The position numbers were made by a program, and so were the translations under genes. The notes under the pieces were generated by a model, which was not told the origin of the DNA, ran no database searches, and was given only the letters and a program-made list of their open reading frames with translations. From the NCBI GenBank assembly GCA_965221125.1, contig CBDCRW010000002.1, positions 64,001 through 128,000 of the forward strand: DNA of 64,000 nucleotides. The letters run 5' to 3'. The first letter of the stretch is position 1; the number at the start of each line of letters is the position of its first letter. This DNA is from Alphaproteobacteria bacterium (lineage in GTDB: Bacteria; Pseudomonadota; Alphaproteobacteria; UBA828). Below are positions 1 through 64,000 of this stretch, in pieces.

Positions 1-725
1 AGTTACCTTCTATTGCCTTAAGTACAGTAAAACGTGTGGAGGAAGGAGAATTTCGACATGCGCTAGTTTGTTCAAAGTTGCCAGACGGGCATTCGGTCTC
101 GTCGAAAGAGACGACGCATGTGTTTCCACTATACTGGTGTCAGGAGGGCACAGGGAGTTCAACCGGTAAGATTGCAAATTTGTACCCGGATTTTAGAGAG
201 TCATTAGATGCGCGGTTTGAAGACCACTACACACCAGAAGATATACTAGGTTACATATATGCGATTATGTACGCGCCGAGCTACCTAAGAGATTATGCAG
301 AATTCTTGTGTATTGATTATCCTCGTATTCCGCTCCCGACGTCCGGCAAGGACTTTGAATTACTTTCACAGCTTGGGTGGACGCTCACACAATCACACTT
401 GCTGATTGATGTATTGCGCCTCGGGCTCGCTCGTTACCACGGCCAAGGTGACGATATGATAGCGGCTGTTCGCTATTCGGCACGTGAAGAGTCGATCCAC
501 ATTAACAAGACGCAATGTTTTCGGCCGGTGCCTCAGGCGGTGTGGGACTTTTGTATCGGCGGCTACCAGGTGCTCGACAAGTATCTGAAGTCACGAAGGG
601 GTCGAACTCTGTCGCTCGACGAGATCGACCACGTTGCGAAGGTCGCGGACAGCGTCGCCTTCACGATCGACCAGATGGCGGCCATCGACGGAGCCTACAA
701 GGCAGCGTTCAAAACCTCGAGGTAA
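1..725 (+). CDS. C-terminal specificity region of a type ISP-like restriction-modification enzyme / N6-adenine methyltransferase (5' part outside window)
   Basis: Motifs PEDILGYIYAIMYAPSY..Y.EFL..DYPRIP and VWDF.IGGYQVLDKYLKSR are typical of type ISP (LlaBIII-like) C-terminal domains. Confidence 0.75.
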   Translation, partial: LPSIALSTVKRVEEGEFRHALVCSKLPDGHSVSSKETTHVFPLYWCQEGTGSSTGKIANLYPDFRESLDARFEDHYTPEDILGYIYAIMYAPSYLRDYAEFLCIDYPRIPLPTSGKDFELLSQLGWTLTQSHLLIDVLRLGLARYHGQGDDMIAAVRYSAREESIHINKTQCFRPVPQAVWDFCIGGYQVLDKYLKSRRGRTLSLDEIDHVAKVADSVAFTIDQMAAIDGAYKAAFKTSR

Positions 726-811
726 GTTCGAAAATTCGCTGGTGCGGACGGCATGCTGAATGTATGGTCCGTTTTGGTCTGTACCACCATATGTAGGACA
801 ATCGACCAGCG

Positions 812-1090
812 ATGGACCTGAACGGCATGCCGGACGGAAACGTACAGGGCGATCTGTTCGGAGAGGCGAAGCCGCCGGCATACCGGCCGGATCTGGAGCG
901 GGTACGCCGACGGATCGACAGCATTCTGACGGAGCTTCGCGGCGAGGAATCGGTACGGGACTGGCCTTACGGGCAGGCCTCATTCTTCCGCATGGTGATG
1001 CCGAACCTGACCCGCTGGCTGCCTGAAGACGAAGCCGGGCAATTCACGTCGGAGTTCGAAGCGGAGATGGCGCGGCTCGAAGCCGCCTGA
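812..1090 (+). CDS. Small hypothetical protein (92 aa) downstream of the RM gene
   Basis: ORF with normal codon usage and plausible helical composition (QGDLFG...WLPEDEA..F..EF..E..RL). Confidence 0.65.
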   Translation: MDLNGMPDGNVQGDLFGEAKPPAYRPDLERVRRRIDSILTELRGEESVRDWPYGQASFFRMVMPNLTRWLPEDEAGQFTSEFEAEMARLEAA

Positions 1091-1138
1091 CGCGCCAGTG
1101 GGCGCCCTAATGTCTCCACCCCCCGCGCGCAGACCCCC

Positions 1139-1432
1139 TCACGTCGCCAGCACGACCCGGCCGACGATGCGTCCCGCTTTCATGTCGTCCAGAGTCTTCA
1201 AGGCTTCGGCGAGCGCCATCAGCTCGGTCAATTCCGCCGGGCTGCCGACATAGCTACTGGTGAGCATCATCGAGATCAGCGGCGGCAACGGCACCTCGCC
1301 GCCCATCAGACCGACGACGATCACCGTGCCGCGTCGGCCGACGGTGCGCACGACGAAGCCGGCCCTCGCCGCCGCGTCGACGAAATCGACCACCGCCGGT
1401 GCGCCGCTGCCGGTCAGCTTGCGGACCTGCCT
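1139..1432 (-). pseudogene. C-terminal relic of a zinc-binding alcohol dehydrogenase
   Basis: V.KLTG.GA..VVDFV...GTVIVVGLMGG...SYVGS..EL.ELM...G.IVGRVVL. N-terminus missing, with apparent internal deletions. Confidence 0.65.
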
Positions 1433-1483
1433 GACCGCTCAATGGTGCGTGAACCAGCAGGCGCCGTTACGACTCCGGAATAA

Positions 1484-1629
1484 TTCGCCGTGATTTGGCG
1501 AACGACGTCCTTGCCTCGCATCGACCGCCCCCAGACATGGGTGAAGCCGAGGAAGTCGAACGTCGTGGCCGATGCCATCCAGTGACGCCCGTGGGGGCGT
1601 CTCCGACGGAAGTCCACATAGCGCGTCTT
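1484..1629 (-). pseudogene. ltrA: Group II intron RT, distal fragment
   Basis: KTRYVDFRR...FDFLGFTHVWGRS.RGK..VRQITA continues the RT after LHETK once the IS is removed. Confidence 0.85.
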
Positions 1630-1644
1630 CCGTAATGGGGCGGT

Positions 1645-2000
1645 TGATGTCAAACACCGATCTTCACGATCTTCCGGCCTGGCACGGTGGCTCGCACATG
1701 AAGCACCGTAGCCTGTTGCAAATCGAATCACAGGCGCGGTCAACATAGCGGATTGCCATGGCGGGAGCGGCTAACTGACTCGTCTGCGCGGCAAAGAAGG
1801 AAGCGGGATTCCCGGATGTGTCCGTCGCCAGGCTCTCGCTTCCGTCCGTGGTCAGCGCAGCGGCTGCCAACGTCATGCCTGGTCCAAACGATTCCCGAGT
1901 GCCGATCTTGGTCGCGTGCTCGAACGCGATGAAACGGTTCGGCCGACAAGACGCAGCGCGTGCATCAACGGGAACCGCGTCCCGGCGAGGGGACACCGGT
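1645..2000 (-). ncRNA. Putative bridge RNA / seekRNA in the IS right-end non-coding region (boundaries approximate)
   Basis: Contains 8-nt matches to both halves of the reconstructed target (1947-1954, 1906-1913) and to the donor junction (1669-1676), set within predicted stem-loops. Confidence 0.7.
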
Positions 2001-2068
2001 GGATCGCCACCTTCAGGCGCGGCTCTTTCCTCCTCTCGCTTCCGATTGCCGGTGGGATGCAGCCGCGC

Positions 2069-3112
2069 CTATGCCGTCTGGAGCGCCATCGCCTCCTCGC
2101 GCGTGAAGCGGAACTCGGTGCCGTCCCGCCACATCCGGTGAAGTACCACGCCGATGCGCCGGGCCAGGGCGACGGTCGCACGCTTCTTGCCACGGAGCTT
2201 CGCCAGACGAAGCGCCCAGGCCTTCAGCCAGTTCGGCCCGGCGGTGCCGTTCAGCATCACCGTGGCGGCCTGATAGAGCGCGGTACGCAGACCTGCGTCG
2301 CCGCACTTCGTGATGCCGCCGACAATATCTCGCTCGCCGGATTGGTCCCGGCCCGGCGTCAGTCCCACCCAGGGGCCGACATCCTTCGATCTCCGGAACC
2401 GCCCGGGATCGTCAATCGCCGATTTGAAGGTCAGGGCCACGACCGCGCCTACGCCGGGCATGGTCATCAGCAGCCGGCATACCGGATCCTCCCTGGCCAG
2501 ATCGCGGACCAGCTTCTCCAGGCCGGCCAGCTCGCGGCGCAGAGCCACCCGCGCGCGCAGGATCGGTTCGGCGGCGGCCTCCAGCATCGCGTTGCCTGCG
2601 ATCAACTCCCGGACGCGGGCCTCCCAGCGGCCCTTCGAGACCTGGCCCAGCTTCAGGCCAAAGTTGCGCAACACGCCGCGCAGCGAGAGTTCCATATCGG
2701 TGAGCGCGCCCTTCACGGACCTGCGCGAGGTCAGCAGTGCGCGCATCTCCTGCGACGATACCGACTTGCAGTGCACCGGCCTGAACCAGCCCATCTGCAA
2801 GAGCCGTGCGATGCCCTCGGCATCCCGGCGATCCGTCTTGATCGGCATCGCCTTCAGCGCCGCCTTCACCCGCCGGGTCTCCATAAGGACGGCCTCGAAG
2901 CCGGCGTCGGTCAGCCCCTTGTGCAACCAGTGGGACAGGGGACCGGCCTCAAGACCGATCACGGCGATCTCGTGCTCCAGCTTGCCCATGAACGCAACCA
3001 ACGCGTCAGGCGTGCTGGCGACCTGAGCCTCGGTCACGATCTTGCCCTTGTCGCCGATCACGCAGATTGTCGTGCTTGCCAGCGATACATCCAGCCCGAT
3101 ATAGACAGCCAT
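2069..3112 (-). CDS. IS110-family transposase/recombinase (DEDD RuvC-like plus Tnp domain)
   Basis: YIGLDVS, LEAG, KTDRRDA, PGVG and GLTP...QSGE (catalytic Ser region) motifs. Start at MAVYIG (3112). Confidence 0.95.
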   Translation of the reverse strand: MAVYIGLDVSLASTTICVIGDKGKIVTEAQVASTPDALVAFMGKLEHEIAVIGLEAGPLSHWLHKGLTDAGFEAVLMETRRVKAALKAMPIKTDRRDAEGIARLLQMGWFRPVHCKSVSSQEMRALLTSRRSVKGALTDMELSLRGVLRNFGLKLGQVSKGRWEARVRELIAGNAMLEAAAEPILRARVALRRELAGLEKLVRDLAREDPVCRLLMTMPGVGAVVALTFKSAIDDPGRFRRSKDVGPWVGLTPGRDQSGERDIVGGITKCGDAGLRTALYQAATVMLNGTAGPNWLKAWALRLAKLRGKKRATVALARRIGVVLHRMWRDGTEFRFTREEAMALQTA

Positions 3113-3260
3113 GTCGTTGCCCTTTCCTCTCGAAGGATTGGGGCGCGCCTTCCGGCAAGACCCCGTGAGCACGCTGAGCGTGCAAGGGCAACGACACCCG
3201 ATTCGTCGTCATCGGGACAGGCTCCGATGGTACCGATTGGCGCCGAGCCCCATTACGGCA

Positions 3261-4143
3261 TCTTGGTCTCATGGAGCGTGAGCCCGTATCGACCGAGACG
3301 TTTGCCCAGCGCGTCAAGCAGCCGCTTGCCGCTGTGGCGGTCTTCGAGGGCGACGACAAAGTCATCGGCGAATCGCACCAGCTGGCAGTTTCCGCGTAGG
3401 CGCGGTTTCGCCACTTTCTCGAACCACTCGTCCAGCACATGGTGCAGGAAAACGTTCGATAATAGCGGCGAGATCACCCCGCCTTGGGGAGTGCCAGCGA
3501 CCGGCCTGTGCACGGTGCCCTCTTCGAGCACCCCTGCCTTCAGCCATTTGTCGATCTTGCGCCTTGCGACGCCGTCCTTGATCCGCAGGTCGAGGAACGA
3601 CCGGAGGTGGGTGTGCGAGATCGAGTCGAAGTAGGATTTCAAATCCGCGTCGATCACCCATCTTTGGCGCTGCTCGATGATGCCCGCACGCAGCGCGTCC
3701 AGGGCATCGTGAGCCGACCGTCCGCGCCGGAAGCCGTAGGAGCACGGCAGAAAGTCCGCCTCGTAGATCGGCTCCAGCAGCATCAGGATCGCCCGCTGTG
3801 CCACCTTGTCTTCGAACGTCGGGATGCCGAGAGGGCGCTTCGTCCCGTCCGCCTTGGGGATGTAGTGCCGTCGCACCGGCGGCGCGAAGTAGCGGCCCGA
3901 CTTCATCCGGCACAGGAGGTCATCAAGATTGGCCTCCAGGTCCTTCTCGTAGTCGACCGCCGTCACGCCGTCGATGCCCGTCGCCCCATCCTTGCGCGTC
4001 AGGCGATACGCTTCGCGCATCCACTCGCCGTCGATCAGGTGGTGCAGGGACGTGAACACCCGGTCCGGATGCTCCCTCGCCTGTTCGGCTATCCACTGCT
4101 GTTTCGTGTACGTGTTGGTGGAACTCAGGGTTTCCTCCAGCGT
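3261..4143 (-). pseudogene. ltrA: Group II intron reverse transcriptase/maturase, proximal part
   Basis: A.GIDG, RR.YIPK.DG..RPLGIP..EDK..Q, SYGFR.GRS.H.A, D.D...YFD.I, TPQGG.ISPLLSN and RFADDF motifs. The frame is open up to 4149 with no ATG near the expected start. Confidence 0.9.
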
Positions 4144-4839
4144 TTCCCATCAGTGGGTCTGGTCAGGTGACGCCCCGCTTCCCTCCAGCGGGTCCCGATG
4201 GCCACGGTTCCCCGCCTTCAGCGGTACTATCAGGGCGCTACGACTTCCTGCTCCCGCATGTCCTTCGGCTTATTGATTTCGCCAGCCGGCTCCGCAGGCG
4301 CCTGCCAAGTTCGTGTCCGCCCTGTGGGGCGCTCCCGTCGCCGTGCAGACCCGGCGGCGGGCCAGGGTCTGGATTGTTCACGCTGGCAGTCCCCTTTCCA
4401 GCGTCCTTGCCCGCGGGCAAGAGCAGGATCTCCCAGGTTCCCTGGCGATCCATCCCGTGACTCTGCGCCGGTCCACGACCCCGGACGACCCGTTGCGCCT
4501 CGCCATTGGCGGCGCTTCCGGTGCTGCCCCCACGTGCTTAACAACGAAGGCGTCATCGCTTCACCGATTTCGAGGCTTACCCCACCGCTTCGTCACCTGC
4601 TGTCTACGCTTCACGACGGACGTTGCCGCACGCCATGCAAGACTCGCTTCCGGCTGGCGGGCTGCGCCTTTGCCGGGCGGGGGTCGAACCCGCTGGACCG
4701 CGACGAGAGGTTTCAGTTCATGGCATCCTCCTCTCCAGGGCTTACCCTGGCGCAATAAGCATCCGGCGAAGGCCCTTTGGCTCCGTTGAGAGAGGATGGT
4801 GGCGGTGACGGGACGCGCGGCGAACGCGGAGATGCCGGC

Positions 4840-5427
4840 CTACTCGGCTTCCGTCAGCGCGATCACACTGCTGCGGAGTGAATGCAGGAGTTCATCGAGC
4901 GCGCGTCGATCCCCGGCCCCGTACTTCAGGCCCATCGCAACGGTGACGACAAATCGTGCCAACTGGGCGGGCGTCTGGCCGGAGCTGGCAATGGCATCGG
5001 CATGGGGCTCCAGCAATTCGGCAATCAGCGCCGCCTGACGGGCGTGGGCCTCCTCGATCGCCGCCCTTCCCGCCTCGTTGTGACCGCTGATCAAGTCCTC
5101 CGGGTCGCCTGCCTCCTGCAGCATCTCGAAGGACTTCACCACCGTCTCCTCGAAATAGACGTCGAGCCGTTCGCCCAAGGTGCCGCAACCGCCGAGCCGC
5201 GCCCGGATCGCCGCCAGCGACGCCTCCGAGACGTGGCGGATGCACGCCACGATGATCCCGTCCTTGTCGCCGAAGGACGCGTAGACGGTCTGGCGCGACA
5301 CCCCGGCCGCCTCGGCAATGTCCGCCATGGTCGTCTTCTTCGCGCCATAGCGGACAAAGATGCCGATCGCGGCCTCGACGATCCGTGCTTCGGTCTCGGA
5401 GAGGGGGATGCGACGCACGCTGCTCAT
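4840..5427 (-). CDS. TetR/AcrR family transcriptional regulator
   Basis: N-terminal HTH (TTMADIAEAAGVSRQTVYASFGDK), divergent from the SDR gene. Confidence 0.92.
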   Translation of the reverse strand: MSSVRRIPLSETEARIVEAAIGIFVRYGAKKTTMADIAEAAGVSRQTVYASFGDKDGIIVACIRHVSEASLAAIRARLGGCGTLGERLDVYFEETVVKSFEMLQEAGDPEDLISGHNEAGRAAIEEAHARQAALIAELLEPHADAIASSGQTPAQLARFVVTVAMGLKYGAGDRRALDELLHSLRSSVIALTEAE

Positions 5428-5528
5428 GCAGGGGGAGATATCTCAGGATTCACGACTTGACAAGATGTGGTTGCATGTAAGATATACTGTACAGAACGTC
5501 ATAATCTGTCGATATGTAAGGACGCGCC

Positions 5529-6374
5529 ATGACCCAGACCGTTCTCATCACCGGATGCTCCAGCGGATTCGGCAGGCTGACCGCCCAGACCTTCCAAGAC
5601 GCGGGCTGGAACGTTGTCGCCACAATGCGCGCGCCCGAAAGGGTGCCTGAGCTTGCCGACGACGACCGGATGCTGGTCCTCAAGCTGGACGTCACCGACC
5701 CGGCCAGCATCTCCGCTGCCTTCGCCGCCGCGCGCGCACGATTCGGCCGCATCGATGCCGTCGTGAACAATGCTGGTTATGGAGGCGACGGCCTGTTCGA
5801 GCAGGCCAGCGACACGGATATCCGCGCCATGTTCGAGACCAACGTGTTCGGCCCGATGAACGTCATGCGCGAGGCGCTGCCCGAGATGAGGGCGGCGGCG
5901 AATGGCGCCATCGTCAACGTGACCTCGATGGCCGGTCACCTGGGCCTGCCGCGGCACGCGGTCTACGCCGCCTCGAAGCACGCCATGATCGGCCTGACCG
6001 AGAGCATGGCGCTGGAATACAAGCCCCTGGGGGTGCGCATCCACTCGGTCGCGCCGGGCGCCTATCCGACCACCGCGTTCGGCGTCAATACCGACGATCG
6101 GCTGGAGGTGGGCGACGCCCAGCTCGTCGCGTTCTCCAAGCGCCTGCGGGCGCAGATGACCGCGGTGGGCGAGCAGATGGCGAACCAGGGCGGGAATCTC
6201 GCCGATCCGCAGGAGGTTGCCGACCGGATCTTCCAGTGCGTCACGGGCGATGCGCCGATCAACAATCCGACCGGTGCCGACGCGGAGATGCTGATCGCGA
6301 TGATGGGGCAGGACAAGCGCCAGGCATTCCTGGACCAGCTCGGCGCCATGCTCGTGCCCCCGTCTGCCGCCTGA
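5529..6374 (+). CDS. Short-chain dehydrogenase/reductase
   Basis: TGCSSGFG, NNAG and YAASK motifs. Confidence 0.93.
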   Translation: MTQTVLITGCSSGFGRLTAQTFQDAGWNVVATMRAPERVPELADDDRMLVLKLDVTDPASISAAFAAARARFGRIDAVVNNAGYGGDGLFEQASDTDIRAMFETNVFGPMNVMREALPEMRAAANGAIVNVTSMAGHLGLPRHAVYAASKHAMIGLTESMALEYKPLGVRIHSVAPGAYPTTAFGVNTDDRLEVGDAQLVAFSKRLRAQMTAVGEQMANQGGNLADPQEVADRIFQCVTGDAPINNPTGADAEMLIAMMGQDKRQAFLDQLGAMLVPPSAA

Positions 6375-6424
6375 CCGGCCGTGCTCCCGACGACCCGATG
6401 GGCCGGTTCGCGAGGCTATGTGAG

Positions 6425-6949
6425 ATGTCGAAGCCCCGCTCCCTCGTCAAATGGGGTGTCCCCACCGCCCTCCTGATCGTCTTGATCGTCGCGGTGGCGG
6501 GCGCGCTCGCCACCCGCAAGACCTTCCTCGTGGAGATCTGGATCCCCGCCCCGCCCGAGGCGGTGTGGGAGGTTCTGATCGACACGGGGGCTTACCCGCA
6601 ATGGAACCCGGTCTTCGTCGAGGTCGACGGCGCCTATGCGGAGGGGGAGACGGTGCTGAACAGGGTTCGGGAGCCAAGCGGCGCGATCCTGGAAATGACC
6701 GCGAAGGTGGAGACCCTTCTGCCAAACGCGGAGCTGCGCCAGTCGGGGGGCATCCCCGGCATATTGACCTTCGACCATCGCTGGCTTCTGGAGCCTGCGG
6801 ATGGCGGAACGAAGGTCGTTCAGCACGAAGTGGACCGTGGCATCGGCCTCTGGTTCTGGAGCTCGGACTGGCTCGAGCCCGCCTATGCGGCCACCAACGA
6901 GGCGTTGGCAGAGAGGGTGCGTTCAGAGATGGCGAAGCCGGGCAACTGA
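6425..6949 (+). CDS. SRPBCC (START-like) domain protein with N-terminal membrane anchor
   Basis: I.APPEAVWEVL.D...YPQWNP motif and a hydrophobic N-terminus. Confidence 0.85.
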   Translation: MSKPRSLVKWGVPTALLIVLIVAVAGALATRKTFLVEIWIPAPPEAVWEVLIDTGAYPQWNPVFVEVDGAYAEGETVLNRVREPSGAILEMTAKVETLLPNAELRQSGGIPGILTFDHRWLLEPADGGTKVVQHEVDRGIGLWFWSSDWLEPAYAATNEALAERVRSEMAKPGN

Positions 6950-7179
6950 GCTTCCGCATCTCGTCGAAGGTGTGGTTGCCACCGCCAAGGCATCGCGCCG
7001 GTCGCCTACTTCGGTCAATCCTGCAGCCTGCCATGCGGCTGTCGAAGCGGTCGTGACGAACCTGATCCTCCAGTGGCTACACGGCGAGTGCCGGCTCCCT
7101 TTCGGCCTTCCAGTGCCAGGGCAGGAGGATCACAGATCTCGGCCTCATGCGGGGCATGGGGGCCTGCGTGCGGTGCGCA

Positions 7180-7752
7180 TCAGTCGCGGGTGCGCATCGT
7201 AGTGCGTGCGCCGGCATTGCCCAGCGTCCCCATGTGCACGGCACGGACGCCATTCTCTGCGGGCCAGTCGAACGCCTCGAGGACCGCGTCGAGCGCCGCC
7301 TCGTGCTCGCCCGTCTCGAAGAACAGTCCGTTCGGGCGCTCTGGGTCCGCCAACACCTCCTCCGGGTAGCGCCAGTCGTGGAACGCGGTGTCGTGCGCCG
7401 CCAGCACCTCGGCCAGCCGGGAGCGTTCCGAACTCGTCTTCGACGGGTACGGGCGGAGTGCCGTGCCGGCCGCCTCGTCGAGGCATTCCCGCACCTCTTC
7501 GGGCAGCGCCTCGTAGAGCGCCAACAGGCGATGCGTGCGCTTCGCCGCCTCCCCCGTTGTGCGCAGGTGCCAGGCCTTGAGCGCCCGCTCCATCGCGAAC
7601 GCGAGCAGCATCGGAGCGGCATGGCTCGAATGGTATTGCGGGATTTCGCGGGCCGCGCCGTGCAGTGCGCGGAGCTTCCCGGCGGACTCCGCCATCAGAT
7701 ATGCGATGTATCGTGTGTCGTCGGTTCCCCGCCATTGGAGGGCCGTGTTCAT
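7180..7752 (-). CDS. HEPN-like domain protein
   Basis: AFAMERALKA...THRL..LY..LP...F..WRY pattern resembles stand-alone HEPN proteins. Start at MNTALQW is assumed. Confidence 0.55.
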   Translation of the reverse strand: MNTALQWRGTDDTRYIAYLMAESAGKLRALHGAAREIPQYHSSHAAPMLLAFAMERALKAWHLRTTGEAAKRTHRLLALYEALPEEVRECLDEAAGTALRPYPSKTSSERSRLAEVLAAHDTAFHDWRYPEEVLADPERPNGLFFETGEHEAALDAVLEAFDWPAENGVRAVHMGTLGNAGARTTMRTRD

Positions 7753-7980
7753 ACAGTCTCTCCAATCGATTGCACCAAAGCGGCTTGGCAGCCCCACACC
7801 TCGCCTCCACGCCGCTTCATCAGCGCGCTCCCCGGCGCACGGTGGATGATTTCCGGGCGGTCAGCTTCCTGATAATCGGCCAACCGCAGAGAGTGGCCTT
7901 CCCGGCTAGTGGATCATCGGGTGATCGCAAGCTCAAGCGGTGCTATCATCATGGCGTCGGGCAGGCGACGCTCATCGTGT

Positions 7981-9186
7981 TTATCCCAAGTAGCCAGCCC
8001 AATCCTCCATCAGCATTCGGCGCCGCTCGAACAGGTCGGTCCGGCGATAGGCCGCCTCCACCCGATCCGAATTCACATGTGCTAGCGCGAGCTCGCAGAC
8101 CTCGCGGGGCGCGTCCGAGCACTCCGCCGCCCAGTCGCGGAACGAGGACCGGAAGCCGTGCGGCACGGCCTCGATGCCGAGCTCCCGGAGCAGCTTGGAG
8201 ATCGTGTTGTCGCTGAGCGCCCGGCCCTGCGGCGAGGGGAAGATCAGCCTGGACCGGTCCTCGAAGGCCCGCGCTTCGTCGAGGATCTGCAGCGCGCGGG
8301 CGGAGAGCGGCACCCGGTGATCGCGCTTCGCCTTCATCCGGCTCGCCGGCACCGTCCATGTCGCGGAGTCGAAGTCGACCTCGTCCCACGTCGCAAGCCG
8401 GACCTCGCCGGACCGGGTGGCTGTCAGCACCAGGAACTCGAAGGCGAGCGCGGTGAGTGTCTGCGCACCCGACGTCTTCACCTTCTCGAGCGCGGCGCCG
8501 ACCTCGGGGAAGGGGAGGGCGCGCTGGTGCCGGCGCACGCTGCCGTTCTTCGGCAGCGCGGCGGAGATCGCGTCGCCGGCGGGGTTGTCGTCGCGGTAGC
8601 CCTGTGCGATGGCCCACTTCATCACCGCGCCGATCCGCTGGCGCACGCGCCGCATGGTTTCGTTCTTGGTGTGCCAGTGCGGGATCAGGACGGCCATCAC
8701 GTCGGCGGTGGTGATCTGGTCGACCCGTCTGCGGCCGAGCCGTTTCATGGCGTAGTCCCGGAGCGAGGCACGCCATTGCTTCTCGCTCTTGCCGGCGTCC
8801 TTCCAGCCTTCGCGGTGGATGGCGATCACGGTCTCGACCGCGTCCGCGAACGTGGGCACGTCCGGTTTGCGTTGGAGCGCGATGGGGTCGCCGCCCGCCC
8901 ATGAGATCTTCCGGTACTCGAAGGCTTTTTGGCGGGCTTCGGCGAGGGAGACGTAGGGGAACGCGCCGAGGCCGACGTCGCGGCGCATGCCGTTGACGGT
9001 TCCGCGCCAGATCCAGTGTTTGGAGATCGACTTCCGTTTGCGCGATTCGTAGACTCGGAGTCGCAGTCCGTGCTGGTCGCCGTAGACGCCGGGCCGGTTG
9101 ACGGTTTTGACGAATGCGGCGGTTAGGCGTCCTTTCTTCGGGGTTTTGATGGCGGACGCAAACGGAATCGAACGCGTTTCGGGCAT
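7981..9186 (-). CDS. P4-like tyrosine integrase
   Basis: Arm-binding N-terminus (GLG.FP.VSLAEAR) and catalytic motifs TATRSGE, HGFRSSF, LAH and AY. Confidence 0.93.
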   Translation of the reverse strand: MPETRSIPFASAIKTPKKGRLTAAFVKTVNRPGVYGDQHGLRLRVYESRKRKSISKHWIWRGTVNGMRRDVGLGAFPYVSLAEARQKAFEYRKISWAGGDPIALQRKPDVPTFADAVETVIAIHREGWKDAGKSEKQWRASLRDYAMKRLGRRRVDQITTADVMAVLIPHWHTKNETMRRVRQRIGAVMKWAIAQGYRDDNPAGDAISAALPKNGSVRRHQRALPFPEVGAALEKVKTSGAQTLTALAFEFLVLTATRSGEVRLATWDEVDFDSATWTVPASRMKAKRDHRVPLSARALQILDEARAFEDRSRLIFPSPQGRALSDNTISKLLRELGIEAVPHGFRSSFRDWAAECSDAPREVCELALAHVNSDRVEAAYRRTDLFERRRMLMEDWAGYLG

Positions 9187-9335
9187 GCTTTCTGGCACCC
9201 ATATTGAGTCCCACAATGCGATCGATATTGGCTGAGAACGGTGTCCAACGCAAGGCAAGAGTTGGACCGGTAACCCTTTGATCTTGAACAACAGTTACGA
9301 ACGGTTGAGAAGCGTTAAAAACCCCCTTGGGCGGT

Positions 9336-9349
9336 CACCCCCTCCGCCA
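9336..9349 (+). other. Candidate att site (tRNA-Ser-like 3' end, CACCCCCTCCGCCA)
   Basis: Ends in CCA and lies 150 bp upstream of the integrase. Shares CCCTCCGCCA with the tRNA-Ser end at 58306-58315. Confidence 0.55.
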
Positions 9350-9414
9350 CCGAACCTTGATAATACACTGTATCTGAACGTCATTTTCTTCATTGGCGTT
9401 GTTCGGCGCGGCGG

Positions 9415-10173
9415 CTACGGCCGGGCGCCGAGGCGCTCCAGCGAGGCGGGGGCGACGGAAAAGATCTCGCCCCAGCCGGCGATGCGGCCGGGGTCGACGC
9501 CAGCGAGCGCCAACGTGCCCCAGAGCGCTGCCGCCACGCTGTCGTAGATCGGGCGGCCGGCCTCCGCCTCCAGCGCGGGCGCGTGGGGCGCGCCCTTCAG
9601 GTTCGTGCAGACGGCAGCGATGGCCTGCGGCTCGGCGCCTGCCACGGCGCGGATCATGCCTTCCGTCTGTTCCGCCGGGATCGTGGCGTAGCCGAAGGTG
9701 TCGTCGCTATCGAGGTGGCGCTCGGCGACGCACTGAAAACCCTCGCGCCCGTAGGTCTCGATGATCGCCTCCTGCAGCGCGCTCTCGAAGGGCGTGACCA
9801 GGGCGAAGCGGCTCACCCCCCGGCTGCGGAAGAGCTCGGCCAGCGCCAAGGTGGCGCTCGTCGCCGGGATGCCGGTCTCGCGCGCGATCGTCTCGCAGAG
9901 CCTGCGGTCGAAGTCGGGGCCGAGCCAGCTTCCGGCGGTGCCGTTCCAGCAGATCGCGTGGACGCGCGCATCGGCCAGCAGGCGCGCGGCGGCCAGCATC
10001 GGCTCGTCGGCGAACTGGGCCGTCGCCTTCTCGTCGAGCGCGATGCTGCTCACCCGCACCCGGCTGAAGTGCGCGGTGACGTCGGGCAGGTCCGCGAGCA
10101 GCGCGTAGGTCACGGGCTCCAGCACCGTGTTGAGCGACGGCGTGATCATGCCGATGCGGGTCTGGCTCGCCAT
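9415..10173 (-). CDS. Maleate cis-trans isomerase / Asp-Glu racemase superfamily protein
   Basis: IGMITPS.N...EP, W.GT..SW, LVTP and CTNL motifs. Confidence 0.85.
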   Translation of the reverse strand: MASQTRIGMITPSLNTVLEPVTYALLADLPDVTAHFSRVRVSSIALDEKATAQFADEPMLAAARLLADARVHAICWNGTAGSWLGPDFDRRLCETIARETGIPATSATLALAELFRSRGVSRFALVTPFESALQEAIIETYGREGFQCVAERHLDSDDTFGYATIPAEQTEGMIRAVAGAEPQAIAAVCTNLKGAPHAPALEAEAGRPIYDSVAAALWGTLALAGVDPGRIAGWGEIFSVAPASLERLGARP

Positions 10174-10192
10174 GGGCTCCTCCGTTCTGACG

Positions 10193-11764
10193 TTACGGCG
10201 CGCCGACGCTCGCGTTGGGGGACATCACGTGGGCAACGCCGGTGGCAGCGCCGCTCTCCGGGTCCCAGACCACCGCGTTGGGGCAGGCGTAGGACGACGG
10301 ATGAACCCCGTGCGGCCGCACGCCAAGCGCGAAGCGGGCCTTGAGCGCAGCGAGCGTCTCCGCCGCAAGCCGCGCATCGGCCTCGACGAGGTCCGGCCCA
10401 TCGACGTTGACGCGGGGGCAGTGCGCGGCATCCTCCGGGCTCATCCCGAAATCCGCGAGGAAGGAGAGGAGCTGCGCCACGGCGGGCAGGATGCGCCGCC
10501 CGCCCGAGGCGCCGAGCGCCGCGCGGCGCCCGTCCGCGAGCTCCACCACCGTCGGGCACATGTTGGAGAGCGGCCGCTTGCCGGGCGCGATCGAGTTGGG
10601 GCGGCCCGGCCGGGGGTCGAACCACATGATGCCGTTGTTCAGCAGGATGCCGGTGCCGGGCAGCATCACCTTGGCCCCGAAGGGCGACAGCAGGGTCTGG
10701 GTCAGCGCGACCACGGTGCCGTCGCGGTCGGCGACGCCGAGGTGGCTGGTGCAGGACGCGGGCTCCGCGTCGGCGCCCTCGCCCATGCCCCGGAGCCGCG
10801 CGGCGTAGGCCGCCTGCAGCGCCCCGGCGTACGCCGCGTAGCTCTCGCCGCCGGGCGCCTCGCCCGGATCGAGGGAGTCCGCGAGGCGGCTCAGCACGTC
10901 GAGCAGAGTCGGCCCCGCAGTCAGCCCCGGCGCAGCCCAGACGCGGGCATCGCGGTAGGGCACCGGCGCGACCTCCTCCACCTGCGCCTCGTAGCCCGCC
11001 AGGTCGGCCGCCGAGAGCCGCCCGCCGAGCGCCGCCATGTCGGCGGCAATAGAACGCGCGATCTCGCCCGTGTAGGCGTCGGCGGGTCCGGCCTCGGCGA
11101 GCCGGCGCAACGTCTCCGCGAGCCGGCCCAGCCGCACGCGCGGCGCGTCCCCGGTCCAGGGCGTGGCCTGCGGGAAGCCACCCCTGAGGTAGGTGGCGGC
11201 GGAGCCGGGATCCTGCGCGAGCTCCGGCGCAGACGCGGCAATGGCGATGGTGGCGTGCCAGTCCACCTCCATGCCCTGCTCGGTCAGCGCGCACGCCGGC
11301 GCCACGAGGTCGGCCCACCCTTGAGAGCCAAAGCGTTCGTGCGCGAGCCCGAGGCCCGCCACCTGCCCCGGCACGGCGACCGCGAGCGGGCCCCGCATGT
11401 TGCGGTCCTCCTCGACCGCCGGCCAGCCGAACATGTCCGCGCCCGCTTCGCCGGTGAGCGGGTAGTCCGCCGGCTCCAGCGCGCCCGGCGCGACCATGCC
11501 GAAGGAGACCGCCCACGTGCGGTCCCCGCCTCCGGGGCGGACCAGCATGTAGCCGCCGCCGCCGAGCCCGCTCATCCAGGGCTCGACCGCAGCGAGCGCC
11601 AGGCTCGTCGCGATGGCGGCGTCGACCGCGTTGCCGCCCCCCGCCAGCACCCGCGCGCCGACTTCGGACGCGGCATGGTGCTGGGTCGCGACCACGCCGC
11701 CCCGGCTCGTCACCGCCGGCTTGCGGACGACCCAGCGCTCCGGCTTCTCCGTCGCCGTTGCCAT
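10193..11764 (-). CDS. ggt: Gamma-glutamyltransferase family protein
   Basis: GGNAVDAA, EP..SG.GGG, nucleophile CTSH, LNNG, PGKRPLSNM.P and GASGG motifs. Confidence 0.92.
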   Translation of the reverse strand: MATATEKPERWVVRKPAVTSRGGVVATQHHAASEVGARVLAGGGNAVDAAIATSLALAAVEPWMSGLGGGGYMLVRPGGGDRTWAVSFGMVAPGALEPADYPLTGEAGADMFGWPAVEEDRNMRGPLAVAVPGQVAGLGLAHERFGSQGWADLVAPACALTEQGMEVDWHATIAIAASAPELAQDPGSAATYLRGGFPQATPWTGDAPRVRLGRLAETLRRLAEAGPADAYTGEIARSIAADMAALGGRLSAADLAGYEAQVEEVAPVPYRDARVWAAPGLTAGPTLLDVLSRLADSLDPGEAPGGESYAAYAGALQAAYAARLRGMGEGADAEPASCTSHLGVADRDGTVVALTQTLLSPFGAKVMLPGTGILLNNGIMWFDPRPGRPNSIAPGKRPLSNMCPTVVELADGRRAALGASGGRRILPAVAQLLSFLADFGMSPEDAAHCPRVNVDGPDLVEADARLAAETLAALKARFALGVRPHGVHPSSYACPNAVVWDPESGAATGVAHVMSPNASVGAP

Positions 11765-11791
11765 GCGGCGCTCCCCGAAAGCCCGCGCCCG

Positions 11792-13357
11792 CTACACGCT
11801 CTGCCAGTCCGCGCTCTTCTCCAGCGCGTCGGCGACCCTGAGCACGGTGAGGTCGTCGAAGTGGCGGCCCACGATCTGGCAGCCGATGGGCAGGTCGTCG
11901 CTCACGCCGCAGGGCACGCTGATCGCGGGATGGCCGGTCAGATTGAACTGCGGCGTGTTGTTGATCATGCTGAGCGCGCGCGACATGTACTCCCCGAAAT
12001 CGGCATCCAGGCTCGGGATCGGCGCCGGCAGGTGCGGAATGGTCGGCAGCACCAGCACGTCCACCTCGGCGAGCGCCCTGTCGTAGGCCTCGGTCAGCCG
12101 CCGCCGCTGGTTCTGCGCCTTGGCGTAGTAGGTGCCGTGGTAGTAGCGCTTGAGATAGCTGCCGAGCAGCAGGACGTTCTTCACGGTGAGCGGATAGTCG
12201 TTCTGGCGGGTCTGCGCGGCGCGCGACGCGTGCTCCAGGAACTGCGTGTCGTAGTAGCCGAACCAGCCGGTGCCGACGCCGCCCGCCTTCAGCATGAACT
12301 CGGTCGCGCCCTCGGCCGCGATGGCGAACCAGACCCGGAGCCCGTGGTAGTGCAAGGGCACCGAGACCTCAGTGACCTGCGCGCCGCGCTGCTCCAGCCG
12401 GCCCACCGCGGCGCGCACCGCTGCGTCCACCGCCGGATCGCTCCCCGGCAGGCCGAACTCGGGCCACGTCTCCTCGGTCTGGCCGAAACCCTCGGTCAGC
12501 ACGCCGATGCGGATCCCCTCGCAGCCCGCGCCGATGGCCGGCATGTAGTCCTGCACGTGGTTCGCCGGGATGGTGCCGCGCTGGCGCGGGTCGAGCGGGT
12601 CGGGGCCGGCCAGCACCGAGAGCATGCGGGCCGTGTTCTCCACCGTGTCCGTCATCGGGCCGATGTGGTCGAGGGTCATCTCGATGGCGAGGCAGCCGGT
12701 ATAGGGAATGAGCCCGTAGGTCGCCTTGTGGCCGACGGTGCCGCACCAGGAGGCGGGAATGCGGATCGAGCCGCCCTGATCGCCGCCGATGGCCATGGCC
12801 ACGTCGCCGGCGGCGATCGCGGCGCCGCTCCCCTTGGACGAGCCGCCGGGCGCGTGCGTCGGCTTGCGCGGGTTGCGCACCGGCCCGTAGCCGCTGGTGT
12901 GGCCGCCGCCGGAGAAGGAGAAGTCGGCGCAGGCGGTCTTGCCGACGATGGTGGCGCCCGCGTCGAGCAGGCGGGTCACGATGGTGGCGTCGATGGTCGG
13001 CACGTAGCCCTCGAGGACGCGCGCGCCGTTCATCATCGGCAGGCCGGCCACGGAGACCACGTCCTTGATGCCGATCTCCTCGCCCGCGAGCGGACCCGCA
13101 TCGGCGCCCTTGATCTCGGCCCGCCAGTACCAGGCGTTGTACGGGTTCTCGTCCGGGTGCGGCCGGTAGCCGGAGGTGCGCGGATAGGCGACCTGGGGGC
13201 GTTCCTCCGGCATGTCGTCGATGTGGCGCAAGCTCCTGATGGCCCCCAGCATGGCCTCCCGCTGGTTCGACAGGTCCTCCTGCGTCATGTCGAGCCCGAA
13301 ATCCAGGGCGATGTCGGCAAGCTGATCGATGGTGGGCAGTTCCGGACCGCGGGACAT
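11792..13357 (-). CDS. Amidase-signature family amidase
   Basis: GIKD, GGSSKGS and GGDQGGSIRIPA (Ser-cisSer-Lys triad). Start at MSRGPELPT. Confidence 0.93.
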   Translation of the reverse strand: MSRGPELPTIDQLADIALDFGLDMTQEDLSNQREAMLGAIRSLRHIDDMPEERPQVAYPRTSGYRPHPDENPYNAWYWRAEIKGADAGPLAGEEIGIKDVVSVAGLPMMNGARVLEGYVPTIDATIVTRLLDAGATIVGKTACADFSFSGGGHTSGYGPVRNPRKPTHAPGGSSKGSGAAIAAGDVAMAIGGDQGGSIRIPASWCGTVGHKATYGLIPYTGCLAIEMTLDHIGPMTDTVENTARMLSVLAGPDPLDPRQRGTIPANHVQDYMPAIGAGCEGIRIGVLTEGFGQTEETWPEFGLPGSDPAVDAAVRAAVGRLEQRGAQVTEVSVPLHYHGLRVWFAIAAEGATEFMLKAGGVGTGWFGYYDTQFLEHASRAAQTRQNDYPLTVKNVLLLGSYLKRYYHGTYYAKAQNQRRRLTEAYDRALAEVDVLVLPTIPHLPAPIPSLDADFGEYMSRALSMINNTPQFNLTGHPAISVPCGVSDDLPIGCQIVGRHFDDLTVLRVADALEKSADWQSV

Positions 13358-13559
13358 GGGGGCCTCGTTTCGTCTGATGGGAGCGGCTTGCGATCCTAGG
13401 GCGGTGCGTGGGCGCCGACAACGGGGGCGGCCGTTCTGCGATCCCGCGGGCCTGCCGGCGCGACTGGGCGGAGCCGATCCCCGATGGCCCGCGCGCGGGG
13501 CCGCGGCTACCATCGTCCGCGCCATGCGGACCGACATTGCCTAGCGGGACCGAGGAGCC

Positions 13560-14159
13560 GTGAACGCGACCCCACGGGCCGAGCGCCTGCGCGATCACTT
13601 CGTCGGCTGGCAGTGCCGCATACGGGCCGATGCCATGCGCCGCCGGGCCGGCCGGCCCACGCCGGGGATGTGCCCGCAGGTGCTGAGTGCTGCGGGCGCG
13701 CCGCTCGCGCGGGCGGTGACGACGCTGCTGGTGCGGCGGGAACCCGAATCCTTCGCGCCCGAGTTCCGCCACCTGGCGCGGCGCACCCACGACCCGCGCG
13801 ATCGCCGCGAGGCGGCGCTCGCGCTGCTGGCCGAACGCTACTACCAGCACGCCCGCGACTTCGGCGACGTTCTCACGGCGACCTTCGCGGCCGAATCACC
13901 GCTCGCCGCCGACCTGGAGCGGGAGGGCCGCTGCGTCCTGGCGTTCGCCCAGGACGGCCAGCGCTACCGGCTGCCCTGCGCCGTTGGGAGGCTAGGGCTC
14001 GACGATCCCCGCCGCGAGGAAACCTGGTGGCACAACGCGCTCTTCAACCCGCAGCTGCCGCCGGACGTCCCCGTCCTCGCCTTCGTCCCCCGCTGGCTGG
14101 AGGCGGACACCGATCCCGACGAGTCCGCGGTGCTCATGGGAGTGAAAAACAGTGCCTGA
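13560..14159 (+). CDS. Hypothetical protein
   Basis: GTG start after GAGGAG, with protein-like composition (F..WQCRIR..AMR). Confidence 0.7.
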   Translation: MNATPRAERLRDHFVGWQCRIRADAMRRRAGRPTPGMCPQVLSAAGAPLARAVTTLLVRREPESFAPEFRHLARRTHDPRDRREAALALLAERYYQHARDFGDVLTATFAAESPLAADLEREGRCVLAFAQDGQRYRLPCAVGRLGLDDPRREETWWHNALFNPQLPPDVPVLAFVPRWLEADTDPDESAVLMGVKNSA

Positions 14160-14308
14160 GATATCGGAAAACGCGGGAACTCACCGCCAATGCGATTGAC
14201 GCAATTTATTCGACATACCGCAGTTACGGACCCTCGATTCGGTCATATCATTGTGGGAGTCGTGCAGGCGGACCACGCTGCATAAGATTGCGAGCAGGAG
14301 GCCCCACA

Positions 14309-16936
14309 ATGAATATCACGACAGGGACATTCAGATATTCGTCGTTTCTGGGAGCCGGCCTGCTCATGCTCGCCGGCGTTTATTCCGAGGTGCTCCCCAC
14401 GACGGCACAGGCACAGGAAGGGTGTCCGCTTCCCGCTGGCGCGACTGCTGTCCAGCCTCCGGACGTGACGGCGCAGGAGGTGGAAAACGGCACTGGCAGC
14501 CTGATGGACTTCACGCTGGCTGCAACGCAGCGGTTCGCGACCCTGAACGAGACGAGGAATCTCCTGCACTACTTGTGTCTCGTCCGTCAGGAGGGGGGCC
14601 CTTGGCGTGCGGGATCCACCTACATCACGGCACTGTCGGTCGACGGCAGGGTGTTCTTTCACGCGAAAGACATGGCACTCACGGGCAGGCAGCTCCAGCC
14701 GGCGATTTATGGAGAGATCCTCGTTCGGTTGGGAGTCGAGCCGGCCGTCCTCGCCAACCTGGCGTCTCCCGATCCCGCCGTAGTCGGTCAGGCTTTCGCC
14801 GCCGTCATTCGAACACTGTCGCAAGGACCGCACGCCTCGTTCGACGCGACGGCCCCCGTGCCAGGCGCAAGGCCGGGGATACCAGGCGCCTCGGGCCATG
14901 TCGGCTCCTACGTCTCGATCGCCTATGGAGGGCAGCCGTTCCTGGCGCTCGCCGGGTTCGATCTCGACGAGTCACACCTGGTTCCCATCGGCGAAGAGAT
15001 TATCGACCACGGCGACCCGGTTATTACTGCTGCAGACGTGGTGGACCGCGAGACTCTGAAGGCCTTCGTCACACAGGCGGGGGAGTACGTTCTCGCACAG
15101 CAGAAGAGCGGAGATCCGGCTGGCAGCGCGAAAGCCTTCATCGCCTTGCGGGATGAGAACGGGCCCTGGCGGCACGGTTCCGTCTACCTCTATGTCATCA
15201 ACCTTACGGATCCTGACGCCGATCCTCCGGAGGGCGTTGTCCTCTTTCACGCGACGGAACCGGACAGGTTCGAGTTTCAGCCTCTGGTCGGGATTGCCCG
15301 AGACGGCGTTACCGGAGAGCTCATTCTGCCGCAGGTCCTCAGAGCGGCGACCAGCAATCCGGAAGGCGGCTTCGTGCAGTATTTCTACGACGATCCCGCT
15401 GATGACACGGACAGGGCCGACATCCCCAAGGTGGGTTATGCCCGCGAGTTTACCGCTGAAATCCAGACGCCAGTTGGAGCATCCCAGGTTAACTTTGTCG
15501 TCGGATCGGGATTTTATCTGAGCGACACCGGGGTGGTCGCGGCGGGCCGGAACACGGTCGTCCAGTCGGTGCTGCCCCAGGTCGTCCGCGCCATGACCGC
15601 CGGCACGGTCGATGCCGTTTCCAGCCGCATCCAGCGCGCATCATCCGGCGCCGCGCCCGATGCCAGCCTCAGCTTCGGCGGCGCCACGACGCTCTCCGAC
15701 GCCATCGTGGCCAACGGCCCGGCGCTGCAGAACGGCACGTTCGACCTCGCGCGCCTGCTCGAGGGCTCGTCCTTCACCGTGGCGCTGGGCGCCGCGGATG
15801 GCGGGAGCAGCGGCCCGTTCGGCGACCTGACCTTCTGGGGAAGCGGCGACTACCGCAGCATCTCGGGCGGCAACGCGCAGTCCGTGAGCTACGACGGCAC
15901 CGTGACGAGCGCCAACCTCGGGATCGATACCAGGCTGAGCGCAGACGTGCTGGCCGGCGTGTCGCTCACGTCGTCGCAAGGGGCGGTGGATTACACGGAC
16001 CTCAACGCGCAGGAGGGCGAGTTCTCGGCCTCGCTGACGAGCGTCAACCCCTACATCGGCTGGGGAACGCCCGGCGGCATGAACCTGTGGGCCATGGCCG
16101 GCTACGGCACGGGCGAGGTCGAGATCGACGACGCGGTGGGCACGGAGGCGAGCGACCTGACGCAGCAGACGTTCGCGGCAGGCGCGAGCGGGTCGCTCAT
16201 GTCCAGCGACGAGTTTCTCGATGGCGGGACCACCAGCCTGCTGCTGAAGGCCGAGGCAGCCTTCACGAAGGCCGAGGTCGATGGCTCGGAGACGCTGGCG
16301 CGCACGACGGTCAACGTCAGCCGGCAGCGGCTCACGCTCGAAGGGGTGTACGACCGGAAGCTCGCCTCGGGCGCGACGCTCTCGCCCTCGCTCGAGCTCG
16401 GCATACGGAACGACGGCGGAGACGGCGAGACCGGCGGCGGTGTCGAGACCGGTGGCGGTCTGCGCTACTCCGACCCGGCGTCGGGGATCACCCTCGAGGG
16501 CCGGGCCCGGACGCTCCTGTCGCACAGTGGCGACCACGAGGAGTGGGGCGTGAGCGGACTGGTGCGGATCGATCCCGGCGCGTCGGGCCAGGGGCTCGCG
16601 TTCAGCCTGCGGCCGGCGTGGGGCGAGACGGCCGGCGGCGTGCGGCGGTTGTGGGGGGGCGACGTGACCGCCCTGGGAGCGGCAGCGGCCGAGCACGGGG
16701 CCGGGCGTGTGAGCGCGCGGCTCGCCTATGGCATCGGCGACACGTGGGGTGCCGAGGGCGTGCTCACGCCTTACACCGACGTGTCGCTCTCCGACGCGGG
16801 CTCACGGCGTCTCGGCCTCGGCGGCCGCTACGACATCGGGCCCTGGGTCGGGATGAGCCTGGAAGGCACGCACGGCCGGCCGGCGCAGGGTGCCGCCGAC
16901 AACAGCGTTATCCTCCGCGCCGACCTACGCTGGTAA
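14309..16936 (+). CDS. Autotransporter-like outer-membrane protein with two Cache-like passenger repeats
   Basis: Signal peptide ending AQA, two repeats (TA..V...L..F...GPWR.GS.Y...V.FHA) and a C-terminal beta-barrel ending in aromatic W. Upstream SD GGAGG. Confidence 0.8.
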   Translation: MNITTGTFRYSSFLGAGLLMLAGVYSEVLPTTAQAQEGCPLPAGATAVQPPDVTAQEVENGTGSLMDFTLAATQRFATLNETRNLLHYLCLVRQEGGPWRAGSTYITALSVDGRVFFHAKDMALTGRQLQPAIYGEILVRLGVEPAVLANLASPDPAVVGQAFAAVIRTLSQGPHASFDATAPVPGARPGIPGASGHVGSYVSIAYGGQPFLALAGFDLDESHLVPIGEEIIDHGDPVITAADVVDRETLKAFVTQAGEYVLAQQKSGDPAGSAKAFIALRDENGPWRHGSVYLYVINLTDPDADPPEGVVLFHATEPDRFEFQPLVGIARDGVTGELILPQVLRAATSNPEGGFVQYFYDDPADDTDRADIPKVGYAREFTAEIQTPVGASQVNFVVGSGFYLSDTGVVAAGRNTVVQSVLPQVVRAMTAGTVDAVSSRIQRASSGAAPDASLSFGGATTLSDAIVANGPALQNGTFDLARLLEGSSFTVALGAADGGSSGPFGDLTFWGSGDYRSISGGNAQSVSYDGTVTSANLGIDTRLSADVLAGVSLTSSQGAVDYTDLNAQEGEFSASLTSVNPYIGWGTPGGMNLWAMAGYGTGEVEIDDAVGTEASDLTQQTFAAGASGSLMSSDEFLDGGTTSLLLKAEAAFTKAEVDGSETLARTTVNVSRQRLTLEGVYDRKLASGATLSPSLELGIRNDGGDGETGGGVETGGGLRYSDPASGITLEGRARTLLSHSGDHEEWGVSGLVRIDPGASGQGLAFSLRPAWGETAGGVRRLWGGDVTALGAAAAEHGAGRVSARLAYGIGDTWGAEGVLTPYTDVSLSDAGSRRLGLGGRYDIGPWVGMSLEGTHGRPAQGAADNSVILRADLRW

Positions 16937-16976
16937 CGCCGCAGGGCATCCGCCCGCGGCGACGGGCGGGCGCGCT

Positions 16977-17369
16977 CTAAAACTTCCGGTAGACCGCGTT
17001 GAGGTCCGTCATCGGGTGGCGCGGCGACATCTGGAATTTGATCAGCAGCTCGCGGGCGAGCATGTCGCGGTCCTGCTGGTTGTCCGGCAGCTCCAGGTCT
17101 TCCGGCACCGTGACCCAGCCGTTGATGTTGCGGTCGAACACCGCCGGCCGGCCTTCCTCGTAGCCCATGTGGACGTCTTCCAGCCAGTTGAGGTCGGTCC
17201 AGCCCATGGTCTCGATGTAGCGGGCGAGGAAGGGCGTGAGCCGCTCGTAGTCCGGCACCAGGTTCACATCGTAGCGGTAGCCGATGTGCTGGCCGATCTC
17301 CTTCTCGCGCTTGCTGTCGAGCCCGCTCTGGCTCAGGAAGTAGTCGACGTCGCCGGTCTTGTCGCTCAT
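16977..17369 (-). CDS. Hypothetical protein (130 aa) at the end of the methylamine operon
   Basis: Strong GC3 codon bias, SD GGAGA, co-directional with mgsC. Confidence 0.8.
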   Translation of the reverse strand: MSDKTGDVDYFLSQSGLDSKREKEIGQHIGYRYDVNLVPDYERLTPFLARYIETMGWTDLNWLEDVHMGYEEGRPAVFDRNINGWVTVPEDLELPDNQQDRDMLARELLIKFQMSPRHPMTDLNAVYRKF

Positions 17370-17432
17370 GGCGCTTCTCCGGAGTCCTTGTGGTTCGGCG
17401 CGACCGCTTCAAACCACAAGACTCTTTCGTGA

Positions 17433-17519
17433 TGGATCAACTTATCGGGACATTCGAACATGTTATCCTCGACCAACCGACAGCATCCGGGGATTCGAAT
17501 GTCCCGGTCGATCCACTAG
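17433..17519. repeat. Imperfect palindromic intergenic element overlapping the mgsC stop codon
   Basis: CGGGACATTCGAA (17446-17458) pairs with TTCGAATGTCCCG (17494-17506). Outer TGGATC/GATCCA, ending at CTAG. Confidence 0.6.
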
Positions 17520-18883
17520 TAGCGGTTCATGTCGGGGCGGCCGACGGTGTGCTGGGAGCCGGCGAGCGGCACCTGGGCCATGGCGGAGGCCTCCATGGTG
17601 AGCGCGGCGAGGTCCTCCGGCTCCAGGCTGTGCACGTCGGTCTTGCCGCAGGCGCGCGCCATCATCTGGCATTCCAGCGTGAGCGTGTGGAGGAAGTTGT
17701 AGACCCGCTCCGCCGCCTCGTCGGGGTCGAGCCGCTTCCTGAGCTCCGGGTCCTGCGTGGCGACGCCCACGGGGCAGCGCCCGGTGTGGCAGTGGTAGCA
17801 GTAGCCGGCCTCGACGCCGATCTCGGACTCGAAGTCGGCCTCCGGGATGTCCTTGTTGCAGTTGAGCGCCATCATCACCGAGTGCCCGATGGCGCAGGCA
17901 TCGGCCCCCAATGCGAGCGCCTTGGCGATGTCGCCGCCGTTCCGCACGCCGCCAGCGTAGACGAGGCTGATCTTGCCGCTGGCGCCGAGGTCGTCGAGCG
18001 CCTTGCGCGCCTGGCGGATCGCGGCGATGCCGGGCACGCCGGTCTCCTCGGTCGCCAGATGCGGGCCGGCGCCGGTGGAGCCCTCCATGCCGTCGATGTA
18101 GATGCTGTCCGGCCCGGTCTTGATCGCCATGCGCACGTCGTCATAGACGCGGGCCGCGCCCAGCTTGAGCTGGATCGGGATCTCGGCGTTGGTGGCTTCC
18201 CTGATCTCGTTGATCTTGAGCGCGAGGTCGTCGGGCCCGAGCCAGTCCGGGTGCCGCGCCGGCGAGCGCTGGTCGATGCCGGCCGGCAGCGAGCGCATCT
18301 CCGCCACCTGGTCGGTGACCTTCTGCCCCATCAGGTGGCCGCCGAGGCCGACCTTGCAGCCCTGGCCGATAAAGAACTCGCAGGCGTCCGCGAGGCGCAG
18401 GTGGTGCGGATTGAAGCCGTAGCGCGACTGGATGCACTGGTAGAGCCACTTCTCGGAATAGCGCCGCTCGTCCGGGATCATCCCGCCCTCGCCGGAGCAG
18501 GTCGCGGTGCCGGCCATGGTGGCGCCGCGGGCGAGCGCGGTCTTGGCCTCGTACGAGAGCGCGCCGAAGCTCATGCCGGTGACGTAGACCGGGATGTCGA
18601 GCACCAGCGGGCGCTTCGCCATGGGGCCTATCACCGTCGTGGTCGTGCACTTCTCCCGGTAGCCCTCGATCACGAAGCGCGTGAGCGTGCCCGGCAGGAA
18701 GGTGAGATCGTCGAAGGTCGGGATGTTCTTGAAGAGCGAGAAGCCCCGCATCCGGTAGCGGCCGAGCTCCGCCTTGATGTGGATGTCGTCGATCACCTCC
18801 GGCGAGAAGATGCTGCTGCGCCCCAGGATGTGGCGGTTGCGGCCGGGCCGGTTGGCGACGGCTTCGCGTCTGTCGCTGGCCAT
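17516..18883 (-). CDS. mgsC: FMN-binding glutamate synthase-family protein (N-methylglutamate synthase subunit C-like)
   Basis: GMSFGALS, SGEGG, GQG.K.G.GG.L.G.KV and C.HCHTGRCPVGVATQ motifs, plus operon context. Confidence 0.88.
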   Translation of the reverse strand: MASDRREAVANRPGRNRHILGRSSIFSPEVIDDIHIKAELGRYRMRGFSLFKNIPTFDDLTFLPGTLTRFVIEGYREKCTTTTVIGPMAKRPLVLDIPVYVTGMSFGALSYEAKTALARGATMAGTATCSGEGGMIPDERRYSEKWLYQCIQSRYGFNPHHLRLADACEFFIGQGCKVGLGGHLMGQKVTDQVAEMRSLPAGIDQRSPARHPDWLGPDDLALKINEIREATNAEIPIQLKLGAARVYDDVRMAIKTGPDSIYIDGMEGSTGAGPHLATEETGVPGIAAIRQARKALDDLGASGKISLVYAGGVRNGGDIAKALALGADACAIGHSVMMALNCNKDIPEADFESEIGVEAGYCYHCHTGRCPVGVATQDPELRKRLDPDEAAERVYNFLHTLTLECQMMARACGKTDVHSLEPEDLAALTMEASAMAQVPLAGSQHTVGRPDMNRY

Positions 18884-18920
18884 GACGGACTCCTTGCAGG
18901 GTGGCGAGAGGCGCGCGCGG

Positions 18921-19772
18921 CTAGAGCGCGATCTTCTTCTCGCTCGGCTCGAGGTTGTCGTAGTTCCAGAGCTGCTTGCCGGCGACGATCTTGGTCAGGC
19001 TGCCGACGCCGCCCGGCGCCTCCATCCCGTAGGTCGAGAGCTTGCGCTCGAGCCAGCGCGCCTCGACGTCGGTGATCTCGCCGGGCACGGCGTCGACGCC
19101 GAGGGACTCGATGGTGCCGCCGACGTAGATCGTGCCGTCGTAGAGCGAATCGCCCAGGTTGGGGCCGGCGTCGCCCAGGATGACGATGCGCCCGCGCTGC
19201 ATCATGAAGCCGGTGAACGCGCCGGCGCGGCCGCCGATGAGGATGGTGCCGCCCTTCATGTCGATGCCGGTGCGCGAGCCCACGTCGCCCTTGCAGACGA
19301 GGTCGCCGCCCCGGAGCGCTGCGCCGAAGGTGGAGCCCGCGTTCTTCTCCACCACCACGACGCCGGCCATCATGTTCTCGGCGCAGGACCAGCCGACGCG
19401 GCCCTTGATGTGGATGTTGGGGCCGTCGACCAGGCCGCAGCCGAAGTAGCCGAGGCTGCCCTCGAAATCGAGCTTGAGCCGGTTGAGGATGCCGACGCCG
19501 AGGGAGTGCTTGGCCAGCGGGTTCTGCACCACGATGTGGCCGTAGCCCTCGCCCATCAGCTCGCGGATGCGGAGGTTGACGGCGGGCCCGTCCAGCTCGG
19601 CCGCGTCGATCGTCGCCTTCTTGCTGAAATCGACGGCGAAGCCCTCGGGGTAGGTGTAGTTGTCGCCTTCCTCGGGCACGAAGAAGACCTGCTGGGTGCG
19701 GCCCGCGAGCTGCTCCGCGTGCAGCCCCATGTCATGGGATTTGTGCCGGTCGTCGGCGCTCAGTTCTGCCAT
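18921..19772 (-). CDS. mgsB: GXGXG-repeat protein (N-methylglutamate synthase subunit B-like)
   Basis: GXGXG beta-helix repeats (AENMMAG, GIDMKGG, GFMMQRG). Overlaps the upstream gene. Confidence 0.85.
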   Translation of the reverse strand: MAELSADDRHKSHDMGLHAEQLAGRTQQVFFVPEEGDNYTYPEGFAVDFSKKATIDAAELDGPAVNLRIRELMGEGYGHIVVQNPLAKHSLGVGILNRLKLDFEGSLGYFGCGLVDGPNIHIKGRVGWSCAENMMAGVVVVEKNAGSTFGAALRGGDLVCKGDVGSRTGIDMKGGTILIGGRAGAFTGFMMQRGRIVILGDAGPNLGDSLYDGTIYVGGTIESLGVDAVPGEITDVEARWLERKLSTYGMEAPGGVGSLTKIVAGKQLWNYDNLEPSEKKIAL

Positions 19773-20716
19773 ACCTTGACCTCCCCCTCGTAGGGATCCC
19801 AAGTGTCGATCTCGTCGGGCATGATGCCGCGGATCGCGACCTCCTCGGAGGCGAGGCCCACGAAGTCGTCGCTCTCGTAGAGCACCATGGGCTTGGCCGC
19901 CATGGTGTCCTTCGCCATGCCGAGGCTGTCCGCCGTCGCCACCAGGTAGGTGAAGACGCCGTCGAGCTCGTTCACCGAGCGGTCCATCGCCTCCTTGAGC
20001 GCGTCGCCCTGCTCGATGCGGTCGGCGAGGTAGACGGCGATCAGCTCGGAATCGCAGTTCGACATGAAGCGGTGGCCCCGGTGCTCCAGCGCCCGGCGGA
20101 ACTTCCAGTAGTTGGTGAGCTGGCCGTTGTGGACCACGGAGATGTCGTTGAAGGGATAGGCCCAGTAGGGATGGGCCGAGCGGATGTCGACGTCCGATTC
20201 CGTCGCCATCCGGGTGTGCCCGATGGCGTGGGTGCCCCGGAAGCCGGCGAGGCTGTACTGCTCGCTCACGATGCCGGCGTCGCCCAGGTCCTTGATCAGC
20301 TCCAGCGCGCGGCCGAGGGAGAGGATCTCCGCCCCTTCCACGTCCTCGATGTAGTCGGCGAAGCGCTTGAGCCGCTGCTGGCCGCCGTCGTCGTCAGCGG
20401 GGAAGCGCAGGCCGTAGCGGAAGGCGTACTCGGTCGCCTGCTCCTCGCCGACGATCTCCACGTCCATGCTGCGGATGCGCGCGTCGACCTCCGCCTTGCG
20501 GTCCTTGATCTGCCGGTGGATTTCGAAGCCCTTGCCGATGTCCTCCTGCTCCGCCACCTTGAAGCGCATCACGTGGTCGCTCTCGACCGGGATGCCGTAG
20601 ATGGCGAAGCCGGTGGAATCCGGCCCGCGGTGCTTGAGCGCCTGCAGCATCGTGGTCATCTCCGAGCCGATGTCGCCGCTCGATCCGCGATGGATCAGTC
20701 CTGCTATCCCGCACAT
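19760..20716 (-). CDS. mgsA: Class II glutamine amidotransferase (N-methylglutamate synthase subunit A-like)
   Basis: MCGIAG N-terminal Cys, HRGPDS.G, GHTRMATES and VHNG motifs. Confidence 0.88.
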   Translation of the reverse strand: MCGIAGLIHRGSSGDIGSEMTTMLQALKHRGPDSTGFAIYGIPVESDHVMRFKVAEQEDIGKGFEIHRQIKDRKAEVDARIRSMDVEIVGEEQATEYAFRYGLRFPADDDGGQQRLKRFADYIEDVEGAEILSLGRALELIKDLGDAGIVSEQYSLAGFRGTHAIGHTRMATESDVDIRSAHPYWAYPFNDISVVHNGQLTNYWKFRRALEHRGHRFMSNCDSELIAVYLADRIEQGDALKEAMDRSVNELDGVFTYLVATADSLGMAKDTMAAKPMVLYESDDFVGLASEEVAIRGIMPDEIDTWDPYEGEVKVWQN

Positions 20717-20749
20717 GGGCGCCTCGTCTTTCGCTTCCGTTAGGGCAGG

Positions 20750-22219
20750 CTAAGGCAGGCAGTCGAGATAGGTCTCGACGTCCCACTCGGTGACGGTGGA
20801 CATGAAGCGCTCCCACTCGTCCCGCTTGTAGTGCATGAAGACCTTGAACATCTCGTCCGGCAGCGCGGCCTTGATGACCTCGTCCCGCTCCAGCGCATCG
20901 AGCGCCTCGCCCAAGGACATCGGCAGCTTCTTCACCAGCTTGCCGGCTTCCATGGCCTGGTAGATGTTGCGCTCCTCCGGCTCGCCGGGGTCGAGATCGC
21001 GCGAGATGCCGTCGTCAAAGGCCTTGAGGATCGTGGCCGCCATCAGATACGGATTGACCATCGAATCGACCGAGCGGTACTCGAAACGGCCGGGCGCGGA
21101 GACGCGCAAGCCGCAGGTCCGGTTCTGATAGCCCCAGTCGGCGAAGACCGGCGCCCAGAAGCCGGTATCCCAGAGGCGCCGGTAGGAGTTGACCGTCGAC
21201 GAGCCGAGGGCGGTGAGCGCGGCGAGATGCTCCATCACGCCGCCGATGCAGTTCAGCCCGACCGGGCCCGGCTTGTGGTCGTCGATGGAGGGGTCGGGCA
21301 TGAACAGGTTGTCGCCGCCCTTCCAGTAGCTGAACGTGTCCTCCAGGCCGGGCATCGGGTCCTGGTGCAGCGCGTTGACGCGCTGCTCGCCGCCGGTCCA
21401 GAGCGAGACGTTGTGGTGGCAGCCGCTCGCGGAGACCCCCATGAAGGGCTTCGACATGAAGCAGGCGATGACGCCGTGCTCGCGCGCGACCTGGGCGCAG
21501 ATCTGGCGGTAGGTGGTGAGCCGGTCGGCGGTCCTGAGCGCGTCGTCGTAGGTGAAGTTGAGTTCGAGCTGGCCGGGCGCGTCCTCGTGGTCGCCCTGGA
21601 TCATGTCGAGCCCCATGGCCTGGCCGTACTCGATCACCTGCATGAAGATCGGGCGCAGTTCCTCGAACTGGTCGATGTGGTAGCAGTTGGGCTTGGTCAC
21701 GCCGCCGTCGGCGCCGCCGTCCGCGCCCCGCTTCAGCCACATCATCTCGGGCTCGGTGCCGTGGCGCATCTGCATTCCGTGCTTGGCCTGGAACTCATCG
21801 TGGATGATGCGCAGGTTGCCGCGGCAATCCGACGTGAGGTGCCCGCCGGGGTTCTCGCGCTCCTCGCGGTTGCGGAAGCAGGTGCAGAAGACGCGGGCCA
21901 CGCGCTTGTCCCAGGGCAGCTGCACGAAGGTCTCGGGGTCCGGGATGCCGACCAATTCCGAGGCTTCCGGCCCGTAGCCGATGTAGTTGGAGTGGCGGTC
22001 GGTGAAGAGGTTGGCGGTCGAGCCGTAGACGAGCTGGAAGCCCCGCTCCGCGATCTGCTCCCAGTGATCGGCGGGGATGCCCTTGCCGACGATCCGCCCG
22101 GTGACGGACACGAACTGGTAGTAGATGTAGGTGACGCCGAGCTCGTCGATCTTGGCGCGCACCTGGCGCACCAGCTCGTCCCGGCCCTCTGCGTTCACGT
22201 GGGCTTCAAGATCGGTCAT
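20750..22219 (-). CDS. gmaS: Glutamine synthetase-like protein, probable gamma-glutamylmethylamide synthetase
   Basis: GTEPE, DHEDAPGQLE, FMSKP...ASGCH, NSYRRL, QNRT..LR and E.RS.D motifs. Substrate inferred from the adjacent mgsABC. Confidence 0.72.
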   Translation of the reverse strand: MTDLEAHVNAEGRDELVRQVRAKIDELGVTYIYYQFVSVTGRIVGKGIPADHWEQIAERGFQLVYGSTANLFTDRHSNYIGYGPEASELVGIPDPETFVQLPWDKRVARVFCTCFRNREERENPGGHLTSDCRGNLRIIHDEFQAKHGMQMRHGTEPEMMWLKRGADGGADGGVTKPNCYHIDQFEELRPIFMQVIEYGQAMGLDMIQGDHEDAPGQLELNFTYDDALRTADRLTTYRQICAQVAREHGVIACFMSKPFMGVSASGCHHNVSLWTGGEQRVNALHQDPMPGLEDTFSYWKGGDNLFMPDPSIDDHKPGPVGLNCIGGVMEHLAALTALGSSTVNSYRRLWDTGFWAPVFADWGYQNRTCGLRVSAPGRFEYRSVDSMVNPYLMAATILKAFDDGISRDLDPGEPEERNIYQAMEAGKLVKKLPMSLGEALDALERDEVIKAALPDEMFKVFMHYKRDEWERFMSTVTEWDVETYLDCLP

Positions 22220-22252
22220 CTCCGCATCCTCCCTGGCGATCGGCGGGTCCCG

Positions 22253-23596
22253 TCAGCTCCACGGGAAGGGGCTGTTGGAGACCGGATGAAGGCGGCCCTC
22301 CGCAAAGCGCGAGAAGCGGAAGGGCTCGAGCAGGGCGCTTTCGCGGCCCATCAGCTCGTCCGCCACCAGCTTGCCGACGGCGAGCATCTTGTAGCCGTGG
22401 TTCGAATCGGCGACCACGTAGCAGTTCTCGCGGAAGCGGTCGAACACGGGAAAGCTGTCGGCGGTAAACGCGCCGATGCCGCCGGAGGGCTCGTCGAGCC
22501 AGCGCCCGATCTGGCCGCTGTAGCGGCTCTGGCAGAAGGCGAGCGCCGAGCACCACATCTCCCTGAACTCGCCATCGACCACGAACTCGGGCGACTCCGG
22601 CCCGTAGGGGTCGATGGCTACGTCGGGCACCGGGGTCTTCACCTTGTAGGGCGCGGCCCCGCCCTGGACGCCGCCGAAGTTGAAGTCCGGCTTGTAGTAG
22701 ATGCCCCACATCTCGTCGGTGATCAGCCTGCCGTCCACGTCGGAATAGAGCGGCTCGTTGGAATCGACGTGGATGACCGGCGGCATCGACCCGTCGTCGG
22801 CCATGCCGAGGGAGGGCTCGACCGCAATCGTCCCTTCCTGCAGGCACCAGAAGCGCCACATGTCGACGTCGCGATGCAGCGTGCCCTCAAGGTCCTTCAC
22901 GTCGATCCGCTCCGGCAGGTCGAGCATCTCCCAGATGCGCGGTACCCAGGGGCCGACGGCGACGACCACCTGATCGACGCCGATGGAGCCCTGGTCGGTC
23001 TCCACCTGCGTCACCGCCCTGGAGTTGGCGCCGAAGCCGAAGCCCTTGACCTCGACCCCGGTGAGGATGCGCACGCCGGTGCCCCGCGCCTTGTCCGCGA
23101 GCCCGTGCATGGAGGCCTTGTTGTGGGCGTAGCCGCCCCTCTTCTCGTGCAGGACCGAGGTGATGCCGGGCGCCTGCCAGTCGGCGAACAGCTTCCGCAT
23201 GTACGCCCTGCAGTCCGCCTCGCCCTCGATGAACTCGGATTCGTAGCCGATCTCGCGCTGCTGCGCGGCGATCTCGGCGACGTCGGCGTGCATGCTCTCG
23301 GGGCTGATCTGCATGTAGCCCACGGGGTGGTAGTGGTAGGCCTCGGGGTCTTCCTCCCAAGCCTCCACGCAGGCCGCCATCAGCTCGCGCATCGCCGGCT
23401 GGTAGTAGTTGTTGCGGATGACGCCGCAGGCGATGCCCGAGGCGCCGGCCGCGATGTCGGACTTGTCCACGATCGCGATGTCCGCACCGCTGCCGCTGCC
23501 CTGCGCCTTCAGCGCGAGCGCAAGGTGATAGGCGGTGCTGAGGCCGTGGATCCCGGCCCCGATGATCAGATACTTGACGTGGCCCGGAAGCGTCAT
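22253..23596 (-). CDS. FAD-dependent oxidoreductase (DAO / sarcosine oxidase beta / MgdA-like)
   Basis: IIGAGIHGLSTAYHL, GASG...G.IR.NY and T.D..PV motifs. Confidence 0.85.
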   Translation of the reverse strand: MTLPGHVKYLIIGAGIHGLSTAYHLALALKAQGSGSGADIAIVDKSDIAAGASGIACGVIRNNYYQPAMRELMAACVEAWEEDPEAYHYHPVGYMQISPESMHADVAEIAAQQREIGYESEFIEGEADCRAYMRKLFADWQAPGITSVLHEKRGGYAHNKASMHGLADKARGTGVRILTGVEVKGFGFGANSRAVTQVETDQGSIGVDQVVVAVGPWVPRIWEMLDLPERIDVKDLEGTLHRDVDMWRFWCLQEGTIAVEPSLGMADDGSMPPVIHVDSNEPLYSDVDGRLITDEMWGIYYKPDFNFGGVQGGAAPYKVKTPVPDVAIDPYGPESPEFVVDGEFREMWCSALAFCQSRYSGQIGRWLDEPSGGIGAFTADSFPVFDRFRENCYVVADSNHGYKMLAVGKLVADELMGRESALLEPFRFSRFAEGRLHPVSNSPFPWS

Positions 23597-23659
23597 CTGT
23601 TCCTTCTCCCGACCTTGATCGGCCGATGTTCCGGGGGCGCACTCAAGCGGGCAGCCCCC

Positions 23660-23712
23660 TTTTTGTCAAGCCAATTGTGCCCCGATCGGAGCGACCAATT
23701 GTGAACCAATAT
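23660..23712. promoter_or_regulatory. Divergent promoter region with candidate GntR/FadR operators
   Basis: AT-richer patch with CCAAT three times, CCAATTGTG at 23671 and 23695, and minus-strand TTGACA at 23664-23669. Confidence 0.4.
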
Positions 23713-23853
23713 GAATGAATGGTTGAACGCAGCGCAAAAATTGACTAAAGCAAAGGGGCCCGCATGCGGCCTGTCTCGTGGCGTGAGGCGTTTTGGGAGG
23801 CGATTTGGGTCACGGGCCGGCGGGCGGCACGCAACGAAAAACGGGCTGACGCC

Positions 23854-24573
23854 ATGCAGCTGGAAAGCACACGGTTGAGTAACGAGAACGGCGGAATCCC
23901 GAGACCGGCCGATTCGGCGGCCGACTCGATCGCCGCGCAGCTCGCGCGGCAGATCCTCGACGGCTCGCTCGCCATGGGCGACCGCCTGCCGCCGGAGCGC
24001 AGCCTCGCCGAATCCTTCTCCGCCTCGCGCGGCACGGTACGCGAGGCCCTGCGCTCGCTCAGCGCGCGCGGGCTGGTGGCGCGCCGCGTCGGCAGCGGCA
24101 CCTTCGTCATCTACGAGCCGGACTCGGGCGAGACCGACGTCTCCGAGATCACCTCGCCGCTGGAACTGGTCGAGGTCCGCGCCGCCATCGAGCCGCAGAT
24201 GGCCCGCCTTGCGGTGCGCAACGCCACGGCCCGCGACATGGCCGCGCTGGAACGCGCGGTGGCCGAGATGGAGGGCGTGGACGACGCCGAGAGCTTCTCG
24301 CTCGCCGACGAGATGTTCCACCTGCGGCTGGCCGAGGCCACGCACAACCCGCTGATTGTCGAGATCTATCACCGCATCAACCACGTCCGCGCCCACCAGC
24401 AGTGGGATTCGATCAAGAACAAGATCCTGACGCCGGCGCAGATCACCGCGTACAACGCCGAGCACCGCGACCTGCTCCTGGCCCTCTCCCGCCGCGATGC
24501 CGAGCGTGCGGTGGAGGTCCTGTCCGCCCACATGGAGCGCGCCCGCGCCGACCTGCTGGCCAGCGTCGGCTGA
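23854..24573 (+). CDS. GntR/FadR family transcriptional regulator
   Basis: GDRLPPER.LA..F..SR.TVREAL wHTH and FCD domain (D..FH..LA.A.HN). Confidence 0.93.
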   Translation: MQLESTRLSNENGGIPRPADSAADSIAAQLARQILDGSLAMGDRLPPERSLAESFSASRGTVREALRSLSARGLVARRVGSGTFVIYEPDSGETDVSEITSPLELVEVRAAIEPQMARLAVRNATARDMAALERAVAEMEGVDDAESFSLADEMFHLRLAEATHNPLIVEIYHRINHVRAHQQWDSIKNKILTPAQITAYNAEHRDLLLALSRRDAERAVEVLSAHMERARADLLASVG

Positions 24574-24640
24574 TCCGCCCACCTGCGGCGGGCATCCCCC
24601 GTGGCGATTTCGGGGTGAGACGCCGCCCCGATTGTGTTTA

Positions 24641-24656
24641 GATTGCCCGGACAATC
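24641..24656. promoter_or_regulatory. Near-palindrome GATTGCCCGGACAATC, candidate operator of the ABC operon
   Basis: 14/16 self-complementary, ~110 bp upstream of the solute-binding protein start. Confidence 0.4.
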
Positions 24657-24764
24657 GCGTCCGCTCCGTCACGGAGCGCGCGCGTCGCGTCATGACTTAT
24701 CGCCGTTGCCTGAAACGGGGCTGGACGCGGGCCCTGCCGCGCGGCGCCATATGGGGAGACGACC

Positions 24765-25958
24765 ATGAACGAGGACAAACTTCTCAAGCAGATGGTGAAG
24801 CGCGACCCGGTGCGCGGTGCGGCCGCCACCCGGCGCCAGGTGCTGCAGGGCATCGGCGCAGGCGCGCTGGCGCTCGGCGCGGGCGGCGCTTTCGCGGGCC
24901 GGGCCCGGGCCGCCGACGAGCTCACGATGCTGACCTGGGACGGCTACGTCGACCCCCGCGTGCTCGACGGCTTCACCGAGCAGTACGACACCGGCATCAA
25001 GTACGAGCTGCACACCTCGGACCCGGATTCGGTCAACAAACTCCGCGCGGGCGAGACCGCGATCTGGGACATCATCAACCTGAACAACCCGTGGGCGCGC
25101 GAGATGATGTGGCCGGAAGGGCTGATCGTCGAGCTCGACCGTGCCCGCTTCGAGCCCTACTTCGACGCGATGCTGCCGATGTTCAAGCCGCCCTACAAGT
25201 GGGCGATGAGCCTCGACAACGAGCATCTGCTGGGCGTCTGCCAGCGCGTGGATACCTTCGACTTCGTGGTCAACACCGACGTGATCTCGGCCGACATGGC
25301 GAAGGACGAAGGCTGGGATCTGTTCAACAATCCCGACATGGAAGGCCGCTACGGCATCCTCGCCTACGACAACTGGAACATCATGCACATCTGCATGGCC
25401 GCCGGCCTGCATCCGTTCAAGGAGAAGACCGACGACGAGGTCGCGATCTTCGAGGAGGCGGCAAGACGCCTCATCAACGGCGCGAAGATGGTCTCGGACG
25501 ACTTCGTCGCCGTGAACCTCGCCGTGATCAACGACGAGATCGACATGTACTTCGGCGGCGGCACCTACTCGATCTCGGCGGCCCGGCTCGACGGGCTCAC
25601 CAACCTCTACCACGTGGTGCCGAAGAGCGGGCCTGCCGACGGCAAGGGCGGGATCAACTGGATCGAGCTCAGCTCGGTGGTGAACAATCCCGACCTGCAC
25701 CCCAAGGCCATGGACTGGATGGAGTACATCCTCCAGCCCGATACCTCCTACGCCGTGGCGACGGCCGGCGGCTTCCTGCTCCCGGTGGGGCAGATGTCGC
25801 AGCCGGAGCTGCTCGCCAAGTTCACGGCGGAAGAGCTCGACTCCTTCCAGTGGGACGAGTTCGACTACCGCATCTCGCACTCCGTCGAGTACGACGTGGT
25901 GCCGGACTACAACCGGCTCTACGACATCTACACGGCGGCGCGGCGCGAGAAGTCGTAA
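24765..25958 (+). CDS. ABC transporter solute-binding protein, PotD/PotF-like, Tat-exported
   Basis: TRRQVL twin-arginine signal and L..LTWDGY motif. Confidence 0.88.
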   Translation: MNEDKLLKQMVKRDPVRGAAATRRQVLQGIGAGALALGAGGAFAGRARAADELTMLTWDGYVDPRVLDGFTEQYDTGIKYELHTSDPDSVNKLRAGETAIWDIINLNNPWAREMMWPEGLIVELDRARFEPYFDAMLPMFKPPYKWAMSLDNEHLLGVCQRVDTFDFVVNTDVISADMAKDEGWDLFNNPDMEGRYGILAYDNWNIMHICMAAGLHPFKEKTDDEVAIFEEAARRLINGAKMVSDDFVAVNLAVINDEIDMYFGGGTYSISAARLDGLTNLYHVVPKSGPADGKGGINWIELSSVVNNPDLHPKAMDWMEYILQPDTSYAVATAGGFLLPVGQMSQPELLAKFTAEELDSFQWDEFDYRISHSVEYDVVPDYNRLYDIYTAARREKS

Positions 25959-26081
25959 ATCCGGCCGGCTGCGGCGGGGGCGTGCGGCGGCTGAGGCCGC
26001 GCGCCCCCGCCCCGATCGCACGCCCGGCCGCACCCGGCCGGGCGGCGGTGCATTTGCGGAGAGAGAATCGAGTCGAGCGCC

Positions 26082-27149
26082 ATGGTGGATGCCGCGCCTA
26101 TCCTGCGCATGGTCAACCTGACCAAGCAGTTCGGCCGACTGGTCGCCGTGAACGACGTCACCCTCGACATCCAGGAGGGCGAGTTCTTCACCATCGTGGG
26201 CCCGTCCGGCAGCGGCAAGACCACGCTGCTGCGCATGCTGGGCGGGCTGGAGAAGCCGACGGCGGGCGATATCTACCTGCGCGACGAGCGGGTCAACCGG
26301 GTGCCCGCCAACCGGCGCCCGACCTGCATGGTCTTCCAGTCCTTGGCCCTCTTCAACCACAAGACCGTGGGCCAGAACATCGAGTTCTCGCTGAAGATGC
26401 GGGGCGAGAGCCGCCGCGCCCGCCGCGAGCGCGGTCTCTCGCTCATGAACGTGGTCCAGCTGCCGGAGGACTTCTACGACAAGTCCGTCACCAAGTGCTC
26501 GGGAGGTGAGCGCCAGCGCGTGGCGCTGGCCCGTGCTTTGGCTTCCGACCCGGACATCCTGTTCTTCGACGAGCCGCTCTCCGCCATCGACTACCGCCTG
26601 CGCAAGCTGCTCGAGGTCGAGCTCAAGGACCTCCACCGCACCACCGGCAAGACCTTCGTCTACATCACCCACTCCCTCGAGGAGGCGATGGTGATGAGCG
26701 ACCGCATCGGCATCATGCAGGAGGGCCGCCTGATCCAGATCGGCTCGCCCAACGAGATCTACCTGCAGCCGCGCAACAAGTTCGTCTCCGAGTTCATGGG
26801 CGAGGTGAACACCCTTGCGGTGCACGCGGGCGCGGACGGCGGCATCGACTGCCCCGCCTTCGAGCGCCGCTTCACCAGCCCGGCCCGGCCGGACGGCTTC
26901 GCCAGCGGCTACCTGGTGATCCGGCCCGAATCGATGCGCTTCCTGAACGATCCTTCCGAAGCCGAGAACCATCTCGAGGGCTCGCTCTTCAACGAGTATG
27001 CGCTCGGCTCGCGCGTGCAGTACCACGTGAGCGCGGGTGGCTCGATGTTCGTCGTCGAGAAGCTCCGCGAGCAGGCCTATCGGGGCGCGCTCAACGACGA
27101 CGTGCTGATCGGCTGGGACGCCAAGGACAGCGTGCTCGTGACCGACTGA
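26082..27149 (+). CDS. ABC transporter ATP-binding protein, PotA-like
   Basis: GPSGSGKT, SGGERQRVALARAL, DEP and ITH motifs. Confidence 0.93.
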   Translation: MVDAAPILRMVNLTKQFGRLVAVNDVTLDIQEGEFFTIVGPSGSGKTTLLRMLGGLEKPTAGDIYLRDERVNRVPANRRPTCMVFQSLALFNHKTVGQNIEFSLKMRGESRRARRERGLSLMNVVQLPEDFYDKSVTKCSGGERQRVALARALASDPDILFFDEPLSAIDYRLRKLLEVELKDLHRTTGKTFVYITHSLEEAMVMSDRIGIMQEGRLIQIGSPNEIYLQPRNKFVSEFMGEVNTLAVHAGADGGIDCPAFERRFTSPARPDGFASGYLVIRPESMRFLNDPSEAENHLEGSLFNEYALGSRVQYHVSAGGSMFVVEKLREQAYRGALNDDVLIGWDAKDSVLVTD

Positions 27150-27159
27150 TGGCCGGCTG

Positions 27160-28065
27160 ATGGCAGAGGCCCCGACACCGTTGATCCGCCAGCCGGGGGT
27201 GGGCTCGCTCCTGTTCGGCTGGCTGCGCTCGCCCGGCGTGCTCAACGCGACGCCCGTCCTGGTCTTCTTCCTGATCGGCTTCGTCGGCCCGCTGGTGATC
27301 GTGCTGGCCTTCAGCTTCACGCCCGAGCGCACCTTCGACCTCGGCGCCGGCTTCACCACCGAGAACTACGAGCACATCTTCACGGAGAGCTACTACATCT
27401 CCTTCATCTGGTCGTTCGGGCTGGCCGGCGTCACCGTCCTCTGCAACCTCCTGATCGGCTACCCGATCGCCTACGGCCTCGCCAAGCTCTTCGGCCGCTG
27501 GGCCGCGCCGGTCATGCTGGTGCTCGTCATCCCCCTCTTCGTCTCGGAGAACGTGCGGCTCTTCGGCTGGTATCTCTTCCTGATCAAGGGCGGCGGCATC
27601 CTGGCGGGCGGGCTCAAGACCGCCTTCGGCATCGACACCGGCACCATGCTCTACGAGCCCGGCACCATCCTCATGGGCATGATCTACGTCTATCTGCCCT
27701 TCACCCTCTTCCCCATCGTGCTCGGGCTCTCCATGGTGCCGCGCGACCAGGTGGAGGCCTCGCGCGACCTCGGCGCGAGCCGCTTCCAGATCTTCCGCGA
27801 GGTGGAGCTGCCGATCGCCATGCCCGGCATCCTCATCGGCGCGCTGCTGACCTTCGTGCTGGCGGTCGGCGCGATCTCGGAGGCCAAGCTCTTGGGCGGC
27901 CAGAACACGCCGGTGATCGCGCAGGACATCCAGCACGAGTTCACCTACGCGCAGAACTGGCCGCTGGGCTCGGCGATCTCGGTGCTGGCCATCGTGGTCA
28001 CCGGCTTCCTCGTGGTGCTGGTGATGCGCCGGCTCGACCTCGACCGGCTGCTGGGCCGACGATGA
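27160..28065 (+). CDS. ABC transporter permease, PotB-like
   Basis: Hydrophobic helices and EASRDLGA (EAA loop). Confidence 0.92.
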   Translation: MAEAPTPLIRQPGVGSLLFGWLRSPGVLNATPVLVFFLIGFVGPLVIVLAFSFTPERTFDLGAGFTTENYEHIFTESYYISFIWSFGLAGVTVLCNLLIGYPIAYGLAKLFGRWAAPVMLVLVIPLFVSENVRLFGWYLFLIKGGGILAGGLKTAFGIDTGTMLYEPGTILMGMIYVYLPFTLFPIVLGLSMVPRDQVEASRDLGASRFQIFREVELPIAMPGILIGALLTFVLAVGAISEAKLLGGQNTPVIAQDIQHEFTYAQNWPLGSAISVLAIVVTGFLVVLVMRRLDLDRLLGRR

Positions 28066-28086
28066 CGGCTGCGGGCGGGCGCTGAG

Positions 28087-28890
28087 ATGGAGAACAAGCG
28101 CTGGGTCATATGGCTGATCGCGGTCTGGACCGGCGTGATCGCGCTCTTCCTCTACATCCCGATCTTCTCGGTCATCGTCAGCTCCTTCGGCAAGTCCCGC
28201 TACTTCCGCTTCCCCGTGAAGGCGTGGAGCGACAAGTGGTACGACCAGACGCTCGGCGCCAACCTGACCACGGACCTGCACCTCACCTCGTTCTACGTCG
28301 CGGGCTGCGTCGCGCTGATCGCGGTGGTGCTCGGCTTCTTCGGCGCCCTTGCCTTCGCCCGCTACAACTGGCGCGGCCGCCAGTTCTATCAGCGCCTCAT
28401 CATGCTGCCGATCTTCTTCCCCCAGGCCGTGCTCGGCCTGGCACTCCTGCTCTGGTTCACCTACGTCGGCGTGCTGCCGAGCTGGGAGGCGGCGGTCTTC
28501 GCCCATCTGGTCTGGATCGTGCCGATCGTGACGCTGGTGATCTCGATCCAGGTCTATGGCTTCGACGCGGCGCAGGAGGAGGCGGCCTACGACCTCGGCG
28601 CGAGCCGCTGGCAGGCCTTCCGCGAGGTCACGCTGCCGGCTTTGGCCCCCGGCCTCTTCTCCGGCGCGCTCTTCGCCTTCCTGCTGTCCTGGGGCAACTT
28701 CCCGCTGTCCACCTTCACCACGGGGGCGGACAGCACGGTGACCGAGTGGCTCTACACCAAGATGGGCTCCGGCTACACGCCGATGATCCCGACCATGGGC
28801 GCGCTCTCCGTGTTCGGCGCCATCGTCATCCTCTTCGGCGGCTACATGTTCCTGATCGCCCGCCGCCGCCGGCAGGAGCGGGGCGAGTAG
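28087..28890 (+). CDS. ABC transporter permease, PotC-like
   Basis: Hydrophobic helices and EEAAYDLGA. Confidence 0.92.
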   Translation: MENKRWVIWLIAVWTGVIALFLYIPIFSVIVSSFGKSRYFRFPVKAWSDKWYDQTLGANLTTDLHLTSFYVAGCVALIAVVLGFFGALAFARYNWRGRQFYQRLIMLPIFFPQAVLGLALLLWFTYVGVLPSWEAAVFAHLVWIVPIVTLVISIQVYGFDAAQEEAAYDLGASRWQAFREVTLPALAPGLFSGALFAFLLSWGNFPLSTFTTGADSTVTEWLYTKMGSGYTPMIPTMGALSVFGAIVILFGGYMFLIARRRRQERGE

Positions 28891-28937
28891 CGCCGCATTC
28901 GCTCACGCCAGGCCGAAGTCGTCGAACGGAGGCAGGA

Positions 28938-29957
28938 ATGGACCTCAGATCGCATATCCGGGCGCTGCCCAAGGCCGAGCTTCACCTGCATCTGGAAGGC
29001 GCGATCGACCCGGAACTGATGATGCGGCTGGCCGCCAGGAACGGGGTCGGGATCCCGTTCCGCTCGGCGGACGAGATTCGGGCCGCCTGCCGCTTCACCC
29101 GGCTGCAGGATTTCCTGGACCTCTACCACCAGGGCATGGCCGTGCTCCGCACCGAGGAGGACTATTTCGAGCTCACCGCAGCCTACCTGGAGCGCGTGGC
29201 CGCCGACGGCGCGGTTCACGTAGAGGTGTTCTTCGACCCCCAGGGCCACACGGCGCGCGGCATTCCCTTCGCCACCGCGGCGGACGGCATCCTGGCCGCG
29301 CTCGCGGAAGGCCGCGAGAGGCTGGGCGTCACGTCGCTGCTCATCATGAACGTCTGGCGCGACCTGAGCGAGGACGAGGGCTTCGCCGCCTTTCGCGAGG
29401 CCGAGCCCTATGTCGCCGACCGGCGGATCGCCGGCCTCGGCCTCGATTCGACCGAGTTGGGCCATCCGCCCGCGAAGTTCGAGCGCCTCTTCGCCGCGGC
29501 GCGCGAGGCCGGCCTCAGGCTCGTCGCCCACGCCGGCGAGGAGGGCCCGGCATCCTATGTCGCCGAGGCGGTGGACCGGCTGGGCATCGATCGCATCGAT
29601 CACGGCAACAGCGCCCTCGACGACCCGGCGCTGGTCCGCCGCCTGGCGGAGAGAGGCACGACGCTCACCGTGTGTCCGCTCTCCAACCTGCGGCTCGGCG
29701 TCGTCCCCGACCTGGAGCGGCACCCGCTGAAGCGCATGCTCGACGCGGGCCTCAAGGCCACCGTCAACTCGGACGATCCGGCCTATTTCGGGGGCTATCT
29801 GGTGGACAATTTCGTCGCGGTGGCCGAGGCGCTCGCGCTGGAGCGGGCGGACCTGGCCACGCTGGCGCGCAATTCGATTCAGGGCTCGTTCCTCGACGAG
29901 CCGGCGAAGTCGGCGCACCTGGAGCGGATCGACCGGGCCGTCGCGGCGGACGGGTGA
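28938..29957 (+). CDS. Adenine/adenosine deaminase family amidohydrolase
   Basis: PKAELHLHLEG, FFDPQ, AHAGE, RIDHG, CPLSN and NSDDP motifs. Confidence 0.92.
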   Translation: MDLRSHIRALPKAELHLHLEGAIDPELMMRLAARNGVGIPFRSADEIRAACRFTRLQDFLDLYHQGMAVLRTEEDYFELTAAYLERVAADGAVHVEVFFDPQGHTARGIPFATAADGILAALAEGRERLGVTSLLIMNVWRDLSEDEGFAAFREAEPYVADRRIAGLGLDSTELGHPPAKFERLFAAAREAGLRLVAHAGEEGPASYVAEAVDRLGIDRIDHGNSALDDPALVRRLAERGTTLTVCPLSNLRLGVVPDLERHPLKRMLDAGLKATVNSDDPAYFGGYLVDNFVAVAEALALERADLATLARNSIQGSFLDEPAKSAHLERIDRAVAADG

Positions 29958-30087
29958 TCGTGGCGCCCGGCCACGGTGCGGGTCTCCGCCGCGGGCACAC
30001 ACGCGGGAGTTGTCTCGCCGGGCGCATCGCGTTCTAATCCCCCCGCTTTTGGAAGACGCGCAGGCTGCGCGCCGCAGGGAGTAGCCG

Positions 30088-30390
30088 ATGGCCTATCAAG
30101 TCACGGAACAGGACCTTTACGTCGTCGACGAGTTCATGGAGAACCCGATCGGCCACCACAGCCCCGACCTGCAGCGGGTGCTCAACACGCTCCGGGGGGC
30201 GGACGTCAAGGGCAAGCACTGCCTTGTCTGCACCAAGCCCGGCCGCGAGTGGCAGCTCGCCCAGCTCTCGGGCGTGCGCGGCAAGCCGGTCAAGATGCTC
30301 GACAAGACCTTCGACAATATCGAGGACGCCGAGCGCTACGTCTTCCGCCTGCGCTGGAAGCAGCACACCGGCAAGGCGCTGCCCAAGTAG
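30088..30390 (+). CDS. N,N-dimethylformamidase small subunit-like protein
   Basis: EF..NPIGHHSPDLQRVLN.LR and AE..VF.LRW motifs, directly upstream of the large subunit. Confidence 0.75.
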   Translation: MAYQVTEQDLYVVDEFMENPIGHHSPDLQRVLNTLRGADVKGKHCLVCTKPGREWQLAQLSGVRGKPVKMLDKTFDNIEDAERYVFRLRWKQHTGKALPK

Positions 30391-30465
30391 ACGCCGCGAC
30401 CGCCACCGCGCGCGCGGCCCTCTGCACCACACACGATCGACCGCCAGGCCCTGGGGGAGCTACAC

Positions 30466-32718
30466 ATGACCAGAATCGCGGGCTATTCCGACCGCGTCAG
30501 CGTGACGCCGGGTGAGACCATCAACTTCATGGTGAGTTGCGAGGCGCCCTCCTACAAGTGCGACATCGTCCGCCTCATCTGCGGCGACCAGAACCCCGAC
30601 GGCCCCGGCGTCATCGAGAAGGTCGTCCGCACCGGCGCGAACGGCACCTACAAGGGCCGCCGCCAGGTCTGCCACGACGGCTCCTTCATGGAGGTCCCGG
30701 CGCACCCTGCGATCAACGGGCTGGAGAGCTTCACCTTCCAGGCCTTCATCTGGCCGACCACGCCGGATCGCGGCACCCAGGCGCTGATCTCGAGCTGGCG
30801 CGACCGCGACAAGGCCGGTGCTGCGCTCATCATCACCAAGAAGGACGGCTCGCTCGCGCTCTGCCTCGGCGACGGCGAGGGCAACATCGAGGTGACCGCC
30901 ACCAACCGCCCGCTGATCCCGCACCAGTGGTACTTCGTCGCGGCCGCCTACGACGCCGGCTCGAAGCAGGTGACGCTGGTGCAGCAGCCGCTGAACGAAT
31001 ACCCCAACGTCAAGCACAGCCGGGTCATGAAGAAAAAGTCCGCGCTGAGCGGGCCCGGCGGGCACGACGCGCCACTCACCATGGGCGGCTACTTCAAGCG
31101 CGTCGACAAGGGGCGGACCGTCTGCGGCGGCTTCTACAACGGGCGCATCGACAGCCCGCGCATCGCGAACCGCGTGCTGAGCCCGGCGGAGATGGAGCTT
31201 GCCAAGACCCGGCCCGTGGACGGCGATCTCTCCACCTCTATCGTCGGCGCCTGGGACTTCTCGCAAGGCATCAAGACGACGACGGCGACCGATCTCTCCG
31301 CCAACCGGCTGCACGGCAGCCTCGTCAACATGCCGACCCGCGCCGTCACCGGCTGGTGCTGGGACGGCAGCGAGATGAACTGGCAGAACGCGCCGGAGCA
31401 GTACGGCGCGATCCACTTCCACGAGGACGACGTCTACGACGCGCGCTGGGAGGTCGATTTCTCGCTCACCTGCCCGAAGCGGCTGAAGAGCGGCGTCTAT
31501 GCCGCGAGGCTGCGCGGCGAAGGCGGCGGCGAGGAGTACATCCCCTTCGCCGTGCGCGCACCGCGCGGCCAGCCCACCGCGAAGATCTGCTTCCTGCTGC
31601 CCACCGCGAGCTACATGGCCTACGCCAACACCAACATGTCCACCAACATGGGGGCGGCGCAGATCCTCGCCGGCCGGCTCACGGTGCTGAACGACAGGAA
31701 CCTCCAGCGGAGCGAGCACCGGGAATACGGGACCTCGCTCTACGACAGCCACATCGACGGCAGCGGCATCTGCTACTCCTCGCGGCTGCGCCCGATCCTC
31801 AACTTCCGCCCGAAGGCGCTGGAGTGGATCGGCGGCACGGAGTCCACGCTCTGGCAGTTCAATGCCGACACGCACCTGACCGAGTGGCTGGAGGCCAAGG
31901 GCTTCGAGTACGACGTCGTCACCGACGAGGACCTGCACTACGAGGGCCTCTCGGCAATCGAGGACTACACGGTCGTGCTCTCCGGCTCGCACCCGGAATA
32001 CCACTCGAAGGCGATGTGGGATGCGATGTACGCCTACCAGCAGCGGGGCGGCCGGCTCATGTACATGGGCGCCAACGGCTGGTACTGGCGCATCGCCTTC
32101 CACACCGAGGTGCCGGGCTGCATCGAAGTGCGCCGCGCCGAGGACGGCATCCGCACCTGGATCGCGCGGCCCGGCGAGTACTACCACAGCTTCACCGGCG
32201 AGTACGGCGGCCTCTGGCGGCGCAACGGCCGCCCGCCCCAGGTGATCGTCGGCACCGGCTTCAGCGCGCAGGGCTTCGATATCTCGTCCTACTACGTGCG
32301 CCAGCCGGACAGCTTCAAGAAGGAGGTCGCCTGGATCTTCGACGGCATCGGCGAGGACGAGAGGATCGGCGACTTCGGGCTGATCGGCGGCGGTGCTGCG
32401 GGGCTCGAACTCGACCGGGTCGACCCGCTGCTCGGCACGCCGCCCAACACCTACACGCTGGCCACGTCGGAGGGTCACACCGACCTCTACCTCGTGGTCT
32501 GCGAGGAGCTGGACGTGAACCGGCCCAACTGCGACGGCACGCAGGACCCGCTGGTGCGCGCCGACGTCGTGTTCTACGAGACCGCGAACGGCGGCGCCGT
32601 GTTCTCCACCAGCTCCATCGCCTGGTGCGGGAGCCTCGCGCACAACGACCACGACAACAACGTCTCGCGCATGACCGAGAACGTCCTGCGCCGCTTCGCC
32701 GATCCGACCCCGTTCTGA
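30466..32718 (+). CDS. N,N-dimethylformamidase large subunit-like protein
   Basis: GY.DR.S..PG, LamG-like region, PTASYMAYAN, SLYD.H.DG.G, GSHPEY and YMGANG.YW motifs. Confidence 0.88.
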   Translation: MTRIAGYSDRVSVTPGETINFMVSCEAPSYKCDIVRLICGDQNPDGPGVIEKVVRTGANGTYKGRRQVCHDGSFMEVPAHPAINGLESFTFQAFIWPTTPDRGTQALISSWRDRDKAGAALIITKKDGSLALCLGDGEGNIEVTATNRPLIPHQWYFVAAAYDAGSKQVTLVQQPLNEYPNVKHSRVMKKKSALSGPGGHDAPLTMGGYFKRVDKGRTVCGGFYNGRIDSPRIANRVLSPAEMELAKTRPVDGDLSTSIVGAWDFSQGIKTTTATDLSANRLHGSLVNMPTRAVTGWCWDGSEMNWQNAPEQYGAIHFHEDDVYDARWEVDFSLTCPKRLKSGVYAARLRGEGGGEEYIPFAVRAPRGQPTAKICFLLPTASYMAYANTNMSTNMGAAQILAGRLTVLNDRNLQRSEHREYGTSLYDSHIDGSGICYSSRLRPILNFRPKALEWIGGTESTLWQFNADTHLTEWLEAKGFEYDVVTDEDLHYEGLSAIEDYTVVLSGSHPEYHSKAMWDAMYAYQQRGGRLMYMGANGWYWRIAFHTEVPGCIEVRRAEDGIRTWIARPGEYYHSFTGEYGGLWRRNGRPPQVIVGTGFSAQGFDISSYYVRQPDSFKKEVAWIFDGIGEDERIGDFGLIGGGAAGLELDRVDPLLGTPPNTYTLATSEGHTDLYLVVCEELDVNRPNCDGTQDPLVRADVVFYETANGGAVFSTSSIAWCGSLAHNDHDNNVSRMTENVLRRFADPTPF

Positions 32719-32725
32719 GCACGCC

Positions 32726-33520
32726 TTGCCCATAGGGGCGGAGCGGGTTTCCGCCCCGTCGGCCCCGACCGGCGGGCCGGTGCTGGAGGTCGACGCGCTC
32801 ACCAAGCGCTTCAGCAAGGTGACCGCCGTCGACGCGGTGAGCTTCACCGTGGCGCGGGGCGCGACCGCGGCGCTGCTCGGCGCGAACGGTGCCGGCAAGA
32901 CCACCACCATCGCGATGATCCTGGGCCTGCTGCTGCCGAGCGCAGGCTCCGTGCGCGTCTTCGGCCGCGAGATGGCGACGGAGCGCTACGCCCTGCTGCC
33001 CCGCATGAACTTCTCCTCGCCCTACACGGACCTCCCCCACCGGCTCACCGTGCGCGAGAACCTCACCGTCTATGCGAGGCTCTACGGCCTGGCCGACGTC
33101 CGCGCGCGCATCGAGCGCATGGCGGAGACCCTCGACCTCGGCGATTTCCTCAAGCGGCCCACCGGCAAGCTCTCGGCCGGGCAGCGGACGCGCGTGGCCC
33201 TCGCCAAGGCGCTGCTCAACGACCCGGAATTGCTGCTGCTGGACGAGCCCTCGGCCTCGCTCGACCCCGACACGGCCGACTGGGTGCGGGGCGTCATCGA
33301 GCGCTACCGGGCCGAGACCGGCGCCACGATCCTGCTCGCCTCCCACAACATGGCCGAGGTGGAACGCCTCTGCGACGACGTGCTCGTGATGTGCGCGGGC
33401 CGCATCGTGGAAAGCGGCACGCCTGCGGACATGATCGCACGCCACGGCCTCGGCACGCTGGAGGAGGTCTTTCTCGAGATCGTGCGGGGCACGGGCAGCC
33501 TCGGCGAGGCGGCGCCGTGA
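32726..33520 (+). CDS. ABC-2 type exporter ATP-binding protein (start uncertain)
   Basis: GANGAGKTT, LSAGQ, LLDEP and SH motifs. Confidence 0.88.
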   Translation: MPIGAERVSAPSAPTGGPVLEVDALTKRFSKVTAVDAVSFTVARGATAALLGANGAGKTTTIAMILGLLLPSAGSVRVFGREMATERYALLPRMNFSSPYTDLPHRLTVRENLTVYARLYGLADVRARIERMAETLDLGDFLKRPTGKLSAGQRTRVALAKALLNDPELLLLDEPSASLDPDTADWVRGVIERYRAETGATILLASHNMAEVERLCDDVLVMCAGRIVESGTPADMIARHGLGTLEEVFLEIVRGTGSLGEAAP

Positions 33521-34347
33521 TGGGGAACGGCGGCGCACGCGCGCTCCCGTGGCCGGGACCTCTGCAGCGCATATGGGCGCTGGTGCTGCGCCACACCTAC
33601 CTGCTGCGGCGCTCCTGGCCGCGCCTGCTCGAGCTCACCTACTGGCCCACGGTGCAGATGATCATCTGGGGCCTGGTGACCATGTTCCTCGTCACCAACA
33701 GTTCGTGGGTGGCGCAGGCGGCGGGCGTGCTGCTCGCCGGCGTGATCCTGTGGGACGTGATGTTTCGCGGCCAGATCGGGCTTTCCCTGGTGTTCATCGA
33801 GGAGATGTGGTCGCGCAACCTCGGCCACCTCTTCGTGAGCCCGCTCCGGCCCTGGGAGCTGATCTGCGCGCTCATGCTCATCAGCCTGATCCGCACGCTG
33901 ATCGGGATGACGGGCGCGGTGGGCTTCGCCTTCCTGCTCTACGCGTTCTCGATCTTCGATCTCGGCTTCGCGCTGATCGGCTTCTTCGTGAACCTGATCG
34001 TGATGGGCTGGGCCGTGGGCTTCTTCGTCTGCGGCCTGGTGCTGCGCTACGGCCTCGGCGCGGAGAGCCTCGCCTGGTTCCTGATCTTCGCGCTGGCACC
34101 CTTCAGCTGCGTCTACTACCCGCTCTCGATCCTGCCGGACTGGCTGGAGCCGGTCGCCGCCATCCTGCCCTCCGCCCACGTCTTCGAGGGGATGCGCGCA
34201 CTCCTGGTGGACGGCGTCTTCAGCGGCGATCACATGATGCGCGCGAGCCTGCTCAACATCGCCTGGATGGCGGTCGGCGTCGCCACCTTTCTCGCCTTCC
34301 TGCGCAGCGCCCGCATCCGCGGCCTGCTGCACCAGATCGGCGAATAG
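33520..34347 (+). CDS. ABC-2 type exporter permease
   Basis: Six hydrophobic segments and YYP...LP.WL motif. Overlaps the ATPase stop. Confidence 0.88.
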   Translation: MGNGGARALPWPGPLQRIWALVLRHTYLLRRSWPRLLELTYWPTVQMIIWGLVTMFLVTNSSWVAQAAGVLLAGVILWDVMFRGQIGLSLVFIEEMWSRNLGHLFVSPLRPWELICALMLISLIRTLIGMTGAVGFAFLLYAFSIFDLGFALIGFFVNLIVMGWAVGFFVCGLVLRYGLGAESLAWFLIFALAPFSCVYYPLSILPDWLEPVAAILPSAHVFEGMRALLVDGVFSGDHMMRASLLNIAWMAVGVATFLAFLRSARIRGLLHQIGE

Positions 34348-34350
34348 CGA

Positions 34351-35379
34351 TCAGTCCGCCGGGCCGCTGACCCCGGCCGAGTCGAAGGTCGCCATGCCGT
34401 TGTGCGCCGCCACCGCCATGCGCACGAGCCCGGCGGCGAGCGCCGCGCCCGAAGCCTCGCCGAGCCTGAGGCCGAGATCGAGCAGAGGGTCCAGCGCCAG
34501 CGCCTCCAGCAGCTTCCGGTGGCCCGGCTCCGCCGAGCGGTGCGCGACCTGCGCGTGGTCGAGGCCGCCAGCCCGCAGATGCGCGACGACCGCGGCCGCC
34601 GCGGTGCAGGCGAAGCCGTCGAGCAGCACGGGCACGCGCGCGTGCCGGGCGCGCACCACGGCGCCCGCGATCGCCGCAAGCTCGCGCCCGCCGACGCGCC
34701 TGAGCGCGGCGAGCGGATCGCGCCGGGCCTCGGGATGCCGCGCGAGCGCCGCATCGACCGCGGCGGCCTTGCGTGCGAGCCCGTCCCGGTCGACTCCTGT
34801 CCCCGGCCCCACCCACGCCGCGCCGTCGCCGCCGCAGAGCGCCGCCGCGAGCGCCGCCGCGGCGGTGGTGTTGCCGATGCCCATCTCGCCCAGGCAGAGC
34901 AGGTCGGCACCCGCATCCACCGCCGCCATGCCCGCCTCCAGCGCCGCGACGCAGTCCGCCTCGCCGAGCGCAGGCGCTTCGGTCATGTCCACGGTGGGCC
35001 GGTGGAGATCGAGGGGCACCACCGTCAACGCCGCGCCCAGCACGTCGCAGAGCTGGTTGATGGCGGCGCCGCCCGCCTCGAAGTTGGCCACCATCTGCGC
35101 CGTCACGGCGGCCGGATAGGCCGAGACTCCGCGCGCCGCCACGCCATGATTGCCGGCGAAGACGACGACCTGGATTCGCTCCGCCCGCGGCGGATGACGC
35201 CCCTGCCACGCCGCAGCCCACCGGGCGAGCGCTTCCAGCTGGCCCAACGCGCCCGCCGGCTTGGTGAGCCCGGCATCGTGCGCCCTCGCCCGCTCCGCCG
35301 CCGCCTTGTCCGGCCCCGGCATGGCCGCGACGCGCGCGCGGAATTCGCTCGACGAGGCGAGCCGGAAGTCGTCATGCAT
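34351..35379 (-). CDS. cobT: Nicotinate-nucleotide--dimethylbenzimidazole phosphoribosyltransferase
   Basis: LTKP.G.LG.LE, FAGNHGV, GEMGIGNTT and LRLGE.SGA motifs. Confidence 0.95.
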   Translation of the reverse strand: MHDDFRLASSSEFRARVAAMPGPDKAAAERARAHDAGLTKPAGALGQLEALARWAAAWQGRHPPRAERIQVVVFAGNHGVAARGVSAYPAAVTAQMVANFEAGGAAINQLCDVLGAALTVVPLDLHRPTVDMTEAPALGEADCVAALEAGMAAVDAGADLLCLGEMGIGNTTAAAALAAALCGGDGAAWVGPGTGVDRDGLARKAAAVDAALARHPEARRDPLAALRRVGGRELAAIAGAVVRARHARVPVLLDGFACTAAAAVVAHLRAGGLDHAQVAHRSAEPGHRKLLEALALDPLLDLGLRLGEASGAALAAGLVRMAVAAHNGMATFDSAGVSGPAD

Positions 35380-35498
35380 GGTTGTTCCGCGCGGGCGTTC
35401 CCGCCATCTGCGATCTGTGGGGTTTCTTGGCGGCGTCGCCGCCCTGGCCTATAAGGCTGAGGGAGGATGCCGGGCCGGTGCGGACCGGGCAAGGGCAG

Positions 35499-36305
35499 AT
35501 GCGTTACGACGACGGCGACGAGGCTCCCCTCCAGCAGGCGGCCTACCGCGCGGTGCGGACCTGGCGGAGCGATCTCCGCGCCTCGCTCCTGTTCCTGACG
35601 CGGGTGCCGCTGAAGGCGGCCCGCGCCGAGGGCGATTCGCCACCGCTCGGCCGTGCCGTGCGCGCCTTCCCCATCGTCGGCGCGCTCATCGGGCTGGCCG
35701 CGGGGATCGTCTACGCCATCGCCGCCGGCATCGGCCTGCCCGACATCGTGGCCGCGGTGCTCGCCGTCGGCGCCGGCGCGCTCGTCACCGGCGCGCTGCA
35801 CGAGGACGGCCTCGCCGACATGGCGGACGGCTTCGGCGGCGGAAGCACGCCCGAGCGCAAGCTCGCCATCATGCGGGACAGCCGCATCGGCGCCTACGGC
35901 GTGATCGCGCTGGTCGTGGTGCTGGCGGCGAAGGTGGGCGCGATCTCCGACCTCGGCAGCACCGGGCTCGTGGTCGCCGCCCTGGTGGCCGCGGCCGCCG
36001 CCTCGCGCGCGGCGATGCCGGCCGTCATGCTGTGGCTGGAGCCGGCACGGGCAGACGGCCTCGCCGCCGACGCAGGCCGCCCGCCGTCCAGCCACGTGTG
36101 GACCGGCCTCGCCTTGGCCGCCGTGCTCGCCGTGGGTCTGCTCACCTGGAGCGGCCTCGTCGCCTTCATCGTCGCCGGCCTCGGCGCCGCTGCCGTCGCC
36201 TGGCTTGCGGAGCGGCAGGTGGGCGGCCACACTGGAGACGTCCTGGGCGGCGTTCAACAGTTCTCAGAGGTCCTCTTCCTTCTCACTCTTGCGGCAGTCA
36301 GATGA
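35499..36305 (+). CDS. cobS: Adenosylcobinamide-GDP ribazoletransferase
   Basis: FLTR.P, TGALHEDGLAD.ADG, IMRDSRIG.YG and GG.TGDVLG motifs. Confidence 0.93.
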   Translation: MRYDDGDEAPLQQAAYRAVRTWRSDLRASLLFLTRVPLKAARAEGDSPPLGRAVRAFPIVGALIGLAAGIVYAIAAGIGLPDIVAAVLAVGAGALVTGALHEDGLADMADGFGGGSTPERKLAIMRDSRIGAYGVIALVVVLAAKVGAISDLGSTGLVVAALVAAAAASRAAMPAVMLWLEPARADGLAADAGRPPSSHVWTGLALAAVLAVGLLTWSGLVAFIVAGLGAAAVAWLAERQVGGHTGDVLGGVQQFSEVLFLLTLAAVR

Positions 36306-36928
36306 CCACCACAGTCACCCGGTGGTGGTGGGTGCGCCACGCGCCCGTCACCGATCATGGCGGCCGGCTCTACGGCCGCACCGACGTCTCCGCCAACACC
36401 AGCGAGCGCCCGCGCTTCGAGGGGCTCGCGCATGCGCTGCCCGAAGGCGCGGTGTGGATCACCAGCGCCCTGCTGCGCGCGCACCAGACCGCCGATGCCA
36501 TCGCGGACGCGGGCCACGCGGTGCCGGAGCGCGCCATCGAGGCGGACTTCGACGAGCAGGATTTCGGCGTCTGGCACGGGCTCACCTGGAGCGAGGTCGC
36601 GTCCGAGCGCGGCAGCGGGCTCGCCCACAAGTACTGGGTCGCGCCGGCGCACGTGACCCCGCCGAAGGGCGAGAGCTTCGCCGACGTGATCGCGCGCGCC
36701 AGCGGCGCCATCGCCCGCTGCACGGCCCGGCATCCCGGCAGCGACATCGTCGCCGTGGCTCACGGCGGGACGATCCGCGCGGCGCTCGCATTGGCCCTCG
36801 GCCTCGATCCCGAGCACGCGCTCGCCTTCAGCATCGACAACCTCTCGATCACCCGTATCGACCACGTTGACGCGCCGGCCAAGGGCGGCGCTTGGCGGGT
36901 CAACGCGGTCAACCTGCCGCCGGTCTGA
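36302..36928 (+). CDS. Histidine phosphatase family protein (CobC-like by context)
   Basis: VRHA, S.L.RA.QTA, EQDFG.W.G, GES and HGG.IR motifs. Overlaps cobS. Confidence 0.85.
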   Translation: MTTTVTRWWWVRHAPVTDHGGRLYGRTDVSANTSERPRFEGLAHALPEGAVWITSALLRAHQTADAIADAGHAVPERAIEADFDEQDFGVWHGLTWSEVASERGSGLAHKYWVAPAHVTPPKGESFADVIARASGAIARCTARHPGSDIVAVAHGGTIRAALALALGLDPEHALAFSIDNLSITRIDHVDAPAKGGAWRVNAVNLPPV

Positions 36929-36987
36929 ACGCCCGCTTTGCCCGCGGGCCGGCTGCATGGCGCCGGCGGAGCGCGTAGAGTGACGCC

Positions 36988-38317
36988 ATGACGCGTCAGA
37001 ATGCGCCGAGCCTGTTCGAGGACGCGGCACCCAGGCCGCTCGCCGACCGGCTGCGCCCGCAAGCGCTCGACGAGGTGGTGGGGCAGGACCACCTGCTCCG
37101 CCCCGACGGCCCGTTAGGCCGCATGGTGGCGGGCGGCGCGCTGGCGTCCACCGTGCTCTGGGGGCCGCCGGGCTGCGGCAAGACCACCATCGCCCGCCTG
37201 CTGGCCGACCACACGGACATGCTGTTCGCGCCGCTGAGCGCGGTCTTCTCCGGCGTCGCCGAGCTTCGCAAGGTGTTCGCGGAGGCTCGCGAGCGCCGCG
37301 TCGGCGGCACCGGCACCCTGCTCTTCGTGGACGAGATCCACCGCTTCAACCGGGCGCAGCAGGATGCCTTCCTGCCCGTGGTCGAGGACGGCACCGTCAT
37401 CCTCGTGGGCGCCACCACCGAGAACCCCTCGTTCGAGCTGAACGGCGCGCTCCTCTCGCGCTGCGCGGTGCTGGTGCTGAACCGCCTCGACGACGCGGCG
37501 CTGGAGACCCTGCTCGCGCGCGCGGAGGAGGCCGAGGGCCGCACGCTCCCGCTCGAAGCCGACGCGCGGCCCATGCTGCGCGCCATGGCGGACGGCGACG
37601 GCCCGCGCGCTCATCAACATGGCGGAAGCCCTGTTCGCCGCCGGCGCCAGCGGGCCGCTCGACGTGCCGCAGCTGATGGAGACCGTGCAGCGCCGCGCGC
37701 CGCTCTACGACAAGTCGCAGGAGGGCCACTACAACCTGATCTCGGCGCTCCACAAGTCGCTCAGGGGCTCGGACACCGACGCCGCGCTCTACTGGCTCGC
37801 CCGCATGCTGGCGGGCGGCGAGGACCCCCGCTACATCGCCCGCCGCCTCGTGCGCTTCGCGGTGGAGGACATCGGCCTTGCCGACCCGGACGCGCTGGCG
37901 CAGGCGCTCGCTGGCTGGGAGGCCTACGAGCGCCTGGGCTCGCCCGAGGGCGAGCTCGCCATCGCCCAGACCGTGATCTATCTCGGCACCGCGGCGAAAT
38001 CGAACGCAAGCTACCGCGCGCTCGGCCAGGCCATGGCGTCGGCCCGCGAGACCGGCTCGCTGATGCCGCCCAAGCACATTCTCAACGCGCCGACGCGGCT
38101 GATGAAGGACCTGGGCTACGGCAAGGGCTACGTCTACGACCACGACACGGAGGAGAGTTTCTCGGGCCAGAACTATTTTCCGGACGGAATGCCGCGGCGC
38201 AGCTTCTACCGGCCGAAGGAGCGCGGCTTCGAGCGCGAGGTCATGAAGCGCCTCGCCTACTGGCAGAAGCTGCGCGATGCAGCCCAAGACGGCGACGACG
38301 AGGCGGAGGAGCCGTGA
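36988..38317 (+). pseudogene. rarA: Replication-associated recombination protein A with a +1 frameshift at 37602-37604 (real or sequencing error)
   Basis: PLADRLRP, GPPGCGKTT, DEIHRFN and ATTENPSF in frame 1; YDK...HYNLISALHKS.RGSD in the next frame. Removing one C restores DGDGRALINMAE. Confidence 0.88.
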
Positions 38318-38703
38318 AGGTCGCGCTCGCCATCGCGCTGGGGGGCGCTCTCGGCTCCGTCGGGCGCTACTACGTCATGGGCGCGGCCGAGCGCTGGCTC
38401 GCGTCCCTCATCGGCACGGGCTTCCCCTACGGCACGCTGACGGTGAACGTCGTGGGCTCGTTCGTCCTCGGCGCGCTGGTGCAGGGGCTCGCGCTTACCT
38501 TCGATGCCGGCGAGGTGGTGCAGCGCTTCCTCTTCGTAGGCCTGCTCGGCGGCTTCACCACCTTCTCCGCCTTCTCCGCCGACAGCATCGCCATGCTGGA
38601 GCGGGGCGATATCGGCCGGGCGCTGCTCTACATCGTGCTGTCGGTCGTGCTCTCGGTGGGCGGCTTCTATTGCGGGCTGCGGCTCGTGCGCGGGGTGCTC
38701 TGA
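38314..38703 (+). CDS. crcB: Fluoride channel CrcB/Fluc
   Basis: GGALG...RY, FPYGTL.VN..GSF and G.LGGFTTFS motifs. Confidence 0.93.
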   Translation: MKVALAIALGGALGSVGRYYVMGAAERWLASLIGTGFPYGTLTVNVVGSFVLGALVQGLALTFDAGEVVQRFLFVGLLGGFTTFSAFSADSIAMLERGDIGRALLYIVLSVVLSVGGFYCGLRLVRGVL

Positions 38704-38705
38704 GG

Positions 38706-39701
38706 GTGAGCGGCGTCGCCACCCTGGAGATCGCGCCGGAGGAGGGCGACCAGCGGCTCGACCGCTGGTTCAGGCGGCGCTACCCCGCCCTCGGCCACGG
38801 CCGGCTGGAGAAGCTGCTGCGCACCGGGCAGATCCGCGTGAACGGCAAGCGCGCCCGCGCCGGCACGCGGCTGGAGCCGGGCGACCGTGTGCGCGTGCCG
38901 CCCCTGCCCGAGGGCGGCAAGGTGCGCGCGCCGCGCCGCCCTGCCCCGCCGCCGGCGGAGGCCGACGTGGAGATGGTGCAAGACGCCGTCATCTACCGCG
39001 ACCGCGACATCATCGCGCTCAACAAGCCACCGGGCTTGCCGGTGCAGGGCGGCAACCACGTCGCCCGCCACCTCGACGGCATGCTCGCCGCGCTCCGCTT
39101 CGATGCGGCGGAGGCGCCCCGCCTCGTCCACCGGCTCGACCGGGACACGAGCGGCGTCCTCCTTCTTGCCCGCCACGCGGGTGCGGCGCGGGAGCTCACG
39201 GCGCTGTTCCGCACGCGCGCGGTGCAAAAGCTCTACTGGGCGCTGGTCGCGGGCGTGCCGAAGCCGGCGCAGGGGCGGATCGACGCGCCGCTCGCCAAGC
39301 GGCAGGTGGGCGCGGGCGAGCGCGTGGTCGCGACCTCGGACGGCGGCCAGCGCGCGATAACCGACTACACGCTGATCGAGGCGGCTGGCCGGCGCCTCTC
39401 CTGGCTCGCGCTGATGCCGCGCACGGGCCGCACGCACCAGCTCCGGGCGCACACAGCGTCGGTCTTCGGCCACCCGGTCGTGGGCGACGGCAAGTACGGC
39501 GGCGAGGCGGCGTTTCCGGCGGGCTTCGAGCCCCGCCTGCACCTCCACGCCCGGGCGCTGGCGCTGCCACGGGCGGGCGCCAAGGCGCCGCTCATTCTCA
39601 CCGCGCCGCTGCCGCCGCACATGGCCGCCGCGTGGCGCTTTCTCGGCTTCGAGCCCGAGCCTGCCGACGACCATTTTGGGCTGTTCGAGGCCGCGCCGTG
39701 A
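38706..39701 (+). CDS. RluA-family pseudouridine synthase with S4 domain (RluC-like)
   Basis: RLDRW S4 domain, NKP.GL.VQGG, HRLDRDTSG, TGRTHQLR and GD.KYG motifs. Confidence 0.93.
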   Translation: MSGVATLEIAPEEGDQRLDRWFRRRYPALGHGRLEKLLRTGQIRVNGKRARAGTRLEPGDRVRVPPLPEGGKVRAPRRPAPPPAEADVEMVQDAVIYRDRDIIALNKPPGLPVQGGNHVARHLDGMLAALRFDAAEAPRLVHRLDRDTSGVLLLARHAGAARELTALFRTRAVQKLYWALVAGVPKPAQGRIDAPLAKRQVGAGERVVATSDGGQRAITDYTLIEAAGRRLSWLALMPRTGRTHQLRAHTASVFGHPVVGDGKYGGEAAFPAGFEPRLHLHARALALPRAGAKAPLILTAPLPPHMAAAWRFLGFEPEPADDHFGLFEAAP

Positions 39702-40408
39702 GCGGAACCAGGCCGAAGCGCTTCTACGAGGCCGCAGCCACCGTGAAGGCCGGCGGCGGGCACGGCATCGCGCTCGACGGCAAGCCGGTGCGCACGCCGG
39801 CGGGGAAACCGCTGGCGGTGCCGGGCGCTGCGCTTGCGGATGCGCTTGCCGGGGAATGGGCGACGCAGGGGGAGACCATCGATCGCGAGACCATGCCGCT
39901 CACCCGCCTCGCCTGCACCGCTCTGGACCTGGTGCCGGAGCGGCGGGAGGAGATCGTCGGTGAAGTCGCGGCCTATGCCGAGACCGACCTCGTCTGCTAC
40001 CGCACCGAGGAGCCGCCGGCCCTCGCCCGGCGCCAGATCGCCGCCTGGGAGCCGCTGGTGGCCTGGGCGGCGGAGCGCTACGGCGCCCGGCTCGCGGTCA
40101 CGACCGCCATCACCCCCCTCGCCCAGACGGCAGAGGCGCTCGCTGCGTTGCGCGGGGCGGTGGCGGCGCACGACGACTTCACGCTGGCAGGGCTCAGCCT
40201 GGCCGCGCGGAGCTTCGGCTCGCTGGTGATCGCCCTTGCCCTCTGCGAGCGGCGGCTCGGCGCGGAGGACGCCGCCCACGCCTCGCTGGTGGACGAGCAC
40301 TACCAGATCGAGCGCTGGGGCGAGGACGCGGAGCTTGCCGCCCGCTGTGCGCGGGTCGCCCGTGACGCGGAAGACGCCGCGCGCCTGTTCCGCCTAATTT
40401 CCGCCTGA
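39698..40408 (+). CDS. ATP12-family chaperone
   Basis: KRFY, LDG.PVRTP, EW..Q, MPLT.L, TDL.CYR and DE.YQ..RWG.D.E motifs. Confidence 0.9.
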   Translation: MSGTRPKRFYEAAATVKAGGGHGIALDGKPVRTPAGKPLAVPGAALADALAGEWATQGETIDRETMPLTRLACTALDLVPERREEIVGEVAAYAETDLVCYRTEEPPALARRQIAAWEPLVAWAAERYGARLAVTTAITPLAQTAEALAALRGAVAAHDDFTLAGLSLAARSFGSLVIALALCERRLGAEDAAHASLVDEHYQIERWGEDAELAARCARVARDAEDAARLFRLISA

Positions 40409-40558
40409 CTGGAGCGCTTCCGTTTTGCTCGGAACTGCTCCAGTGATTTTTCGCTCACGGCAGCCGGTCTTCGACCGGCGCCTGCGCGGGCGCGCCGCAG
40501 GGGCGGCGGGCCGCGGTCGCGGCCTGTCGGGCGTCCGTCACAGACGGACGCCCTCTGG
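40408..40558 (+). repeat. Structured intergenic repeat, copy 1
   Basis: Shares TCGCTCACGGCAGC, GCGGCGGGCCGC and hairpin order with 43287-43471 and 57631-57811. Confidence 0.85.
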
Positions 40559-40660
40559 ACGTGTGGAATCGCGCGGTAGTTCTTGCATCCGGCGGGGCCT
40601 GCGGATACGTTGACGCGCCGCCGGGCCGGGTCCCGCCGGCTCACATCAGGAGAATGACCC

Positions 40661-41047
40661 ATGGCGCGCGTGACGGTCGAAGATTGCGTCGGCCTGGTGC
40701 CGAACCGATTCGAGCTCGTGCTGCTCGCGGCGCAGCGCGCCCGCGACATCCGCTCGGGCGCGGAGCTCACGGTCGAGAAGGACAACGACAAGAACGCCGT
40801 CATCGCGCTCCGCGAGATCGCCGACGAGACGATCGATCTCGAAACGCTGCGCCACGAGCTCGAGCACGGGCGGGAAGTGGACACCGAGATCGACGAGCCG
40901 GACGAAGACGCCATGGCGGTGCTGGCGGCCGAGGCCGCCTGGGCCGGCGTGACCGGCCAGACGCCCCCCGACGACGAGCCGGCGGAGGAGGAGGGCGAGG
41001 CCGAGCCGGCGGAAGCGCCGGAGAACGAGGCAGAAGCGGAGGAATAG
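40661..41047 (+). CDS. rpoZ: RNA polymerase omega subunit
   Basis: MARVTVEDC...NRFELV..AA.RAR.I...[10 protein letters not shown]. Confidence 0.97.
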
Positions 41048-41138
41048 CGCCCGCCGGCGGCGCAGCGGGCGCGGCAGGGCCGCGGCCCGTATCCCTGCGG
41101 GGAACTGACGGCGGCGCCGGCCGGGTGCGCCAGCGGTC

Positions 41139-43289
41139 GTGATCCGGCAATACGAACTCGTCGAGCGCGTCAAGAGCTACGAGCCCGCCGCGGACGAAGC
41201 TCTGCTGAACCGCGCCTACGTCTTCTCGATGAAGGCGCACGGCACGCAGACCCGCGCCAGCGGCGACCCCTATTTCGCCCATCCCATCGAGGTCGCCGGC
41301 ATCCTGACCGAGCTCAAGCTCGACAGCACGTCGATCGCGACCGCGCTGCTCCACGACACCGTGGAGGACACGGGTGCCACGGTCGAGGAAATCGGCTCGC
41401 TGTTCGGCGAGGAGACCGCGCGGCTGGTCGACGGCGTGACCAAGCTGGGCCGGCTGGAGCTTCAGTCGGACCAGGCCCATCAGGCCGAGAACCTGCGCAA
41501 GTTCCTGCTGGCCCTCTCGGAGGATATCCGCGTCCTCCTCGTCAAGCTCGCGGACCGCCTGCACAACATGCGCACCCTCCATTTCGTACCCGACGAGAAG
41601 AAGCGCCAGCGGATCGCCCGGGAAACGATGGAGATCTATGCGCCGCTGGCGGAGCGCATCGGGCTTCAGGCCTTCAAGGCGGAGCTCGAAGACCTCGCCT
41701 TCAAGGAGCTGAACCCCACCGGCTTCCAGACCATGGAAGCGCGGCTCGAGGCCCTCCGCGCCGAAGCCGGCGGCATGGTGGACCGGGTCACCGAGTCGCT
41801 GACCGAGACGCTCCGCAACCAGCGGCTGCGGGCCGGCGTCTCGGGCCGCGAGAAGCGCCCCTACTCCATCTGGGAGAAGATGCAGCGCAAGAAGCTGGCC
41901 TTCGAGCAGCTCACCGACATCGTCGGCTTTCGCGTCGTCACCGAGAGCGAGGAGGACTGCTACCGGGCGCTCGGCATCGTGCACCGCGCCTACCCGATGG
42001 TGCCCGGCCGCTTCAAGGACTACATCTCGACGCCCAAGCCCAACGGCTACCGCTCGCTCCACACCACGGTGATCGGGCCCGAGCAGCGCCGCATCGAGAT
42101 CCAGATCCGCACGCGCGACATGCACGAGGAGGCGGAGTACGGCGTCGCCGCCCACTGGGTCTTCAAGCAGGCGGGCGACGTGCACGACGACCGGCAGCAG
42201 CGCTGGCTGCGCCCGCTGCTCGAAATCCTCGACAAGGCCTCCGGGCCCGAGGAGCTGCTGGAGCACGCCAAGCTAGAGATGTTCCAGGACGAGGTGTTCT
42301 GCTTCTCGCCGCGCGGCGCGCTCATCACGCTGCCGCTGGGGGCCACGCCGGTGGATTTCGCCTATGCGGTGCACACCGACGTGGGCGATACGACCGTCGG
42401 CGCCAAGGTCAACGGGCGCATGGTGCCGCTCTGGACCCGGCTCGAGAACGGCGATCAGGTGGAGATCCTGCGCTCCCGCGTGCCCCAGCCGCAGCCGGCC
42501 TGGGAGCGCTTCGTCGTGACCGGCAAGGCGCGGACCTGCATCCGCCGCTTCACCCGGCTGAAGGAGCGCGAGCAGTTCATCGCCCTCGGCCAGGCCGTCG
42601 CCGAAAAGCTCTGCCGCGAGGCCGGCTCGGATTATTCGGAAGCGCTGCTTGAGGGCGCGCTCTCCCGCCTCAAGCAGCGCTCCGTCGGCGACCTGCTGGC
42701 CGCGCTCGGGCGCGGCGACCTCACCAGCGGCGAGGTCGCGGACGCGCTCTTCCCGGCCCGCATGATCCAGGGCATCGCGCGCCGCGCGCTCTCGGTCGCG
42801 CGCGGCCGGCGGGGCACCAAGGCCGGCGACGTCGGCATCCCCGTGCGCGGGCTGATCCCCGGCATGGCCGTCCACCTCGCCGAGTGCTGCAACCCGCTGC
42901 CGGGCGAGCGCATCGTCGGCATCGTGACTACGGGCAAGGGCGTCACCATCCACACCATCGACTGCGACACGCTGGAGAGTTTCGGCGACACGCCGGAGCG
43001 CTGGCTCGACCTCTCCTGGGAGGCGGACGCGGAGGAGAAGGGCATCCACGTCGGCCGCCTCAACCTCGTGGTCGCCAACGAGACCGGCAGCCTCAGCAAG
43101 CTCACCACGGCGATCGCCAGGAACAAGGGCAACATCAGCAACCTGAAGATCACCAAGCGCTCGCTGGATTTCTTCGAGATGCTGGTCGATGTCGAGGTCA
43201 AGGACGTGCGCCATCTCGGCAACATCGTGGCGGCCCTGCGCGCGGTGACGACGGTGAGCAGCGTCGAGCGCGAACGCGCCCGGCATTAG
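41139..43289 (+). CDS. spoT: Bifunctional (p)ppGpp synthetase/hydrolase (Rel/SpoT homologue)
   Basis: HD motif LHDTVED, KLADRLHNMRTL, KDYI..PK.NGY.SLHT, TGS and ACT domains. Confidence 0.95.
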   Translation: MIRQYELVERVKSYEPAADEALLNRAYVFSMKAHGTQTRASGDPYFAHPIEVAGILTELKLDSTSIATALLHDTVEDTGATVEEIGSLFGEETARLVDGVTKLGRLELQSDQAHQAENLRKFLLALSEDIRVLLVKLADRLHNMRTLHFVPDEKKRQRIARETMEIYAPLAERIGLQAFKAELEDLAFKELNPTGFQTMEARLEALRAEAGGMVDRVTESLTETLRNQRLRAGVSGREKRPYSIWEKMQRKKLAFEQLTDIVGFRVVTESEEDCYRALGIVHRAYPMVPGRFKDYISTPKPNGYRSLHTTVIGPEQRRIEIQIRTRDMHEEAEYGVAAHWVFKQAGDVHDDRQQRWLRPLLEILDKASGPEELLEHAKLEMFQDEVFCFSPRGALITLPLGATPVDFAYAVHTDVGDTTVGAKVNGRMVPLWTRLENGDQVEILRSRVPQPQPAWERFVVTGKARTCIRRFTRLKEREQFIALGQAVAEKLCREAGSDYSEALLEGALSRLKQRSVGDLLAALGRGDLTSGEVADALFPARMIQGIARRALSVARGRRGTKAGDVGIPVRGLIPGMAVHLAECCNPLPGERIVGIVTTGKGVTIHTIDCDTLESFGDTPERWLDLSWEADAEEKGIHVGRLNLVVANETGSLSKLTTAIARNKGNISNLKITKRSLDFFEMLVDVEVKDVRHLGNIVAALRAVTTVSSVERERARH

Positions 43290-43471
43290 GGCGCGTCCGA
43301 CTTTAACGGACGCGCCCTAGCCCTAGGCCGCGACGGCGGCCCGCCGCGTATGCGGCGCACATTGCGCGCCCCTGCGCGCGTGGCCGCACGACGCGGAGGC
43401 GCCGGCCAAGGGCCGGCTGCCGTGAGCGACAAAGAGTCAGATCGTTCCCGTGCAGAACGGATACGCTCCAG
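43287..43471 (-). repeat. Structured intergenic repeat, copy 3 (inverted)
   Basis: GCTGCCGTGAGCGA at 43416-43429 is the reverse complement of the core. Terminal hairpin at 43287-43319. Confidence 0.85.
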
Positions 43472-43617
43472 CCATTGAACCCGGCCCGAGCGGCCGGGTT
43501 ACGAGGCTCGGCCTGCGGGCGCCGGGGTCACGCCAAATTGAGTAATTCCGGCGCCGGCCTTATATTCCACGCGCCCTGGCCGCATGGCGGCACGGGGCCA
43601 ACGAGGAGGGAGATGGG

Positions 43618-44952
43618 GTGTCTCAGCCACGCCAGACGAGTCTCGCCGGCGGCAGCGACGCGGCGCCCGGCGCCGTGCTGACCGACCGCGACAGCGGGGG
43701 TACGGTCGAGCTGCCGGTCCTCGAAGGGACGATGGGCCCTCCGGTGATCGACATTCGCGCGCTCTACGCCGGCACGGGCAAGTTCTCCTACGATCCCGGC
43801 TACACCGCCACGGGCTCCTGCAAGTCGAGGATCACCTATATCGACGGCGAAGAGGGCGTGCTGCTGCACCGCGGCTACCCCATCGAAGAGCTGGCCGGGC
43901 ACAGCGACTTTCTCGAGGTCTCCTACCTGCTGCTCCGTGGCGAGCTGCCGAACGCGGCGGAGAAGGACAAATTCGTCAGCACCATCACCAAGCACACGAT
44001 GGTGCACGAGCAGATCAACTACCTCTACCGGGGGTTCCGCCGCGATTCCCACCCGATGGCGGTGATGATCGGCGTCGTCGGCGCGCTCGCCGCCTTCTAT
44101 CACGACACCACCGATATCGACGATGCGAAGCAGCGCATGATCGCCTCGCACCGGCTGATCGCGAAGATGCCGACCTTCGCAGCGATGGCCTACAAGTACA
44201 GCATCGGCCAGCCGTTCGTGTATCCGCGCAACGACCTCACCTACGCCGAGAACTTCCTGCACATGATGTTCGCGGTGCCGTGCGAGGTCTACGAAATCAA
44301 CCCGATCCACGCGCGCGCCATGGACCGCCTCCTGATCCTCCACGCGGACCACGAGCAGAACGCGTCCACGTCCACGGTGCGCCTCGCCGGCTCTTCCGGC
44401 GCCAATCCCTATGCCTGCATCGCAGCCGGCATCGCGACGCTGTGGGGGCCGGCCCACGGCGGCGCCAACGAGGCCGTGCTGCAGATGCTGGAGGAGATCG
44501 GCACGGTCGACAACATCCCGGGCTTCATTGCGCGGGCGAAGGACAAGGACGACCCCTTCCGGCTCATGGGCTTCGGCCACCGGGTCTACAAGAACTACGA
44601 CCCGCGGGCGACGGTCATGCGCGAGACCTGCCACGAGGTGCTCGACGACCTCGGCATCAGCGACGAGCTGCTCAGGATCGCCATGGAGCTGGAGCGGATC
44701 GCGCTGGAGGACGCGTACTTCGTCGACCGCAAGCTCTACCCCAACGTCGACTTCTACTCGGGCCTGATCCTGCAGGCACTCGGCATCCCGACGCATCTCT
44801 TCACGGTGATCTTCGCGCTGGCGCGCACCGTCGGCTGGGTCGCCCAGTGGAACGAGATGATCGCGGATCCGGAGCAGAAGATCGGCCGCCCGCGCCAGCT
44901 CTACACCGGCCCGGCCCGGCGCAGCTTCGTCCCCCTGCACGAGCGGGGCTAG
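43618..44952 (+). CDS. gltA: Citrate synthase (type II)
   Basis: [41 protein letters not shown] and YPNVDFYSG motifs. Confidence 0.97.
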
Positions 44953-45034
44953 CCCGTATTTCTCACCAAGGTCATGGTCTGCGCGGCGCTATCCGGCCGA
45001 CAGGCAAGGAGAGGCGCGCAGGCACCCGCCGCGA

Positions 45035-45131
45035 CCGGGGCGATGGCGGGGCCATGCGCGACGCCCCAGCCGCAGCCTTCGTGCCAGGCGAGGGCGGCAT
45101 CCTCCACCACGGATTCGGTGATCGCGCTCAC
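45035..45131 (-). pseudogene. hsdR: N-terminal relic of a type I restriction subunit HsdR
   Basis: [16 protein letters not shown]....GW.VAHGP.IAP matches HsdR N-termini. The GTG start overlaps the vapC stop and similarity ends after ~30 aa. Confidence 0.6.
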
Positions 45132-45547
45132 AACGGGCGCCACGGGTCGATCACGTCAAGGCCGAGACCGTCGAAGTCGCGGACGTTTCGGGTCGCGACC
45201 GACAGATCGTTCGCGCCGGCGGTTCCGGCGATGAGCGCGTCCCCCAGGTCCAGGACGCGGCCCGAGCGATGCGCCCGCGCCCTCAAGGCGGCGGCTTGGC
45301 GCGCTTCCGAACGGCCCACGGGCAGGATTCGATCCTCGTATTCCGTCACGAACGCCGACAATGCGGCGCTTATGCCGTCGCGGCGGCGTCCCGGCGGGAG
45401 GAGGCCGACGCCGAAATCCAGCTCGTGCAGGACAACGGCCGACAGCCACAGGTTGTCATGTCCGGCGAGGAAGGCGAGAACCCGCGAGTCCGGCGTCTCC
45501 CTCGTCAGCTCGGACACCACGTTCGTGTCGAGGAGCACCCCGGTCAT
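45128..45547 (-). CDS. vapC: VapC-family PIN toxin
   Basis: [18 protein letters not shown] and ATRN.RDF motifs. Confidence 0.93.
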
Positions 45548-45828
45548 TCAGCCGTGCCGGCCGCGAACGGTATCTCTCTCCGGGATTTCCGATCCTTGGG
45601 GATGTCGAGGGCCGTGCCGCGGGGCATGTTGTCGACCAGCCATTGCCCCATGGGCCGACGAGGCGGCGAGTTCGCGTACCACGCACCGGCGGGCACGACC
45701 ACGAAGGACCGCCTCATGCCGATATGCTGAGGTCCCTCCTCCTCGGCCAGGCGCAGGACTTCGGACAGCCGCGCCTTGGCCTGAGCGACGGTCCATACCC
45801 GGCGAGGTTCGGGACGACGACCGGCCAT
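45544..45828 (-). CDS. Phd/YefM-family antitoxin
   Basis: WTVAQAKARLSEV...A..EGPQ.I motif and ATGA overlap with vapC. Confidence 0.88.
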   Translation of the reverse strand: MAGRRPEPRRVWTVAQAKARLSEVLRLAEEEGPQHIGMRRSFVVVPAGAWYANSPPRRPMGQWLVDNMPRGTALDIPKDRKSRREIPFAAGTAE

Positions 45829-46043
45829 GTTTCCTCCGGACGAACGAATGTAGTCTATCATAGACCATGTCGTAATCGGCGTCAACGATGTCGGGGCCGT
45901 GCGCGACCTTCCAGCGCGCTGACCACGAGCGCGGGCATGGCGAAATTGGGGGCAGACCCGGAACAAATTTTGTTCAACCTTTGCGAAAGGTTGGACAATC
46001 GGGGGTCATACCCCATTGAGACATAAAGGAAATAAGAAATGAA

Positions 46044-46119
46044 TGGCGTCCCCAGGGGGACTCGAACCCCCGTTTCCGGCGTGAGAGGCCGGTGTCCTAG
46101 GCCGCTAGACGATGGGGAC
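46044..46119 (-). tRNA. tRNA-Glu(CTC)
   Basis: GTCCCCATCGTCTAGCGG...CCGGC-CT-CTC-AC-GCCGG...GGTTCGAGTCC...GGGGACGCCA, 76-nt cloverleaf. Confidence 0.96.
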
Positions 46120-46310
46120 GCGGCCCACGGGAGATAACCCAGAAAGGCCGCAAACTCAACCGCCGGTGGGACACCGCCGGTGGGGACGCCGGCGGGGGCG
46201 CTGGCGGGCTCGGGTCTGCGGGCGGCCCGGTCCGCATTTCCCATCGTGCGCGAGGACGTTTGGGATATCGTGTACCCGGCGGCGCTACAGCCGGGAGGAG
46301 GCGGTTCCCT

Positions 46311-47336
46311 GTGTTCGAGGAGCTGGGGTTCGAGGAGCTGACGCCGATCGGGGCGTCGGTGCTGCTGGGCCTGGTGCTGGGCTCTGCCTACGGCGCGCTG
46401 GCGCAGCGGAGCGCCTTCTGCCTGCGGCGCAGCCTGGTGGGCCAGTGGCGCGACTGCCTGCCGGCTCTGGGGACCTGGGTGATGGCGCTGGCGTGCGCGA
46501 TCGCCGGCACGCGCGTGGCGGTCGCCTTCGACCTGATCTCCTTCGACGCGCACCGCTTCCTCGCGGCCGACCTCCCGGTCGCGTCCGTGCTGCTCGGGGG
46601 CGCGCTGTTCGGCGCCGGCATGGTGCTGGCGGGCGGCTGCGTCTCGCGCCTCACGGTGCTCGTCGGCAGCGGCAATCTGCGCGCCCTGCTCGTCCTGATG
46701 GTCTTTGCCGTCACCGCCCATGCGGTGATGAAGGGGGCGCTCGCGCCGATCCGCGAGGCGCTTGGCGACGCGACCCTCCCCGGCGGCGCGGCGACGGCGC
46801 TCTCGGCCTGGCCCGGCGGCGAGGTCTGGCCGCTCGTCATCGCGGGCGGCGCGTTTCTCTTCGCGCTCTTCTCCCGCGCGCCGATCGCCCATCTGGCCAT
46901 GGCGGGCGCGATCGGGCTGCTGGTGCCGCTCGGCTGGATCGGCACGGGCTTCGTGCTGGTGGACGATTTCGACCCGATCCCCGTGCAGTCCATGGGCTTC
47001 ACGGGGCCGATGGCGGACACGCTCTTCTGGGCCGTGGCGGCGACCTCCATTCCGGCCGGCTTCGGCACCGGCCTTGCAGCGGGCGTCCTGCTCGGCAGCC
47101 TCGCCGCGGCGCTGGCGGCCGGCGAGTTCCGCTGGCAGAGCCTGGAAGGGCCGCGGCAGACCGGGCGCTACCTCGCCGGCGCCGTGATGATGGGGGTGGG
47201 CGGCGTGCTGGCCGGCGGCTGCACGGTGGGCGCCGGCCTCTCCGGCGTGTCAACGGCAAGCCTCGCAGCCCTGCTCGCGCTCGCCGCCATGGCCGTCTCG
47301 GCGCGCGCCGTCGGCGTGCTCCTCGCCGCGCGCTAG
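46311..47336 (+). CDS. YeeE/YedE family sulfur-compound transporter
   Basis: R..FC, GM.LAGGC.S and GGVLAGGCTVG motifs in a very hydrophobic protein. Confidence 0.9.
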   Translation: MFEELGFEELTPIGASVLLGLVLGSAYGALAQRSAFCLRRSLVGQWRDCLPALGTWVMALACAIAGTRVAVAFDLISFDAHRFLAADLPVASVLLGGALFGAGMVLAGGCVSRLTVLVGSGNLRALLVLMVFAVTAHAVMKGALAPIREALGDATLPGGAATALSAWPGGEVWPLVIAGGAFLFALFSRAPIAHLAMAGAIGLLVPLGWIGTGFVLVDDFDPIPVQSMGFTGPMADTLFWAVAATSIPAGFGTGLAAGVLLGSLAAALAAGEFRWQSLEGPRQTGRYLAGAVMMGVGGVLAGGCTVGAGLSGVSTASLAALLALAAMAVSARAVGVLLAAR

Positions 47337-47355
47337 AGCCGCGCTCTAGCCCGGC

Positions 47356-48351
47356 TCAGGCGTTCACGTCGACGACGACGCGGCCGCGTACGCCGCCGTC
47401 CAGGATGTCGTTGGCCCGCGCCACCACCTGATCGAGCGGCACCACCTCGGTCATCGCGTCGAGCGCGTCGCGCGGCAGGTCTTGCGCGAGCCGCTGCCAG
47501 GCCTCGCTGCGGGGCGCGGCCGGGCACATGACGGAATCGATGCCGATCAGGCTCACGCCCCGCAGGATGAAGGGCATGACCGTGGTCTTGAGGCCGGGGC
47601 CGCCGGCGAGGCCGCAGGCCGCGACTGCGCCGCCGTAGCGGGTCTCGGCGAGGACGTGGGCCAGCATCGCGCCGCCCACCGAATCCACGGCGCCGGCCCA
47701 GTGCTCGGAGAGCAGCGGCTTCTCGGGCGCCTCCGCCCGCTTGCCGCGGGGCAGCACCTCGCTCGCGCCGAGGCCGGTGAGATAGTCGCGGCATTCGGGC
47801 CGGCCGGAGATGGCGGCGACTTCGTAGCCGAGGCGCGCCAGCAGGGCGACCGAGACGCTGCCGACGCCGCCCGCAGCCCCGGTGACCGCCACCGGGCCCG
47901 CATCCTTGGCGACTCCCGCGCGCTCCAGCGCGATGACGCAGAGCATCGCCGTGAAGCCCGCCGTGCCGATGGCCATGGCCCACTTCGTGTCGCAGCCCTC
48001 GGGCAACGGCTGCAGCATGCGCGCCGGCACCCGCGCCCGCTGGGCGAAGCCGCCGGGGTGCCGCTCGCCGACGCCCCAGCCGGTGAGCACCACGGCCTGC
48101 CCCGGCGCGAAGTCCGGCGAGTCGCTGCTCTCCACCGTGCCGGCGAAATCGATCCCCGCGGTCATCGGGGGCCGCCTGATGATGGGCGCGCGCCCGGTCA
48201 GCGCCAGGCCGTCCTTGTAGTTGAGGCACGAGTAGTCGATGCGCACCGTCACCTCGCCTTCCGGCAGGTCGGCCTCGGCGAGTGTCCTGATCTCGGCGAC
48301 GACGCCGTCCTCTGTCCGATCGACGACGAGCGCCCGGTAGCTGTCTGTCAT
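47356..48351 (-). CDS. acuI: Acrylyl-CoA reductase AcuI/YhdH-family MDR oxidoreductase
   Basis: [34 protein letters not shown] and PFILRGV.L.GIDSV motifs. Confidence 0.85.
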
Positions 48352-48503
48352 TGCTCTGTCCCACCCCGTCTCGCGTGGCCCGTCTCATATCCGGCCCGGC
48401 GGGGCGAGGCAACCGTGGCGGACGTGCGCCCTGCTTGACAGGCGAAGCGCCCCGGCTAGAGTGCCGCGACTTCCGGGGCAGCCAAGGATTCGACACCGCC
48501 GCC

Positions 48504-50444
48504 ATGCCGACACTCTCGTTGCCGGACGGCGCGGCGCGCTCGTTCGACGCCCCCGTCACCGGCGCCGACCTCGCAGCAGCGATCGGCCCCGGCCTCGCCA
48601 AGGCGGCCCTCTTGATCGAGGTCGATGGCGAGCTGTGGGATCTCTCCCGGCCCATCGAGAACGACGCGGCGGTGCGCATCGTCACCGCGCGCGACGAGGA
48701 CGCGCTCGAGGTGCTGCGTCACGATTCCGCGCACCTGCTGGCCGAGGCGGTCAAGGAGCTGTACCCGGACGTCCAGGTGACCATCGGCCCCGCCATCGAG
48801 GACGGCTTCTACTACGACTTCGCCCGCGACGAGCCCTTCACGCCGGACGATCTGGAAGAGATCGAGGCGCGCATGGCCGAGATCAGGGCGCGCGACGAGA
48901 CGGTGGAGCGCGAGGTGTGGTCGCGGGACGACGCGGTCGCGCTGTTCCAGGACATGGGCGAGCTTTACAAGGCGGAGCTGATCGCGGCGATCCCCGACGG
49001 CGAGCCGATCACGCTCTATCGCCAGGGCGGCTTCGTCGACCTCTGTCGCGGGCCCCACCTGCCGTCCACCGGCAAGGTCGGCGCCTTCAAGCTGCTCAAG
49101 GTCGCCGGCGCCTACTGGCGGGGCGATGCGCGGAACGAGATGCTCCAGCGCATCTACGGCACCGCCTGGCCGGACCAGAAGCAGCTCAAGGCCTACCTGC
49201 ACCGGCTCGAGGAGGCCGAGAAGCGCGACCACCGCCGCCTCGGCCGCGAGATGAACCTCTTCCACTTTCAGGAGGAGGCGCCGGGCTCGGCATTCTGGCA
49301 CCCGAAGGGATGGACCCTCTTCCGCACGCTGGTCGACTACATGCGGGCGCGCCAGGATGCCGCCGGCTACCACGAGGTCAGCACGCCGGACATGATGGAC
49401 AGCGTGCTCTGGGAGGCGTCGGGCCACTGGCAGACCTTCCGCGAGCACATGTTCACCTCGCAGACCGAGGACGGCCGGCACTACGCCATCAAGCCGATGA
49501 ACTGCCCGGGCCACGTGCAGGTCTACAAGCGCGGCATCAAGAGCTACCGCGACCTGCCGCTCCGCATCTCGGAGTTCGGCAAGGTCCACCGCTACGAGCC
49601 CTCGGGCGCGCTGCACGGCCTGCTCCGCGTGCGCGCCTTCAGCCAGGACGACGCGCACATCTTCTGCACGCCGGAGCAGACCGAGGCCGAGTGCCGGGGC
49701 GTGACCGAGCTCTGCCTCGACATCTACCGCGACTTCGGCTTCGAGGACGTGCACATCAAGTTCGCCGACCGGCCGCCCAAGCGGATCGGCGCGGACGAGG
49801 TGTGGGACCGGCTCGAGGCGGCGCTCAAGGGCGCGTTGGAGAGCATGGGGATCGACTACAGCCACAACCCCGGCGAAGGCGCCTTCTACGGGCCGAAGCT
49901 CGAATTCGTGCTGCGCGACGCCATCGGCCGCGAGTGGCAGTGCGGCACGCTCCAGGTCGACCTCAACCTGCCGGAGCGCCTCGACGCGGTCTACGTCGGC
50001 GAGGACGGTGCGCGCCACCGGCCGGTGATGCTGCACCGGGCGCTGTTCGGCTCGCTCGAGCGCTTCATCGGCATCCTGCTGGAAAACTACAGCGGCCGCC
50101 TGCCGCTCTGGCTCTCGCCCACGCACGCCGTCGTGGCCACCATCACCGACCAGTCCGTCGACTACGCGAAGACGGTGAGCCGGCGCCTGCAGGCCGGCGG
50201 GCTGCGGGTCGAGACGGACCTGCGCAACGAGAAGATCGGCTACAAGGTGCGCGAGCACAGCGCAGCCAAGATCCCGCTGATCCTCGCCGTCGGCGCGCGG
50301 GAGGCCGAGCAGGGCACGGTCTCGATCCGCCGGCTCGGCTCCAGGGATCAAGAAAATCTTGCGCTGGACGAGGCCGTCACTACACTTTGCCGGCAAGCGG
50401 CCAGTCCGATTGTCAGGCGGGCCGCCCAGGAGGGCACGGGTTGA
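48504..50444 (+). CDS. thrS: Threonine--tRNA ligase
   Basis: [34 protein letters not shown] and HRA..GS.ERF motifs. Confidence 0.97.
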
Positions 50445-50509
50445 CGAAGCCACACCGTCCATGACGACGCTGTCAGGCCGCCCCGCGCCACGATGAAGGG
50501 AGGCGGAGG

Positions 50510-51046
50510 ATAGCGAGACATCCGGTCGCGGCACCACCGACGCGTGAAGGACCGCGCGTCAATGACGACATCCAGGCGGCGAATGTCCGCCTCATCGATC
50601 AGAACGGAGGGCAGGTCGGCGTAGTCGCCGTTGAGCGCGCGTTGGAGCTCGCGGACGAGACGGGGCTCGACCTGGTCGAGGTTGCGCCGGACGCGGAGCC
50701 GCCGGTCTGCAAGCTCCTCGACTTCGGCAAGTACAAGTACGAGGCCCAGAAGAAGGCCAGCGAAGCCCGCAAGAAGCAAAAGACGATCGACATCAAGGAG
50801 GTCAAGTTCCGGCCCGGCATCGACGACGCCGACTACGAGGTCAAGCTGCGCAACATCCGGCGCTTCCTGGACGAGGGCGACAAGGTCAAGGTGACCATGC
50901 GCTTTCGCGGACGCGAGATGGTGCACCAGAACATCGGCATGGACGTGCTTGCGCGCGTGCGCGATGACCTCGGCGAGCAGGCGAAGGTCGAGCAGATGCC
51001 GAAGATGGAGGGCCGCCAGATGACCATGGTCATGACCCGCAAGTAG
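50510..51046 (+). CDS. infC: Translation initiation factor IF-3 (probable non-canonical ATA start)
   Basis: In-frame GPRVN..I...VRLID upstream of the track ORF. LDLVEV, PPVCK and KEVKFRP motifs; GGAGG upstream. Confidence 0.93.
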
Positions 51047-51072
51047 GCGCCCGGCGGGCACGGAAGCCTGCA

Positions 51073-51522
51073 ATGCCCACGTGGAAACGCCTTCTCATCG
51101 CGTGGCTCTTCGTCCCGGTGCACCATTTCCTGTTCCGCCTCTCGGGCGGCCGCGTCCTCGGCAGTCTGGAAGGCACCGGGGTCCTCGTGCTCGTCACGAG
51201 AGGCCGCAAGAGCGGTGAGCCGCGCTCGTCGCCCCTGCTGTACTTCCAGTTCGAGGTTGCCGGCGACCTCATTGTCATCGCTTCGAACTACGGCCAGGAC
51301 CGCCATCCCGCGTGGTACTTGAACGTCGCCGCCGACCCGATCGTATCCGTCGAGACCCGCGGCGAGCGCTTCGAGGCCGAGGCCCGCATAACCCAGGGAG
51401 AGGAACGCACTGCGCTCTACGACAGAGTGGTTGCGGCAAATCCACGCTACGCCACCTACCGCGCCAGCACGCGCCGCCAGATCCCCGTCGTCGCGCTCCG
51501 CCGCGCCCGGCCGTCGGCCTGA
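51073..51522 (+). CDS. Deazaflavin(F420)-dependent nitroreductase-family (Ddn-like) protein
   Basis: L.TRGRKSG.PR..PL, IAS..G...HPAWYLN..A.P and Y..Y...T.R.IP motifs. Confidence 0.88.
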   Translation: MPTWKRLLIAWLFVPVHHFLFRLSGGRVLGSLEGTGVLVLVTRGRKSGEPRSSPLLYFQFEVAGDLIVIASNYGQDRHPAWYLNVAADPIVSVETRGERFEAEARITQGEERTALYDRVVAANPRYATYRASTRRQIPVVALRRARPSA

Positions 51523-51678
51523 GGGGCAGCCGGGGAGGACGCAGGCTTTCGCCCGCGTGTCTCTGCGGCTTCCGGGATACCCGCCTACGCCCTTGAAACC
51601 TGCGGGCGCAGCGAGTAAAAGGGCGCGCGCCCGGCGCCCCCTCTTCACCCGAGAAACGACGAGAAACGCGAGACGCTT

Positions 51679-51876
51679 ATGTCCAAGCTCAAGTCCAAGA
51701 GCAGCGCCAAGAAGCGGTTCTCCGCCACGGGGCGCGGCAAGCTCCGCCGGCGCACGGCCTTCCACCGGCACAACCTGACCAAGCGCGCGAAGAAAGTGAA
51801 GCGCAACCAGCGCGGAGCGAAGACGCTGTCCGCGTCGGATGCGGCGATCGTGCGGCCGTTCCTGCCTTATCTCTGA
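51679..51876 (+). CDS. rpmI: 50S ribosomal protein L35
   Basis: M.KLK.KS.AKKRF..TG.GK...H.L.K. Confidence 0.97.
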
Positions 51877-51897
51877 GCGCGGCGGAGGACTCCTCGA

Positions 51898-52263
51898 ATG
51901 GCACGGATCAAGCGGGGCGTGACCACCCACGCCCGGCACAAGAAGGTGCTGAAGATGGCGCGCGGCTATCGCGGTCGCAGCAACTCCAGCTACCGGGTGG
52001 CCCTCGGCCGGGTCGAGAAGGCGCTGCAGTACGCCTATCGCGACCGGCGTACGCGCAAGCGCCGCTTCCGCGCGCTCTGGATCCAGCGGATCAACGCCGC
52101 CGCCCGCGAGCACGGGCTCACCTATTCGCAGCTCATGCACGGCCTCGCGCTCGCGAAGATCGATATCGACCGCAAGGTGCTGGCCGACCTCGCCGTCCGC
52201 GAGCCGGCGGCGTTCGCGGCCGTCGTGGAGCAGGCGCGGAGCGCGCACGGCGCGACCGGCTGA
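51898..52263 (+). CDS. rplT: 50S ribosomal protein L20
   Basis: MAR.KRG, YAYRDRR.RKR.FR.LWI.RINAA and DRKVLADLA motifs. Confidence 0.97.
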
Positions 52264-52312
52264 TCGGCCGCCGCCCCCGCCGGGGGTGAGGACGGCCGAC
52301 GGAGAGTGTTCC

Positions 52313-53389
52313 TTGGAAGACCTCCCCGCCCTGGAAGAGCGCATGCTGGCCGGGATCGAGACGGCCGGCGACCTGCCCGCGCTGGAGCAGGCGCGCGTGG
52401 CAGCCCTCGGCAAGAAGTCGCCGCTCACCCAGGCGATGAAGGGCCTGGGCGGTCTCGACATCGACGCCCGCAAGGAGGCCGGCGCGCGCCTCAATCAGAT
52501 CAAGCGTCGGCTCGCCGATGCCGTCGACGCGCGGCGTGCGGCGCTGGAGCGCACTGCCCTGGACGAGCGCCTCGCCACCGAGCGCGTGGACGTGACGCTC
52601 CCGCCCCGCCCGGAGGCGGACGGCACCGTTCATCCCATCAGCCAGGTGCTGGATGAGCTGATCGCGATCCTCGCCGACATGGGCTTCCGCGTCGTCGAGG
52701 GGCCGGATATCGAGGACGACTTTCACAACTTCACGGCGCTCAACATCCCGCCGGAGCATCCGGCGCGGCAGATGCACGACACCTTCTACTTCGGCGCCGA
52801 CGAAGCGGGCGAGCGCATGCTGCTCCGAACCCATACCTCGCCGGTGCAGATCCGCCACATGCAGGCCGAGCCGCCGCCGCACCGCATCATCGCGCCGGGG
52901 CGCACCTACCGCTGCGACTACGACATCACGCACACGCCCATGTTCCACCAGATCGAGGGGCTGGTGATCGACGAGAGCACCCACATGGGCCATCTCAAGG
53001 GCTGCCTCATCGATCTCGCGCGGGCCTTCTTCGAGGTGGAAGACCTGCCGGTGCGCTTCCGCCCGAGCTACTTCCCCTTCACCGAGCCCTCGGCCGAGAT
53101 GGACATCGGCTGCTCGCGCGAAGGCGGGGGCTTGCGCATCGGCCACGGCGCCGACTGGATGGAGATCCTCGGCTGCGGCATGGTGCACCCGAGGGTGCTG
53201 GAGATCGTGGGGCTCGATCCCGCGCGCTACCAGGGCTTCGCCTTCGGCCTCGGCGTCGAGCGCCCGGCCATGCTCAAGTACGGCATCCCGGACCTCCGCA
53301 GCTTCTTCGACGCCGACCTGCGCTGGCTGCGCCACTACGGCTTCGCGCCCTTCGACGTGCCCAGCCTCGCCGCGGGGCTGAGCGCGTGA
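52313..53389 (+). CDS. pheS: Phenylalanine--tRNA ligase alpha subunit (TTG start assumed)
   Basis: HPAR.MHDTFY, LRTHTSP.Q, FRPSYFPFTEPS and GFAFG.G.ER motifs. Confidence 0.96.
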   Translation: MEDLPALEERMLAGIETAGDLPALEQARVAALGKKSPLTQAMKGLGGLDIDARKEAGARLNQIKRRLADAVDARRAALERTALDERLATERVDVTLPPRPEADGTVHPISQVLDELIAILADMGFRVVEGPDIEDDFHNFTALNIPPEHPARQMHDTFYFGADEAGERMLLRTHTSPVQIRHMQAEPPPHRIIAPGRTYRCDYDITHTPMFHQIEGLVIDESTHMGHLKGCLIDLARAFFEVEDLPVRFRPSYFPFTEPSAEMDIGCSREGGGLRIGHGADWMEILGCGMVHPRVLEIVGLDPARYQGFAFGLGVERPAMLKYGIPDLRSFFDADLRWLRHYGFAPFDVPSLAAGLSA

Positions 53390-55794
53390 AGTTCACCCTC
53401 TCCTGGCTGAAGACGCACCTGGAGACGGATGCGTCGGTCGACGCCATCGCGGCCAAGCTCACCGCGGTCGGCCTCGAGGTGGAAGGGGTGCGCCGCCCCG
53501 GCGACGAGCTCGCGCCGTTTACCGTGGCCCACGTGGTCGAGGCGCGGCAGCACCCGAACGCCGACAAGCTGAGCCTCTGCGTGGTCGACACGGGCACAAG
53601 CCAAGTGGAGGTGGTCTGCGGCGCACCCAACGCCAGAACCGGCATGAAGGGCGTCTTCGCGCCGCCCGGCACGACCATTCCCGGCACCGGCGTGGTGCTG
53701 AAGAAGGCGAAGATCAGGGGCGTCGAGAGCTGCGGCATGCTCTGCTCCGAGCGCGAGATGGGCCTGAGCGACGAGCACGAGGGGATCATCGAGCTCGACG
53801 CCGACGCCCCGGTGGGCACGCCCTTCGCCGAGATCATGGGCTTGGACGACCCGCTGTTCGACATCGCGATCACGCCCAACCGCGGCGATTGCCTGGGCGT
53901 CCACGGCATCGCCCGCGACCTCGCGGCCGCCGGCCTTGGGCGGCTCAGGACCGCCGAGATCGAGCCCGTCGCCAGCGCGTACAAGAGCCCCATCGACGTG
54001 ATCCTCGATTTTCCGGGCGAGGGCCCAAGCCCCTGCCCCCTCTTCCTCGGCCGCTACGTGCGGGGCGTGAAGAACTGCGAGAGCCCCCGCTGGCTGAAGG
54101 AGAGGCTCACCTCCATCGGCCTGCGCCCGATCTCCGCGCTGGTCGACCTCACCAATTACCTCACCATCGACCGCAACCGGCCCGTGCACGTCTTCGACGC
54201 CGGCAAGGTGAAGGGCGACATCTGGCTCCGGCTCGGGCAGGGCGGCGCCGCCTTCGCCGCGCTCAACGGCAAGGAGTACGCGCTCGGCGACGCGATGACC
54301 GCCATCGGCGACGAGAGCGGCGTCATCAGCCTCGCCGGCGTCATGGGGGGCGAGCCCACGGGCTGCACGATGGAGACGACGGACGTCTTCATCGAGATCG
54401 CGCTGTTCGACCCCGTGCGCACGGCGGCGACCGGGCGCGCGTTCAACCTGGAGAGCGACGCCCGCTACCGCTTCGAGCGGGGCGTCGATCCGGCCTTCGC
54501 GGGGCCCGGCATGGAGCTGATGACCCGCCTCGTGATCGAGCTCTGCGGCGGCGAGGCGAGCGAGGTCGTGGTCGCAGGCGCGGAGCCCGCATGGCGGCGC
54601 GAGATCGCCTTCCGCCCGTCCCGCGTCAAGGCGCTCGGCGGCGTGGACGTCGCGCGCTCGGACTCCCTCGGCATCCTCGCGAGCCTGGGCTTCGCCTGCG
54701 AGGAGCAGGACGAGGACCGGGTGGCGGTGCGGCCTCCGCCCTGGCGCGGCGACATCGTCGGTGAAGCGGACCTTGTCGAAGAGGTGCTGCGGATCGCGGG
54801 CTTCGACCGAATCCCGTCCGTCTCCCTCACGCCCACCGCAGCCGAGCGGGCGCGGCCCGCGCTCTCGCCCACGCGCCGCCGGCTCGGCGCCGTGCGCCGC
54901 TCGCTCACCGCGCGCGGCATGTTCGAGGCCGTGACCTGGTCGTTCGTGCCCAGGCAGCACGCGGCGCTCTTCGGCGGCGGCGGGGACGAACTGGTGCTGG
55001 CGAACCCGATCAATGCCGAGCTCGACGCCATGCGCCCCTCGATCCTGCCCAACCTGATCGAAGCCTGCCGGCGCAACGCGGACCGCGGCCTCGGCGACGT
55101 CGCGCTGTTCGAGACCGGCCCCGTCTACGACGGCACCAGCCCTGAGGATCAGCGTTCCCACGTCACGGGCGTCCGCGCCGCCGCGGCGGTGCCGCGCAAC
55201 TGGCACGGGGCCGAGCGGCCAGTCGATCCCTTCGACTCCAAGGCCGATGCGCTTTCTACGCTCGACGCGGCCGGCGTCCCGCTCGGCAGGCTCCAGACCA
55301 GGGCGGAGGGGCCCGCGTGGTACCACCCCGGCCGGGTCGGCACCCTCGGGCTCGGGCCCAATGCGCTGGCCCATTTCGGCGAGCTGCATCCCGGCGTTCT
55401 CGCCGAACTCAGGGCCGAGGGGCCGATGGTGGGCTTCGAGGTGATGGTGGACGCGCTGCCCAGGCCCAAGGCGAAGGCGACGCGCGCGAGACCGCCCCTC
55501 GCCGCCTCCGACTATCCGGCGGCAGAGCGCGACTTCGCCTTCATCCTCGACAGCACGGTCCCGGCGGCGGAGGTGGAGCGCGCCGCCCGCAACGCCGAGA
55601 AGGCGCTCATCAAGGCGGTCACGGTGTTCGACGTCTACGCCGGCCCCGGCATCGAGGACGACAAGAAATCGCTTGCGATCACCGTGCGCCTGGAGGCGCG
55701 GGACCGCACGCTGACCGACCCGGAAATCGACGCGGCGGCCGCGAAGATCGTCGCCAACGTGGCGAAGATCACCGGCGGCGTGCTGCGCGGTTGA
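53386..55794 (+). CDS. pheT: Phenylalanine--tRNA ligase beta subunit
   Basis: KF..SWL, HPNADKL, VCGAPN, TPNRGD.L and RFERGVD motifs, plus FDX-ACB domain. Confidence 0.97.
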
Positions 55795-55832
55795 GCGCGC
55801 CTGCGCGCGGGCGAAGGGTTCGGGCCGCCCCC

Positions 55833-57635
55833 ATGAGCGACCTCGCGCGCATCCGCAATGTCGCGATCATCGCCCACATCGACCACGGCAAGTCCACGCT
55901 TGCTGACCGGCTGATCGAGCGCTGCGGCGGCCTGCAGAAGCGCGAGATGACCAGCCAGGTGCTCGATTCCATGGAGCTGGAGCGCGAGCGCGGCATCACG
56001 ATCAAGGCGCAGACGGTGCGCCTCGCCCATCGCGGTGCCGACGGCACGGAGCACGTGGTCAACCTGGTGGACACGCCCGGCCACGTGGATTTCTCCTACG
56101 AGGTGAGCCGCTCTCTTGCGGCATGCGAAGGCTCGCTGCTGGTGGTCGACGCCACGCAAGGCGTGGAGGCGCAGACGCTGGCCAACGCCTACCAGGCGGT
56201 GGACCACGACCACGAGATCGTCCCGGTGCTCAACAAGATGGACCTCGCCTCGGCCGAGCCGGAGCGGGTCAAGCGGCAGATCGAGGACGTGATCGGCATC
56301 GACGCGTCCGGCGCCGTCGAGGTCTCGGCCAAGACCGGGCACGGCATCGAGGCCGTGCTGGACGCGCTGATCGCCCGCCTGCCCGCGCCCGAGGGCGACG
56401 CCGACGCCCCGCTCACGGCGCTGCTGGTGGATAGCTGGTACGACCCCTATCTCGGCGTGGTGATCCTGGTGCGCGTCCTGCACGGGCGGCTTACGGCAGG
56501 CATGAAGATCCGCATGATGGCGTCAGGCGCCGAGCACGACGTCGAGCGCGTCGGCGTGTTCACGCCCAAGAAGACGCTGGTGGACAGCCTGGGCCCCGGC
56601 GAGATCGGCTTCATCACCGCCGCCATCAAGGACGTGGGCGACTGCGACGTGGGCGACACCATCACCGCGGTCCGCCGGCCTGCGGCGGCGGCGCTGCCGG
56701 GCTTTCGCCCCAGCGTGCCGGTGGTCTTCTGCGGCCTCTTCCCGGTCGATTCCAACGACTACGAGCGGCTGCGCGAAAGCCTCGCCAAGCTCCGCCTCAA
56801 CGATTCGAGCTTCCACCACGACGCGGAAAGCTCGCCCGCGCTGGGCTTCGGCTTCCGCTGCGGCTTCCTCGGCCTGCTCCACCTGGAGATCGTGCAGGAG
56901 CGGCTGGAGCGCGAGTTCGGCCTCGATCTCGTCGCGACCGCACCGAGCGTGGTCTACCGCGTGACGCTCACCGACGGCGACGAACTATCGCTCCACAATC
57001 CGGCGGACATGCCGGACCCGACGCGGATCAAGCGCATCGACGAGCCCTGGATCCACGCGACCATCCTGGTGCCGGACGAGCACCTGGGCGGCGTGCTCGC
57101 GCTCTGCGAGGAGAAGCGCGGCATCCAGCAGGACCTCACCTACGCCGGCAACCGGGCGATGGTGATCTATCGCCTGCCGCTCAACGAGGTCGTCTTCGAC
57201 TTCTACGACCGGCTGAAGTCGGTCTCGCGCGGCTACGCGAGCTTCGACTACCGGCTCGAGGACTACCTGGAGAGCGACCTGGTCAAGCTCGCCATCATGA
57301 TCAACGGCGAGCCGGTGGACGCGCTGGCGCTGATCGCCCACCGCAGCCAAGCCGAGCGGCGCGGCCGCGCGCTCTGCGTCCGCCTCAAGGAGCTGATCCC
57401 GCGCCAGCTCTTCAAGATCGCGATCCAGGCCGCGATCGGCGGCAAGGTCATCGCCCGCGAGACGGTGAGCCCGCTGCGCAAGGACGTGCTGGCGAAGTGC
57501 TACGGCGGCGACGTGACGCGCAAGCGCAAGCTTCTCGAGAAGCAGAAGAAGGGCAAGAAGCGCATGCGCCAGATCGGCAACGTCGAGATTCCGCAGGAGG
57601 CGTTTCTCGCCGCCCTCAAGATGGGGGAGCCTTAG
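55833..57635 (+). CDS. lepA: Elongation factor 4
   Basis: [35 protein letters not shown] and KCYGGD.TRK.KLL motifs. Confidence 0.97.
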
Positions 57636-57811
57636 ATCGCTTCCGCGTTTCGCGGAACCGATCTAAGTATTTCTCGCTCACGGCAGCTGGCCTGCGGCCA
57701 GCGCCTCCGCGTCGCGCGGTCACGCGCGCAGGGGCGCGCGATGTGCCCCGCATTCGCGGCGGGCCGCGGTTGCGGCCTGTCGCGCGTCCGTCGAGGACGA
57801 ACGCGCTCTGG
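57631..57811 (+). repeat. Structured intergenic repeat, copy 2
   Basis: Same core (57674-57687) and hairpins as copies 1 and 3. The first hairpin overlaps the lepA TAG. Confidence 0.85.
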
Positions 57812-57845
57812 CTCGGACGTTGGACGGGGATGCCGGCCCGGCGCC

Positions 57846-58151
57846 TCACGACCAGATCTTGCGTTGCCGGCGCCGGCTGAGCAGGAGCAGCAGTGCCGCC
57901 GGCACGAGAGGAATCGCCCAGGCCGGCCCGCGCAGCACCGGCAGCACGATGTCGGACCAGAGCCAGGGAGCGATCTTTTTCTCGATCAGGGCCTGGAAGC
58001 CGACGAGGCTGTTCCCGTCGAACATGAACCATAGCTCGCCGCCCGAGATCAGGCGGTAGCCGCCGCCGGCCACCGCGCTGTAGACCTCGTGGCCGAACAC
58101 CGCGAGAAACACGAGCAGGAGCACGACCCCGACGAGGCGAACGATCACCAT
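57846..58151 (-). CDS. Small membrane protein of unknown function (101 aa)
   Basis: SD AGGAGAGG, two hydrophobic segments, G.LW...D..SL...Q..IE....PWLW pattern and a basic tail. Confidence 0.75.
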   Translation of the reverse strand: MVIVRLVGVVLLLVFLAVFGHEVYSAVAGGGYRLISGGELWFMFDGNSLVGFQALIEKKIAPWLWSDIVLPVLRGPAWAIPLVPAALLLLLSRRRQRKIWS

Positions 58152-58227
58152 ATGACCTCTCCTTTCGACCAATATGGTGTCTCGCGTATTGCAGCGCCAG
58201 ACGTTGTTGCTATTGTTCCGCCGCCCC

Positions 58228-58315
58228 GGAGGGATGGCCGAGTGGTTTAAGGCGCACGCCTGGAAAGCGTGTTCACCGAAAGGTGTCCGGGGTTCGAATC
58301 CCCGTCCCTCCGCCA
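58228..58315 (+). tRNA. tRNA-Ser(GGA)
   Basis: GGAGGGATGGCCGAGTGG...CACGC-CT-GGA-AA-GCGTG, long variable arm, GGTTCGAATCC...TCCCTCCGCCA. Confidence 0.96.
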
Positions 58316-58396
58316 TATTTTGCCGCTCACGCCTGGAATCGCACGAAGATTTGAACGGCCGGCGAGCGTCCGCGGAGTGCGGCAGTCGGCGGCGGT

Positions 58397-58810
58397 TCAG
58401 GCCGTATCCCGCCCCCGGAGCATGTCGCGGAGCGTGCAGAGCTCGTCGAGAACGCGGGCGGCGCGGGCGCGGGCTTCGGCGTCGAGAGGTCCATCCGCCG
58501 CGTCCGTTTCCGGCGCCTCGGGCGCGGCGGCCGGTCGCGACGCCCGCTCGCGCAGCAGCTTCTGCACGCCGCGCACGGTGTATCCCTCGGCGTGGAGCAA
58601 GTGGCGGATGTGGCGCAGCAGCGCCACGTCCTCGGGCCGGTAGTAGCGCCGCCCGCCGCCCCGCTTGAGCGGCCTGATCTGCGGAAACTTGGTCTCCCAG
58701 AAGCGCAGCACGTGCTGCGGCACGGCGAGCGCCTCCGAGACCTCGCCGATGGTGCGGAACGCGTCCGGCGATTTCGGAACGCCCGCGCCTGCGGGCTCCG
58801 CACCCTGCAT
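58397..58810 (-). CDS. MerR-family regulator downstream of ihfA
   Basis: [12 protein letters not shown]...[10 protein letters not shown]...P.KR.GGRRYYR. Confidence 0.92.
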
Positions 58811-58813
58811 CGT

Positions 58814-59182
58814 CTAGTAGGAGGGCGGCCCGTCGGGCCGCTCGAAGTCCGCCGCCGTCTCCGCGCCCTCGCCCTCTTCGGCGGGCGCGAGCGAGCTGTT
58901 GATGCGGTCCTTCAACACGTGGGACGCGCGGAACACCAGGACGCGGCGCGGCAGGATCGGCACCTCCTCGCCGGTCTTGGGATTGCGGCCGATACGCTGG
59001 CCCTTCATCCGCGCGCTGAAGCTGCCGAAGGAGGAAATCTTTACCGGCTCGCCGCGCGCGAGCGCGTCGGCCATCAGGTCGAGCACGGACTCGACCAGAT
59101 CCGCCGATTCCTTTCGTGACAGGCCGATTTCGCGGAAGACAGCCTCGGCGAGATCGGCGCGGGTGACCGTTCGCCCGGCCAT
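58814..59182 (-). CDS. ihfA: Integration host factor alpha subunit
   Basis: T.TRADLAE, VKISSFG.F and [20 protein letters not shown] motifs. Confidence 0.96.
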
Positions 59183-59290
59183 TGTTTCCCGCCTCCCTTA
59201 TGACGGCGGCCACGGTAATGCCTTGCGGCGCCAGCGTCAACCACGACTCGCATGGCGGGCGGCTTTCAATTGTCGGGCGGGATCAGCGCC

Positions 59291-60262
59291 TTACAGACGG
59301 ATGACGCCGGCCCCCCAGACCAGCCCGCCGCCGATGGCCTCCACCACCAGCAGGTCCCCCGGCGTGATCCGCCCGTCGTCGATGCCGGCGTTGAGGGCGA
59401 GCGGGATGGAGGCGGACGAGGTGTTGGCGTGGCGGTCCACGGTCACGATCGTCTTCTCCGCCGGGATGCCGAGCTTCTTGCCGGTGGCGTCGATGATGCG
59501 CCGGTTCGCCTGGTGGGGGACCAGCCAGTCGACCTCGTCGGCGCCAACGCCGGCGGCGTCCATGGCCTCGCCCGCGATCTCCGCGAGATTGGCGACGGCA
59601 TGGCGGAAGACCTCGCGCCCCTGCATCCGCAGGTGGCCCGACGTCTGCGTCGACGAGACGCCGCCGTCCACGTAGAGCGCCTGGTAGTGGCGCCCGTCGG
59701 AGCGCATGCGGACCGCGAGCACGCCCCTGTCCGCCGTCTCGCCGGTGCCGGCCTCCGCCCGCAGCACGGCGGCGCCCGCGCCGTCGCCGAAGAGCACGCA
59801 GGTCTGGCGGTCGTCCCAGTCGAGAATGCGCGAATAGGTCTCGGCGCCGACGATGAGCGCGGTCTCGGCCGCGCCGCTCCGCACCATGCTGTCGGCCACC
59901 TGGAGCGCGCAGACGAAGCCCGCGCACACGGCCTGGACGTCGAAGGCGATGCCGCCGGTCATGCCGAGCCTCGCCTGCACCTTGGTCGCGGTGGCGGGGA
60001 AGGTGTTGTCCGGCGTCGACGTCGCCAGCACCAGCAGGTCGAGGGACTCCGCGCCGATGCCGGCCGCCTCCAGCGCCGCCCGGCTCGCCGCGCAGGCGAG
60101 GTCCGAGGTGAGCTGGTCGTCGGCGGCGACGTGGCGCTGGCGGATGCCGGTGCGGGTCCTGATCCACTCGTCGCTGGTGTCGATGCGCGTGGACAGCTCG
60201 TCGTTGCTGAGCACCCGCTCAGGGAGGTAGGCGCCGCAGCCGACCAGCCGGGAGCGGCGCAT
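59291..60262 (-). CDS. fabH: Beta-ketoacyl-ACP synthase III
   Basis: [33 protein letters not shown] and ANTSSASIP motifs. Confidence 0.96.
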
Positions 60263-60264
60263 GG

Positions 60265-61317
60265 CTAGAGCGCAGCCCTCTTCGGCTCCGGCAGCTCGGC
60301 AAGCTGGAGGCGCGACAGCTCGTCGATGATCTTGGGGTTGATCCCCTGGTTCACCATGTCGAAGGCGACGCCGATGGCGTTGGCGAAGCCCTTGTGATCC
60401 GTGCCCCCGTGGCTCTTCACGACGACCCCGTTCACGCCGAGGAACATCGCGCCGTTGTACGCGCGGGGGTCCACGCGCTCCCTGAGCAGGCGGAGCGCCG
60501 GGCGCGCCAGCAGGTAGCCGAGCCGCGAGAACAGCGATCGCCGGAAGGCGCTCTTCAGATACTCCGTGTAGAGACGCGCCGTGCCCTCCGCCGACTTGAG
60601 CGCGATGTTGCCGGCGAAGCCGTCGGTTGCGATCACGTCGACCGTGCCGGCGGCGATGTCGTCGGCCTCGACGAAGCCGTGGAACTTGATCGGCAGCCCG
60701 GAATCCCGCAGCACGGTCGCGGCGGTGCGAATGGTCTCGCTGCCCTTCAGCTCCTCGGTGCCGATGTTGAGGAGGCCCACCGTCGGCTCGCGGACGCCGA
60801 GGACGTTGCGCGCGAAGACCTCGCCCATCACCGCGAACTGGGCGAGCGTCGCCGAGTCGCAATCGATGTTGGCGCCGAGGTCGAGCATCACGCTCTCGCC
60901 GCGTACCGTGGGCACGATCGAGCCCATCGCCGGGCGGCCGATGCCCGGCAGCGTCTTGAGCGCGAACTTCGACAGCGCCATGAGCGCGCCGGTGTTGCCC
61001 GCCGAGACGACGCCGTGCGCCGCCTTCTCGCCCACGGCGTCGATGGCGAGGCGCATGCTCGAGCCCTGGCGCCGGCGCAGCGCCTGGACGGGCTTGTCGT
61101 CGTCGGCGATCACCTCTTCCGCATTGTGGATAGTGCTCGCGGACCTCAGGCGCTTGAAGCGCTCCAGGCTGGCCGCGATCGCCGACTCCTTGCCGAAGAA
61201 CATGAAGCGGAGCTGCGGATAGCGCACGCGGGCGATGTTGGCGCCCCGGATCACCACGTCGGGTGCGCCGTCCCCGCCCATCGCATCGAGGGCGATCACG
61301 ATCTCCGATTGGCTCAT
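60265..61317 (-). CDS. plsX: Phosphate acyltransferase PlsX
   Basis: [37 protein letters not shown] and KSHG motifs. Confidence 0.96.
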
Positions 61318-61348
61318 CCTGGGGCCTTCGCCTCGGCCTGATGTTCGG

Positions 61349-61528
61349 CTAGGCCTTGCCCTCGATCACTTCGCGGCCATCGTAGTAACCGCAGGCCCGG
61401 CACACGTGGTGGGGCAGCTTGTACTCGCCGCAATTGGGGCATTCGACCGGATTGGCCTTCGCCAGCGCGTCGTGCGACCGGCGGCTCCCGCGGCGGGCGC
61501 GGGAGATCTTCTTCTTCGGGACGGCCAT
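61349..61528 (-). CDS. rpmF: 50S ribosomal protein L32 (59 aa, below the ORF-track cutoff)
   Basis: Manual translation [22 protein letters not shown]...[25 protein letters not shown]. Confidence 0.95.
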
Positions 61529-61622
61529 CGATAGCTTCTCACCGCTTGGGGGCGCCGACGCTGCGCCTTCGCTTCAGCTGCATCGCGTCGCGTGCGTCGG
61601 CACTACACGATCAATTCGCACA

Positions 61623-62195
61623 TTACAACTTGCTTTTGAGTTGGCCAAGCGCCGCGAACGGCCCGGCGGGCGCGTCGTCGCCCGCAGCGCTCCGTTCCGC
61701 CTCTCCCCCGCCCGCCGCGTAGGTGAGCGGCTCCTCCGGCGCGTCCGGATGGCGCGGATAGGGGTCGAGGACGAGGGCGAGATGCTCCGCCACGATCTCG
61801 CTCACGTCGATGCCCTCCGCAGGCAGGGGCTCGGCCTCGTCGCCCTCCGCCAGCACCTCGACCTCGTGCCCGGACGACTCCTCCGGCAGCGGCGCGTAGA
61901 GGACCGAAACCGGCTCGGAAATCTTGCGCGGCACGGGCTCGAGCGTCACCACGCAGCTCTGGGCGAGCTGCGCCTGGACCCGCCCGCTCACGCGAATGGC
62001 CCCCTCGGCCTCGTCCGTCCGCTCGAAGCGCAGCGCGGCCGCGAGCCGCTCCAGCGCCAGCAGGTCGAGCCGGCGCTTCAGCGCCTCCCGCTCGCTCTCG
62101 TCGAATTCGATCTCGCTCGTGAGGCCCTGCGGCCCCACCTCCTCCGGCGCGATCAGGCGCGGGCGCCCGCCGCCCCTCGGCGCGTCGACGCTCAC
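61623..62195 (-). CDS. yceD: YceD/DUF177 family protein
   Basis: Q.CVVTLEP and E.L.L.LDPYPR motifs; position upstream of rpmF. Confidence 0.88.
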   Translation of the reverse strand: MSVDAPRGGGRPRLIAPEEVGPQGLTSEIEFDESEREALKRRLDLLALERLAAALRFERTDEAEGAIRVSGRVQAQLAQSCVVTLEPVPRKISEPVSVLYAPLPEESSGHEVEVLAEGDEAEPLPAEGIDVSEIVAEHLALVLDPYPRHPDAPEEPLTYAAGGGEAERSAAGDDAPAGPFAALGQLKSKL

Positions 62196-62788
62196 GCGCC
62201 GCCCTCCGCCGGCGTGGCGGCAGCAAGCGGCGGCACCGGCGGCAACTCCAGTTCGCCGGCGAGCAGCGCCGCCGAGTTGTTGCGGTCGAGAGCGTCGAGC
62301 AGTGTCTCGACGTAGCCTGCCATCGCCCGAACGCGATCGGCGGCCGGCGGATCGTTGTTGAAGACGTTGCGCTCCAGCGCCTCGGCGATGGCGCGGCGGC
62401 GGCCCGCGCCCGGCGCCTGGTCGAAAGCCTGGTCGTAGGCCGCGGCGCGGCCGTAGAAGGCGCGCGCCATCTGCTTCACCCGCTTGCCGACGCGCAGATC
62501 GCCCACGCCCATCTCCCGCAGGCTCTGATCCATGTCGTCGAACATCACGTCGAAGAGCGACTGGCTGAGCTGCCGGCCCGGCTCCTCGCACTGGCGCAGC
62601 CGGCGCATGACCGGCACCACGTGGAGCACGATCAGGTCGAAGCGGCCGTCCAGCGTGTCCGCGACGCCGCCTTCGGTATAGAGCACAGGCTCGCGCGCCT
62701 GGCGCACCGCCGCCAAGTAGAGGCGCCGCGCCGCCTCGCGCCGCCGCTTGCGCCCCTCCAGGTGGCGCCAGATGCGCCCCACCGCCAC
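62192..62788 (-). CDS. Ubiquinol-cytochrome c chaperone (Cbp3-like)
   Basis: QAR.P..Y...GV.DT.DGRF....LH, LREMGVGD..VGK and FYGR..AY motifs. Confidence 0.9.
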   Translation of the reverse strand: MAVGRIWRHLEGRKRRREAARRLYLAAVRQAREPVLYTEGGVADTLDGRFDLIVLHVVPVMRRLRQCEEPGRQLSQSLFDVMFDDMDQSLREMGVGDLRVGKRVKQMARAFYGRAAAYDQAFDQAPGAGRRRAIAEALERNVFNNDPPAADRVRAMAGYVETLLDALDRNNSAALLAGELELPPVPPLAAATPAEGGA

Positions 62789-62872
62789 GACGGCCCCCTA
62801 GCCCGCCGCGGCGTTGACACGCCCCGCCAACGCGCGCACGGTTGCGCGGCTCGGCGAGCGGAAGAGGTTTTC

Positions 62873-63358
62873 ATGAAACTCCGGCGCGGACATGCGGACA
62901 AGACAGCGCCTCGGGCGCGGCGCTGGCGGCGCACCCTGCTCGGCTGTGCGCTGGCGGCGGCGCTTCTCGCCGGCTGCGCGCCGCAGGTCCACCAGCAGGG
63001 CCACGTCGCCGATCCGGACGCGCTGGCCGAGATCGAGCCCGGCGTGCAGACCCGCGCGGAGGTCGCCCGCCTGCTGGGCACGCCGTCGGCGGTGGGGACC
63101 TTCGAGGACACGCACTGGTACTACATCACCCGCCGCGCGGAGACGACGGCGTTCTACGCGCCCGAGCTGGTCGACCAGAACATCACCGTGATCGCCTTCG
63201 ACGAGAACGGCGTGGTGGCCGAGATCTCGACGGTGACGCTCGCCGAGGCGCGCGCCGTCGACTTCGCGGAGCAGGAGACGCCGACGCGCGGGCGCGAGCT
63301 TACCCTGCTCGAGCAGCTCTTCGGCAATATCGGCCGGCCGACCGCGCCCACGCAGTAA
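62873..63358 (+). CDS. bamE: Outer-membrane assembly lipoprotein BamE
   Basis: Lipobox LAGC, V..LLGTPS, WYYI, F...GVV and TPT.GRE...L.QLFGNIG motifs. Confidence 0.9.
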   Translation: MKLRRGHADKTAPRARRWRRTLLGCALAAALLAGCAPQVHQQGHVADPDALAEIEPGVQTRAEVARLLGTPSAVGTFEDTHWYYITRRAETTAFYAPELVDQNITVIAFDENGVVAEISTVTLAEARAVDFAEQETPTRGRELTLLEQLFGNIGRPTAPTQ

Positions 63359-63399
63359 GGCGCCTCCTCCCCTCGACCTCCTGTCGGCACCGCGGCGCA

Positions 63400-64000
<601 letters not shown>

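Follow-up and report, generated by a model that had tools for sequence, protein, structure and literature searches.

The window, namely the whole stretch of 64,000 nucleotides analyzed here, carries an insertion sequence of the IS110 family on its minus strand, and this element splits the reverse-transcriptase reading frame of a group II intron. The features of the locus are as follows.

1627..3261, minus strand: IS110-family (IS1111-type) insertion sequence of 1635 bp including one copy of the AG core, delimited from copies, relatives, and contigs
1628..1627, minus strand: right copy of the AG core, counted within the 1635 bp
3262..3263, minus strand: left, target-side copy of the AG core; AG is common to both junctions across relatives
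2069..3112, minus strand: recombinase gene, 347 aa (PF01548, PF02371, NF033542, and alignment to the IS621 transposase, 8wt6)
3247..3258, minus strand: left subterminal inverted repeat CCGTAATGGGGC, a 12-nt inverted repeat with 1630-1641
1630..1641, minus strand: right subterminal inverted repeat GCCCCATTACGG, the partner of 3247-3258
3264..4059, minus strand: upstream part of the reverse-transcriptase ORF of the group II intron (RVT_1, 7.2e-34)
1414..1626, minus strand: downstream part of the same ORF (from ORF translations and uninterrupted contigs)

The ends of the 1635-bp element were set from six copies in the same genome and 58 relatives, and the flanks on the plus strand read GCGCG-TCTT...TCTT-GGTCTC (1621-1629 and 3260-3270). 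The interrupted reading frame of the reverse transcriptase runs on across the AAG codon that holds the core, and the intron RNA domain RF02005 was matched at 4469-4686; the group II intron at this locus is disabled by the element. An initial annotation of this DNA had reconstructed the empty site as GCGCG-TCTT-GGTCTC by removing the element, and that site is real. Namely, in contigs from RNA libraries of three studies (runs X2, X5, and X6), position 1625 is joined to 3261 with exactly 1635 bases absent and a 4-base ambiguity, the shorter side of the junction being 126 bases in one contig and 19 in the other two. Because these contigs lack the 1635 bases, the uninterrupted site exists with the sequence that had been reconstructed.

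The recombinase matches PF01548 (DEDD_Tnp_IS110; 2.6e-16) and PF02371 (Transposase_20; 6.7e-22) and scores 251 bits against the NCBIfam model NF033542, "IS110 family RNA-guided transposase", for which the cut-off is 140. Its only relatives with a solved structure are the IS621 and ISCro4 transposases, with which the D/E/D/D and SG residues align. When the catalytic residues of the IS621 transposase are taken from PMC11208158 (this and the other articles cited here are drawn on in excerpt), the alignment gives D8, E55, D94, D97, and S258 as the catalytic residues of the recombinase, with S258 in GLTPGRDQSG. By these matches, the protein is an IS110-family RNA-guided transposase with IS1111-type features. 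Indeed, IS1111 transposases have been described as proteins of 330-350 aa with a DEDD RuvC-like N-terminus and a C-terminal Tnp domain containing Ser in GL-P----S(T)G (PMC11187229), and the subterminal inverted repeats of the IS1111 group as 7-17 bp long (PMC11208160). In the present element, the 12-bp repeats sit 3 nt inside either end, which holds in all six copies and in most relatives. The non-coding ends comprise 149 nt on the left (3261..3113) and 442 nt downstream of the gene (2068..1627), and the longer one is hence downstream, a trait of IS1111. In terms of the IS1111 group, therefore, the protein domains and length, the 12-bp repeats, the long downstream non-coding region, and site-specific insertion without duplication are all found. 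With its ORF and catalytic residues, both ends, and both of the RNA loops described below in place, the element looks intact, as is supported by these features and in line with the initial description of it as complete.

A non-coding RNA had been proposed to lie downstream of the gene, and the guides are indeed found in the 442-nt downstream region, where a structured RNA (1999-1821) with a length of about 170 nt or more would be encoded. This part of the element is organized as follows.

[quoted passage not shown]
1979..1994, minus strand: 5' hairpin GUCCC/GGGAC (GTCCC at 1994..1990, GGGAC at 1983..1979; helix invariant)
1962..1978, minus strand: helix that closes the target loop, 5' strand (GCGGUUCCCG..G.UGC; 13 pairs, 4 with two-sided changes)
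1949..1957, minus strand: right-target guide (RTG type) GCUGCGU+CU, covarying with the right flanks of relatives
1918..1943, minus strand: hairpin separating the target guides (6 pairs, with both sides changed in 4)
1907..1913, minus strand: left-target guide (LTG type) GACCA+AG, covarying with the left flanks of relatives
1888..1902, minus strand: helix that closes the target loop, 3' strand (GCAC.CGGGAAUCGU; partner of 1962-1978)
1875..1879, minus strand: donor guide GGCAU, which complements ATGCC, the five bases that begin the left end, and has no core complement
1848..1871, minus strand: hairpin between the donor guides, 8 pairs, 98.4% paired
1839..1845, minus strand: donor guide ACGGA+AG, the same sequence as the final bases of the right end followed by the core
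1829..1832, minus strand: CCUG, which may pair at long range with CGGG (1984..1981) and thereby close the donor loop (proposed by RNAalifold; competes with the 5' hairpin)

The RTG is complementary to AG+ACGCAGC in the top strand (the sense strand of the insertion sequence), and the LTG equals the left flank of the top strand plus the core, so that it pairs with the bottom strand. Both target guides thus lie in one loop under a covarying closing helix; each is complementary to a different strand of the target, and the two meet in an overlap at the core. The variable parts of the guides are 7+2 and 5+2 nt long in the target loop and 5 and 5+2 nt long in the donor loop. Jointly, the two target guides are predicted to specify GACCA-AG-ACGCAGC, and the candidate target sequence for the element is GACCAAGACGCAGC. 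A conserved AU stands directly 3' of the LTG, and we noticed that this AU continues the match into the left end.

Much of the target loop had been recognized in the initial annotation from two 8-mers on the minus strand, GCGTCTTG at 1954..1947 and GACCAAGA at 1913..1906, and both are present there. So is their setting: a CGAAC/GTTCG hairpin (within 1943..1918) separates the two, GCGGTTCCCG (1978..1969) and CGGGAATCGT (1897..1888) enclose them, and GTCCC/GGGAC lies 5'. Reading the guides as 8-mers was right in position but not in extent, given that G1947 and A1906 are part of conserved UG and AU motifs and that the 5' guide reaches 1957, three letters further. The core had been read as TCTT. 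Across the 58 relatives' loci, however, the left and right junctions have nothing but AG in common, and the core is therefore AG and not AAGA (TCTT); an extra A on either side of AG is, in this element, common to target and donor.

The covariance model R1 was built from the conserved block and searched in the genome of origin and in 150 other genomes sampled from the class. The 4.58-Mb genome of origin gave exactly six matches, which are the six copies of the insertion sequence, and matches were found in 5 of the 150 others. Relatives on plasmids (68-72% nucleotide identity, all annotated as "IS110 family transposase") can be aligned up to element positions 1424-1445, and nucleotide conservation with them hence stops where the modelled block ends. 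When 1400-4900 was scanned against Rfam 15 at E <= 1, no family was matched in the non-coding region, the group II intron being the sole match.

The 4.58-Mb assembly holds six full copies of the element in six different places and also one 258-bp left-end fragment. The left flank is GACCAAG in five of the six copies and TACCAAG in one. The right flank is AG+ACGC in four, with one mismatch each in L003 (AG-ATGC) and L005 (AAGG in the core region, then CGC); furthermore, the right-flank match runs on to ACGCAG(C/T) in L004, L005, and L006, as the 9-nt guide predicts. The site shared by the six copies is approximately GACCA-AG-ACGC(AGC), again as predicted from the guides. The copy in the window matches the RTG at six of nine positions, with AG and ACGC matched and then GCT where the guide predicts AGC. 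L004 and L006 are similar for about 40 bases on each side, and these two sites may be paralogous rather than fully independent events. Insertion is thus site-specific and occurs without target duplication: the six copies are in GACCA-AG-ACGC-like sites, and the empty site is shorter by exactly 1635 bp. The same genome contains four unoccupied GACCAAGACGC sites (3.1 expected from composition), one of which is a paralogue of the L002 site (flank identity, 58/67 and 44/60), and no unoccupied 12- to 14-mer target site was found in its 4.58 Mb.

We then turn to the relatives, for which covariation of guides with targets had been suggested as a check. One genome per species was scanned, giving 80 loci with recombinases 69-95% identical; both ends were found by simple end motifs in 58 of 86 loci (own copies included), and the other 28, where an end was missing by motif or the contig ended, were dropped. 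These 58 loci represent 34 distinct non-coding regions, which were aligned with MAFFT without the flanks, so that the guide columns were not aligned by their likeness to the flanks. Two short variable blocks stand out amid near-invariant surroundings in the 34 regions, namely 9 nt before a conserved UG and 7 nt before a conserved AU.GGCAC. The 9-nt block is the reverse complement of the core plus right flank, matching at all nine positions in L008, L018, L019, L021, L025, L065, L076, L078, and L080, and the 7-nt block is the left flank plus core, matching at all seven positions in 14 elements. For a permutation test, we used the 32 regions with flanks of at least 9 nt (L073 and L087 dropped). 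Guides match their cognate flanks at 6.84 of 9 and 6.0 of 7 positions on average, as against 4.65 and 3.69 for non-cognate flanks, and the summed score of 411 was reached in none of 20000 permutations (mean 271.6, sd 8.6, maximum 311), a figure that overstates the significance because the relatives are not independent. The cognate pair of flanks scores above every non-cognate pair in 23 of 32 regions and is not the best in the remaining nine, of which four (L013, L016, L058, and L067) do no better than average; their poor fit may reflect off-target insertion, later rearrangement of the flanks, or a limit of the alignment. Also, an 18-copy relative from Kordiimonas has poorly conserved right flanks, and the 18-copy element of genome G079, which was found by R1, gave no clean right ends by crude end-finding.

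The guides, therefore, change with the flanks, and the 8-mers change with the target instead of staying fixed in homologues with different targets, the outcome that had been named as contradicting the proposal. Even among recombinases that are 93-95% identical (L008-L011), the guides differ and the flanks differ correspondingly, and so many guide-flank pairs on nearly the same protein are hard to explain without a guiding role. Such natural retargeting among relatives points to reprogrammability, as far as natural variation can tell.

The structure of the RNA was examined in 32 sequences of the 179-nt block, chosen from the 34 distinct regions with L036 and L050 omitted (these duplicate L034 in this block). 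The 13 pairs of the helix closing the target loop are paired in 98.1% of cells, with two-sided changes in 4 pairs, and one pair of the donor-loop hairpin (1848..1871) switches from A-U to G-C in 13 sequences. Over all helices, 98.0% of cells are paired, and 10 pairs show two-sided changes as compared with 4.3 +/- 1.2 in shuffles (0 of 500 reaching this number); in a control with the partners slid, pairing falls from 98% to 29-43%. Covariation cannot speak to the 5' hairpin GUCCC/GGGAC, in which no position varies. RNAalifold pairs its CGGG with CCYG 165 nt downstream, and this long-range helix is 98.4% paired with one-sided changes only and does not hold in the L092/L110 RNAs, which are more distant; neither the 5' hairpin nor the competing CGGG/CCYG helix shows two-sided changes. 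Folding of the region had been proposed as a further check. Single-sequence folds proved uninformative: their stability did not exceed that of shuffles (z of -1.01 and -0.23), and in the structure of lowest energy the guides are paired to one another; the helices framing the guides nonetheless keep pairing through compensatory changes.

Three other pairings were considered and set aside. A CCAGG/CCUGG helix closing the donor loop is paired in 49.4% of cells and did not agree with a hand check of the alignment either; it was rejected, although the alignment column is possibly off by one. GUCC of the 5' hairpin might instead pair with UGGAC (about 1886-1882), but inspection of L054 and L084 by eye showed no covariation, and this pairing was dropped. 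In the copy in the window, the 3' donor guide would be sequestered by a perfect 7-bp stem, GGAAGCG/CGCUUCC. Among the relatives, this stem is retained in the closest ones only (L008 and L009); given its loss elsewhere, it is not a feature of the family.

It might be argued that the guides match by coincidence only, or because a former self-insertion left them behind as a relic, the region being ordinary spacer or 3' untranslated sequence without any guiding function. To put numbers on chance, we ran 30000 first-order Markov simulations of the 439-nt non-coding region and counted any of the 7 core-spanning 8-mers: a same-strand match occurred in 2165, a complementary one in 1215, both in 93, and both in the observed order within 80 nt in 19. 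Either 8-mer match alone is hence found in 4-7% of simulated regions, so that the approximately 1% given earlier for an 8-mer was somewhat optimistic, and the unremarkable fold energies would also suit a region without function. The joint, ordered match is, however, rare (about 6e-4); in addition, a guide-flank score above all of the permutations, helices with compensatory changes, and six copies in the predicted site as against only four unoccupied GACCAAGACGC sites in 4.58 Mb all speak for a guiding role. We therefore consider coincidence or a relic to be extremely improbable.

The sequence is also present in RNA libraries: four contigs of metatranscriptome X1 tile 1623-2531 with 0-2 differences, and three contigs of X5 tile 1638-1991 with none, the identity over both sets being 99-100%. 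RNA libraries can contain DNA, and the contigs from the four runs thus show presence only, not strand, ends, or level. We did consider the coverage gaps and the stop of the X5 contigs at 1991 as a sign of RNA ends but rejected this reading, for which assembled contigs are unsuitable.

As the contigs are not strand-specific and the block lies within the likely 3' region of the recombinase transcript, one may ask whether the structure works at the level of DNA, for instance as a folded single strand or as a binding site for protein at the right end, or regulates the recombinase mRNA in cis from its 3' part, instead of serving as a guide in trans. A regulatory element would nevertheless have no reason to track the target flanks on both strands or the element's own ends, and in homologous systems, the same region has been experimentally shown to be a protein-bound guide RNA (PMC11187229, PMC11208160). 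We hence give almost no credence to a role as DNA or in cis and favor a guide RNA acting in trans.

The interval initially annotated, 1880-1995, covers the target loop but misses a second, donor-binding loop at about 1879-1839. If the element is circularized, its joined ends would read ...ACGGA-AG-ATGCC..., so that ACGGAAG repeats the right end together with the core, and GGCAU is complementary to the bases that open the left end; the arrangement of the guides is that seen in the target loop. In 32 of 34 elements, the RNA motif ACNNAAG is identical to the right end, and it follows right ends that differ, namely ACAGAAG in L021, L059, and L067, ACGAAAG in L025, and ACCGAAG in L087, while the RNAs of L052 and L084 have G as against A in the right end, which is compatible with wobble pairing. 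GGCAU matches the left end at all five positions in 27 of 34 elements and changes with it to GGUAU (left end ATACC) in the L034/L036/L050 group and partly in L052, and to GACAU (left end ATGTC) in L082; the other cases comprise four G-T or U-G wobbles, one mismatch (L076), and two alignment gaps. Both donor guides thus match and covary with the ends of the element, yet nothing complementary to the core follows GGCAU.

On account of the missing core complement, and of the lack of a donor-loop closing helix with two-sided covariation, it can be asked whether only the target loop is real. The block at 1879-1829 would then be no donor loop, the protein would read the ends through the 12-bp repeats, and a seekRNA of about 80-100 nt would suffice. 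Long subterminal repeats are indeed a property of IS1111 elements; moreover, Siddiquee et al. reported an abundant short RNA of 82-96 nt containing both target matches and suggested that recognition of the ends may differ between the two groups (PMC11187229). Against this, ACNNA-AG follows the changes of the right end in five of the seven elements that differ, the other two having the wobble-compatible G for A, and GGCAU follows those of the left end in the L034 group and L082. The geometry of the donor block also mirrors that of the target loop, its conservation is equal to that of the target loop, and its internal hairpin covaries. An RNA with the target loop alone is thus very unlikely in our view, and we retain the bispecific RNA with two loops.

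Joining of the ends might also create a promoter. TTGACA at 1648..1653 (minus strand) is a candidate -35 box of a circle-junction promoter, a function that we infer; TTGAC occurs in all 34 aligned right ends, and in 33 of them its spacing to the end is constant. The joined ends would put GAAGAT 17 nt past TTGACA, and GAAGAT as a -10 box fits the consensus at 3 of 6 positions. Junction promoters have been described for ISEc11 and IS621 (PMC11187229; PMC12288879), and one of the same kind is plausible but weak here. In the linear element, a scan of 1560-3330 found no sigma-70-like promoter and no intrinsic terminator.

Taken together, we are highly confident that the element is composed of a DEDD/Ser recombinase and a bispecific guide RNA with a target loop and a donor loop. 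The protein family, the order of the guides, the six copies, and the covarying guides and helices agree with an IS1111-type bridge RNA whose guides match the element's own insertion site, as was initially proposed. In the target loop, an internal loop under the 13-bp helix, two guides parted by a hairpin would specify GACCA-AG-ACGCAGC. The donor loop would present GGCAU, a hairpin, and ACGGA-AG for pairing with the joined ends in the geometry of the target loop. By analogy with IS621 and ISEc11, a complex of the recombinase with this RNA would hold the circularized element and the target together, the strands would be exchanged at the AG core, and the element would be inserted with no duplication beyond the core. 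Transcription and processing of the RNA, its binding by the protein, and the circular intermediate with its junction promoter are likewise inferred from these analogous systems.

Some observations hint at further peculiarities of this clade. Targeting appears to be dominated by the left flank, with right flanks nearly free in the Kordiimonas relative, and rearranged copies in that relative end exactly at the LTG or AG within the RNA gene of another copy (L036 and L034). One tentative and rather unlikely possibility is that, unlike the separate stem-loops of IS621, the two loops in this clade belong to a single three-way junction, in which the CGGG/CCUG helix closes the donor loop and the target arm branches from the 5' strand, with the 5' donor guide leaving the core unpaired, targeting dominated by the left flank, a geometry distinct from that of IS621, and recombination with the element's own guide-coding DNA. 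If true, strand exchange and donor recognition would be unlike those in IS621, and the elements would be able to recombine with the DNA encoding their own guides.

RNA-guided IS110/IS1111 recombinases are under development as break-free tools for genome insertion, and most of the structural and engineering work on them rests on IS621 and ISCro4. In the clade described here, over 30 natural guide variants occur on the near-constant backbone of an IS1111-type scaffold, which amounts to a natural reprogramming series from which free and fixed positions can be read. For annotation, furthermore, the match of the guides explains why the element is present in unrelated genes with a common 11-14-bp motif. 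We consider this series, together with an IS1111 scaffold in which covariation supports both loops, to be of moderate interest.

Bridge or seek RNAs of IS1111 elements were described in 2024 (PMC11187229, PMC11208160). Siddiquee et al. reported the seekRNAs of ISEc11, ISPa11, ISKpn4, and ISPst6 (PMC11187229), and the present RNA resembles them in several respects: it lies downstream of the gene for a 330-350-aa DEDD recombinase in an element with subterminal inverted repeats, the target is matched by two short guides, one per strand, whose matches overlap where the element inserts, the guide complementary to the top strand is 5' of the one complementary to the bottom strand, and insertion is site-specific with no duplication. 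Its sequence and its target (GACCA-AG-ACGCAGC) are, in contrast, unlike those of the four elements. Also, the seekRNAs of the ISEc11 type were established by co-purification, small-RNA mapping, and reprogramming (PMC11187229), whereas the present RNA is described from sequence. A second pair of guides matching the ends is backed here by covariation, and the excerpted text of PMC11187229 stresses target-like donor flanks, not a donor loop.

The IS621 bridge RNA is likewise bispecific, with target and donor loops that each contain two guides parted by a hairpin (Durrant et al. 2024, PMC11208160; Hiraizumi et al. 2024, PMC11208158), and the guides of a loop divide the strands between them, the bottom strand being paired left of the core and the top strand right of it (the LTG/RTG rule, PMC11208160), as would be the case here. 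The core is 2 nt in both elements, AG (on the recombinase-sense strand) here and CT in IS621, and the recombinases share the catalytic D, E, D, D, and S, while the phmmer alignment of the two proteins extends over the C-terminal half only (E = 3.8e-13). The present element differs in that the RNA is in the right end instead of the left and that the subterminal repeats are long (12 bp). Since its 5' guide is the RTG and its 3' guide the LTG, the order of guides within the loop is also reversed relative to IS621, and so is that in the donor loop. All four guides of IS621 include the core (PMC11208160), unlike the 5' donor guide here. In the survey of Durrant et al. (2024), for which six consensus structures of bridge RNAs were published, bridge RNAs were predicted in the right end of 93.0% of the IS1111 elements in ISfinder (PMC11208160). 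The present RNA is of the same class and in the same location, namely what that survey, in the portions cited, predicts for a typical member. The element is therefore a further example of an already known class of RNA-guided recombination, the known mechanism of which is unchanged.

The insertion sequence disables a group II intron on the same strand, which is laid out in the window as follows:

1414-4700, minus strand: group II intron, recognized by a match to RF02005 and an RVT_1 ORF
4469-4686, minus strand: match to RF02005, group II intron RNA
3253-4059, minus strand: RVT_1 ORF of the group II intron

The break in the reverse transcriptase ORF of this intron falls at the codons E-T-K / T-R. 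The uninterrupted form of the intron is present in RNA-library contigs from three studies, and the depth of these contigs is far greater than that of the element. Upstream of the studied region, an ORF of 240 aa on the plus strand (3-725) is open at the start of the window.

Elsewhere in the same genome, the left end of the element also occurs by itself:

G000:C6:220871-221126: L007, 258-bp lone left-end fragment, 95% identical to the element

The sequence before this fragment reads ...TTC-AG, a mismatch to the left-target guide (LTG).

We also noticed two rearranged copies among the relatives. L036, from a Kordiimonas MAG, has a partial duplication in its non-coding region of 773 nt. A first RNA block there ends directly after the LTG and AG-AT; next come the 3' part of the recombinase gene and, behind it, a complete RNA block. 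This arrangement looks as if recombination had taken place at the guide-coding DNA itself. In L034, a second match to R1, the covariance model of the RNA block, was found at 2882-3063, and it extends from the right end of this copy directly into the 3' two-thirds of the RNA block of another copy, the latter part beginning at GCACUCGGG and being preceded by AG; a simple nested insertion is a poor fit to the left flank.

Between the stop codon of the recombinase gene and the 5' hairpin, 61 bases are absent from one contig of the RNA-library run X2 (depth 4.5), in which 2004 is joined to 2066; this contig represents either a variant copy or an artefact. The bases absent there (2005-2065) contain an AGGAGG motif on the minus strand, which is kept in most relatives, and the following stem:

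within 2005-2065, minus strand: 9-bp stem, GGCGCGGCU/AGCCGCGCC

Recombinases with 84-100% identity (L029, L011, L018, and L024/L026) were not confined to MAGs labelled Alphaproteobacteria but also occurred in others labelled Gemmatimonadetes, Binatia, Chloroflexota, and Thermodesulfobacteriota. This range of labels could reflect horizontal spread or, alternatively, the binning of multi-copy elements into wrong genomes.

A single genome, G079, carries 18 or more copies of a distant relative of the RNA (56-58 bits with R1; e.g., L092 and L110), and REP-like repeats rich in GGG/CCC adjoin the right ends of these relatives. Their 5' donor guide, CCAU-CU, has a complement of the core, whereas the clade of the window's element is without one.

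Follow-up and report, generated by a model that had tools for sequence, protein, structure and literature searches.

What does a bacterium gain from carrying an ABC importer, a relative of N,N-dimethylformamidase (DMFase) and a set of methylamine-type genes side by side? To our knowledge, substrates have been established for the DMFase family in two cases only, one an industrial solvent and the other an unnatural acyl amino acid. Yet DMFase homologues are widespread: a preprint counted them in 4.5% of complete genomes, and they turned up in a survey of Pacific Ocean proteins. We addressed this question in a window of 64,000 nt from an Alphaproteobacteria bacterium (GCA_965221125.1 CBDCRW010000002.1:64001-128000), of which positions 24,765 to 32,718 were studied. 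In this marine alphaproteobacterium, a conserved importer and an iron amidase related to DMFase lie next to a sister form of the methylamine pathway. The locus is a tractable case, having a dedicated importer, an intact predicted iron site, a substitution at the gate residue and a downstream amine module with trimethylamine-oxide genes for neighbours elsewhere. Once found, the ligand of the solute-binding protein (SBP) would put a name to one of the natural amides in marine dissolved organic nitrogen, and would also give a handle on this sister of the methylamine pathway.

Gene content of the locus

The earlier note described a co-directional run of SBP, ATPase, two permeases, deaminase and small and large DMFase-like subunits, and all seven genes are in place on the + strand (Table 1). 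The + strand order is GntR/FCD regulator, Tat-signal SBP, PotA-like ATPase, two permeases, adenine deaminase, DMFase-like small subunit and large subunit. The run was also said to diverge, via GntR, from gmaS-mgsABC. The divergence held, as the DAO, GS-like ligase and MgsABC-like genes read on the − strand, but the GntR gene is not itself divergent: it lies on the + strand and is read in the same direction as the importer. A terminator-like hairpin follows it at 24610–24631, although such sites are no commoner than in shuffles. Two features had been missed, namely a DAO-family flavoprotein gene between the GS-like gene and GntR, and an ABC-2 exporter pair starting 7 bases after the large subunit. 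The exporter pair is a genus-level neighbour; its ATPase, 83–89% identical, adjoins the large-subunit gene at all 13 full loci of the genus, and in G012 and G028 no copy follows the large subunit. Contigs from RNA libraries (three studies) cover parts of nearly all genes at a likeness of at least 92%, and two RNA-library contigs span the junction between small and large subunits; such contigs are no proof of transcription.

Table 1. Features of the locus, numbered from the first letter of the window.
Feature	Position	Strand	Match or remark
130-aa protein, no known family	16977..17369	-	last gene of six-gene N-methylglutamate-like module
MgsC-like, glutamate-synthase FMN-domain protein	17516..18883	-	Glu_synthase 294.8 bits
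MgsB-like	18921..19802	-	GXGXG 57.8 bits; kept in module
MgsA-like, class-II glutamine amidotransferase domain	19760..20716	-	GATase_6 and GATase_7 matches; kept in module
GS-family ligase, GmaS-like, not canonical, 489 aa with insertion	20750..22219	-	Gln-synt_C 278.5 bits
Single DAO-family FAD oxidoreductase	22253..23596	-	DAO 127.5 bits, residues 9-228
GntR/FCD regulator	23764..24573	+	GntR and FCD domains
Periplasmic SBP, divergent PotD/PotF-superfamily, twin-arginine signal	24765..25958	+	SBP_bac_8 51.9 bits
ABC importer ATPase, PotA-like	26082..27149	+	ABC_tran and TOBE_2
ABC importer permease, PotB-like	27160..28065	+	BPD_transp_1
ABC importer permease, PotC-like	28087..28890	+	BPD_transp_1
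PA0148/AAur1117-type adenine deaminase, accessory gene in variable slot	28938..29957	+	A_deaminase (PF00962) 301.8 bits
DMFase-family small subunit, 100 aa	30088..30390	+	6lvb_B E 0.0087
DMFase-family large subunit, 750 aa	30466..32718	+	DMFA2_C 345.5 bits and Laminin_G_3
ABC-2 exporter pair: ATPase 32726-33520, permease about 33520-34347	32726..34347	+	ABC_tran; ABC2_membrane

An importer joined to a two-subunit amidase

The importer and the two-subunit amidase form a conserved core unit, as had been proposed: the importer lies directly upstream of both subunits in 15 of 17 loci of the genus with enough flank, and of 20 loci with an SBP at least 72% identical and enough downstream DNA, 15 have the subunits behind the permeases. 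Three genomes (G016, G017 and G025) keep importer and amidase apart, and four (G033, G030, G021 and G035) have amidase orthologues, 61–63% identical, with the importer absent. No regulator for the operon was found in this genus besides the GntR of the neighbouring module; in other genera, by contrast, the large subunit is followed by a GntR/FCD gene distinct from it. In other genera, class-III aminotransferase genes also lie directly upstream of the SBP (two in L087, one in L085), which hints at a transaminable amine; methylamine is not expected to be transaminated.

All four importer parts have the polyamine importers PotABCD/PotFGHI as their best named relatives and share their layout of an ATPase with TOBE domain, two permeases and an SBP, but every part scores far below the equivalog cut-offs. 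The SBP, whose translation reads TRRQVL at the Tat motif, reached 37.2 bits with the PotD model (cut-off 582), its best PDB match being PotD/PotF at E 6e-8; the ATPase reached 288.9 bits with the PotA model (cut-off 482), so that for neither protein was an equivalog-level PotABCD match found, and the permeases remained below cut-off as well (PotB 151 bits, PotC 126.5 bits). Unlike the polyamine proteins, the window SBP has relatives that accompany GS-like ligases or DMFase-like amidases. Among 56 loci of its distant relatives (54–61% identical), a GS-like gene stood directly upstream of the SBP in 25 and an amidase in none; the importer could thus carry an amine itself rather than an amide.

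The large subunit belongs to the DMFase family, its DMFA2_C (PF20254) score far exceeding the gathering cut-off of 27 bits, and it matched 6LVB at 622 bits. With DmfA1/DmfA2 (Paracoccus sp. DMF, 6LVB; P. aminophilus pAMI2; Methylobacterium sp. DM1 pLVM1) it shares the two-gene layout of small and large subunit, a three-domain large subunit and the residues of the active site. The motifs YMAYAN, SLYD.H and HPEY, in which the earlier note had expected Tyr/Tyr/Glu metal ligands, are real: both the alignment to 6LVB and a 26-row alignment keep Tyr399, Tyr440 and Glu521, together with His519 and Asn547. These five residues were intact in 26 of 26 aligned large subunits, save for Asn547 replaced by Asp in one unrelated paralogue. 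PMC7686228 describes their roles (Tyr399, Tyr440 and Glu521 as a 2-Tyr-1-carboxylate iron site, with His519 and Asn547), as well as a gate, Phe693, that is contributed by the neighbouring large subunit and that its authors link to exclusion of larger amides. The large subunit thus carries an intact predicted Fe(III) site. In contrast, position 693 is Val in the window protein; throughout its own clade of 18 rows the residue is always Val, Ile or Leu, Phe693 occurring only in pAMI2, DM1 and a pAMI5 paralogue among the 26 rows.

The window amidase is also set apart from the validated enzymes by descent. Its large subunit is 43–44% identical to the pAMI2 and DM1 DMFases (tblastn) and falls within the 18-row clade (support 100/99), while those enzymes form a long-branch clade of their own; at 47.8% identity to an unrelated Halalkalicoccus paralogue, the window protein is no closer to pAMI2/DM1 than to such paralogues. 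Its small subunit, always directly upstream of the large one in the loci surveyed, is 34–35% identical to DmfA1 of pAMI2 and DM1 (tblastn), had no match among Pfam models and is shorter (100 vs. 132–141 aa), being without about 35 N-terminal residues, the N-terminal helix region. The window genes are embedded in an ABC importer operon, whereas those of pAMI2 and pLVM1 follow a LuxR-type regulator. Thus, neither orthology with DMF-validated enzymes nor the Phe693 gate was found. A second solved relative, the N-acetyl-(R)-beta-phenylalanine acylase (8HUY/8I5A), matched over its full length at 543 bits (8HUY), showing that the family also handles amides other than formamides, but this score is below that to DMFase and nothing at the locus suggests an aromatic beta-amino acid. 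Family members are widespread: all 36 genomes of the bacterium's family, all of them uncultured MAGs, gave 2–9 matches each (matches, not copy numbers), a poor fit to a recent xenobiotic trait.

A sister of the N-methylglutamate module next door

The neighbouring genes had been called a methylamine operon. Their N-methylglutamate-like character was upheld; their identity as the canonical operon was not, for they make up a paralogous sister module with a ligase below the GmaS cut-off. As in the GmaS-MgsABC-MgdABCD pathway, a GS ligase precedes genes for GATase-II, GXGXG and Glu_synthase domains, an MgsABC-type trio, and a flavoprotein is present; the ligase keeps the residues aligned to Tyr147, Gln175, Asp177, Glu179, Glu186 and Asn188 of RhGmaS, the proposed methylamine pocket. 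In contrast to the canonical ligase, that of the window has an insertion and scores 320.8 bits with TIGR03105 against a cut-off of 469.6, the match on the genome splitting in two (165 + 154 bits), so it is not a canonical GmaS. One DAO gene (67.4 bits with the SoxB family, cut-off 529) stands where the canonical pathway has four Mgd subunits, which were not found at the locus, and the module adds a 130-aa gene and a GntR of its own. At other places the same genome encodes a canonical GmaS (G000:C5:321953-323236; TIGR03105 656.4 bits) and another Mgs trio.

The module is conserved across the class. A search of 300 other Alphaproteobacteria found the GS-like ligase in 25, at 64–87% identity, and the same single DAO gene was present in 15 of 17 class-wide module loci. 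MgsC-like proteins were 80–93% identical across 16 of the 17 (the paralogues elsewhere in G000 are 51%, 42% and 41% identical), and the 130-aa protein, which had no Pfam or NCBIfam match, was 69–91% identical and came immediately after the MgsC-like gene at 16 of these 17 loci, which are from other Alphaproteobacteria. The GntR/FCD regulator is a conserved partner of this six-gene module: proteins 40–76% identical to it adjoin the module at 13 of 17 class-wide loci without the importer-amidase operon there. When 20 flanking ORFs were annotated at 9 of the 10 loci whose flanks were listed, the neighbours included Tdm-like DUF1989+GCV_T genes (3 loci), Amt (4 loci), an FMO-like gene (1 locus) and formate-THF ligase (1 locus), and one locus had a further Mgs set accompanied by a gene of sarcosine-oxidase-alpha type. 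Methylated amines are the common theme of this neighbourhood.

The proposed link between operon and module recurs. Within the genus, the module adjoins the operon in 14 of 17 loci with enough flank; with the importer upstream of the amidase in 15 of 17 and the divergent module in 14 of 17, the gene arrangement is not chance. In another genus, in G021 (locus L302), the same module is flanked on its opposite side by an amidase paralogue of 47% identity, and at L082 and L085, in other genera, another set of GS-like and Mgs-like genes lies behind the operon; these two further juxtapositions are independent. Module and operon are 1.9 Mb apart in G028, and the loci of G012, G016 and G017 have no module. 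The adjacency within the genus is largely one inherited event.

The deaminase slot and explanations for the locus

The deaminase scored 467.4 bits with NF006850 (cut-off 419), and PA0148 (P. aeruginosa, 3OU8, 334 bits) and AAur1117 (Arthrobacter aurescens, 3RYS, 342 bits), both of cog1816, matched it over their full length, with the HxH, AHAGE, DHG and NSDDP segments aligned and kept. We take these two proteins to be those of Goble et al. (2011), acting on adenine and not on adenosine. The window gene differs from theirs in sitting inside an importer-amidase operon, and in only two genomes; its GC3 is 0.909, against 0.94–0.98 in neighbouring genes. Among 25 loci, the slot between permease and small subunit holds the deaminase in 2, an MttB-family methyltransferase (PF06253, 660.5 bits) in 7 and nothing in 16, including G005, the nearest relative by the large-subunit tree. 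An orthologue at least 92% identical occurs in 2 of 21 genomes of the genus, and none of 80 metagenomic loci of its relatives (57–80% identical) has an amidase, importer or GS-like gene nearby. The adenine deaminase that the earlier note had made a pathway member is thus an infrequent addition and does not belong to a purine system; the synteny survey, set beforehand as a test of the purine reading, found its linkage not conserved, and it should not be annotated within an N-methyl-purine pathway.

With about even chances, in our judgement, the locus consists of three juxtaposed units of different age, the importer-amidase operon, the amine module and the accessory deaminase, such that an amide is hydrolysed and its methyl-type amine used next door. 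The data show the gene identities, the catalytic residues, the synteny with its limits and the separate clade; the importer's cargo, the amidase's substrate and the module's use of the product are what we infer. The Tat-exported, PotD-superfamily SBP and its importer (24765–28890, with the amidase at 30088–32718) would take up a small, probably cationic or amine-bearing compound, and the cytoplasmic two-subunit Fe(III) amidase would cut its amide bond to release a short amine and an acid. The GntR-controlled module (16977–24573) most likely captures the freed amine, most likely methylamine or dimethylamine, on glutamate and then oxidises it. The deaminase, probably acquired horizontally, most likely deaminates adenine in the usual way, serving purine or nitrogen salvage outside the pathway. 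A bolder version, which we consider unlikely, has an N-methylated natural amide entering through the PotD-like importer to yield dimethylamine or methylamine; the module would be an undescribed glutamate-dependent route, possibly an alternative dimethylamine step needed by bacteria without dmmDABC, and the slot a plug-in for amine-liberating enzymes, be it an MttB-type methyltransferase (7 loci) or an N6-(methyl)adenine deaminase (2 loci).

Alternatively, and rather improbably, an N-acyl (e.g. N-acetyl) diamine or polyamine is taken up and deacylated, and its amine transaminated or gamma-glutamylated with no involvement of methylated amines. This would suit the Pot-type relatives of all four importer parts, the acylase 8HUY, the aminotransferase genes at L087 and L085 and a pocket that the smaller gate residue suggests is roomier; the pairing of GS-like and DAO genes presumably resembles PuuA and PuuB. 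It fits poorly with the low importer scores, the lack of an aminotransferase at the locus in this genus, the MttB gene in the slot at 7 loci and an Mgs-type neighbour found elsewhere among Tdm-like, FMO-like and Amt genes. Were the enzyme instead a true N,N-dimethylformamidase or N-methylformamidase acting on formamides of the solvent type, like those of Paracoccus and Methylobacterium, this would account for the five conserved residues, the small-subunit partner and the adjoining methylated-amine-type module. The separate clade at 43–44% identity, the loss of Phe693 throughout its 18 rows, the missing N-terminal helix region and the lack of a LuxR-type DmfR at the locus all make this very unlikely, and one would not expect uptake of a neutral solvent to call for a PotD-type importer.

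We consider it highly improbable that the locus scavenges N-methyl purines, with the importer taking N6-methylated adenine, the deaminase feeding methylamine next door and the amidase serving a related substrate. PA0148-type enzymes reportedly accept N6-methyladenine. The gene is intact, co-directional, only 47 bases after the permease and the sole A_deaminase-family match found in G000 (92% complete), and the MttB-family alternative in the slot likewise acts on methylated amines. A family member, E. coli Add, takes methylamine off N6-methyladenosine (PMC13296781). Yet importer and amidase are conserved without the deaminase, whose distribution is described above, and the SBP is PotD-type, unlike the Bmp/PnrA nucleoside-type SBP beside another amidase paralogue in G000. 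Finally, operon and module could be unrelated, their juxtaposition a genus-specific accident and the amidase product used elsewhere. The module and its GntR are self-contained at 13 of 17 class-wide loci, operons lacking it occur in G012, G028, G029, G034 and others, and relatives inside one genus are not independent. We nonetheless find this quite unlikely, given that no operon regulator besides the module's GntR was found in the genus while other genera have one, and that amidases lie beside GS/Mgs-type genes in three further arrangements: at L302, at L082 and L085, and in G000 itself, where a GS-like gene lies 1.6 kb downstream of a third amidase paralogue (C5:143710-145950).

Genes of the importer–amidase locus

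The gene arrangement described in the earlier note was borne out, with the gene families and coordinates recovered (see table), but its reading as an N-methyl-purine or N-methylamide scavenging system, in which a deaminase or an amidase supplies amine to a methylamine operon, was half right. An importer-linked amidase of the dimethylformamidase (DMFase) family beside a glutamate-dependent amine module stood; the deaminase as a member of the pathway did not. GC is high across the window (~0.65–0.75), and the close relatives with named records are uncultured Alphaproteobacteria or Rhodospirillales MAGs. Gaps between genes of the plus-strand run measure 7–130 bases.

Features of the importer–amidase operon and the adjoining module (window positions)
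Feature	Position	Strand	Remark
DAO flavoprotein, GS-family ligase, GATase-II, GXGXG and Glu_synthase-domain proteins, 130-aa protein of no known family	16977-23596	divergent from GntR	six-gene module
GntR/FCD regulator	23764-24573	+	
Binding protein (SBP)	24765-25958	+	SBP_bac_8; twin-arginine signal TRRQVL in translation
PotA-like ATPase	26082-27149	+	
Two permeases	27160-28065 and 28087-28890	+	
A_deaminase-family enzyme	start 28938	+	
Small subunit	30088-30390	+	100 aa
Large subunit	30466-32718	+	750-aa DMFA2_C protein
ABC-2 exporter pair	32726-34347	+	starts 7 bases past large-subunit stop

A promoter and terminator scan is uninformative on transcription units: it gave no promoter-like site, and 6 terminator-like sites where 4.9 were expected. 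Parts of nearly all genes, the deaminase included (records 6, 22 and 23), are matched with 92–99% likeness by contigs from the RNA libraries of three studies, and two contigs (records 14 and 31) bridge the junction between small and large subunits. Contig depth peaks over the SBP bins in 4/4 runs, although such contigs can neither rank genes nor prove transcription; we took them as presence in RNA libraries only and left bins without cover uninterpreted.

At lower coordinates than the module, a mobile-element cluster (2069-9291) holds an IS110-family transposase, an RVT_1 reverse-transcriptase ORF and an integrase of phage type that has an Arm DNA-binding domain. It is followed on the minus strand (9415-13537) by a row of arylmalonate-decarboxylase/racemase-like, gamma-glutamyltranspeptidase and amidase-signature genes, a further amide and gamma-glutamyl theme near the module. 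A plus-strand stretch of lower GC (0.645; ~14300-16936) then carries a long ORF whose C-terminal part, read by eye from the translation alone, resembles an autotransporter beta-domain.

The DMFase-family amidase and its importer

The large subunit matches Paracoccus DMFase over its full length (6LVB; 622 bits) and N-acetyl-(R)-beta-phenylalanine acylase at 543 bits (8HUY). DMFase small and large subunits are a textbook pair, and the 100-aa gene encodes the small subunit (E 0.0087 against 6lvb_B). Its identity to DmfA1 of pAMI2 and DM1 is 34–35%, and it has a core motif in common with them but lacks ~35 N-terminal residues that they have. According to PMC7686228, the DMFase iron ligands are Tyr399, Tyr440 and Glu521, His519 and Asn547 are essential, and a constriction formed by Phe693 of the adjoining subunit explains poor activity on larger amides. 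A 26-row alignment shows that the window large subunit retains all five catalytic positions; position 693 is Val in this protein, Val, Ile or Leu in 18/18 rows of its own clade, and Phe in the pAMI2 and DM1 enzymes, whose function has been validated. In a maximum-likelihood tree, where long branches meet near the root, the clade has 100/99 support and pAMI2 and DM1 sit apart from it on a long branch of their own. Tblastn identity of the window large subunit is 44.3% to pAMI2 and 43.0% to DM1, and unrelated plasmid paralogues are at least as close.

Seventeen loci of the genus had enough flank for comparison; the contigs of genomes G020 and G010 were too short, and G001 and G007 were without an orthologue (best match 53–54%). 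The importer lies immediately 5' of the small and large subunits in 15 of these loci, the exceptions being G016 and G017, where it is located elsewhere (loci L080 and L083). The divergent module adjoins in 14/17 (exceptions G012, G016 and G017). Outside the genus, importer, small and large subunits occur together in genomes G028, G029 and G034 and at loci L082, L085, L086, L089, L090 and L091, and in three loci a separate GntR/FCD gene (31–33% identical) lies 3' of the large subunit.

Many Trp, Asp and Asn residues of the binding protein are invariant in an 18-sequence alignment, and the protein was also used as the centre of a survey. Both amidase subunits were present in 15 of the 20 loci that had enough downstream DNA and an SBP at least 72% identical, and in 0/56 loci with a 54–61% identical SBP; a GS-family gene lies directly upstream on the same strand in 25 of these 56. 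As a family, then, these SBPs occur alongside amine-activating ligases, so the importer could carry either an amide that bears an amine or the amine itself. The 54–61% relatives (L095–L150, e.g. L105:7074-13079) come from Rhodobacterales and several gammaproteobacterial groups, and their loci look like an uncharacterised amine-uptake cluster. At L105, the one locus scanned, the divergent upstream genes are an FGase-family gene and an isochorismatase gene; the latter also occurs in L134.

No permease/small-subunit fusion was found for the clade of the window amidase: when longer proteins were sought with the small subunit, one of 155 candidates matched, of 233 aa and without a permease domain, which is weak evidence. 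Among the DMFase literature listed, no paper describes an importer-linked homologue or the natural substrate of one. Large-subunit matches occur in 36/36 searched genomes of the family, at 2–9 each (matches, not copy numbers), and the genome carrying the window (G000) has three paralogues. The second (53% identical; L057, G000:C1:49448-69394, ORFs 9401-13141 and 14908-17250) is preceded by an SBP of the Bmp/PnrA, or nucleoside-binding, type, a double ABC ATPase and a BPD_transp_2 permease; tblastn found no small subunit at this locus. The third (L058, G000:C5:128710-148650) pairs a 42% identical large subunit with a small one of 122 aa, downstream of a 595-aa ORF joining DruA-like and DDE transposase domains.

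The adenine deaminase and its slot

The deaminase passes NCBIfam NF006850 and aligns end to end with 3RYS (AAur1117; 342 bits) and 3OU8 (PA0148; 334 bits), with metal and catalytic segments kept. AAur1117 and PA0148 are reported to accept N6-methyladenine as well as adenine, their activity on adenine being given by the title of a 2011 paper by Goble et al.

Its linkage to the operon, to which the scavenging proposal was tied, is not conserved. Both the last permease and the small subunit are visible in 25 distinct loci (16 in the genus, 9 in other genera or MAGs; duplicate contigs removed). The slot between the two holds the deaminase in 2 (G000 and G002) and an MttB-family methyltransferase in 7, and is empty in 16; one of the empty slots is that of G005, which the large-subunit tree places closest to G000. 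The slot methyltransferase scores 660.5 bits to PF06253 and 331.8 bits, under the cut-off, to TIGR02369; a LysR gene accompanies it in 5/7 loci. These are non-pyrrolysine MttB-family genes (L034:5426-8100, L036:11852-14526, L035, L038, L042, L043 and L075), and accessory genes seem to have a hotspot at this junction.

An orthologue of the deaminase (at least 92% identity) is found in 2/21 genus genomes, of which G002 has 43–46% paralogues in addition; the remaining 19 have a 43–46% paralogue elsewhere (12) or no match at E 1e-60 (7). Among the best 80 metagenomic loci of 57–80% deaminase relatives (52 of them >5 kb), there were 0 matches to amidase, importer or GS-like gene. GC3 of the deaminase is 0.909, slightly under the 0.94–0.98 of its neighbours. 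We interpret it as an accessory gene gained by horizontal transfer and as an occasional passenger of the operon. Since it is the sole A_deaminase-family match in G000 (92% complete), it may serve purine salvage there.

The glutamate-dependent module and its link to the amidase

What had been called a methylamine operon is instead a sister of the canonical N-methylglutamate pathway, with a ligase that scores 320.8 bits to the GmaS model TIGR03105 against a cut-off of 469.6. On the genome this match splits around an insertion in the ligase. Another G000 gene scores 656.4 bits to the model, and contig 4 carries a second Mgs-like trio (32/41/51% identical). PMC7948447 gives Tyr147, Gln175, Asp177, Glu179, Glu186 and Asn188 for the proposed methylamine pocket of RhGmaS; all six of these positions, aligned with a +20 offset for the tag, are kept in the ligase.

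The ligase is 64–87% identical in 25 of 300 other Alphaproteobacteria sampled. The GS-like, MgsA, MgsB, MgsC and 130-aa genes are contiguous in 16 of the 17 module loci fetched, DAO is present in 15, and a GntR gene (40–76% identical) adjoins in 13, which places GntR with the module and not with the importer. Flanks were annotated at nine loci for 20 ORFs, picked as the largest beside the module. These included Amt transporters at four loci, DUF1989+GCV_T proteins (the architecture of TMAO demethylase) at three and, at one locus each, an FMO-like monooxygenase, a formate-THF ligase, a formate-dehydrogenase-like molybdoenzyme, and a sarcosine-oxidase-alpha-like gene together with a second Mgs set; nine further flanking ORFs had unrelated matches or none. 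The flanking genes fit a methylated-amine role.

The importer-linked amidase probably feeds a short amine, most likely of methyl type, to the neighbouring module. Adjacency of operon and module across the genus is largely one inherited event. Elsewhere, genome G021 (L302) has a different amidase paralogue (47% identical) adjoining the opposite end of the same module and flanked on either side by small-subunit-like genes. Behind the operon at L082 and L085 stand another GS-like gene, with 256.4 bits to TIGR03105, and an Mgs-like set, in two different orientations, and a GS-family gene (G000:C5:147607-148878) lies 1.6 kb downstream of the third G000 paralogue. Class-III aminotransferases lie directly upstream of the SBP in other genera, which argues against a purely methyl-amine reading.

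The ABC-2 exporter pair keeps its position after the amidase in 13/13 full genus loci and may serve efflux of the product or of a toxic amine. A 1.4-Mb, 36%-GC genome (L297, G071:C1:1199793-1219259) holds both versions of the pathway in one island: immediately next to the six-gene module are a second GS-like gene, another Mgs set, a sarcosine-oxidase-alpha-like gene and an Amt transporter.
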